DNA from: Macrostomum lignano | Taxonomy: Eukaryota | Direction: 5' to 3' | Assembly (NCBI GenBank): GCA_002269645.1 | Contig: NIVC01002969.1 | Span: forward strand, 28,479 to 92,478 | DNA length: 64,000 nucleotides | Shown here: positions 1 through 64,000 of the stretch, one piece after another | Layout of the letters: each line of letters starts with the position of its first letter | Position numbering within the stretch: position 1 is the first letter of the stretch | Translations under genes and position numbers: made by a program | The notes under the pieces: model-generated | What the model saw: only the letters and a program-made list of their open reading frames with translations | What the model was told of the DNA's origin: nothing | Database searches by the model: none

Positions 1-1
1 C

Positions 2-2134
2 GTGAGCGATCGCGAGGTGTACAGGTCCCTGCTGTGCGGCGACCCGCACGACCAGCTGGCCATCGCCTACCATCTGATTGTGGACAGCAAGTTCTCCGGC
101 AGCAGGCACGAGCAGGTCAAGGAGTTTTATGTCGCCTCCAGCCCGCCATCTGCCGCCAAGTCTTCCCGGTTCGTGGCGCTCTGAATTTTTGCTGTTCTAT
201 TGCTTTCCCATTGCAAAGCTTTGCTGCTTTTCATCTGCGGAGCTGGCCAATTCAGGCTGCGTTACGTACAGCCTGCTATGAAGTGCATTTCATGTGCACA
301 GCTGGCCAATACAGCCTGCTTTGAAGTGCATTTCATGTGCACAGCTGGCCAATACAGCCTGCTGTGAAGTGCATTTCATGTGCACAGCTGGCCAATTCAG
401 CCTGCTGTGAAGTGCATTTCATGTGCACAGCTGGCCAATTCAGCCTGCTATGAAGTGCATTTCATGTGCACAGCTGGCCAATTCAGCCTGCTATGAAGTG
501 CATTTCATGTGCACAGCTGGCCAATTCAGCCTGCTATGAAGTGCATTTCATGTGCACAGCTGGCCAATTCAGCCTGCTATGAAGTGCATTTCATGTGCAC
601 AGCTGGCCAATTCAGCCTGCTATGAAGTGCATTTCATGTGCACAGCTGGCCAATTCAGCCTGCTGTGAAGTGCATTTCATGTGCACAGCTGGCCAATTCA
701 GCCTGCTATGAAGTGCATTTCATGTGCACAGCTGGCCAATTCAGCCTGCTGTGAAGTGCATTTCATGTGCACAGCTGGCCAATACAGCCTGCTGTGAAGT
801 GCATTTCATGTGCACAGCTGGCCAATTCAGCCTGGTTTACTGAATTTTCCAGGCACCATCCGGAACGCATGAAGGAGGGTGTCGCTTTCACCCGAAATCT
901 CGAGGTCTCAACTAGCGGCAAAAGTGCCCGGGCCAAGTGGCACCTTGGACTGAGAAGCCAGAGCAGTCCTCACGACATCATGTTTGAGGTGGGTTTCTGC
1001 TGTTGATGTCGGCGCTTATGCTTATTACATACGAGCGTACTTGTACTTCAGTGTTTTGGACATTCTCTGATTCACAGTAATTCTGCACATTCCTGCATAT
1101 GCTGAACTTAGGCCCTGAGCTTAGGTGCTTTCATTCAGCTGGTCTGTCCCACACCACAGACTATGGTGTCTTACGAGTATTTAGACCTGGCATATCGTAG
1201 TTTATGTCAGTTAACGTTTTGCTTCATGGACAAAATTACTTGGCCAATCCCCGCATTTTGAAACCACCAGAAAAGTCTCGCATTTTCTGCGTTTGGGTCC
1301 CATATGTTGGCGAAGGCCGCCGCCAGCCATGACAAAGCGTCTCCCACGTTCACGCGTTCCCGAGCGGTTTTAGGCCCAGGCTACTCATGCAACAGAGCCC
1401 GCAAAGTAAATGCAGTACACCTGAAATCGAGTCCCGGTACTGGGGAACGGGAATCCCATTTGCCACAGCACCAACCACCTTTAGTTAAGTCACACACGTT
1501 TGGCTGCACCTTCACTTTGCACAGGTGTTCAAGTCGCTGGCAAAGAACAACTTCGAGTGGAAAGTTGTCAACGACTTTCATCTGCGCGTGCGCAGGCTGA
1601 ATCCAGTAACCAAGGAGACATGCCGCATGACTCTGCAGCTGTTCCTCATCGACCGGGATCGCAGCTTCCTGCTCGACTTCCGCCTCGTGGCTCCCGAGCT
1701 CACCTCCAATCGGGGCTGCAGCAACTCCAGCTTCGAAACGGACACTTCTGGCGAAGCGATCGACTGGCTGGCCAATCCTGAACTTGTGAGTAACTTGGCC
1801 AATCCTGAACTTGTGAGTAACTTGGCCAATCCTGAACTTGTGAGTAACTTGGCCAATCCTGAGCTTGTGAGTAACTTGGCCAATCCTGAACTTGTGAGTA
1901 ACTTGGCCAATCCTGAACTTGTGAGTAACTCGGCCAATTCTGAACTTGTGAGTAACTTGGCCAATTCTGAACTTGTGAGTAACTTGGCCAATCCTGAACT
2001 TGTGAGTAACTTGGCTAACTTAAACTTAAGTGACTCAGTCTCCCTATGCCCAACCGGTGTTCCAGCCCGCCTGCAGTTACACGATCCAGTTCTTCGAGAT
2101 GGCAGCCGCAGTGATCACGTCCCTGACCCGCTAA
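2..2134 (+). CDS. PRKAA: AMP-activated protein kinase catalytic alpha subunit, 3' part (5' truncated by window edge); exons 2-168, 853-988, 1525-1785, 2066-2134
   Basis: Spliced translation gives DPHDQLAIAYHLIVD...HHPERM...AKWHLGLRSQSSPHDIMFEV|VFKSLAKNNFEWKVVNDFHLRVRR...LQLFLIDRDRSFLLDFR...SYTIQFFEMAAAVITSLTR*, the AMPK-alpha autoinhibitory region and C-terminal domain. GT-AG sites and phases are consistent. Confidence 0.95.
268..834. repeat. 43-bp minisatellite (~13 copies) in AMPK intron
   Basis: Unit agctggccaattcagcctgctatgaagtgcatttcatgtgcac; the array ends just before the acceptor at 851-852. Confidence 0.95.
1771..2013 (+). repeat. 27-bp minisatellite x9 spanning an AMPK exon/intron junction
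   Basis: Unit gccaatcctgaactt|GTGAGTaacttg = last 15 exonic nt plus the donor; reads ANPELVSNL in frame without stops. Confidence 0.95.
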
Positions 2135-2988
2135 GTCGTCAGAGACGTCAGAGGATGCAAGCAGCGACGATATCAGGGGAATCAGGAGTTCAGCTGCTAA
2201 ATGAATTGTCTGCATGATTTCTAGTTCAGTTTCTGCTCTTGTTTTGCGATTTTGATCCCTCATTGCTGGTGCAATGCCCGCAGAAGTTAAACCTTGCTGG
2301 TCTGCGCTAATCCCAGGGCTGACGTTCAGTGTGCCATTTTTATTCATCAGTCAGTCATTCTGCTTCTTGCCCTGCGCACCTTCGGCGAGCACTTGGTTAT
2401 CGAGCCGTGCCGGAGACACTTGAGATTCTGTAAGCCAAGTTGGCTCTGCTATTCATTGCTTTACCATTACGCTTAGCGATTATGCTAATCAGTTATTATG
2501 AGACACTGTGATTTCCGCTAATTCCCTTTTTGATTCCCCTATTTTGCTACTGTTAATCACTGACGTTATCTTGTTGCCCTGCGCAGTTGTTTTACTTGGC
2601 TTCGAACTGTTATTTTAGTGTACATATCCTACAGGTAGATTGTAGCTTCGTTGGTGATCGCAGTTTACGACTAGTCTGCGTCTCAACTATTTTTAGCTTT
2701 GTTCTTTGTACGCCCACCAGAAAGGTTTTATATCTGCACTTTTATATCTTATATCTTCACAGAACAGTTCGTTGTGCACAAATATTCTATTCCAGCTAAG
2801 TATTTCCCTTTGATTATTTTATCATTGCAAAGGTTTAAAAAAATAGACAGAATAGCGGAGTGCCATTCCGGCAACTCCTTCAGTTCAATAGCTGATTTGA
2901 GTCCTCTTCAGTCTTGCTTTATTTTCACTTAGTTTCATTTGGGCTTCGCAGGCGGTTCAGCTTAACTGCGGTGCAGAGGCAGGCATAC

Positions 2989-5056
2989 TCAGTCGAACTC
3001 GGCGCCCAGCGCGATGCTCACTTCGCCAGACTCAACTTCTGTCTCGTGAATCCACTTTGACGTCTTTAAAGCAACTGAAAACATTGGTGGGAAAATTTAG
3101 CCATGAACCTGGAAAACTGTAGCAGCCAACTAAATGTTGTAGCGACTCACTCATGTCCCCGGGTCTCAGCAAGACTTGATACACATGCTGGCAGGTATAG
3201 TAGCAATTCAGAGGCGGCCTCAGGCGCCACCGCTTGCTGCCCTGAATCTGCGCCTGCCACGTGTTGTAGTACACTGCGTCGATCTGCGTGGGGTTCAGGT
3301 TTTTTACGTTAGTTTTTGTACTTGGTTCGGTTTCTGGACTAGTTGGTTCAGGTTCGGTTTCTGGACTAGTTGGTTCAGGTTCGGTTTCTGGACTAGTTGG
3401 TTCAGGTTCGGTTCCGGGACTAGTTGGTTCAGGTTCGGTTCCGGGACTAGTTGGTTCAGGTTCGGTTTCTGGACTAGTTGGTTCAGGTTCGGTTTCTGAA
3501 CTAGTTGGTTCAGGTTCGGTTCCGGGACTAGTTGGTTCAGGTTCGGTTCCGGGACTAGTTGGTTCAGGTTCGGTTTCTGGACTAGTTGGTTCAGGTTCGG
3601 TTTCTGAACTAGTTGGTTCAGGTTCGGTTCCGGGACTAGTTGGTTCAGGTTCGGTTCCGGGACTAGTTGGTTCAGGTTCGGTTTCTGGACTAGTTGGTTC
3701 AGGTTCGGTTTCTGGACTAGTTGGTTCAGGTTCGGTTACGGGACTAGTTGGTTCAGGTTCGGTTTCTGAACTAGTTGGTTCAGGTTCGGTTCCGGGACTA
3801 GTTGGTTCAGGTTCGGTTCCGGGACTAGTTGGTTCAGGTTCGGTTTCTGGACTAGTTGGTTCAGGTTCGGTTTCTGGACTAGTTGGTTCAGGTTCGGTTT
3901 CGGGACTAGTTGGTTCAGGTTCGGTTTCGGGACTAGTTGGTTCGGGTTTATTTCAGGACTAGTTGGTTCAGCTTCGGTTTCGTGCTGGCTGGTTCTGGCT
4001 TGGTTTGATTTCTGTTTAAAATGCGATATCTGTTCTTTCGAATGCATTAATAAATTTTGTCAGCTGCACAGAAATAAAAAGCCAAATATTTGAAACTTTC
4101 CAAAGTAAATATCGATCGTAATTCCTATCACGGTTGTGTACCTAAGATCAATTTTAGGCTAAGAAAGGCGTTGAAAATATAATCGCCCTAAAGACTCCAG
4201 AATAGCAGGTCTTTGTGCTCACATGGGCTGGCGCGCCCTTGCCGGGTCCGCCGACGAAAATCCACTCAGTGGCGCCGTGTTCGCTGTCGCTGGCCAGAAA
4301 TCCCGGCCTTTTGTAGAGCCGCCTCAGCCTCCGAGCAACTCGCTGGTTGCAGACATTCCTGCAAGCGCGTGTTAGTGGCTGTTTGATGCTGACAATTCTC
4401 AAGGCCTGCAGTTAATATGCGAGCACCTTGAAGTGCAAATGCAGTCGTGTCACTCACCAACCGACGTACCAGGAGTCACGGCTCAGATTTTCCGGCTCCT
4501 TGGACCAGCGGAAAAAGTGGCCAAGCGTTGGGAACTGGTTCTTGTAGTCGAACATCTGGCAGAGCACGCTGGCCCCTCCACCGCCGCCCTCTGGGTGGCC
4601 TTCGTTGGTCCACCGGCCCCGCCGGGCCTCCCGATAGAGCCGGCGCAGCAGGTCGAGGTCGAGGCGCCTGGTCACCGCCGGCCAATCCGCTGCGCCACCG
4701 CGGATGACAACAGGCACGTTCCGCTCCAGGAACTCCGACCGGAACCGGGCTGGGCTGATGGCCTCGGCGCCTGCCTGCAGCTCTGGCAGGCTGGTGAGGT
4801 TGGCGCAGTGGCCGCAGTCGGTGTCGGGCTGCAGTAGCATCTGCACCCAACCCGACTGCGCCGCCAGCAGACAGGGTGCGCTGTACGGGTCGCTGCCGGG
4901 GTTCGCCCGCCTCGCCCAGGCGGCCATGGCGGAGTCAAAAAGTTCGGCCGCCCATCCTGGCGACTCCGGCTCAGGAGGCCAGGCGTGGCGGCCGAACAAC
5001 AGCAGCAGCAGCAGAGCCAGTAGACCCCCGCCTACCTTTTTGGCAGTACCTGGCAT
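2989..5056 (-). CDS. Cupin-like/JmjC-domain protein with N-terminal hydrophobic segment, ~317 aa; exons 5056-4458, 4358-4223, 3283-3151, 3074-2989
   Basis: ATG at 5056, hydrophobic LLALLLLLLF, FRSEFLERNVPVVIRGGAADWPA, then WIFVGGPGKGAPAH|IDAVYYNTWQAQIQGSKRWRLRP...LLRPGDM|IALKTSKWIHET...GAEFD*. HxD...H motif present; all intron phases match. Confidence 0.85.
3320..3975. repeat. 27-bp minisatellite (~24 copies) in JmjC gene intron 2
   Basis: Unit ggactagttggttcaggttcggtttct with ttccg variants. Confidence 0.95.
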
Positions 5057-5747
5057 CGCATGAGTTGGCGCGGCTGCTTGCAGTCTTCCGCACAGAGTAT
5101 TATTTATACCTTGAGTTCAGGTCGACCAGGCTGCATCACGCAACAGGCCAGTTTCCTGGAGCCGGTCAGAGTTCTGCTGGTCGCGTCAATCAGGTCTACC
5201 AGAAATCAGCGAATTTCCGCCGTTTGTGGCTTTCTGAAAGCCCACAGGCTGGGACTCGCCATGCTGGCATTTCCTAGCGTGCATGAACGGATAAGAAATG
5301 GCCTCATTATTTGACTCTATTTTGCTCCCCTGACGAATCGATGCCTTCAAATTGGCAAAGCTCGTGCTGTACAGATTAGATTTGGCTTTTAGCTTGATGA
5401 TAAATGAACAAGGTGTTAGTATGCTCATATAGTGGTTTGAGGTGTAAAGGTTGTGTTGATATCGCTTGTGCATCTGTACTCATATATTCGTACTCATAAT
5501 CGCCTATTGCACCTGCCCCTTCACGCCAGTGCCTTTATCGCCTCTACGAGCTATTCTGATGTGTTTAATTGTACATTGCAAGTAAGTCATTCACCCTTAG
5601 CACCCCGCTAAAGCCTTGCGTCAAGCCCACTTTCTATTAAATTTAAAATCAAAAACCTGGCACACAAAGTACTTCCCCTTCTCTCCAGTTATGAAAAATA
5701 AATGCAGGTTTGGCTAAGCAGCAATCGGTCATGAGCCTCCACTACAT

Positions 5748-6175
5748 AAAATCTCTGACGAGTCACAACAGTTCTCGAAATTTTCGCATGCCCATGCCCA
5801 TGTGATCATATTAGCTACCGTTACCTTACGTGAAATCTCTGACGAGTCACAACAGTTCTCGAAATTTTCGCATGCCCATGCCCATATGATCATATTAGCT
5901 ACCGTTACCTTACGTGAAATCTCTGACGAGTCACAACAGTTCTCGAAATTTTCGCATGCCCATGCCCATATGATCATATTAGCTACCGTTACCTTACGTG
6001 AAATCTCTGACGAGTCACAACAGTTCTCGAAATTTTCGCATGCCCATGCCCATATGATCATATTAGCTACCGTTACCTTACGTGAAATCTCTGACGAGTC
6101 ACAACAGTTCTCGAAATTTTCGCATGCCCATGCCCATATGATCATATTAGCTACCGTTACCGTACATGAAATCTC
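5748..6175. repeat. 84-bp tandem repeat (~5 copies) between divergently transcribed genes
   Basis: Unit gaaatctctgacgagtcacaacag...gctaccgttaccttacgt, near-identical copies. Confidence 0.95.
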
Positions 6176-6733
6176 TTCACGCGTCGGCCAAGCAACTGCA
6201 TGCAGTGCTCTGTGATGAAGTTAAAAGAATTTAGTTTTTGCAGGCGAGTGCAAAACGAAGTTTTGAGTGCAGCATGGAGGAGCTCTGAGCACTTTCACGC
6301 CCAATTTCAGACAAAATCCTTAGCAAGATTTTATCTGCCTTGTAACTCGTAAATAATTAATTTTCTCAAACCGCCTCGCCCGACATGAGCACTGCTAGTT
6401 GCCAAAGCAGTTGCTCAAAAACAAAGGAGCTGCACTTCCTTCGTAGCAATGGGTTGCCATGGTGTTGCTGAGCTTCGTGCGAGCCGCCAGACCGTTGCCA
6501 ACGCAAAGCGCAGCGAGCAATGCCGTACCCGTTTTTGACTCCATTATTCATGAAGCTGGGACAGCTCAATTTGTCGTTTGAATCATTGATGAGGCGCCCA
6601 GTGTCACCTCAGAACCATTTAATACGGCGGAACGACCCCGCATCTCTCGCGCTCAAAGTTTCTTAAAGTCTTCGCCAGCAGGCTCTGATTTGTGAGATTC
6701 ATTTCACAAGCACCAGCTTCAAGGACCTCAGTG

Positions 6734-9700
6734 ATGCTGCGGATTTTGCTGCTGCTGCTGCCGCTGCTTCTGCTGCAGCAGCTGCTTGGAGTCAGCGGCC
6801 AGGCGCAGGAAGGTGAGGCAATCGGCAAGATTTCCCCCGAGTAAAATCGCTAAAGCTTGCTTAATAATATGAGAACTTAGAGTTTCTCATCATAGGACAG
6901 TATCTCTCACGAGCTCACAGCTTTAAATTAAAATCTGAAACTCTCGAACTAAGTGCCAGAGTCTTGAACTAGCTCTAACTCTCGAACTAAGTGCCAGAGT
7001 CTTGAACTAGCTCTAACTCTCGAACTAAGTGCCAGAGTCTTGAACTAGCTCTAACTCTCGAACTAAGTGCCAGAGTCTTGAACTAGCTCTAACTCTCGAA
7101 CTAAGTGCCAGAGTCTTGAACTAGCTCTAACTCTCGAACTAAGTGTCAGAGTCTTGAACTAGCTCTAACTCTCGAACTAAGTGCCAGAGTCTTGAACTAG
7201 CTCTAACTCTCGAACTAAGTGTCAGAGTCTTGAACTAGCTCTAACTCTCGAACTAAGTGCCAGAGTCTTGAACTAGCTCTAACTCTCGAACTAAGTGCCA
7301 GAGTCTTGAATGGAGGCAACCAGAATCGCAAAGTCTGCGACATCAAAGGTGAAGGTCCTGCTACTTGTCTTCTTTGATGCAAGGGACATGTGTCAAGCAG
7401 TATCTGATGAACAGCAATGTTACTTTGCTGGAGCAGTTTCCATCCAGGGATTTTTTCCTGAATCTCAGAGAGGGGGCGCAAAGGAACTCTTTTTCCCAAC
7501 ATAGATCATCAGGAGAGCCACAACGAAGGAACTTTGGAGTGTTCAGACCACATGCACACAGAACTTCTTAAGGAACGACCTGGGAGAGGTTTATAGAAAT
7601 TATATGCACTAATTTTTAAACTTTTCAGAGTCCTACACCTTGGTGATCAAGACTGGCAAAACGGGGACCACCAACAAGGTTTTCTTCAGCCTTAAGGGCC
7701 AGATGGGCGATTCCCCACAGCAGAGCATCAACTTTGATGGCTCCGACAAGCCTATCACGAGCATGTTCACACCGGGAAAGTGAGTGCCTTCACTGGGCTA
7801 GGGGAGCATTCCCAAGAGCACAGCATGTTCACACCGGGAAAGTGAGTGCCTTCACTGGGCTAAGGGAGCATTCCCAAGAGCACACAGGATGTTCACACCG
7901 GGAAAGTGAGCCCAGTTCACTGGGCTAGGGGAGCATTCCCAAGAGCACACAGGATGTTCACACCGGGAAAGTGAGAGCCTTCACTGGGTTAGGGGAGCAT
8001 TTCCCAAGAGAACATCTGCAACAGTCGCTGCCATTCTCTCTCGCAAGGGTGGATGTCATCGAAGGCAAATTTCGCGGAGCCCTGGGCTACATCAGCACAG
8101 TGAAGGTCAGCCAGGACTCTTACAATGGCTGGGAAATCGAAAGTGTAAGTTGTCTTGCACTCGCTTGTCTGCTTTAAGTAGTTATTTAGGAGTCGCAGTG
8201 CTATGCTCATACCCTTTGGCCCCTTTGGCCACTGAAAGTGCCAGACTGGCGCGACCGAGTTCAGTTTTTGTTGTCTCTCTCAGTTAACAGCCACCTCATC
8301 AGTGGTATCGCTGATGTGCAAAGAACAACCGAAATCGGAAGGCCTTAGAATCCTGTTACACCGCGTTTTATGTTTCTGTTAGCGATGCATCATTATGTTT
8401 GCTGCAATTCCACGTGCCCTCTCAGATTGTGGTCTTCAGTGACACCACCAGGGTGTCCAACAACGAGACCTACATTGTTCGGCAGCCCCAGGACATCAGC
8501 TTCAACGGTGAGCAGCGAATTGTCCTTGCTCCATGCTATGACATTCCCATGACCCATGTGAGCACTGACACTGTGCTGTCCTGCTCCATGCTATGACATT
8601 CCCACGACCCATGTGAGCACTGACACTGTGCTGTCCTGCTCCATGCTATGACATTCCCATGACCCATGTGAGCACCGACACTGTGCTGTCCTTGCTCCAT
8701 GCTATGACATTCCCATGACCCATGTGAGCACTGACACTGTGCTGTCCTGCTCCATGCTATGACATTCCCATGACCCATGTGAGCACCGACACTGTGCTGT
8801 CCTTGCTCCATGCTATGACATTCCCATGACCCATGTGAGCACTGACACTGTGCTGTCCTGCTCCATGCTATGACATTTCCATGACCCATGTGAGCACTGA
8901 CACTTTGCTGTCCTGCTCCATGCTATGACATTCCCATGACCCATGTGAGCACTGGAACTGAGCTGCCCTTGCACCCTGCTATGACATACCATGACCCAAT
9001 GACTTACAGTGAACTGCGGCTGGAGCGCCTGGAGCAGCTGGATGACCTGCCAAGGCACCTGCGCCACAGGTGGGGTCCAGATGCGAATCCGCAACCCGAA
9101 CAGCCCGCCCAGGATCAACTCTGGCAAAGCGTGCGAGGGCTCCGAGTTCGAGCAGCAGCCCTGCAAACTGGCAATGGACTGTCCGGGTAACACTGGGGTT
9201 CGGGTGCTGGGTCCAGTGGCTGGGAATGCAACTGGGTAGCTGGGAATGCAACTGGGTAGCTGGGCATGCAACCGGGTAGCTGGGCATGCAACTGGGTAGC
9301 TGGGAATGCAACTGGGTAGCTGGGCATGCAACTGGGTAGCTGGGCATGCAACTGGGTAGCTGGGCATGCAACTGGGTAGCTGGGAATTCAACTGGGTAGC
9401 TGGGAATTCAACTGGGTAGCTGGGCATGCAACTTTTAGGAATTATTTAACTACAATTTTTTAGGTTAATTAGACCCTTAATTTTCAAAATTAATAGTACT
9501 TCTAAGTAAAAATTGGCTTTTATAGTTTAAAAAAATATTAATTTTGTAAGTTAAAGATAATTCTTTTAGAGACCGGGTAGCTGGGCATGCAACTGGGTAG
9601 CTGGACATGCAACTGGGTAGCTGGGCATGCAACTGGGTAGCTGGACATGCAACTGGGTAGCTGGACATGCAACTGGGTAGCTGGACATGCAACTGGGTAG

Positions 9701-12700
9701 CTGGGCATGCAACTGGGTAGCTGGACATGCAACTGGGTAGCTGGACATGCAACTGGGTAGCTGGACATGCAACTGGTTAGCTGGACATGCAACTGGGTAG
9801 CTGGACATGCAACTGGGTAGCTGGACATGCAACTGGGTAGCTGGGCATGCAACTGGGTAGCTGGGCATGCAACTGGGTAGCTGGACATGCAACTGGGTAG
9901 CTGGACATGCAACTGGTTAGCTGGACGTGCAACTGGGTAGCTGGACATGCAACTGCATAGCTGGACATGCAACTGGGTAGCTGGACATGCAACTGGTTAG
10001 CTGGACGTGCAACTGGGTAGCTGGACATGCAACTGCATAGCTAGACATGCAACTGGGTAGCTGGACATGCAACTGCATAGCTGGACATGCAACTTGGTAG
10101 CTGGGCATGCAACTGGGTAGCTGGACATGCAAATGCATAGCTGGACATGCAACTGGGTAGCTGGGCATGCAACTGTATAGCTGGACATGCAACTGGATAG
10201 CTGGGCATGCAACTGGGTAGCTGGACATGCAACTGTATAGCTGGGCATGCAACTGTATAGCTGGACATGCAACTGTATAGCTGGGCATGCAACTGTATAG
10301 CTGGACATGCAACTGGATAGCTGGGCATGCAACTGGGTAGCTGGACATGCAACTGGGTAGCTGGGCATGCAACTGGGTAGCTTGGTAAGTGGTATTTAGT
10401 TTGCTTATCCGAGGTATGAAGCGGTATCAAGTAGCCATATCGGGTATTATTGGGTCGAGTAGACTCAAGCTCAAACAGTAAACACCTGGCCAGGCCGAAA
10501 CTTATTGAGGTAAAAATTGAGTCAGAATTTCACTACCAGCATGTACAGAGTCTATCGGCCACTCACTCCACCTGTCAATTTTTACACCCCAAATTCCACA
10601 GTGAATGGCAACTGGAGCGACTGGTCCCCCTGGAGCACCTGCAGCGTCAGCTGCGCCCAAGGCAGCCGCAGCCGCAGCCGCACCTGTACGAACCCGGCGC
10701 CCGCAAACGGCGGACTGGACTGTGTCGGCGCCGCCAGCGACACCGGAGTCTGCACCGAGTCGCCCTGCCCCAGTGCGTCCTCAGATCTTACTCTGACTAC
10801 TCTGAGTCGCTAGCAAATAACTCTGTATCTTGTATTGGAAACTGCTTATTATATCTGTCTGGCAGCTCAGACTCTTGTTACCTCATCTGGGATTTCATCT
10901 CTGGCAAACACGGAAACCCTGATTTGATCAATCCGTTACTTCGCCGGCTGGCCCTGTGGGAAATATAGCTTACTATGTTAGACCAGATGTCGGGTGCCAA
11001 AAAGCGGCCAATATTGCAGAAAGATCGCCCCCAAGAGCTCCCCAAGCCAGCAGATCCGCACCCGCCCCGCAGTCGATGGCCAGTGGGGCAGCTGGTCCCC
11101 GTTCTCCGCCTGCAACGCCAGCTGCGGCCCCGGAGTCCAGACCCGAGCTCGCCTGTGCAACTCGCCAGAGCCGAAGTTCAACGGCAGGAACTGCCAGGGC
11201 GACGGAATCGAGCTCAAGACCTGCGAGCTGACTCCATGTCCCAGTGAGTTGGGCTGGCTTCCATAGCAACCATCACCTACATAAACCTGTTGAGTCACGC
11301 TCCCGTAGCATTCACCGCAAAGTCACAGCCTCACAGCCCCATCCGTGCCCCAACCCGCTGAGTCCGTGGCGCACTCGAAGTGCTGGGGTGGGCGTTGCGT
11401 GCAGCAGCCGGAGTCGGGACGAGGCTTCAGCGCGGCCGTTTCCTCGGCAACTTGTCGCCAGGAATTGTCCGAGGTAAGGTGCCGAATTTATCTCAGTAAA
11501 TCTCTGTGTGCATGAATAAGCCTGCTTGAGCTGTGATTGGATAAAAGCTTTCAAATTTATTCAGCGCAAACTCATTTATACGATTTTTTTTAGCGTTAAA
11601 AAGATATATAGAATCGCTTCAACACTAAAGCTCGTATTTCACAAATCCTTTCTTCCATGAGCTGCTGGCCCTCAATATGGACTGCAGCTTCAGTAGCTCT
11701 GGCACAAATCCTCACGCAATTCTGTCCATGAGCTGCTGGCCCTCAATGTGGACTGCAGCTTCAGTAGCTCTGGCACAAATCCTCAAGCAATTCTGTCCAT
11801 GATCTGCTGGCCCTCAATGTGGACTGCAGCTTCAGTAGCTCTGGCACAAATCCTCACGCAATTCTGTCCATGAGCTGCTGGCCCTCAATGTGGACTGCAG
11901 CTTCAGTAGCTCTGGCACAAATCCTCAAGCAATTCTGTCCATGATCTGCTGGCCCTCAATGTGGACTGTAGCTTCAGTAGCTCTGGCACAAATCCTCAAG
12001 CAATTCTGTCCATGATCTGCTGGCCCTCAATGTGGACTGCAGCTTCAGTAGCTCTGGCACAAATCCTCACGCAATTCTGTCCATGATCTGCTGGCCCTCA
12101 ATGTGGACTGCAGCTTCAGTAGCTCTGGCACAAATCCTCAAGCAATTCTGTCCATGATCTGCTGGCCCTCAATGTGGACTGCAGCTTCAGTAGCTCTGGC
12201 ACAAATCCTCAAGCAATTCTGTCCATGATCTGCTGGCCCTCAATGTGGACTGCAGCTTCAGTAGCTCTGGCACAAATCCTCACGCAATTCTGTCCATGAG
12301 CTGCTGGCCCTCAATGTGGACTGCAGCTTCAGTAGCTCTGGCACAAATCCTCAAGCAATTCTGTCCATGATCTGCTGGCCCTCAATGTGGACTGCAGCTT
12401 CAGTAGCTCTGGCACAAATCCTCAAGCAATTCTGTCCATGATCTGCTGGCCCTCAATGTGGACTGCAGCTTCAGTAGCTCTGGCACAAATCCTCACGCAA
12501 TTCTGTCCATGATCTGCTGGCCCTCAATGTGGACTGCAGCTTCAGTAGCTCTGGCACAAATCCTCAAGCAATTCTGTCCATGATCTGCTGGCCCTCAATG
12601 TGGACTGCAGCTTCAGTAGCTCTGGCACAAATCCTCACGCTTCACTTTAACAGTCATGAACAGAGCCGGAACGGCTGCACCAGGCTATGGCAGTCCCAAC

Positions 12701-15700
12701 AAGAACTGCAACCCGACAGCCCGACATTCCAGACCAGCTTTACTTTATTGCTAATGGCTGGCGACTGAGATGCCCACTCCAGAGCCGTCTGCATCTCCAG
12801 ATTTCCTCGCAATCGAACTCACAGGTTCACAAAGTTACACAGTTCTGTGGCATTCTGTTGGTGCGTGGGTGCGTCTGAGAGCAACTCTGCGATTTTAATT
12901 TGCATAAATTAAGCCTGGCTGCCACCTCAGATTCAAGAGACAAAATGCCATCTTGATACCAGATTGCTCTTCGCCATAAGTCAGCGGATCCTCAGCTGAT
13001 GGCCCATCAGTCAGCGGATCCTCAGCTGATGGTCCATCAGTCAGCGGATCCCAGACAATAGCCAATGAGTTGTTTCCCATATCGCCCAAAGCAAATTCGA
13101 TGAACATCCCGCAGTCGACGGCGGCTGGTCCAGCTGGGGCGAGTTCTCCAGCTGCTCGAGCTCGTGCGGCGACGGCATCGAGATTCGAAACCGGCCCTGC
13201 ACGAACCCGCCTCCCCAGTTCGGCGGGCGGCCTTGTCCGGGGAGCGCCAACGACTCGAGGTCATGCAATCTCAGGCCATGCCCGAGTGAGTGGCTAGGGG
13301 CTTCCCAGCAGTTTAATGGTGGTCGAATATCGGGATTTAATAAAAACTGCACGAGAGACCCGCAGAGACTCGAGATGTCCAATCCCGAACCCCTAAACCT
13401 TCCAGTTGACGGCCAATGGAGCGAGTGGTCCACCTTCTCTGGGTGCAGTCGCAGCTGTGGCTCCGGCAAGCAGTGGCGCGGCCGCCAGTGCGCCAGCCCG
13501 GTCCCGCAGTTTGGCGGTCTCGACTGCCCCGGCGGAGCCAACGAGACCCGCGAGTGCAACACCAACCCTTGTCCAGGTGGGTGCTTCGCGTGGAACCAGT
13601 TTCCTGATCGAAGACTTAAATCCAGAGAAAGTAGAGAGAATCATTCGAGTAAAAGGGTTGACCACGTGTCCATTGGCAAGATAATATGACTTTTAGACTC
13701 TCTCAGCAGCCAGCCTCCCTGCATCCGACGCCATTTTCTTGAACTTCCCTGCAGTGGACGGCGGCTGGTCTGCCTGGTCCGCCTTTGCTGACTGCAGCGT
13801 CACCTGCGGCAACGGCAGCCACAGCCGCCAGCGCAGCTGCAGCAGCCCGGAGCCGCAGTTCGGAGGCCTCAACTGTTCTGGCAAGGCGGTCGAATTCGGC
13901 AACTGTAACCCCCGACCTTGCCCGAGTGAGTGACAGCCGCTGCTCTCCCTGCCAGCCCCACCTGCCCGAGTGAGTGACAGCCGCTGCTCTCCCTGCCAGC
14001 CCCACCTGCCCGAGTGAGTGACAGCCGCTGCTCTCCCTGCCAGCCCCACCTGCCCGAGTGAGTGACAGCCGCTGCTCTCCCTGCCAGCCCCACCTGCCCG
14101 AGTGAGTGACAGCCGCTGCTCTCCCTGCCAGCCCCACCTGCCCGAGTGAGTGACAGCCGCTGCTCTCCCTGCCAGCCCCACCTGCCCGAGTGAGTGACAG
14201 CCGCTGCTCTCCCTGCCCAGCCCCACCTGCCCGAGTGAGTGACAGCCGCTGCTCTCCCTGCCAGCGACAGCGTGAGTGACAGCGGCAGGGGGAGCAGCGG
14301 CTATCACTCACTCGGGCAGGTGGGGCTGGGCAGGGAGAGCAGCGGCTGTCACTCACTCGGGCAGGGTGGGGATGGGTCTGGCTGCTCACTTCTTCATCGT
14401 ACAGCTCACCTCCTCACATATTTGACCTTTTAATTAGCTTTCGAATCGACCAGAATTTATTACGAGCATTGAGTGCATGGTCCGGATGCGCAGTAATTAA
14501 TGAGCCGTGGCAGCACTGGACAACCTATGCACTCGCAATGGCAATTAAATCTCAGTGCTTCAAGCCAAGCCATGCCATGGAACTCTCCCGCAGTTGACGG
14601 AGCCTGGACCAGCTGGTCTGACTACTCGGCCTGCTCGCTCACCTGCGGCAGGGGTCGCCAGTGGAGCCAGCGGAGCTGCAGCGCTCCGGAGCCGCAGTTC
14701 GGCGGGAAAAACTGCCCAGGAAACTCCACCCGCGACCGAGCCTGCCTGGTCACTGAGTGCCCCGTGGACGGCCTCTGGGGATCCTGGGGCGCCTGGGAGA
14801 GCTGCAGCGTCACCTGCGGCAGCGGCACCGCCTGGAGGAGGCGGCACTGCGACTCCCCGGAGCCTCAGTTTGGCGGCAGCCGCTGCAGTGGTGCAGGCAA
14901 CGAGAGCACGCCCTGCCATCCGGAGGACTGCCCCAGTGCGTGCTGCCGCATGGTCTTGCTTCCCATTTCCCCTGTACTCAGCGCATTTGTGCTTGGGCCA
15001 TTTTCGCCTATTCCCCGCCCCCTGGTTTGTCAATTCAGCTTCACCTTGTAGACGCCGTCACCCGTTCACAGTCATCCCGCCGTTTCTTCCATATTATTTT
15101 TTTCAATTCTCCGTCATCGCCCAAATTTCAGTAAACGGCGGCTGGTCGCCCTGGTCGGAATTCACCGCCTGCTCCAGGTCTTGCGGGGGCGGCCAGCGCA
15201 GCCGCACTCGGCGGTGCGACTCCCCGCCGCCCCACGCCGGCGGCGCTGACTGCGTTGGCAGCGGAAGTGACGTCCAGGACTGCGGCACGGACCCTTGCCC
15301 AGGTCTGGCTTGTCTCCTACAAGACTATGCGATATGAGTTATGACCCCGCTGCCAACTATAGCAAGATTTTCCATCTATATTAAGCTGTTGCGTTTGTGT
15401 ACGGTTGGGTTGCCAGACAGAAGAATGCCTGCAGGGCCATAGACTTCAGCAGGGGTGTAGCCAGTGAGACAAGGGTGCCGCTGATAAAACTCATGTCACC
15501 CCTTCGCAACTGATTTGGAGCCCATTCACGTCAGTTGTGGTGTCCCCTACCTGCTGATTTGGCCCCCTCACAGAAGGTGAGCCCTTGGTGCCCCTTGATG
15601 CTGGCGCCCCCTTGGTGCTAGAGCCCGTTGTTGATGGTGCTTTAGTGTCTCTGGGAGTATTTTGACCGGGTTGAAATTGCTGTCGCCAAACCGATTGAGG

Positions 15701-18700
15701 TGTATCGTCCTTCCTGTCTCGTTTTTGTTTCTGGTCTGGAAAAAGCGCAAACTTGAAATCATGAGATGCTGAAGAGAATTCACAGATGCATTTTTTATAT
15801 CCGCCCTCACCCCAGTGAACGGAGGCTGGGCGCAGTGGAGCGCCTGGGGCAGCTGCTCCAGGAGCTGCGGCTCTGGCCTGGTGCAGCGCAGCCGCGGCTG
15901 CACCAACCCTGTGCCCGAATTTGGGGGCGACGACTGCGCTGGCGAGGCTGTCCAATCCACCGCCTGCGACATCCCCGCCTGCCCCGGTGAGGCCCGCCCT
16001 GCCCCCAAACACCGCCTGCGACATCCCCGTCTGCCCCGGTGAGGCCCGCCCTGCCCCCAAACACCACCTGCGACATCCCCGTCTGCCCCGGTGAGGCCCT
16101 CCCTGCTCTCTACCGGGTACTGCTCAGGATGACCCCTCAGCTCCCAGCTGACTTTTAAAGCTGATTAATCGGGTCGTCAGGCTGTTTAACGGCTCTGCAG
16201 CCCCGACCCACGAAGCCTCCCGAGAGTCAAAAAGTCACTGGAATCACAGAAATTCATGAGTTTTTTGTTCCATCTTTTTGTTAACTAGTTTGTTTCTTGA
16301 TATTCTGTTTGACCTTTTCGTTCGCAAAGATTTACCTGTCTGCCAATCTGCCTTAAAAGCGAAGTGTAACTGAGCCGCCTGCCAATTCAATTCCATTCCC
16401 AATTCAATTCCAGTGAACGGAGGCTGGGGGGCATGGGGCCAGTGGGGCGACTGCAGCCTTAGCTGCGGTGGCGGCAACCAGCTGCGCTCTCGTCAGTGCG
16501 ACTCGCCGAGACCGCAAAACGGCGGAGGAGCCTGCGTTGGCACCGCCAGTGACGGCAGGCAGTGCAACACGGACCCCTGCCCCAGTGAGTGCCCTCGTTT
16601 GTCCACACAAATTACTCATGTCTTCAGCACCACTCGACTGACTTCGGGCTTTCAACTTAGAGTTTTACCTGAAAGCAAGTCACACAGACATCCGCCCTCT
16701 CCGACTGCAGTTGACGGTGGCTGGTCAGCCTGGAGCGAGTGGTCCGGCTGCTCCACCAGCTGCGGTACCGGCAAGTCGACCAGGCAGCGCGGCTGCTCGA
16801 GCCCTGTGCCGCAGTTTGGCGGCCGGGGCTGCTCAGGCAGCGGCTCAGACATTCGCGACTGCCAACAAGGGCCCTGTCCAGGTGCGTTTCCTTGACCACT
16901 GACGTGACTTGGTCTTTCATGAATATATCTATGTATGAAAATATTGTGGCATGGAATCGCTTCCGATTTTATGTGCTCATCAACAGTGCACGGAGGCTGG
17001 AGCGAGTGGACCGAGTTCTCGAACTGCTCCGTAACCTGCGGCAATGGAACCCGTAGCCGGAGCCGCAGCTGCAGCAGCCCGGCCCCCCAGTACGGTGGCC
17101 GCTTTTGCCTGCCCTGCACCGCAAACCTTACCTATCCGGAGTCTGCCGACAACGCCTCTGTCTCTTTGGCAACTGTTGTCAAGGACTACGTGAGCGTTGA
17201 GGACAATTGCTCCTACAAGGGAAACTACTATGAGGTGGACGGCGATCTCATAATTTGGGACGATGACGTTCAGTACGCGAACTGCAGCATGGAGCCCTGC
17301 ATATGTGAGTCACCCCATCGTAGTTCCTTTGGTCTCCCTATAAATTAGCGATAGCACATTTACTTCGCAACTCAACCCTCTCAATACGCAGCGACCCTTG
17401 CTGACAAGGCCAACAGTTTCGTTGACGAATTCCTCAAAGGCCTGAACAACTCAGGGACCAACAAATCCGTAAGTGCAGGAGAGCCCCTAGTTGCAATTTC
17501 GCTCAATTACTTTGCACCTATTTTGTAATTGCGGCTGCATCTTCTCTCTACGCTGGCCCGCAGGACTCGGAGTCTATGAAGGCCGCACAGGAGATGGTGA
17601 ACAAGATTACAAACCTGTTGGCAGATCAGCTGAAGAACGCGGAGGTGGGTAAGCCTGTGATGATCGACGCCAAGGGCGTCTCCGTCGGCGTGTCGAAGGT
17701 GAACTCGTCCAACATGGCGGGCTCCGAGATGAAGTCCGGTGACAAGGGCGGCATCGTGCTGGGCGACGCAGAAGATACCGGGGTCGACGGCCAGGACGCC
17801 AGTCTGAAGTTCTCAGCCCTGGACCCAAAGACCTTCTTCCCGGGCGCCGACAAGAAGGACCAGTCCGCGGCAGTTGTTTCCCTCAACCTGGCCCAGGGAA
17901 CTGAAGTGAGTTGGGCTTTTCCCGGCCATCAGTGCTGAGCCAGAACCCAAAATGTCTCCTGGAAATCTGATTCATTTCATTATGGCAATTGATTTTAGGT
18001 GGTGAAGCCAAGCAACGCCTCAAAGGTGTCGCTAACGCTATCGCTGCCCAACCAGAACCAGGAGACCACCGAGAACCTGCTGCAGCCGGTGGCCATGAAG
18101 CGTGGCAAGCGGATGGTGCAGAAGTTCACGTTCGAGGCGGCGAACACTGCCATCAAGGTATGAGCAGCAGCGAGCCTCACTGCATTGTCTGAAAAATCGT
18201 GCTGTGAGACAGTGCGCAGAAAAGTTAGCTGAGCTCCGATGAAGAAATGAAGAAAAACCGAAAGCTCAGAGAAAAGCCGGGATGCATTAGCGGGACCTTT
18301 CAATGAATTTGCCGCCCCGCCCCTCAGGCGTCACTGGAGCTGCCATCTTCGGACTCCTACCTGATGATGTTCCGAGGCGGCGTCCCGGCCAACTTCAGCA
18401 AGCAGGCGAACTTTACGGCTTGGGTGCACTCAAACGAAACCATGAAGATCGAGACGGACGGCAGCCTGGAGGTCCGGCTGAAGTTCGACACCGCCTTGGC
18501 GGCTGCTCGGCGGCGACGGCGACGCGAGACAGCCTCGCCGGAGAAGCCACTGACGCTGAGCGTGTTCATCCCCGGTGGCCAGATGGCGGCGGGCAGCGCC
18601 GTTTTCATGTCGCTGGAGCTCGCGGACAACGGGACGGCGGCGGCAGCCTCCGGCAGCAACGTGACGACGGAGTCGGCCAACATGAGCCTGACGGTGGGGG

Positions 18701-21700
18701 TGGCGTCCATTACGCCGAGGGCGTGGAGCGACCTGCTGGGAGGCTGGGTGGACACGGACGCAGAGGTGGCGGAGGAGTCCAGCATCGAAAAGATGGTGTT
18801 CAAGAGCAACTTCTTCGGCTCGTACTCGGGCAAGATGTTCATCGCGCCCAACACCATCAATTTTGCCACCGTTTTCAACAACTTCGCGGGCAAGCTGGCT
18901 GAGAACTTTGTCACGCTGTTGGTGCTGTGTCTCATCATAGGCATCTACGTGGTCGTCTCCGTCTGGATGTGGCGACTGGACCGACAGGAGGCTGCCAATG
19001 TAAGTGCCAGCAGGCTGGGACTACGGCAAATTTGGATTACTTGCCACTGGGTCTCCGCATGTATAGGCCTTATTAGGCAGTGTCGGTGTTACGTTGAACA
19101 TATGTGGTACAGTCACACAGTATAAATTCCCTTAAGCTGTGCACAAAGGCTGCCTGAGCAATAATAAAGATCTAAGGATGATTTGGATTGCCAGAGTGAG
19201 CTAAGGGGACAGTGGCTAAGTGTTCTATTAACATATTTATTTGAGAGTTAACGCAAGCGCTAGTTTCTCTGAGATGGAAGAGTTTTGTTTTTACTGCAAA
19301 ATTTATACTTTTTATTTCGAGGCTATGAGCTAAGTAGCCGATCTTTGTACACACTGCATGCTTCAACAAATGGAATGATTGGCACAGCATGCGGTCTCAA
19401 CCCAATCCACTCACTCAGCTGCGGTATGAGCCCCTGGAGGACAACGAGTTCGACAATGACTACACCTTCATCATCAGCGTGTACACCGGGGACGAGTCCG
19501 GCGCCGACACCACCTCGAATGTGTTCATCAACCTTGCGGGCACCTGGGGCTCTTCTGGCCCCAGCCAGCTGTCTGACGGAGTGCGCCAGAACTTCTCCCG
19601 CGGCTCCGTCTGCAACTTCGCAATGACCACCAGGGCTCCTCTCGGCGAGTTGCGCGGCCTGAAGGTCTGGCACGACAACAGCGGCAAAAAGCCGGGCTGG
19701 TTCCTGGAGAAGATACTCATCGAGGACCTGCAGACCAAGAAGAAGTGAGTTTCTTCTTGTCTTTCTTCCTGTCTAGCTCGTGTTCAGCATGTCCGCCCTT
19801 TTGCCGCTTGGCTGGTTTGTTGCTTTTACATGTAACACTGTGTGGTGGCTTTCAAACTGGATCATCGTTTCAGATGTATCTGTATATGCTCATATTAGTC
19901 ATGAGTCTCTCCTCGGAACACTGCGATTCCGGTGGAGGTTCATAGTTTTCGAGGAATGCACAGGAACCCACTAAATGCCCACGAATTTCACTATTTCAGG
20001 AAACTTCACATCTTTAAAATGCTGGCCTATTTTCATAACCCTTAATTCTGGGCATATCAGGGTGTAAAGAAAGCAAAATTAGGGATAGAATTAGGGATAG
20101 AAGATGGAAAAATTTATTTGAATAGTACAAAGCCTAGCGATTTTTACGCCTTCCACTAAATTCATTGCTAAGTCTACGACAATGCGACAATTTAGCCAAT
20201 TTAGCACAAGACGTTCAATCTTGTGCTGAACACAGTCTGAATCTGCAAATTCCTTGCCCAAACTCACCTGCAGCTATGTCTTCATGTGCGATCAGTGGCT
20301 GGCTGAAAACAAGTTTGACAGCCGTACCATGCGGGTGCTGCCCGAGGTGAAGCAGGACCAGCGCTTCCAGGAGATGATGCTGCGGTACAAGGCGGGCGGG
20401 GTGGTCAACAAGCACGTGATCACGGCGCTTTTCCGCAAGACCGGCCAGTCTAACTACTCCCGGCTGCAGCGCACAGGTGTGGCCAACGCCATGTTCTTCC
20501 TCACAATGGTGTGCAATGCCATGTGGTACGGCAAGGGAGACGACCTGGATGCCGAGGCTAACTTCAGCATCGACCTCGGCCCGATTTCGGTCACCTGGTT
20601 CCAGCTGTACTCTGGCATTCTCTCCATGGCCATCACCTACCCCTGCATCTTCGCGGCGGCTGAAATCTTCCGCCGAACAAAGAAATGGCAGCGTCGCTGG
20701 AGCGAGGACGATGTGGAGAGCAAGAAGAAGGAAATTCGGCTGCCCAAGGGCTTCCTGGTCATCGGCTGGGGCCTCCTGCTCCTGGGCGTAGGGCTGAGTT
20801 TCTTCTTCACCTTCCTTTACAGCATCGAATGGGGCAAGGAAAAGGCCAACGGCTGGCTCAAGAGCTTCTTCCTGGGAATCCTGCAGTTGGTGGTGGTCAC
20901 AGATCCCATCTGCCTGCTTATCGTGTTCGTCGTGGCCAAGAAGATCTTCGGCCAGAAAGAGTCGGAGGAAAACGTCTTCGAGCTGGATGATCTCATTAAT
21001 GATGATCTCAAGCAGGTGAGGAGCCGAAACGATATGTTAATTGGTGGTAGTTATAGATAATTTAGTTCCGTATCTCTATTCTTGTAGCTATCTTTGAAAA
21101 GCTACAGCAATAAATGCTATTTGATGTATCTTCCTTCATGCGGCATTTGTCTGTCCTCGCTCCGATCACAACAGTTGCTGCCATCTAAATGGTGCTTCCA
21201 CAACTCATGCCACACCTTACACACTTTCAGGTCCTGGATGGCACTGAATACGCTCCCCCGGACCCGACTCGGATGGAGGAAATCCGAGCTGAGCGCCGAA
21301 ACAACCAGAAGATGTCGCAGACATTCACGGACGTGATGTCCTATGTGGTGTACATGTTCCTCCTCGTCGCTCTGGCTTACGACTCACGTGACCAGGTCAG
21401 CTTCCGCCAGAACCAAAACTTAAAAGACCAATTCCTCACGGCCGCGCCAACCCGGTTCAATGACTTTAAGCACGTTTTCGACTGGCTGAATGGCAGCATC
21501 GTGCCCAGACTGTACCGAACCACCGAATACAACGGCGAACCACTCACTGGAGACCTCAAAGATGCGATCGACACGTGTGACTGCATCAAGCAGGGACCAT
21601 TCAGGCTGAGGCAGCTGAGGGTCAATCCACGTGAGTCTAGGCTTTCCTAGTTGAAAATATTTGGGACTTATAGGATCCACTGCTTCTGGGGTTGCCACTG

Positions 21701-24700
21701 GATGGATTTAGCAGGTGGCTGCAGCAACCAGCCCTATCTCCCACAGGCAAGTGCCCGGTAACGTGGCCGTTCAAGGCGTACCCCAGAAATCGTGGATCTG
21801 CTCATCGGACTTCTCTCCCCAAGCGGCGGACCAGGCGGTTTACCGTCCGCTGTGGCTGCCCGACAGCAACGGCTGGGTGCGGAATGCGTCATTGCAAATG
21901 CGGGCAAAGTCGCAGATCAAGCGAATGCGGCCGGATGAAATCGTTCTACAAGCCTTTTGGTACCGTAGCGCTGACTCCATGATGAGCTTCCCGTTCGAGG
22001 GCGCCTTCACAACCTACCCGGGTGATGGCTATGCAGCCACGCTCGGGCTCAACAGTGCTGAGGCCATGTGAGTCCCAAACTCAAACGCTCACGCTGCTGA
22101 ACGCTGTAGTTTTGTGAAAAGTGGCGGTGTGAAAAACTTGCAAAAAAGAAGCATATTCTCCCTGGTTTGAAGCGAAATGCATACAAACGCCTTAAAACTT
22201 TTTTCGTTTTTTTCCTATCGTGGACCCACAGGTGGATCATCAACCGGCTGCGGGCCACCAACTGGTTGGACGAGAAGACTCGAGCCATGTTCCTGGAGGG
22301 CACGGTGTACAACGCCAACACCAACCTGTTCACCACCATACAGATCCTGTTGGAGTTCCCGGCCGCAGGCGGAATTCTCACCTACAAGAACGGAGTCCGC
22401 ACCTACCGCCTGTACAACTACACCGGCGGCAAAGGCATCATCCTCATGGCCATGCAGGGCCTGTTCGCCCTCATCTGCCTGTACCAGATCTATCGGGAGA
22501 CGCGCAGCCTTCTCACGCTACGACTCAAGTACTTCGATGACCTGTGGAACAAGATCGAGTTCGTTAACATCCTGCTGTGCATCACAATCATGATCACGTA
22601 CGGCATCCGCATCAAAATCACCATCGACTCCATCGAGCTGATGATGAACAATAGGGGTGAGGGGCGGTGCTCGATTTAGTGAATTTGTTGTGAATTCTAT
22701 TCCTGGCTGCGTGGCGTTTAAACTTTTTGTTTTGCTAGGCGGAAAAACACGCTGTTGTCACAATAACTCAACAGAAGTTCTAAAACAGCACAATTCCATC
22801 CCTTCAGCATGCTGTTGTTTCCCTGCGTCCCTTCAGTCCTCAGTTTAAGTTGTTGCCGTGTTTCATACACTAGTGCTTGGGAAAAAATGCTGGAGAACAA
22901 CAGACAGCTGTATTAATTCCCTTTCCCACAGGAATGTACGTGGCTTTCGACAACGTTATTGAGTGGGTAGAGGCAACATGCGTGGCCATGGCTCTAAGTG
23001 TGTTCCTCACGATCTTCCGGGTGCTGAAGTTCTTGGGCTTCAACAAGCACATCGCCATCCTGCTCGCCACCGTGAAGCAGTGCGCCCGCCAGTTGTCCTC
23101 GTTCGGCGTCGCCTTCGTGCTGATCATGGCGGCCTTCCTGTCGGCTGGCACGATCCTGTTCTCGTTCACCGAGGCCAGCTTTGCCTCCGTGCTGTCCAGC
23201 TGCCGTTCGCTCTTCACTACCGCACTCGGCATTCAGGGTTACACGCAGATCTTCGTCAACAGCCAGGGCACGACTGCCAGCCTCATCTTTTTTGGCGGCT
23301 GGTCTTGCCTGGCGGTCTTTTTTCTGGTGTCAGTCTTCGTGTCCATCCTCACCGACACCTACAGCGTCGTGGTCAGCGACGGCCTCTATAGCTACGATGA
23401 GGAGTTTGTCAACCACATGTGGAGCAAGTGAGCAAAGTGGTCAAGTGCACCTACTCCCGAATGTGTTAAGTGTAGTTGGTAGGAACTGGTCTTCGAAGAG
23501 TTTTGGAGCACATGGAATGTTGTACGCTGGTGGTGTTCATGGATTAGTCCGGTCCATGTGTTAGTGTGCTATGCACTGGTCTGGCGTATTTGCGTGCCAA
23601 TCTGTTGGGGCTTTAACTACATACTTACAGCATGTGTCGCTAGGCTAACCAGCCTTGATCATTCATTTACCTCATATTGGAATCCAAAATGCACTATGCT
23701 GCAAAATCATGCTTTCGAAACTACAGATTTATGGGTACTATGGCCAGCATTACGTCAAAGAAGGACGCGCTGGGCGAGGCGCTGCAGAAGAGTGTCAGCG
23801 CTGTCAAGCGTCGAATGGGTGAGCCTAAGTTCAAGGATCAGATGCATAACAATCCGTTGCTTTCACTGCTGCTAATTTCTTTTCGCAGTGACGGAGGAAG
23901 ACATCGAGATTCAGCTTAATGAGGACCGGCGCCAGGAGTCCGTTGGCGGGGCCGAGGAGAGCTCTGGCGGCAAAAAGGCAAAAGACAGTAAGCCTTGCTC
24001 AGTTCTTGGAGCCGGAGACTACTCGTATTTATGGATGTACTAATTAGACATAGCTCGTAAAAGTATCTCCAGCACAGCATGTTAAAAGTTCGCGTTTGCG
24101 GGTTCGCTCAAATTAGCAAGTATCCACAGAATGACACGTGCAAACATATAAAAAGTGCTCTCGAACATAAAGAGCATGTAACCCTACATCTCCCCTTCTC
24201 CCCTGGCCCGCAGTCAACCCCGGGCTCAAGATGAAGCTAGCGGTGGTAAACAGGGACAAGCCGGAGACCGGAGAAAGCTACGTCTGGACGCCCAAAGAGA
24301 CGGGAGACGAGGTGCTCGTTGACGCCGGCGAGCTGAGCGCCGTTGCCACAGAGGACGCGGAGCCGGACTGGATCCCCAGGTTCAAGTCAACCGCACTGGA
24401 CTTGCAGCCGCCAGGACTTGACGACAGCGGGGCGTCGGCTTTCCGCTTTGACCCGCTGGGCGACAGCGCCAGGTCTGGCCTGCACCTTCTGCCGTCGAAG
24501 CCTTCCGCATTGCCACCACTGCAGGTGAGTTGCTTTGGTGTGCAAAAAGATAGCGATCAGAGTCAATTACAGCTTCGAGCGCGTCCATGAGTGAATCCTT
24601 AGCTCAGTGGCAAGGACTCAGAACCGGCCGTCCTGGCATTTCGCGTTTAAATCTTACTATTAGACAAACTTACGCTCGTAAAAGCTCACAATAAGGTTTT

Positions 24701-24945
24701 AGGAGAATGAATTTGGGTGCTTCTCTGGATGATTAAAATACTTTAGCATATTCGTACTACATTTATCCCAAAATTGCACTGTAGCTAAAAGTTCAGTAAC
24801 TGATCAAACTTGAATTTGCTCATGCGCTCTGTCTCGACAGGCTGATGAAAAAAAGGCGAAAAAGAAATCCAAGAAGGACAAGCGGCAGCCTGGCTCAGGC
24901 TCTGGTACTGATGAGACGCCGAAGCAGCTAGACTCGGAGATTTAA
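6734..24945 (+). CDS. Polycystin-1-like (PKD1L-type) receptor/channel, 30 exons, ~2450 aa: signal peptide, PLAT, 13 TSP1, GAIN/GPS-like region, TM1, PLAT, PKD channel; one apparent 1-bp frameshift
   Basis: Exons 6734-6812 ([22 protein letters not shown]), 7629-7779, 8048-8144, 8426-8507, 9010-9186, 10602-10772, 11073-11243, 13115-13285, 13406-13576, 13755-13925, 14594-14935, 15132-15302, 15816-15986, 16414-16584, 16711-16881, 16987-17304, 17392-17468, 17564-17905, 17999-18157, 18328-18999, 19419-19744, 20274-21015, 21231-21630, 21747-22067, 22232-22656, 22932-23427, 23727-23818, 23889-23987, 24214-24524, 24841-24945. Motifs: WSxWSxCSxSCG (TSP1); FIAPNTINF then TM; [10 protein letters not shown]...TTSNVFI...VWHDNSG...WFLEKI (PLAT); YSRLQR; FRLRQLRV; [23 protein letters not shown] (PKD channel). 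Phases consistent except exon 24. Confidence 0.9.
6943..7309. repeat. 38-bp minisatellite (~10 copies), PKD intron 1
   Basis: Unit gaactaagtgccagagtcttgaactagctctaactctc. Confidence 0.95.
7307..7400 (+). mobile_element. Degenerate mariner-type transposase fragment
   Basis: EWRQPES followed, after a frameshift, by [15 protein letters not shown], resembling mariner EWRxPxSP...KSKVKVMLIVFFDxRG around the first catalytic Asp. No TIRs seen. Confidence 0.55.
7760..8015 (+). repeat. 62-65-bp repeat x4 spanning a PKD exon 2 donor
   Basis: agcatgttcacaccgggaaa|GTGAG... repeated; donors at 7780, 7842, 7906, 7971. Confidence 0.9.
8508..8955 (+). repeat. ~55-bp minisatellite (~8 copies) starting at the PKD exon 4 donor
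   Basis: Each unit begins GTGAGCA (gtgagcactgacactgtgctgtcctgctccatgctatgacattcccatgacccat). Confidence 0.9.
9454..9515 (+). pseudogene. trnW: Mitochondrial-type tRNA-Trp(TCA) copy (NUMT)
   Basis: Cloverleaf: acceptor aattttt/aaaaatt, D arm ggtt/gacc, anticodon stem ttaat/attaa with loop tttcaaa (TCA at 9484-9486), short T arm act/agt. A UCA anticodon and truncated arms are typical of animal mt-tRNA-Trp. Confidence 0.8.
9516..9574 (+). pseudogene. trnT: Mitochondrial-type tRNA-Thr(TGT) copy (NUMT)
   Basis: Acceptor gctttta/tagagac (one mismatch), D arm gttt/aaat, anticodon stem ttaat/gttaa with loop tttgtaa (TGT at 9545-9547), minimal T arm; directly abuts the trnW copy. Confidence 0.7.
11654..12639. 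repeat. 71-bp minisatellite (~14 copies), PKD intron
   Basis: Unit tccatgatctgctggccctcaatgtggactgcagcttcagtagctctggcacaaatcctcaagcaattctg. Confidence 0.95.
13917..14370. repeat. 44-bp repeat x8 spanning a TSP1 exon donor, followed by ~2 inverted copies
   Basis: cctgcccga|GTGAGTgacagccgctgctctccctgccagcccca; donors at 13926, 13970, 14014, 14058, 14102, 14146, 14190, 14235; reverse-complement copies at ~14284-14370. Confidence 0.93.
15959..16097 (+). repeat. 52-bp repeat x3 spanning a TSP1 exon donor
   Basis: accgcctgcgacatccccgcctgccccg|GTGAGG...; donors at 15987, 16039, 16091. Confidence 0.9.
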
Positions 24946-26265
24946 AGTTCAGCTCACCCGAGGTCAGAGATCTGATGCACACACACACACCGAACAATGA
25001 GCCACGTTGACTCCATTCAAAACTGATTCAAACCGACGGAAATTGAAATACCCCAATTACACGAGACTATTTTCTCACCTTTTAATTCACCTGGCATTAA
25101 GGATCCGTGTTACGCTTCTGTCTTTTTACTTTTTACTTATGGCTTCCTACTCAAAGTAGAGGGTCGCGAATGGTGCTGTCAGTTTACAATGTAGAGTTCA
25201 ATCCCAATGTAGCCCGAGCAGCGCACGCCTGCAAACCCCGATTGTGAACAGAGAAATTTTCAGGCGCCAAAACAATATTCAGTTGTAGGAGCCTTAATGG
25301 TCCAGATTAAATTCTGCAGGGCCAATCGATTCCGCATTTCTGTCGAATCAATCATCGAGATCGTGACTCAGCAAACTCTGCACTGCCTTATTGTTTTAGC
25401 AGCTCCCAGTGGAGAAGAGGGTGAAATTCCTGACGGACTGACTCAGCAAGCACTGGGTGCACAGTGACTGCAGCGCGGTGTGCGAAATTCCCCAAGCGAG
25501 ATTCCAGTCTGCTTTTCGTCCCTCTAATAAAAGCCAAAAAGCATTACTGAGGACAGAAACACTGCAGCAATTCTTCAACACACAGTTCTGTCCACAGATA
25601 CTCATAAAAGCAGAAATATTCTTAGATTTATTTTGTCACAGCAATCAGCGAATACTCGAGCGACTGGTCGAAGGGGTCAGGCATGGGAACGTCAAGAGAC
25701 TGCATTAAAGCAAGAACTGGGAATAAATGAGAGGACAGAAGGAATGCATTGACCCAGGCAGCTTGGGCTCAGCTGGGCCAGGCACAACAAGAAACAAGAA
25801 AGCAGATAAAACTGACAAGTAAAAGAATACAATATCTCAAACACCAGTTGGCGGAAGCAGTCAAATCAAACAGTGAAGCCCCTATGGCGAGAATATGGCT
25901 GTCTCAGAAAAAACGACATAGAAGCACAGAAGCGTAGAGCAGCATTGGCTTGAGCTGTGCTCACTGCCAGCCCGTACAGCTAGAAGCTTGCGAGGAAGTG
26001 GGCAGAGAGAAATGAAGCCACACTGCGCCGTACAGTGGCTTGATGCCATCAAATTCGTGCCTGATATTAGAAGTTTATATTTGAAAATTCTGTTCTTTCC
26101 ACAGGAATTTAGCAGACTTTCGTAGAGTTTGGAGGAAAAAGGAAGAGCGGGCAATGCGAGCGGCAGGCAGGCAACTGTGAGCCCTGGAACTGTGCTTTGT
26201 CTGAACTGCAAAACTGAACAAACAGAGCCGGTGCCGAACAGTTCGTTCAGGTAGAAAATTCACAA

Positions 26266-38199
<11,934 letters not shown>

Positions 38200-40493
38200 T
38201 TTCAATACCAAAACGAATTATTGAAAGTTGAAGAAATTTGAAACAAAGCAGAAAACGACCAGGTATATTTGGTTTTAGCACAATTTATTAAATCTGTAAA
38301 GTGTTATTAATTAGTATTGAAAGTTGAAACAATTTAATCTCAAATTACAGTTCACAGTAATAATGGTTATCAAATGGAAAATGCAAAGTAGCTGTGTTCG
38401 CAAACTAGCTAGCTGTACTAGAAAAGTAACTAACTGAAACATTCTGTTTATGATAAGTCATAAAGTGATGTTCTTCGCAGTTTATGAATTTTGAATTTTA
38501 TGAAGTTTAATATTTTATACATCTATTTTACCTCTTGGGACAGTCCAGTAATAATACTTCTTGCAAAGCTTTAATTTGTTTTACTTTCTGACGTGTTATA
38601 ACTGGGCTTACAGTTTTACAGGACTTCACTTTCTTAAGTTTTAGATGTATTTACTATCATTCTCTTCATTTAATGCAATTAAAAACTCAAAGTAAACTGA
38701 TAATTCCTACTAATTGCTAGTTTTCCGTGCCTGAGATTTAGACATTATGATCACCACTCCGCTTTTTTTGTCTAGCTTAAATTGCCTTAAATAGAAGCAT
38801 GCAGCTCAGCAGTGAAGGTGGCTTTGGAAGGCTGCTTTCAGCAAAATCCCTACTGCAAAAGTGCTGATGGTCATCAAGTTGTCTTTGGTAATTATTTTTC
38901 GGGTTGAGCACCACCTGGATCAGTTTGGAGTGGCTGCCGTACTTCATGTTGAACACTAGCATTGACAGTGAAGTCACCACTGATCAATGAGTTTACATGT
39001 ATACGTGTAGATCTGATCCCCAGTGTCAGAGTCGCGGTTGACCCGAGCTCGGAGTGCCGATCAGTTCGGCTCTTTGAAACTTTGTGATGATCAAAAAATG
39101 TAAGTCACTGCAGAGCAACGTGAAAACACCACAGGACGACCTAAATCGGAAAAAGATGTTATGTTAGAATACCATTGAAGCATATATATACGGTTGAATA
39201 GGATCCGCTGGTCTTTTTCAAATTACTATTCTTATTTTCAGTATTGGCCTTTCGAATTTTAATTGTACATGGTAGAATTGCAGTGTTGATGGCAGAGATA
39301 TGAATTTACATGTATTACAAGAAGCTTGCACGAGCCATTAATTACATGTGGTTACTTCAGTATTTACTTACTTACTTAGTACTTACTTCACTTAAAGCTA
39401 TAGCTTTTGAGTTACACTTTAATCAGAAATAACTCAGAAACAAATTGAACCGCGTTTGCAAAATGCTTTCTTTATTTGCTAAGCACTGTTGCTCTGCTCA
39501 AATAGAAAATATTCAGATAACATATAATGAGCTAAATTGCTATAGGCTGGGTGTTCATCACAATAGAATTTGATAATATGCTACTGCAGGTGAAAGGGGA
39601 AGGAGGATTGGCTAGTGCATCGCAGGTCTGCACTGAAACTAAAATGGCGCACTTGACAGTATCATTTTTGAGATTGCTTGAAGTCGGAGATGAAAGAGGA
39701 TAAGATAATGGGAGGCAATTTATCTGTCTGCTCACATCGAGTCCCCTGCGCATCGCATTAACTGCAGGCACAGCTCAATCTCACCACCTTGACCGCAGCT
39801 GACTTTGAGGACGCCAACAGCCTCGGCTGCTCTGGCCCGGACCGACCTACTCAAACTATATGCTGACTCTGCTACTCAATACAAATGACACAATGGGACG
39901 ATCACAGCAGTGTTCTAATCTCATGGCTAACGATCATGAATCGCACAATAATATTCTCAGTAATTGTGCAGGCAAGTATAGTATTAGATGATGGCCAGCA
40001 GCGACGCCGAAGTGGAACATTCATCAGTTCATTTTTTAGCTACAGCATGCATGGTTTTGCATTGGAGAAGCTTCGAGTAATCGAACGAATCAAATGCTTT
40101 CAGTACCAAACTTCGCTCCAGTACTTTGATTTGAAAGCTGACTGCCCGTGGTAAACAGCTGGATTACAGCCAGGGCGGCCAACACTCACCGCATACGAGA
40201 ATATTCTCTGAGCCAACCCGCTGCAAAGCTGAAAATGCAACGATGAAATTGAAAGCTTTCCTAAAGGTACGCGTATCACTGAACCATTTTGTGAGCAATA
40301 GAGGTGAGGGGCGCTGATGATAACAGGTGGGACATGCCTTTGGCAGTCGGCCCGTTCTATGGAGTAATAATTTGCGTTAGGAATAATAGAAGCTTGGAGT
40401 GCAGCGATTAATCAGGAAAAGAATGCTATATGCCAGACTGGCAGCGATTATGCGTGAGACAAATGGGATTAGAGCGAAGTTCCGCAGATGTGG

Positions 40494-43400
40494 CTAGACC
40501 CGATCCGTGTCGCCATGGTAGCTGCGTCTGTCGTTGCTATGGGAACGCGAGCCGGCCGAGCGGGCCCTCCTGTGAGCGGCGGCTGCCGAGCTGTTGGACC
40601 TGCGGCTGGCACCAGAGCCGCGCCTGGGTTGAGGCGGGGCTGTAGGCGAGGGACAAAGTGTTTTTGCAACTGCAGGCGAGACTGGATGGTGCAGGTGAGA
40701 CTGGTGCAGGTGAGACTGGTGCAGGTGAGACTGGTGCAGGTGAGACTGGTGCAGGTGAGACTGGTGCAGGTGAGACTGGTGCAGGTGAGACTGGTGCAGG
40801 TGAGACTGGTGCAGGTGAGACTGGTGCAGGTGAGACTGGTGCAGGTGAGACTGGTGCAGGTGAGACTGGTGCAGGTGAGACTGGTGCAGGTGAGACTGGT
40901 GCAGGTGAGACTGGTGCAGGTGAGACTGGTGCAGGTGAGACTGGTGCAGGTGAGACTGGTGCAGGTGAGACTGGTGCAGGTGAGACTGGTGCAGGTGAGA
41001 CTGGTGCAGGTGAGACTGGTGCAGGTGAGACTGGTGCAGGTGAGACTGGTGCAGGTGAGACTGGTGCAGGTGAGACTGGTGCAGGTGAGACTGGTGCAGG
41101 TGAGACTGGTGCAGGTGAGACTGGTGCAGGTGAGACTGGTGCAGGTGAGACTGGTGCAGGTGAGACTGGTGCAGGTGAGACTGGTGCAGGTGAGACTGGT
41201 GCAGGTGAGACTGGTGCAGGTGAGACTGGTGCAGGTGAGACTGGTGCAGGTGAGACTGGTGCAGGTGAGACTGGTGCAGGTGAGACTGGTGCAGGTGAGA
41301 CTGGTGCAGGTGAGACTGGTGCAGGTGAGACTGGTGCAGGTGAGACTGGTGCAGGTGAGACTGGTGCAGGTGAGACTGGTGCAGGTGAGACTGGTGCAGG
41401 TGAGACTGGTGCAGGTGAGACTGGTGCAGTTGAGACTGGTGCAGGTGAGACTATGATAACAGATTTGACAACAGGTTAAAGTCCAGAGCAGTGCTACTCA
41501 CTATCGCTTTGCACCCAGATATCCAGGATGTACTGCAGTACATGCGACATTCTGCCGAGCTGCAGAAAGCTAGCCTCCATGATCCGGGCTGAGTCAGGCG
41601 ATGGATAGAGCAGCAGTGGGCCCAGGCAGGTGGCCAGCTGGTCAAGGGTCATCTTGTTGGCATCTGATCGAAGCGCCACCCGCTTTAGGTGGTCCAGAAT
41701 TGCCACCAGAGTCTCCTGTGAGGATGAAGGGTGCGAGAGTTCAAGTCATGATTTGGCAGGACTGGCTATTAAAAACTTGGAGCTCCCACACGGGTGGTGC
41801 GCTCATTTATTTGAATATTTGATCCATGTAGATACTGAGCATTGGGCAATGTACATTAGATAGAAATGCCTTCAGATCAGGCAATGTACGCTAAACCACG
41901 CACGGGGTGTCGGAGAACAGGAGCGGTCGCTTACTACTCGTAGTTAAATAAGTGCATCACAAAGGGGAGGCAGGGTTTGCTACCGGAGCACAAACTACTC
42001 GTTCTTCGGAGGGAAGTGCAAGGTTAATGCGTCTGCGTCTCGTGCCAAAGAGCTCATGCCTGATCCCATGAGCGGTCGCATTCATTTTGGTCACGTGACC
42101 GAAAATTGGTCTGGGCTTGTGGAATTCTCACCCATGAGGGCCAATCCCTAAGGCTTAGATTGTGTACAAGCCTGGAGATGAGGAACTTAGGGCCGCAGTT
42201 CACCCTATGTAAGTGTGCGCGTACATGTGCGTTTTGGTCAGCAAAATGAGCATGGCTGCTTGCCTCCTCGATAGCTACGGGTCGACTGTCGCTTTGATTT
42301 GTTCCAGTGCTCAACCCACCTGCAGAATAACAAACTAAATCAGTACTAAACTAAATCTTTCTCAATTCCCTGCGATCAAAGCCAAAATGGAACAGGAACT
42401 ACTCGGATCATCTGAGATTAATAAATCCAAAAACTTACATAAAAAGGTGTATAATATTGTCTTTGTCTGCGAACAGCCTTGTGACTTTAAGCTGCATTAA
42501 TTCTCTGTGGTATTACTTTGTGTCCTGGCTTATTCTAAATAGCGCGCCCAAAACTCAATGGCAGCCGCATTCCGGGTGTCAGAGCGGCAGGCACATGGGT
42601 AGCGGCTCTGACTCAGGCTTCAATGGCAGCCGCATCCCGGGTGTCAGAGCGGCAGGCACATGGGTAGCGGCTCTGACTCAGGCTTCAATGGCAGCCGCAT
42701 CCCGGGTGTCAGAGCGGCAGGCACATGGGTAGCGGCTCTGACTCAGGCTTCAATGGCAGCCGCATCCCGGGTGTCAGAGCGGCAGGCACATGGGTAGCGG
42801 CTCTGACTCAGGCTTCGCTCATCAATATGTGGAGCTTAGGAATTCGCTCATGAGTGCAAGAATAAAAATGCAAATTACTGCGGCCAGCAGCTTGGGTAAC
42901 TCAATAATGCAAATGGAAAGACACACAAATGCAAATTGCAAGCTGATTCAGCCGTCTGTCTTGGAGTAAATTAGCAGCTTGTGCCCCGGTTGATATCGAA
43001 TTATCCAGGGCCCCCACGAAGGCCTTGCGAATCGAGGTGAGAATTTCGCGATTCGCTCTGGCTGTCAGGCCTAAGAGAAGCACACAGTGCCACTTGGGTA
43101 AATTAAGTTAGCAGACATACAGGCCATTAAACATCGCTTCCACGGATCCAAGGGAAAATTATTTTCAAAAATAAAAATCTGGGTTGATCTTTAACTCCGT
43201 AAACTGGATGGGAGCAGTACAGAAACGATCGTATTACACAATGTATTTTATGAGATACGGTCTGCTGTGAGCTGACTCGACTGCTTCACCTGCCCCAGCT
43301 AGTTCAGCTGCACCACCTGCCCCAGCTAGTTCAGCTGCATCACCTGCCCCAGCTAGTTCAGCTGCTTCAGCTGCCTCATCTGCCCTGCCCACAAAATCCT

Positions 43401-45524
43401 TGCGGCCCGCTAACAGGCACTCTGAGGAAAAGATCGCATGGAATGAAAATGCCGGGCAGGCAGGGCAGCTAGGGGGGCGGGGCTGAGTGGGAGCAGACAG
43501 GCATCTAATGATTTCCCCCAGTATCGATCCTCATGGTGCACTGAATTGAATGCCCCTCTCTTGAGCCTCTGCCGCACTCCGCAGTCGCTCGTGCCTCCTC
43601 ATCAAGAGGAAGGGAAAGCCCAGCGACTTGCCGGTCACGAAAGAGGATGCGGCACTCATGCAGGACCGCCGCTGTCTCCACCGACTTTACTCTCTCTTAG
43701 GACTGGGCAGCGGGACTGCCGAGAGTCACAATTTCACTCCTGTTGCTTTTAGGAGCAAAAACCTTTGTGGAAAGCACCACCCGCCAAGACCAAGCATGCC
43801 CAGAGATGAGTCGTCAGACTGAGCGGCAGAAGTCTTCCCAGCAGTTGCGGCCATGCTGCCTGATGGGAGAAAGCAAAGAGCTGAGATTTTGTGGCATTAA
43901 CAGTACGCGGACTAGCGGGCTCTGCTCTTTAGTAGCCTTGTTAGAGAAAGTATCTAGCGTAAAGAAACAAATACGTGCATGATCCATGACCGAAGTGCAG
44001 CTTGCACTGTTGAAGAGTTTTTGTTAGCTAAACAGATCAATGCGAATGAAAGCATGGCGATCGATTCCTGACAGCACATGAAAAAATCAACTAGGTAAAG
44101 CTTGCTTATTGATGTCTGCACCCCCATGTGGAAAGATTGCTCAGAGCAAACACCCAAGAGCCACAGACCAGCCAGGGCAAAGTCCCTGACAGCTGGCTCA
44201 GGAGGGGAGGCGGCCACTCACTTGATTGACGGGCGGCAAACAGTCCAGGATGCTGAGCATGAGCTTGGCGCCGCCGCGCGGATCCCCGGGGATTTCCACG
44301 GCCAGAGCGTCCAGCAGCATGCGGTACAGAGCGTTGGTGAACAGCGGCTCCGGCAGCTCGCGAACAAAGTCCTTCAGGAGGCCTGCGATCAGCGGTGGGG
44401 TTGGCTGTCGATTAATCTGATCCCGAAATTATTCCCAGCTTCCCAATACGGGGCCTAGAAATCAATCGATTGTCTAGAGCACGAATATCCGATACTGACC
44501 GGCACAGCTTCAGCTTTCTCTCTACGAGAGCATGACCAAGGCATGCCTGGCCCCTGCTGTGAGCCTGTCTGCAACCGGCCTCATCCGCTTTCCTTCATCT
44601 TGCAATGATAATTTTTTAAAGCCTTACTGAGAAAATACGGGAAACCCATAGCAAAAAAGATAGCCGGGCAGTCCAACTCACCTGTGACTGCATGAATGTC
44701 GGGCACCTTGTCAGCTGAAAGGTCCACCTTGCCAGGTCGCCGCTCGAAGGCTTCCCGCAGGCTTATCTTGCTCTTGTTGGAGCCGCACAGCCGGTAGATG
44801 CCGGGAATGTCCAGACCGCGCCGCTCCACCTCGTCGATGCACTTTTGCACGAGCAGCGGCACCTGTTGGCCGGATTTCTCCCGGCGCACGAGGATATCAA
44901 TGGGAACCCCAAAGATGGACGAATGCATCCGAGGCGACTGCGTACGGCACATCACTTCGGAGATGGAGTAGCAGGTCAGCTCAAAGTAGAGGCAGCCCTT
45001 GGGCTCCATGCCCAGGGCGATGCGCTCGGAGCGAATGCAGCGGTGCCGGAAGGAGGCTGCGAGGCTCACGAGGTTGACGCTGCCGTGGAAGCAGAGGCGG
45101 TGCTTGTTGCTCGGGTCCCACTGGTACAGCAGGAATCCAAGGCCGCGGGCTCCGGCTGCAAACAGATCAAACTGCTCGTCCCAATGGAAACATTCGGTGC
45201 TGGTGCGGATGAGGGAGCGGGCCATGCGGACGGAGTCCAGCTCCAGCAGGCAGTAGAGATCCCTCAGCGCCACTACAGGCGCGTGCAGGCCGGTGCCAGC
45301 CACCACGTGGACTCGCAGGACCCCGTCGATGCCGGCTGGATGGCCGGGACCCAGAGACCGCGCACTGCGGTCGGACGGGCACGGCCGGAACTCGTGCAGG
45401 CTCAAGCGGCCGGCCTGGCCCCTACGGCTTCGGCAGGAGCCCCAGCTGCCGCCAGCCCCACCGCTGCCGCCACGCAGAAAGCAGCTGCCCCCACCTGCAC
45501 AGTTGTTGCTTGCCACCAAAGGAA

Positions 45525-45564
<40 letters not shown>

Positions 45565-48500
45565 ATGAAGTTGCAGATTTTGCGGTTGCTGGAGCAGCGG
45601 CTGTTGGGGTTGATAAAAAGCTGCTTGGGGCAGCAGCTGAGATGAGCCCACCGAGTAGGGGTAGGTTTGGTAGCCGGGGTCGAAAGACGAGTGGTGCTGC
45701 AGAGGCAGACACTCGCTGCTCATCTGCCTGCCCGAAGCCAGTTGCACCTGCCGCTGTCTTTCCCAAGTGGGCGGGTAGCGGCCAGCGGGCCTGGCAGAGT
45801 CGCTGGTGTAATAGCCATCCAGCTGGTGGCTGCCCGCAGCCCCCCAGTAACTCGCGCCCACAGGTGGCGGCACCTCGAATCCCTGCGGCATGGGCACGGG
45901 CGCAAACTCCGGTGGAGGCGGCGCCGCTGCAAATCGTGTGTTGGGACGGCAAGCTGAATTGGCTCTGCAGTTAGGGCCAATCCGGCTACAGTCGCATTAT
46001 AGTTCCAACAATTATAATTCCTGTCTTTTAGTTAGTACAGGGATATTATTTGTTGATCTGCTCCGCGCTTGCGGAATCAATCTGTCCTCTCAGCCTTTCT
46101 GCATTACCCCTTAGGACGAGGTTTACCGCCCACATCTATTATTTCTAAAAAAGTACAAGTCAGCTGACTCGATTGAAAGCGGAAGGCTATTGTCGAGTAC
46201 TCGTAAATCCCTTGCTGGGGAAGAAGACACCTCATTTCGCTGGAGCTGCAGCCAAATCCTATCAGCCCCCGCAATCTAAATTCTGCCTGTCTTCTCTCCC
46301 AGCTGGTTAGCACTTCGAGCCGAGCTCTGCCGCAGAGGCTCTACTACCCGCTCCCTTCTGCGGACGGACAGGCCTCGCTCCCCTCGTCACTTGCCGCTGC
46401 TTGATGGGGTTAGAGAAGTGCAGATGTACTTTTCCACCCGCCATCGCGCAAATAAAGGCCGCGGGGCTCTGCACACATTGCTTAGAGAGCTCCGGGTCGG
46501 CCTAACTGGAGCAGGCAAGGACTTTCTCTGTGTGCAATTTGGCGGTGGGATGAGTGAATTGAGGTACGTAGTGTGCCGCAGCTCAAGCAGGCATGTAGGA
46601 CTGCAGAGTTCTCTCGTACAGTACGTGGGATGGGACGGAATGAGAGAGAAAGAGCGGTCACAGAGTTCGAGGCCCTCCTGTCCCAGGTGGCGGTGCAGGA
46701 ATGTACGGCGCCAATCCATCCCCTCCTCTCTCTTCCCATCCAGCTCGATCCCTTCCGGTCGTCTCAGCCGCCCACTGCTCCCAGCAGCTCCCTCTCGTTT
46801 AGCCTTGCCCAGCAAGCCACTCGAACTCGCCCCGGTGGCCTCTCGACAGACGCCAGCCCTCATCCCCTCAATCTCAACCGCCGCCTCTCGATCCCATCCC
46901 GCTCATCCCCTTCCACTCGCGGGCATGCCAGATGTAGCGGCTCTGCGGCTGCACCTGCCTTCCTGCTGTGTCGGCCTTCTTCTCTCCCTTTCTTTCGACA
47001 CGCAGCGAAATTTCGCAGAGTCACGCTCGCCTCTCTTATTTCGGCATCTCCCTTCCTCAAAAGCTCCAAGCCAGTGACACAGAAATTCCCAAAGAGAGTG
47101 AGCGGGAAAGAGCACTAGCGCTGGTGTTAACTATTGATGGGGCACAGCGCCCTGCTATTCCAGCTTCCCTGGCATCCACTAATTCGCAGCCCCATCAGCA
47201 CTCAGATTTCCCAACTGTGGGGAGATTTGGATGAAAAAAGCATTCTGGAGCTGCCGCTGGTAGGCAGGCGCTGGTGGCAATGCGGATGGAGTAGCAGGGT
47301 GGAAGAGCGGTGTGGGCTGGGGCAGCATTCAAGGGAGAAAGTAGCAAAGGAGTTTCCTATGGTCTGCTTCTGAGGTGTGCTTTGAGAGTGGCGCCTTGGA
47401 TATTTCTGAGGCACAGCATAGCACCTGCCAACTCACAATTGGCGCTGAAGGAGGCGTTTGGATTTTTCTGCTAAGAATTTGTACTACAAAATAGCAAAAC
47501 TTGTAAAGTTCTTAAAGGGTTAGTGAGTGACACAAAAATGCTGGAAGGTGAAGAGGAGGCAGTGAGAGTGACACAGAATGCTGGGAGGTGAAGAGGAGGC
47601 AGTGAGAGTGACACAAAAATGCTGGGAGGTGAAGAGGAGGCAGTGAGAGTGACACAGAATGCTGGGAGGTGAAGAGGAGGCAGTGAGAGTGACACAAAAA
47701 TGCTGGAAGGTGAAGAGGAGGCAGTGAGAGTGACACAAAATGCTGGAAGGTGAAGAGGAGGCAGTGAGAGTGACACAGAATGCTGGGAGGTGAAGAGGAG
47801 GCAGTGAGAGTGACACAAAAATGCTGGAAGGTGAAGAGGAGGCAGTGAGAGTGACACAGAATGCTGGGAGGTGAAGAGGAGGCAGTGAGAGTGACACAGA
47901 ATGCTGGGAGGTGAAGAGGAGGCAGTGAGAGTGACACAGAATGCTGGGAGGTGAAGAGGAGGCAGTGAGAGTGACACAGAATGCTGGGAGGTGAAGAGGA
48001 GGCAGTGAGAGTGACACAGAATGCTGGGAGGTGAAGAGGAGGCAGTGAGAGTGACACAGAATGCTGGGAGGTGAAGAGGAGGCAGTGAGAGTGACACAGA
48101 ATGCTGGGAGGTGAAGAGGAGGCAGTGAGAGTGACACAGAATGCTGGGAGGTGAAGAGGAGGCAGTGAGTGTGACAAAAAAATGCTGGAAGGTGAAGAGG
48201 AGGCAGTGAGAGTGACACAAAAATGCTGGAAGGTGAAGAGGAGGCAGTGAGAGTGACACAAAAATGCTGGAAGGTGAAGAGGAGGCAGTGAGAGTGACAC
48301 AGAATGCTGGGAGGTGAAGAGGAGGCAGTGAGAGTGACACAGAATGCTGGGAGGTGAAGAGGAGGCAGTGAGAGTGACACAGAATGCTGGGAGGTGAAGA
48401 GGAGGCAGTGAGAGTGACACAAAAATGCTGGAAGGTGAAGAGGAGGCAGTGAGAGTGACACAGAATGCTGGGAGGTGAAGAGGAGGCAGTGAGAGTGACA

Positions 48501-51500
48501 CAGAATGCTGAGAGGTGGAGAGGAGGCAGTGAGAGTGACACAGAATGCTGGGAGGTGAAGAGGAGGCAGTGAGAGTGACACAGAATGCTGGGAGGTGAAG
48601 AGGAGGCAGTGAGAGTGACACAGAATGCTGAGAGGTGGAGAGGAGGCAGTGAGAGTGACACAGAATGCTGAGAGGTGGAGAGGAGGCAGTGAGAGTGACA
48701 CAGAATGCTGGAGGTGAAGAGGAGGCAGTGAGAGTGACACAGAATGCTATGAGGTGGAGAGGAGGCAATGAGAGTGACACAGAATGCTAGGTGGAGAGGA
48801 GGCAATGAGAGTGACACAGAATGCTATGAGGTGGAGAGGAGGCAATGAGAGTGACACAGAATGCTATGAGGTGGAGAGGAGGCAATGAGAGTGACACAGA
48901 ATGCTAGGTGGAGAGGAGGCAGTGAGAGTGACACAGAATGCTGAGAGGTGGAGAGGAGGCAGTGAGAGTGACACAGAATGCTGGGAGGTGAAGAGGAGGC
49001 AGTGTGAGTGACACAGAATGCTGGGAGGTGAAGAGGAGGCAGTGAGAGTGACACAGAATGCTGAGAGGTGGAGAGGAGGCAATGAGAGTGACACAGAATG
49101 CTGAGAGGTGGAGAGGAGGCAGTGAGAGTGACACAGAATGCTGGGAGGTGAAGAGGAGGCAATGAGAGTGACACAGAATGCTATGAGGTGGAGAGGAGGC
49201 AATGAGAGTGACACAGAATGCTAGGTGAAGAGGAGGCAGTGAGAGTGACACAGAATGCTGGCACAGAATGCTGGGAGGTAGAGAGGAGGCAGTGAGAGTG
49301 ACACAGAATGCTGGGAGGTGAAGAGGAGGCAGTGAGAGTGACACAGAATGCTGAGAGGTGGAGAGGAGGCAGTGAGAGTGACACAGAATGCTGGGAGGTG
49401 AAGAGGAGGCAATGAGAGTGACACAGAATGCTATGAGGTGGAGAGGAGGCAATGAGAGTGACACAGAATGCTAGGTGGAGAGGAGGCAATGAGAGTGACA
49501 CAGAATGCTATGAGGTGGAGAGGAGGCAATGAGAGTGACACAGAATGCTATGAGGTGGAGAGGAGGCAATGAGAGTGACACAGAATGCTAGGTGGAGAGG
49601 AGGCAGTGAGAGTGACACAGAATGCTGGCACAGAACGCTGGGAGGTGGAGAGGAGGCAGTGAGAGTGACACAGAATGCTGGGTGAAGAGGAGGCAGTGAG
49701 AGTGACACAAAAATGCTGAGAGGTGGAGAGGAGGCAGTGAGAGTGACACAGAATGCTGGGTGAAGAGGAGGCAGTGAGAGTGACACAAAAATGCTGAGAG
49801 GTGGAGAGGAGGCAGTGAGAGTGACACAGAATGCTGGGTGAAGAGGAGGCAGTGAGAGTGACACAGAATGCTGGGTGAAGAGGAGGCAGTGAGAATGACA
49901 CAATGCTATGAGGTGGAGAGGAGGCAATGAGAGTGACACAGAATGCTAGGTGGAGAGGAGGCAATGAGAGTGACACAGAATGCTATGAGGTGGAGAGGAG
50001 GCAATGAGAGTGACACAGAATGCTATGAGGTGGAGAGGAGGCAATGAGAGTGACACAGAATGCTAGGTGGAGAGGAGGCAGTGAGAGTGACACAGAATGC
50101 TGAGAGGTGGAGAGGAGGCAGTGAGAGTGACACAGAATGCTGGGAGGTGAAGAGGAGGCAGTGTGAGTGACACAGAATGCTGGAGGTGAAGAGGAGGCAG
50201 TGAGAGTGACACAGAATGCTGAGAGGTGGAGAGGAGGCAATGAGAGTGACACAGAATGCTGAGAGGTGGAGAGGAGGCAGTGAGAGTGACACAGAATGCT
50301 GGGAGGTGAAGAGGAGGCAATGAGAGTGACACAGAATGCTATGAGGTGGAGAGGAGGCAATGAGAGTGACACAGAATGCTAGGTGGAGAGGAGGCAGTGA
50401 GAGTGACACAGAATGCTGGCACAGAATGCTGGGAGGTAGAGAGGAGGCAGTGAGAGTGACACAGAATGCTGGGAGGTGAAGAGGAGGCAGTGAGAGTGAC
50501 ACAGAATGCTGGGTGAAGAGGAGGCAGTGAGAGTGACACAGAATGCTGGGTGAAGAGGAGGCAGTGAGAATGACACAATGCTATGAGGTGGAGAGGAGGC
50601 AATGAGAGTGACACAGAATGCTAGGTGGAGAGGAGGCAATGAGAGTGACACAGAATGCTATGAGGTGGAGAGGAGGCAATGAGAGTGACACAGAATGCTA
50701 TGAGGTGGAGAGGAGGCAATGAGAGTGACACAGAATGCTAGGTGGAGAGGAGGCAGTGAGAGTGACACAGAATGCTGGCACAGAACGCTGGGAGGTGGAG
50801 AGGAGGCAGTGAGAGTGACACAGAATGCTGGGTGAAGAGGAGGCAGTGAGAGTGACACAAAAATGCTGAGAGGTGGAGAGGAGGCAGTGAGAGTGACACA
50901 GAATGCTGGGTGAAGAGGAGGCAGTGAGAGTGACACAAAAATGCTGAGAGGTGGAGAGGAGGCAGTGAGAGTGACACAGAATGCTGGGTGAAGAGGAGGC
51001 AGTGAGAGTGACACAGAATGCTGGGTGAAGAGGAGGCAGTGAGAATGACACAATGCTATGAGGTGGAGAGGAGGCAATGAGAGTGACACAGAATGCTAGG
51101 TGGAGAGGAGGCAGTGAGAGTGACACAGAATGCTGGCACAGAATGCTGGGAGGTGGAGAGGAGGCAGTGAGAGTGACACAGAATGCTGGGTGAAGAGGAG
51201 GCAGTGAGAGTGACACAAAAATGCTGAGAGGTGGAGAGGAGGCAGTGAGAGTGACACAATGCTATGAGGTGGAGAGGAGGCAATGAGAGTGACAAAGAAT
51301 GCTAGGTGGAGAGGAGGCAGTGAGAGTGACACAGAATGCTGGCACAGAATGCTGGGAGGTGGAGAGGAGGCAGTGAGAGTGACACAGAATGCTGGGTGAA
51401 GAGGAGGCAGTGAGAGTGACACAAAATGCTGAGAGGTGGAGAGGAGGCAGTGAGAGTGACACAGAATGCTGGGTGAAGAGGAGGCAGTGAGAGTGACACA

Positions 51501-52300
51501 AAAATGCTGAGAGGTGGAGAGGAGGCAGTGAGAGTGACACAGAATGCTGGGTGAAGAGGAGGCAGTGAGAGTGACACAGAATGCTGGGTGAAGAGGAGGC
51601 AGTGAGAATGACACAATGCTATGAGGTGGAGAGGAGGCAGTGAGAGTGACACAGAATGCTATGAGGTGGAGAGGAGGCAGTGAGAGTGACACAGAATGCT
51701 ATGAGGTGGAGAGGAGGCAGTGAGAGTGACACAGAATGCTATGAGGTGGAGAGGAGGCAGTGAGAGTGACACAGAATGCTAGGTGGAGAGGAGGCGGGAA
51801 CAAGGGGAGTTTACAAAGAATTGAGATCGAAATCCTCGCTGAGGCAATAGGCAAAGAGAGTGGTGTGGCCTCACTGTATGCAGCGTACGGCCCTGCTGCT
51901 GAGTATCCATAATAGTCTGGGGCCGCGGCCGCCCGCCCGTGGAACAGATGGTTCTGCTCGTTCAACCGCTGATGAGGTGGTGGCAGTTGGCCGATCCCCA
52001 TAGCGCCAAGTCGGTCGCAGCGGCTGTGACCTCTTCGGCGGAGGCGAAGCCACCGGCCGCCCCGCCGGGAGCCTCCCGTAACCGTGATGCAGCTCAGAGT
52101 CTGAGCAGTACTCCTGTCTGGAGTTTTGGCTGCCGGTCGGGCCGTACTGCAGGCCCGCGTCACGGCAAAAAGTGCGCGGTACCCGGCCTGCCGGGTGAGG
52201 GGCAAAGTGCACCCGCTGCTGCTGCTGCTGCGGCTGCGGCTGCTGCTGATGGTTCTCCAGCTCCCCTGAGCACAGCCTCTATGGGGTCACTCCGACAGCT
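40494..52300 (-). CDS. syd-1: SYD-1/SYDE-family C2 + RhoGAP protein; exons (~52300)-51875, 45926-44682, 44382-44222, 41715-41502, 40669-40494; 5' end uncertain
   Basis: C2: [13 protein letters not shown]...[17 protein letters not shown]...[12 protein letters not shown]: FGVPI...[28 protein letters not shown]...|[16 protein letters not shown]...|ILDHLKRVA...[17 protein letters not shown]. Phases are consistent for the four 3' exons; the upstream exon needs indel correction. Confidence 0.85.
40686..41451. repeat. 15-bp minisatellite (~51 near-perfect copies) in the last RhoGAP intron
   Basis: Unit ggtgcaggtgagact; abuts the acceptor at 40671-40670. Confidence 0.97.
42556..42816. repeat. 65-bp tandem repeat x4
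   Basis: Unit ggcttcaatggcagccgcatcccgggtgtcagagcggcaggcacatgggtagcggctctgactca. Confidence 0.93.
47522..51796. repeat. ~40-bp minisatellite, ~4.3 kb (>100 copies), with higher-order structure
   Basis: Unit gtgagagtgacacagaatgctgggaggtgaagaggaggca with 37-41-bp variants; variant blocks recur at ~1150-bp spacing. Confidence 0.97.
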
Positions 52301-53454
52301 GGTCAATGGACGGTGCGGGTAGCGGCGCCCCCGGCGGCGGCAGCGGATGGCGGCATGGGTCCGGCCTGCTCTGGTTTCCCTGTGTTGCAGTTCCGTTGCC
52401 AAAGTTTGTAGAGGCTTTGCGTGCTCTGACAGGCAGGCCGACACAAATCGCAGGAGGCGGTGAGAGCCGGTCAGGTTCCGCCGGCTGCACTGGAAATCTC
52501 CATTTTCTGCGCTACCGTAGCTGGCAGTGGGTGAGACGAGTGAGCAGAGAGGCAGAGGAGATGAGAGAGACCGGACTGAGGCTCACGCACTGGTTGGTGC
52601 TGGGCCAGGAACTCTGCAGTTCATCTCTGTCCCGTCCCGGCTCACAGCAGTGGCCAGTGCACTCACTCGCGCACAACTGGAGAGCGGGCAGCCTGCCCCA
52701 ATCCTGTCTCGCTCCCCAATTCTAACACTAATCGGCCTCTGCGCTGCATTTCCCGCCCGCTCCGCTCTTCCCCTCTCTTCCCCGTGAACTTTCCCGCCAA
52801 AAGAAACACAGCGGTGCAGGGAGGCGGGGAGGAGAGGAGCGGGAGAGGAGGAGACCAGCGAGGCAGTGTGCCGAAGGGGCGATGAGGCCGGTGGCCGGCT
52901 TTCACTCCCGGCGGGCAGCGCATTGTCTAGCCGGAGCAGCGGAAGAGAACGACGGGGGAGGCTCAGAGTTGGCGCTGAGTGGCGACCGTGTTTGGGAAAG
53001 GCTGCTAGCGCTCGGGTCAAAAAACTGGCTGTGTCCCGGCAGCCCAGCCGGCATTCTCTCCGTGTCCTGTTAGCGATTCAAAGGGAGAACGAAAGTTCTG
53101 AGACACAGTGACCTGAGAAGAATGGCAGGCTCACGAATAGGGTGAGCTCAGTAACTTTGGGAGTGATAAAAGAGGATAGAAAGGGGAGAGGTAGAAAGTA
53201 GGGAGTAGGCAGAAGAAGCCACGGCAAATTCAGAAAGTTGCTGAACCCGGAGATTAGACATGGCTGACTGGAGCTCGGCTCATTCGAGCGCCTTTTGCTG
53301 CTCCTTTAAATGGTTTGAAAAGAGCGAGAGTAAAATGCCTCGTAGATTGCAAAAAATTAATGCGGAAAATATCGGCGATGGCGAGGAAGGCCAGCTTCAA
53401 AAAGTCCACGAAAAACATTCTGAGCACGGGTTTTGTGCGCAGTAGAATTTCTGA

Positions 53455-53783
53455 CCAATACGAGCTATTCTCAATGAGATTCTCAGGGAAATCGCACTGA
53501 TTTCTGACCAATATTCTCAATGAGATTCTCAGGGAAATCGCACTGATTTCTGACCAATATTCTCAATGAGATTCTCAGGGAAATCGCACTGATTTCTGAC
53601 CAATATTCTCAATGAGATTCTCAGGAAACGCACTGATTTCTGACCAATATTTCAATGAGATTCTCAGGAAATCGCACTGATTTCTGACCAATATCTCAAT
53701 GAGATTCTCAGGGAAATCGCACTGATTTCTGACCAATATTCTCAATGAGATTCACAGGGAAATCGCACTGATTTCTGACCAAT
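53455..53783. repeat. ~46-bp tandem repeat x7
   Basis: Unit tattctcaatgagattctcagggaaatcgcactgatttctgaccaa. Confidence 0.92.
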
Positions 53784-54454
53784 AATACGTTGATTAACAC
53801 TTTCTGGTATAGCAGAGCACTTTTCACACATGCTCAGCGAGTTTGTTAAAAAATCAGATCCCATGAATTCGCTCAACTTTTGCAGCAATGTCTCACCCCC
53901 AGGGGTGCTGGGGAATCCCCGTGGCCCTCTCAATGCAGAAGTTCTACGCAAACTGGCTTCGTTTCTCCGCGGCATGAAAAACTCCCGGCGGGGCCCAGGC
54001 GGAAAAAGCAGGGAAGCCCCAGGGCAGAGTGGTTGCAGAAAACTGAGCAGCCGTTTAGCTTGGAAGGCAAGTGGAATTTCTGATGTCACGATCCAGCGGG
54101 CGTGGCATTCAACAAAACAATTGCGGTCAACAATTTTTTGCCTTTTTGTCAGCAGAGGTGCCTGAGCTCTTGTCGGTCCGATACCGATGTCGGTCCAAAT
54201 GACTGAAGACTCGAGTCAATTAACTTGGGGAAACCACAGACCGGCCACCCGCTTGTCCAAGTGCAATGCAAGGTGGCTGGCGTAGCTAGGTGTATTTCAT
54301 CGGTATATATACCCAGGTAGCCGGAGGGCGAGTAGAGCGACGGTGTACGAAAGGTCAATAGTTTTTACCGACAGTTACAGCTAGCGCATACGCATAATGC
54401 AGTGCGTATAACACAAAACAGCGAATAAATTGTTTGGCGTCAGCGCCGCAGGTT

Positions 54455-57373
54455 TCACTTCAAGCCACGAGCCGCGAGCTTCGTCGGTGAAAACGAGCCG
54501 CTGTCTTTCAACTGGTCGGGCTGGCCCAGAGGCATCGTCTGCGGCACATCGAAGGTGACTGCCGAAAGTGTCGAAACCTTTCGACTGCGCCGGGGCCGCG
54601 ACCGCTGTACCATGTGGCGAGTGGTCTCTGTGGCGACGTTTACATAGATATTGTCCCCATCAGTCAGTCGCAGGCTCTTAGCGGACCCGTTGGTGCCAAG
54701 CTCCATCCATGGCGAACACCTGCAGTAATTTTAAGAGATATAGATAGTGAATAAAAAACAGCTACCTCGCAGCCCTTCAGTTTAGTATGGCCCAGAAAAC
54801 ATCTGTCGAGATAGACGAGAACCTTAATATGCTCAACACAAAGCTGATGCAGTTGTTATTGACGACCGGAGCTTCAAGTGTCCTACCTGGTTTTTGGACC
54901 TATCGGACGCTGCAGCGCGACACGGTCAGGTCCTTGTCCCGTTTGCTACCAGTATACAGAGGCCTGTGCAATTTCTCCATCTATCCAGAGACCTCCTGTA
55001 AGGCCCGTGGCCCCCACTGAGCTTGCCGACGGATCCATCAGGGTCCTGTTTGACCAACTGCTCGATTCTAGTTTTGGTGTCGAACCAGAGTCGAAATGGT
55101 CTTTTGCCCGTTTGGCAAAGCTATCAAGGTATGTTAAAGAGCTAAATTCCCATCGAGAGAATTTACTGACGCCGGTGAGGCTGTAGAATTCTTTCTGATT
55201 GTAGATGCGAGGGCGTAAATGTCTAGCTAAGAACAGGAAGCGGAACATGCGGAACCTCACTACTGGATGTACATTCCACTGGTCAAGGAAACAAATATCT
55301 AGGTGCAACGCTCACGCATAGCCTTCGTTAGACCAAGCACGTTGACATTGTCATTGGACGCTCTAAGCGGTGTTTCTTCCAGGCGAAACGGCTATCGGGC
55401 AACCTGGCGGCTCTCTCCCAAGATGCTAAGGTGGATCTACACGGCATCATCCAACCCAGCATTATCTATGCGCGTCTCATCTGGTCCAACGCGTTGGAGC
55501 TGAAGACGGTGAGGGATTGGCTGTACTAACTGCAGGGCAGTAATTGCCGGGACATAACTGATGCGTACCCCCTCCACCCCCTAAGAGGGCTCAAAAATAT
55601 CCTCAACATGCTTCCGCAGCACCAAGCTGAGGCGATGAAAGGCCCGTATTAAGGCCTTGTCCTCTATCAAGCTATCAACCAAATCAGCTTTAAACTGCTT
55701 TATAAGCTTGCAAAAGCTAGCGATTCTCAATAGGATCAACGTGATCTGGACACCAGGCCACAGCAAAATCCGAAGTCATCCGTTAACCTCGTCATTCACA
55801 ATTGTCTGAGCCACCAACATCAACTGCACTGGAACAGCTGCTCCGAATATCAAAAAACATGCATGAGCTGCGGTGCCTGTTATAAACTGGGGAGTATACA
55901 AATTCCTGATCTCTTTAAATAAAACTGATATTAGGGAGATGTGGATGATCATTGCTGGCCATGGCTTCTTCTACAGTAGACATATTTCACTACAAATTGA
56001 TTGCTCTGAAATTTGGCCCTATTATAGCTTAGAGGTGGAAACAGCGGCGCACCACGTCACATTCTGCCCGCACTTCATCAAAGCTCGAGACATCATCTCG
56101 GCTTTCCGTTAAGGTTAGAAGAGCTCACCACCCCGAGCCGGATCCGTGACCTACGCGCATTCGTCCGGGACTCCGGCCGGATGAAGATCGCAGACGCCAC
56201 TCTCGCGAGCTCTTCTGCTGCTGGCTTGGATAGGCGCAGCCCCAAGGCTAACGCCTTGTTGTTTTTTGCTTGGGGTTGCAATAGGGGCCACGGTCTAATC
56301 GCGGCGTCGTGCTTCTCGTAAGTAGTAAGTAAGTAGTAGTAGATGTCTAACAACTGAAACCCGATAATCTAATCCGAACGTAAACTGATGTTTACTCACC
56401 GGGGCCAACATTGCCAAAGGCGTCTCCGAACGCCTCAACCCCGTAGAAGCCGTCAACGCAAAAGTGCAGCCCCAGAAGGGAGGTCAGTCCAAGGCGAGAC
56501 TTGAGGCCGTGAAAGATGACACCGATTTTTATATTGACCCTCATTCGAACCTTAATGCAGTGCGTCCAGATGGGCAGGTACTTCGTTTTATACAGGTCGC
56601 TGCGGCGCACTCCTTTCTGGTTGAGCAGGTAGCCAACGTACATCTCAGCGTTGCGACGCATGACGCGGAAGTTCAGCACAACATAGCGATAGTAAAGCGG
56701 CTGGATCGCCTCCCGGCGGGCCCGGCACAGGGTTTTCAGATATGGATGGCGAAACACGTTAAGGTCCTGCGGGATGCCAGTAAGTGCTGGATGAACTTTC
56801 TCAAGTCCCTACCAAGGAGGCTTAGCAGTTCCAAATTCTATGGCTAAGTCGCCGAGACTTTAACAAAATAACAGTCAACTCTAGTTATTCAAGAGGTGCT
56901 ATGACTACACATTAGAGGATTTGATGCAAATAAATTCGAGATAAACAATACAGTATGAATCCCCTCACCCCCGGTTTGTCCGGACAGCCATCCTCGTCCA
57001 CGGGCACAGTGAGTGGTTTGCTAGTCTCGGCCGTGAGGTGCTCCAGAGTCTCGCCCAGCTCCGAGAGCTCGTTCCGGCTGCGCCGAATCGGCGAATCGCC
57101 AACTGGGGACATGGAAGGCCGGGAGAGTCTCCGCCGGTCGATGAAGCCAATGTCGAGCTCGATGACCGTGGAGTTGCCGCGCTGGCTCAGACGAGGTGAG
57201 GGTGAGTATTCTTCCACCATTGCGCCCGAGTCTGCGTGCCGCTGTGGCTGGAGATGAGAATTTCTGCTGTGACTGGGCCTAATTGTAGCCAGCATTCTCC
57301 CAGTGAGCGGGCCAGGGCCTGCCACAGACAAATCCCAAAGCCCAGCTGCTAAGTGCAGCGGGTGTTTGTGCAC
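54455..57373 (-). pseudogene. Decayed multi-exon gene of unknown family; exons approx. 57373-56969, 56870-56400, 56314-56129, 55195-54887, 54719-54455
   Basis: Protein-like blocks bounded by GTGAG/GTAGG donors and AG acceptors; the last three exons are phase-compatible; two in-frame TAG stops and two phase mismatches. I do not recognise the family. Confidence 0.45.
55240..56115 (+). mobile_element. 5'-truncated, decayed non-LTR retrotransposon (LOA/R1-like): RT thumb, RNase H remnant, C-terminal Cys/His region
   Basis: [35 protein letters not shown]...IIQPSIIYARLIW...LQGSNCRDITDAYPSTP; INVIWTPGHS; IIAGHG...ETAAHHVTFCP...R, matching the LOA/R1 ORF2 C-terminal pattern. Confidence 0.75.
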
Positions 57374-59311
57374 TTTTGCTTGCCTGCTTTAATTTAGCTT
57401 TTATTTCCCTCTAAGTATATGATAATAGCCATTTAATAGACAGCTTAATTTAATGGCTATTGTTTTATATAAAATCAAATTGCTTATTTTGGCGTATTCC
57501 ATCTGGTCGACCGTGGTTGCGGGCGGGGGTGCGGGGGGGCAGAGCCCCCCCCCCACAATCAAACTATAGACAAACTTCTATGTAGAAATATCTCAAAACA
57601 GCTTATACAGTTTTAAATCTTTCTCGCGGGCCATGACAATTTTTTAGTAAGAATTTTCTTAAGACAGTCAGCAAGTGAAAGAATGTCTAAAACGGAGAGA
57701 AGCAAATGCAACAAAATTTGTCTAACTGCTTTACCGAGGATTTGTGCTGTTCAATTTGCTATGGCTGGCGCTGAGGAAGACTTCGAATTCTCTGATTCTT
57801 CAACTCATTCGAGAATCCACCTGCTGCTATATCGGTGCGTCTATCATTACCTTCGACAAGCCGTGTGGGTGAGTTGCTTGATTCGACCGACTTGGAGCGC
57901 AGGATGTCTGATCGAGAATCATCGGTCCCTTTGCCAAGGTGGCTAGGATATTGTGTCCAGTGCTTTGCAAGGCATCTCTGTTCCAGAAGTAAACCCGAGC
58001 AGCGGTCCCACCAGTGAGTTTGTCGCTTCTGATGAGTCTTGTGAGTCCTCTACTATACAATGCTCACGGAGTGAAGTCTACGAGCGTATCGTCATTTTGA
58101 GGGTCCTAAAATTGAAATCCTGTTGAGTGCGTGCAGACTTTTTTGAAGCTAGCATGAAAAACTATTGAGAAGAAGCATGAGTTATGCGTTATTCGTTTTC
58201 TGTTTTGTCGTTTTCTATTTGCGGCATCAAATACACATGAATTGCTTATTGTGATTCTTCGCAGATTCCTTGCTGCGAAGACGCCCATTAAACGTCAATT
58301 AAATAAGCAATCGGATTATTAGAGAATACCGAGCGCTCTTATCTCCATTCACTGCGCACTACCACTGAAGTCTGAGTCTGAAGGTAAAAAGCTATGCCAG
58401 TAAACAGTGATGTGGTTTCTAATAAACACATATTTTACCAAGGCAGTTGATACCAAAATTGTACACTCTGGAAAGAAGTGGATGTAGAGATATTCTAGAG
58501 CAAAGCAAAGTTTCGTGAGGAGGCTCTGTTTAGGCTGAGCTCATATAAATGAAATACTTTCGACTGGAACAGAAGCTTTGGTGGAGTGGAGCAGCTAAGA
58601 GTTTACACCTAAAGACTGCAGTGCCCTCTAAGTACTCAAACTCTCCGTTCACCTGGCCATGGGTTGCTCGCCCAGCAGCTTCTCTGGCGCCAAGAAGGGT
58701 TCGTGATTTCCATCTGGCTGTGGCAACTTTGCTGGAGCTTATTGCTCCGTGAGCACTTTTCCTCACTTGCCCATTGCTTTTCTCTTTCAGGCCGCTCTAG
58801 GAAAAGGATGAAGAAGAAAAGAGGTGCGCCCAGCGGAATACATATTTTTGCCTTTTCACTTCTAAGATGCCAAAAGATTATCCTATTGAATCCGCTATTT
58901 TCCAGATCGCAGACCCAAGCCTCGAGTCAGAGGCCACGGCGGAGGTGAGTTGTGCTCAGATTCTTGGTTTTCAAACATTCAGAACATGAAAAATGGCAGA
59001 TACTAAATTTTGATTTGAAAACTTTCAGACAGTGATGGAGTGCCAGTGAGAATTCCAGCTGCTTTGAGCATGTTTCGCTTCTCTATTCCACTGTCTATTG
59101 ATCTTTCAATGCCATTCAATAATAATGATAAGCTCTCGGTTTTCTTTCCCTCCGACCCATTTTTAGGAGATTGATGACGGCGGCAGCTGCGGCTTTGTGA
59201 GCTGGGGCCGCCACTTGAGACTCTAATTTTTTGCACTGTCTATGTAGCAATGCCTCATTAGGCTACTATAAACTAATCATCGCTGACAAATGCACTCTGC
59301 CTCTATTTCAG

Positions 59312-59443
59312 AGTGATGGTGGAGGCGGCGGTGGCTGGGACGATAGCGGAGGCGGAGGCGGCTGGGACGGTGGTGGGGGCGGAGGCGGCTGGGACGGTGG
59401 TGGGGGCGGAGGCGGCTGGGACGGTGGTGGCGGTTTCGACTGA
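59312..59443 (+). other. Possible terminal exon encoding a (GGGGGGGWD)n tail
   Basis: tttcag acceptor then SDGGGGGGWDDSGGGGGWDGGGGGGGWDGGGGGGGWDGGGGFD*. Upstream candidate exons (~57740-57868, 58791-58823, 58906-58945) do not join in phase. Confidence 0.3.
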
Positions 59444-61335
59444 AGCGATTGACGCGTCGCGGACTGGGGCATGTGGGAAGTCAATACAAAACTTTGCGGC
59501 TAAAAATTCCACTTAGGGCTGGTACAATAATTCAGCTACAGAATACGTCATTTGACACGATTTCTGTGCACGTTGGTTTTGTTATTTTGTTGTTTCGACT
59601 TTCCTTGATTTTACTTTTATTCTAAAACTATCTAGAAGTAATTGATGTCACAGTAATTGGTTTATCACGATAAAAAACAACTTTCCAAGAAATTCTCTTA
59701 AATCGAGATTTTTGAACAAACTCAGGCCTCTCACGCTGCACTAGCAAGCGAATGATTTTTTTAGCAAGCACGAAAAGGGAGTGCATTTGCTCTGTTAAGA
59801 TTGAGAATGGGGTCTCACAGAGTTGTTAACAATAGAGTAGTGAGCAAGGGTTTGAGATAGACGCACCCTGTAACAGGAGCGGAGCAGGACTGCAAAAATG
59901 TTTAGAAAGAAAAACTCGCAAAAAATGCTTCTGACCTCAAAGTACGTCGGTCACTTGGCTGAGCTCGGAATGTAAAAGCATCAATTAAGTTATGAAGAAC
60001 ATTGTAAGAAAAAATTACTTACTGTATTTGCAAGTATTTGAGCACAAATGTCTCATCGGCTGCTAGGTTACTACTATAAGTATTATATAGCAAGACACGG
60101 CCTCCAGACGAGAAACCGATGTCAGATTTAAGCGCCGGACTGATTTTTTAAAATTTTTGAGTCTTCTCCAGCCTACGTCCGCTAAGCCTGGAATAGGCCT
60201 GTTTCAAAGGGTAAAGAAAGTCTATTCTCAGTACAAAAAATAAAATCAAAATCTTGTTTTGCAGAACATGGTTGATACAGCATCCCTCGTGTGCAATTCC
60301 ATGCGAGTTCGCAATCAGCTACAAGAGAACCGAAATCGATTCAATATGAGGATAGACTCTGAGTATAAATTTCATCTTGGCTTGCGTGCTTATCAGCTAA
60401 CCAAAGTGTTTTGAAAAATGCAGCCGAAAGTTGCGATTTAAGACACTTCTGAATGGAATCTGCCGAAGCTGTGAGGGTTAAGAGCTGCTTGAATGAGCTG
60501 CTTGAATTGATGAGCGGCTGCATGGAACAAGCGGAAAGCGGCATCACGTGACTGAGCAGCAAAACAACTGAGCCATGGCTATAAATAGATTCACCCAGTT
60601 GCAGTTGAGAAGGAGAGCAATAAACAGACGTCCAAAAAGAGAAACAATAGCCAGTGTTCGCTCCAAGGGATTTCACCCGAGAGATTTGGCCAACGATTTA
60701 GTCAAAATCTTTCACAGGGAGACCTGACCAGCGAAGCTACTGCACTGCAAACTGCCGACGCATTCTTGACAGTGAGCTGTGAGCACAAAAGTGTTTGTCT
60801 TGCATTCTCGGTGTTTTTCAAACGCTTCGGAGCGGCTCCATGGGCCTCGGTCAGCTGCAACCGATCACCGTGCAGCAACCGCCACATGCATTTAGCTTGC
60901 GATCGCTGCCTCAGTTCGCAAAGTGGATGTTGCATCAGTTCAGAGGGGTTCATGTGCATTAGCACTAGAATGCATTGTCTATACGAGGTACACTCGTAGT
61001 GCACCGCAGTCCTCACCCCTGACCAGCTAACTCCGATTCCGCCAGCTAGAGCTGGTAACTGTACTAACTGGGGTGTTTGCCGCCCTCTCTCACCCCGCTT
61101 AGTCCACAGCCTGCCTCTCAGCCCAGCCCATTGGCCCAGTTGGCAAAGCCAGTGGAGGAGAGGGACAGAGTGGGATAAAACAGGTAGAAAAGAAAATTAA
61201 GAATGAGGAGAGCCGGAATCAGCCCATAGCCCCGTCAGCGCCAGGCACTTAGCAGCCCCTGCCTGGCCCCTTTCAGGCACAAAGAGGCGGCTGGTAGCAA
61301 AGCTCAGACCAGCCTCCTGAGGGCGTCATCACGGC

Positions 61336-63927
61336 ATGGCTCACGCCAAGGTTGCGCCACAATCGCTGACTGATGATGAGGCGGAGATTCTGAGAAGTAC
61401 GCGACCCGAGGATCAGGATCGAGTAAGGATTTCAGCTGATTGTAAATTTCCCACACGGATCTCTCTGGCTCCTTTCATTTAGGTTGGCGCACTTTGAGCT
61501 GTTGGGCACGAATAAAAAACTTGTTTCCATAGCAACCCTGTGCTTTAGAGGCAAAGGAAAGAGCTTTTTCTGCTGTTTTGGTAAGCCGGAGGGACTTCGT
61601 GTTAACCACCTTTTAACCACCCGAAAGTAGAAATACAAAAGACAAAAGCAAACCTGACAACAAAAGGCAGCAAAAGTAGGAAGTGGCTGGGAAATCCTGG
61701 CGAGGCGGATCAAAGCGGCTCTTTTCCACATCATTATTGCCGTTTGCCTCGGATTTCAACTGGGCTCTGATGTGAGATGCTGGAGCCAACCAATAAAAGT
61801 ACATTTTTAATGCCTGCGTGCCCTTGAGCCATGAGCCTAGCATGCTGCAGCAGCTGCAGGATTCCGTGAGAAAGCCCCAGGTAGAGAGGCCACTAGAGCA
61901 GCGGGAAAGCAACTGCTGCAAGAAGAGATAAAAATGAGTTCTCTGTGGCAGCGGTACCCAACTTAAGCGAAGAGATGCTGAGTAGTACTGGCACAAGAGT
62001 GGAGAAGACATGCGATTGCCTGTCATGAGTACAGTCCCAGAAATAATGCTCTCTTCTTTCTGGCATTCAGACCATTCACCCAAGCAACCCCGACCTCTCG
62101 ACAGCCTGTGAAAACAAAATTTCTGCCCTCATTCTCTGCATTTCTGCAGTGGGGTGTTCCCGGTTTGGGGTAAATCGCGTGAATGTGACATTCCCAAAGT
62201 CCACAAGCTTATTTGAACCCAAGGAGCTGTATCTTTACTCAAGTCTATGCCGTGTCAAATCGATATCCAGCCGAGTTTACGGGAGGTACTGGAGAAATCA
62301 AGTCAATAAAATGAAATTATAAAACGTCGAAATGCAAATATTCAGTAGATGAGGAAACAGCACATTATGTTCTGTCAGAGTTAGTGAGTAAACTTGACAG
62401 GCTGAAATATAAAATAGACTGTTAGCACCTCTACGAACGTGCTCCCCCATGCTTGCAGAGACACGAGATCTTCTCCAGCAGGCTAGCCGGCAGCCCGCAC
62501 CAGAACGTGCTGGACCTCTTCCTGACCGGGGAGCGAGTGTCCTGCACCCAGCCTTGCTTGGGACGGCGAGACGGCGAGCGCTCGCCCTACACCTGGCTGT
62601 CCTATAGAGAGGTAGGCGCTTAGAAGGGGCCTGATTGGAACATTAGCTTGATTGATATTTGGATTCCAATCGATTTAAGCGAATGGACTTTTGCCAGCCA
62701 TCAAGAAAATTGATACGCTGTTTCCCGCTAATGAGGGGCTTGTCGGGATTTGCAGTCAGCGAGGCGGAAAGCTGTAGTGCTGCTTCAAGCACTGACAGTA
62801 GATCAGATTTATACAATAGTTGAATCTTGAGGATAGATATAGCTAAAACTATAGACAAAGTCTAGCTGGAACTGTGAGCACAGTGAGTTTTGTGGCCTCT
62901 AGCAAAGGAAGTTTTGTCAGTCCCCAGCAACTGGACTTGTTCAGAAACCTATGCGGGTTTTGAGGTAAGAGAGGCCAACACAGCCGTTTACCCACCGGTT
63001 ACAGGTGCTGCAGCAGGCCCGCTGCGTGAGCCACTTCCTCACCGGGCAGCTGCATCTTCGACGCGGCGCTTTCGTGGCAATCTGGTCGAAGAACCGGACC
63101 GAGTGGGTGACGCTGGAGCTCGGCTGCTTCATGACGGGCCTCGTGCCGGTGCCACTGTATGACACGCTCGGCGACGAGGCCTGCGACTACGTGCTGAAGC
63201 AGACTGGCGCGGCCGTCATGCTGTGCGAGGGCCGGGCTCAAGCAGCCGGACTGACTCGGCTCAAGTCGGGCGCTCAGATCCAGCACCTGATTCAGCTGGA
63301 CTTCGCCGAGGTGGCCAACAGTGAAGTCGCGGAAGGCCCCAAGGTCTGGAGCTGGTCGGACGTGCTGAGCACCGGCCGAGAGCTGGAAGAGCGGCTGGCA
63401 CAGGCTGGAAAGCAGCAGGAGCAGCCGGTGGGCAGGGCCGACCTGGCTGTTCTCTGCTACACCAGCGGAACTACAGGTGGGCGGAAAAAGCGATCAAAGT
63501 ATGATTAACTGACCGTACTTAATTGCAAAGGAAGCTGTCTATTGGCTTTTCTGCTGCTCCAGAGGATAGTTTCAAATTCAAGTCCCACGAATACTGCGGT
63601 TATTCCTTGCATTCTGTTCTCTGCAGCCATTGCAAGACTTCATTCATAAGCCCTTGAGGCATCTCGCGCATGCACATCATCACCTAACAATGTAACATCA
63701 GTGTCTGGAGTAGATAGTGCAGCGCAAGAATATCAGAGGGCAAAAAAATCATTTTTTGAGTCATTCCTTATTCCCCTCGCAGCGAGGATTGAAATTAACT
63801 TCAGACGAACTTAATTATCATACTAACATCACCCCTCAGGCCCACCGAAGGGAGTGCAAATCACACACGGAAATCTGGTGGCAGAGGTTCTCGGATGCAC
63901 GAGTTCTTGGTGGCTCATGGAGGCCAG
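61336..63927 (+). CDS. ACSL: Long-chain fatty acyl-CoA synthetase, 5' part (runs off window); exons 61336-61422, 62459-62611, 63005-63476, 63840-63927
   Basis: PCLGRR...PYTWLSYREV, AIWSKNRTEWV, VPVPLYDTLG, and the AMP-binding loop LAVLCYTSGTTG|PPKGVQITHGN. Exon 1 is inferred from a phase-0 match. Confidence 0.92.
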
Positions 63928-64000
63928 GTGAGCATGAGCATGAGTGCTATGAGTGCTAGTACGAGTACGAGTTATCAGTATCAGTATCTGTATCCGGAGC

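Follow-up and report, generated by a model that had tools for sequence, protein, structure and literature searches.

A mitochondrial tRNA gene fragment, probably captured by end joining, splits one unit of an intronic minisatellite in Macrostomum lignano

Copies of mitochondrial DNA found in the nucleus (NUMTs) are inserted at double-strand breaks through non-homologous end joining (Blanchard & Schmidt 1996; Ricchetti et al. 1999; see the review PMC2820518), and their known junctions carry 1-7 bp of microhomology or are blunt, mostly without deletion of the target (Hazkani-Covo et al. 2010, PMC2820518). For the flatworm genus Macrostomum, we found no report of NUMTs in the literature searched. 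The genes of the M. lignano mitogenome all lie on one strand and are transcribed (PMC5446695), and the published order runs cob-trnH-trnQ-trnW(tca)-trnT(tgt)-trnP-rrnL (Egger et al. 2017, PMC5446695, Additional file 3). Here we describe an insert of 140 nt at positions 9434-9573 of the window, that is, the whole 64-kb stretch of M. lignano DNA that was analysed. Like known NUMTs, the insert is a high-identity, collinear copy of the mitogenome in nuclear non-coding DNA, with a 3-nt microhomology at one junction, a near-blunt other junction, an undeleted target, and neither poly(A) nor a target-site duplication. It is unlike them in being very short (about 130-140 bp) and composed of tRNA genes only, in lying exactly within one minisatellite unit, in ending with 13 nt that are unmatched in the mitogenome, and in having target and donor identical over 11 nt by the junction, where 1-7 bp is usual. 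With the functional trnW and trnT genes of M. lignano (PMC5446695) it shares the anticodons TCA and TGT, their order and strand, and identical trnW stems, whereas it differs from them in being nuclear and intronic, in nine differences over 131 nt, and in a trnT that is not verifiably complete. We put at about 0.85 the probability that the insert is a NUMT, formed when an mtDNA fragment was end-joined into a double-strand break in a pre-existing intronic minisatellite. So read, it is a genuine but ordinary NUMT, a new example of a known phenomenon, and since NUMTs are common and well understood it changes no picture.

The mitochondrial origin of the insert was established by BLASTN against the M. 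lignano mitochondrial contig LFJF01008916.1, in which window positions 9431-9560 aligned with contig positions 478-608 at 122 of 131 identical positions (93.1%), with one gap and an E value of 1e-49. The preliminary description had taken the insert for a NUMT and had predicted that such a search would find adjacent trnW and trnT genes at high identity; both claims were borne out, the insert being collinear with the adjacent, same-strand trnW(tca) and trnT(tgt) of the published mitogenome. The collinearity extends to the published plus-strand order trnQ-trnW-trnT, and ARWEN recovered that order in both the reference and the insert. The counterpart of 9431-9560 was also found verbatim, as exact substrings, in the supplement of PMC5446695, from which the reference mitogenome was transcribed at 14,191 nt (published length 14,193 nt), so that homopolymers outside the aligned region are possibly slightly off. 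In the whole 64 kb this was the only significant mitochondrial match by BLASTN, and two other AT-rich patches, at 28.1-29.0 kb and 36.8-38.3 kb, were rejected as NUMTs on the same search. An exact scan for both anticodon arms in JGI metagenome contigs and IMG/VR returned no match; with one base of the trnT anticodon stem differing, the pattern used would have missed the reference mitogenome too.

The insert had been described at the outset as two abutting tRNAs, and this held for a whole trnW and a partial trnT, but the insert opens with the last 20 nt of trnQ. This trnQ(ttg) 3' end, at 9434-9453 on the plus strand, is 100% identical to the reference according to BLASTN, ARWEN on the reference and the published gene table, and comprises the 3' strand of the anticodon stem, a reduced T/V loop and the 3' strand of the acceptor; on the evidence of the gene table and ARWEN, the alternative that these first 20 nt are the end of a protein gene was rejected. 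A complete trnW(tca) of 62 nt follows at 9454-9515 on the same strand, as placed by BLASTN and ARWEN (whose own limits are 9453-9517). Its six differences from the reference fall in the D-loop (one), position 26 (one), the variable region (one) and the T-loop (three), so that all stems are intact, and ARWEN folded it into a cloverleaf with four stems identical to those of the reference trnW and the anticodon TCA. The next 45 nt, at 9516-9560 on the plus strand, are the 5' part of trnT(tgt), identified by BLASTN, ARWEN and a match to the Rfam tRNA model, and contain the acceptor 5' strand, the D-arm, the anticodon arm and the start of the T/V region; they differ from the reference in a 1-nt D-loop deletion, a change at position 26 and a T-A pair of the anticodon stem that has become T.G.

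As the preliminary description had expected of ARWEN, both tRNAs were called, abutting and on one strand, and ARAGORN in its metazoan-mitochondrial mode placed mt-tRNA-Trp(tca) at 9453-9517 and mt-tRNA-Thr(tgt) at 9515-9575. No tRNA was detected by standard ARAGORN or by Rfam at its gathering threshold, as expected of reduced metazoan mitochondrial tRNAs; the Rfam tRNA model scored 20.1 bits (E 0.065) over 9516-9574, below the gathering score of 29. In the ARWEN mode nine further calls, evidently spurious, were made elsewhere in the 64 kb, and dinucleotide-shuffled versions of the insert gave one ARWEN call in about 9% of cases, while two non-overlapping calls on the same strand were obtained in 0 of 2000 shuffles. 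The claim of a tRNA-Thr stood for its first 45 nt, which are mitochondrial, and did not stand for the last 13, which match the reference at only 5 positions. This tail, TTCTTTTAGAGAC at 9561-9573 on the plus strand, was compared with reference positions 609-621, and under the divergence of the other 131 nt an identity of 5/13 has a probability of about 5e-7. The full ARWEN fold of tRNA-Thr was rejected as proof that the tail is mitochondrial, since constructs with an altered tail still gave the Thr(tgt) call, in 33% of cases with a random tail and 26% with a shuffled tail, and the call also survived deletion of the tail; it is therefore uninformative on the tail.

The nine differences between insert and reference are distributed in a manner that bears on their origin, as eight lie in loops or unpaired positions and the remaining one lies in a stem where a wobble pair is kept (P=0.007). 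Judged from this pattern, the 7% difference is best read as change that the functional mitochondrial tRNAs have undergone after the transfer, or as a sign that the source mitotype was unlike the reference, and it does not look like decay of a nuclear copy. As its departures from the current mitogenome are confined to sites where tRNA structure tolerates them, the copy may retain a mitotype of this model flatworm that is older or different. The insert also calls for caution in the design of mitochondrial primers and probes and in the annotation of tRNAs in Macrostomum assemblies.

The insert is embedded in a nuclear gene. An upstream exon at 9010-9186 on the plus strand, bounded by AG and GT, encodes one thrombospondin type 1 repeat (Pfam TSP_1, E 6e-8), and a downstream exon at 10602-10772 on the same strand, with boundaries read from the sequence, encodes another (TSP_1, E 7.5e-14). 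Between them lies a predicted plus-strand intron of about 1.4 kb at 9187-10601, with GT at 9187-9188 and AG at 10600-10601, which consists almost wholly of minisatellite and insert. By Pfam, the host gene is a TSP1-repeat, polycystin-1-like gene with PLAT, Polycystin_dom and PKD_channel downstream of the TSP_1 exons. One exon in the window is 100% identical to BOX15_Mlig014851g2 [Macrostomum lignano] (NCBI), and the window matches, without being identical to, the nuclear contig NIVC01000496.1 of the Mlig_3_7 assembly at 95.5-99.1% identity, a comparison made over 58.5-83.5 kb of that contig and thus covering sequence 24-48 kb from the homologous insert site, expected at about 35-36 kb. The nuclear setting is evident from the GC-rich minisatellite on both sides, the intron between TSP_1 exons and the match to this nuclear contig. 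According to TRF, nearly every intron of the host gene carries an unrelated minisatellite of its own. Among the elements bearing reverse transcriptase in the window is a BEL/Pao pol at 30047-33043.

The minisatellite has a 20-bp unit, spans 9219-10382 and keeps its repeat phase across the insert. By TRF and a table of the units, its left arm (9219-9433, no strand assigned) consists of 10 full GCTGGGCATGCAACTGGGTA units and a 15-nt partial unit, GCTGGGCATGCAACT, and its right arm (9575-10382, likewise unstranded) begins with GGGTA, which completes the split unit, and continues with 40 units. One unit is thus divided into 15+5 nt around the insert with no loss of target sequence, which agrees with the earlier claim of an AT-rich insert of about 140 bp splitting a single repeat unit. 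The GC content of the insert is 18.6%, compared with 54-57% in the arms. A single C at 9574 on the plus strand is ambiguous, as it may either belong to the insert, as its final base, or supply the C of an AACC-variant unit; a variant unit AACCGGGTA at 9259 provides a precedent for its being a repeat base. The junctions have the anatomy of end joining. On the left is a 3-nt microhomology, ACT (9431-9433, plus strand), shared by the repeat (GCAACT/GGGTA) and the mtDNA (GGACT/TTTAGG), the BLASTN match starting at 9431, which corresponds to mitochondrial position 478; on the right 0-1 nt is shared, and the unit is restored from its 15 and 5 nt.

That the fragment was captured during break repair, as the preliminary description had proposed, is suggested by this anatomy together with what NUMTs are known to do, and the array would have come first and the insert second. 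A double-stranded piece of mtDNA reaching from mid-trnQ across trnW and into trnT would have entered the nucleus of an ancestor of M. lignano and would have been joined at a chromosomal double-strand break within the existing 20-bp intronic minisatellite, with the ACT microhomology serving at the left end and 0-1 nt at the right, and with 13 nt of filler possibly added. The intronic copy is presumably inert, and no function is expected of it. Capture of a simple contiguous fragment does not account for the last 13 nt, and plain end joining does not predict the 11-nt identity between repeat and trnQ that adjoins the junction. Filler and templated insertions occur at junctions made by polymerase-theta-mediated end joining. 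Like such filler, 9561-9573 departs from the donor, and a portion of it can be matched, inverted and with 4 nt overlapping, to donor sequence close by: positions 9558-9568 are the reverse complement of mitochondrial 636-646 in trnP, 28 nt past the end of the homology, with ATAA as the overlap. Unlike it, the match is of 11 nt with 4 of these inside the collinear homology, which leaves 7 new nt beyond the overlap and six nt of the tail unaccounted for, and the enzyme is not inferable from sequence. The tail may be junction filler, a templated insertion, or the 3' end of a trnT that has diverged strongly.

We weighed several other origins against the NUMT reading. A chimeric read or a mis-join might have placed present-day mtDNA in the array of a chromosome that has no insertion, and here it counts that whole-animal libraries are rich in mtDNA (440x coverage in Egger et al., PMC5446695), that the assembly of tandem arrays is error-prone, and that three ORFs crossing or flanking the array yielded no independent assembly record of the junction. 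We nevertheless hold such an artefact very improbable: a 93% identity whose substitutions fall in loops and unpaired positions, apart from one wobble-preserving stem change, is unlike sequencing error or contemporary mtDNA, and because the 7% divergence avoids stems, a chimera with present-day mtDNA is unlikely; moreover, the insert divides one unit exactly in phase, and 140 bp is far below what a read-level chimera usually contributes. A route through RNA, in which an unprocessed polycistronic trnQ-trnW-trnT transcript was reverse-transcribed and the cDNA captured at a break, would draw on the transcription of the M. lignano mitochondrial genes, all on one strand, and on the reverse-transcriptase elements of the window such as the BEL/Pao pol, and if the tail is the trnT 3' end, then the insert stops 1-2 nt from a tRNA processing site. 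This too we consider improbable, as the insert begins, at its 5' end, within the trnQ anticodon stem and not at a processing site, the tail mismatches the trnT 3' end, CCA, poly(A) and a target-site duplication are all absent from the insert, and the review of the subject prefers bulk organelle DNA over cDNA as the source (PMC2820518).

The remaining two alternatives turn on TGGGCATGCAA, an 11-nt sequence at 9421-9431 (plus strand) in the last, broken unit, which is identical to positions 459-469 of the mitochondrial contig, in trnQ, 9 nt upstream of the start of the collinear homology. No other exact match of at least 10 nt links the array proper to the 14.2-kb mitogenome as a whole, and by a post hoc estimate the chance of its lying this close to a breakpoint is about 0.004-0.01, while k-mer arithmetic under uniform composition gives about 1.4 chance 11-mer matches expected anywhere in the mitogenome. 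Since 11 nt of the 20-nt unit coincide with the trnQ sequence lying immediately upstream of the captured fragment, the NUMT could have arrived first and the 20-bp array could have grown later on both sides, perhaps seeded by this trnQ-derived sequence. Such an order is extremely improbable, and derivation of the array from the NUMT was rejected on the continuity of phase across the insert: the two arms share a phase and rebuild exactly one unit of 15+5 nt, which is very unlikely from independent growth and is what an insertion into an array already in place would give. The mitogenome has no match for the remaining 9 nt of the unit, and the presence of unrelated minisatellites in nearly every intron of the host gene also speaks against it. 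Alternatively, the capture may have been guided by homology and templated by a polymerase, of the theta-mediated end-joining or template-switch type, instead of being a simple ligation. In this refinement of the NUMT explanation, which shares its origin, the 3' tail of the array (...TGGGCATGCAACT) would anneal to the identical 11 nt in trnQ, the anticodon loop would bulge out, synthesis primed from the downstream ACT would copy mtDNA, and after a strand switch near trnP, at the ATAA microhomology, the array would be rejoined. It is possible but on the whole unlikely. The sole array-mitogenome match of at least 10 nt does sit at a distance of 9 nt from the breakpoint, the nuclear sequence is that of the mtDNA without 9 nt spanning the trnQ anticodon loop, and the inverted trnP match follows soon after the homology ends; but both statistics are post hoc, one to two such 11-mers are expected by chance somewhere in the mitogenome, the inverted match contributes just 7 nt past the overlap and leaves AGAGAC (9568-9573) without explanation, and an intact unit with the ACT microhomology suffices for the left junction. 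That the 11-nt identity between unit and trnQ guided the capture and that template switching, not random ligation, completed it seems to us rather doubtful; if true, it would yield both the 9 nt missing on the left and the partly inverted 13-nt tail on the right. If such guidance were general, minisatellites with mtDNA-like units would be preferred landing sites of NUMTs, and flatworm NUMT junctions would record a polymerase-driven, homology-primed repair pathway. The junctions, with their 11-nt identity of donor and target and their unmatched tail, form a small natural record of break repair in a regenerating animal.

The insert also serves as a fixed landmark in the minisatellite, against which the spread of variant repeats, and a possible block of homogenisation by the interruption, can be followed. 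In the left arm the variants are GGGCAT (6 units) and GGGAAT/GGGAATTC (5 units), and in the right arm GGACAT (28 units, including 2 of GGACGT and 1 of TAGACAT) and GGGCAT (12 units), so that GGGAAT-type units number 5 of 11 on the left and 0 of 40 on the right (Fisher P=2e-4), while those of GGAC type number 0 of 11 and 28 of 40 (P=3e-5). This agrees with the original observation of ggga variants in the left arm and gac variants in the right. The accompanying suggestion that the arms diverged after the insertion fits these data but is not compelled by them, because positional blocks of variants arise without any insert: within the right arm alone, units ending in TGTATA or TGCATA are mostly distal, such variant tails being found in 3 of 20 units of its first half and in 12 of 20 of its second (P=0.008).

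Reading the window within 8400-10800, we found a minisatellite with the 20-bp unit GCTGGGCATGCAACTGGGTA, which Tandem Repeats Finder places at 9219-10382 and whose unit was not found elsewhere in the window beyond this array. As laid out in a unit-by-unit table, the left arm consists of ten full units followed by an incomplete 15-nt unit, GCTGGGCATGCAACT, whose last base is 9433; next comes an insert of 140 nt (9434-9573), present in one copy in the window, and on its right side C plus GGGTA, which completes the broken unit, and then forty units. Since GGGTA completes the broken unit, the repeat phase is kept across the insert. No target bases were lost at the insertion site, and C9574 is either one extra base or part of an AACC variant unit, a form also present at 9259. 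With a GC content of 18.6%, versus 57% and 54% for the arms and 51% for the window, the insert agrees with the preliminary description of an AT-rich stretch of about 140 bp that splits a repeat unit.

The M. lignano mitogenome has been published at 14,193 bp (Egger, Bachmann & Fromm 2017, PMC5446695), with the one-strand gene order cob, trnH, trnQ(ttg) 2721-2775, trnW(tca) 2776-2837, trnT(tgt) 2838-2896, trnP, rrnL (PMC5446695, Additional file 3). Verbatim substrings of the insert are present in the mitochondrial contig LFJF01008916.1 (PMC5446695, Additional file 1), and using this contig as transcribed (14,191 nt once the terminal overlap was removed) as BLASTN subject, we obtained a match of window 9431-9560 to contig 478-608 with 122/131 identities, one gap and an E value of 1e-49. 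Adjacent trnW and trnT had been predicted from the window sequence, and the published gene table places them so. With the published gene limits mapped onto it, the insert begins with 20 nt from the 3' end of trnQ (9434-9453), where it equals the reference, continues with a complete trnW (9454-9515) and goes on into the first 45 nt of trnT (9516-9560). Because the mitogenome had no further significant match in the 64 kb, the AT-rich patches at 28.1-29.0 kb and 36.8-38.3 kb are not mitochondrial; the first of these (28101-29000, 0.9 kb, 26% GC) repeats the motif ATGTTACGACCAT several times and might represent a non-autonomous transposon.

In metazoan-mitochondrial mode, ARAGORN/ARWEN called two abutting tRNAs on the + strand, mt-tRNA-Trp(tca) at 9453-9517 and mt-tRNA-Thr(tgt) at 9515-9575. 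Standard ARAGORN reported no tRNA in the whole window and Rfam no match there at gathering thresholds; the general Rfam tRNA model matched 9516-9574 with 20.1 bits (E 0.065 in a small search), under its gathering score of 29. The ARWEN mode is permissive: it made nine further calls in the window, several within unrelated tandem repeats, and when the insert was shuffled with its dinucleotide content preserved, about 9% of the shuffles yielded one tRNA call. Two same-strand, non-overlapping calls were seen in 0/2000 such shuffles, which upholds the pair of abutting mitochondrial-type tRNAs with TCA and TGT anticodons first recognized by eye. Run on the corresponding reference stretch, ARWEN gave trnQ, trnW, trnT and trnP in order, and its trnW cloverleaf was the same for insert and reference.

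Over the 131 aligned columns, insert and reference differ nine times. The trnW changes comprise one in the D-loop, one at position 26, one in the variable region and three consecutive ones in the T-loop; those in trnT are a 1-nt deletion in the D-loop, one change at position 26 and one in the anticodon stem, where a T-A pair becomes T.G. Stem positions account for 56% of the alignment, and the probability that at most one of nine differences falls in a stem is P=0.007, or P=0.03 when the three adjacent changes are counted as a single event. Since the differences avoid stems, the divergence looks as if it built up under selection for tRNA structure and hence within a living mitochondrial lineage, be it that of the reference since the transfer or another source mitotype; the pattern resembles neither neutral decay of the nuclear copy nor sequencing error. 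This structure-respecting divergence is what weighs most heavily against the possibility that present-day mtDNA was joined into the array by a chimeric assembly, which we regard as unlikely.

At the right end of the insert the match collapses past 9560. The tail TTCTTTTAGAGAC (9561-9573) shares only 5/13 positions with reference 609-621 (P about 5e-7 given the divergence elsewhere in the insert) and does not look like a plain remainder of trnT. In ARWEN's fold TAGAGACC is the partner of the 5' acceptor strand of tRNA-Thr, but this fold is uninformative about the origin of the tail, as tRNA-Thr(tgt) was still called in 497/1500 constructs carrying random mitogenome 13-mers in its place, in 385/1500 carrying its own shuffles, and when the tail was deleted entirely. 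Mitogenome 636-646, in trnP, reads as the reverse complement of ATAATTCTTTT (9558-9568); it lies 28 nt past the end of the homology, and ATAATTCTTTT overlaps that end by ATAA. This inverted match could reflect a short strand-switch, which would add only 7 nt and leave AGAGAC over; we record 9561-9573 as filler of uncertain origin.

At the left junction, repeat unit and mtDNA, GCAACT|GGGTA and GGACT|TTTAGG respectively, have ACT in common, a 3-nt microhomology. Unexpectedly, 11 nt of the broken unit, TGGGCATGCAA (9421-9431), also equal mitogenome contig 459-469 in trnQ, only 9 nt upstream of where homology begins; the nuclear sequence thus equals the mitochondrial one from 459 on, except that it lacks AGTTTTGGA, the stretch spanning the trnQ anticodon loop. 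Apart from these 11 nt, no exact match of at least 10 nt links the array proper with any part of the mitogenome, and by a post hoc estimate such a single site would fall within 10-30 nt of one or other breakpoint with a probability of 0.004-0.01. The identity may be a coincidence, or it may have helped to align the array's broken end with the mtDNA.

The insert is a fresh instance of a well-known kind, the nuclear copy of mitochondrial DNA (NUMT). NUMTs are known to enter at chromosomal double-strand breaks by non-homologous end joining, with junctions that are either blunt or carry microhomology of 1-7 bp; over half of the junctions in primates have no target deletion (Hazkani-Covo et al. 2010, PMC2820518). 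The anatomy of the insert fits this account: one unit is split with its phase preserved, and the junction overlaps are 3 nt and 0-1 nt. Target-site duplication, poly(A) and CCA are all lacking at the insert, and its 5' end lies within a tRNA stem and not at a transcript processing site. We infer capture during break repair, in which a chromosomal double-strand break would have opened within an array unit and an mtDNA fragment would have been joined in by non-homologous end joining. The array is probably older than the insert, because the two arms together restore exactly one unit. Compared with known NUMTs the insert is unusual in being small and tRNA-only, in lying within a single minisatellite unit, and in its 11-nt donor-target identity and non-matching tail; so far these traits are curiosities only. 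The searchable literature yielded no report of NUMTs in Macrostomum, only two incidental co-mentions.

It had also been proposed that the two arms evolved separately after insertion. The partition of variants is real: GGGAAT-type units number 5/11 on the left versus 0/40 on the right (P=2e-4), and GGAC-type units 0/11 versus 28/40 (P=3e-5). Separation, however, is not required, since the right arm alone has positional structure, with variant unit tails in 3/20 units of its first half versus 12/20 of its second (P=0.008), and variant blocks therefore form along the array even where nothing interrupts it. Homogenisation may be held back by the insert, but the data do not require this.

The insert's intron is bordered by two exons, 9010-9186 and 10602-10772, each of which encodes one thrombospondin type 1 repeat. 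The host is a polycystin-1-like gene: within 1-24600 on the + strand, many TSP_1 exons, among them others downstream of the insert, are followed by PLAT, Polycystin_dom and PKD_channel domains. The insert lies in sense orientation and, being intronic, is expected to be inert. Almost every intron of the gene holds an unrelated, different minisatellite (269-834, 1769-2015, 3324-3981, 5749-6176, 6939-7310, 7763-8014, 8521-8998, 11650-12637 and 13911-14265). A protein search with a polycystin exon returned only distant metagenomic matches, and the exon 20254-21060 had no M. lignano protein match in the database; polycystin exons at 460-3152 of contig ctg88555l (ENA ERZ25070786), presumably from a related flatworm in that metagenome sample, share 70-77% DNA identity with window 20488-23064.

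Further along, a SYDE-like C2-RhoGAP exon (44581-45897) is 100% identical to the M. lignano protein BOX15_Mlig014851g2 (NCBI), encoded on Mlig_3_7 contig NIVC01000496.1. That contig matches window 33546-57568 in long blocks at 95.5-99.1% identity, which makes the window M. lignano DNA, or DNA of a relative extremely close to it, but the two are not the same sequence; a second near-identical copy therefore exists, being another haplotype, a paralogue from the recent duplication in this species or another assembly, and it could act as an empty-site control. An intact-looking BEL/Pao-type pol ORF of 998 aa occupies 30047-33043 on the minus strand (best database match 43% identical), and a second ORF group at 35065-36425 (+) has fragments judged by eye to be reverse-transcriptase/integrase-like. 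Two very large arrays flank the SYDE-like exon, one on each side: at 47525-51795 about 109 copies of a 40-bp unit, strongly skewed in G and A, and at 40687-41452 a nearly perfect 15-bp unit in 51 copies.
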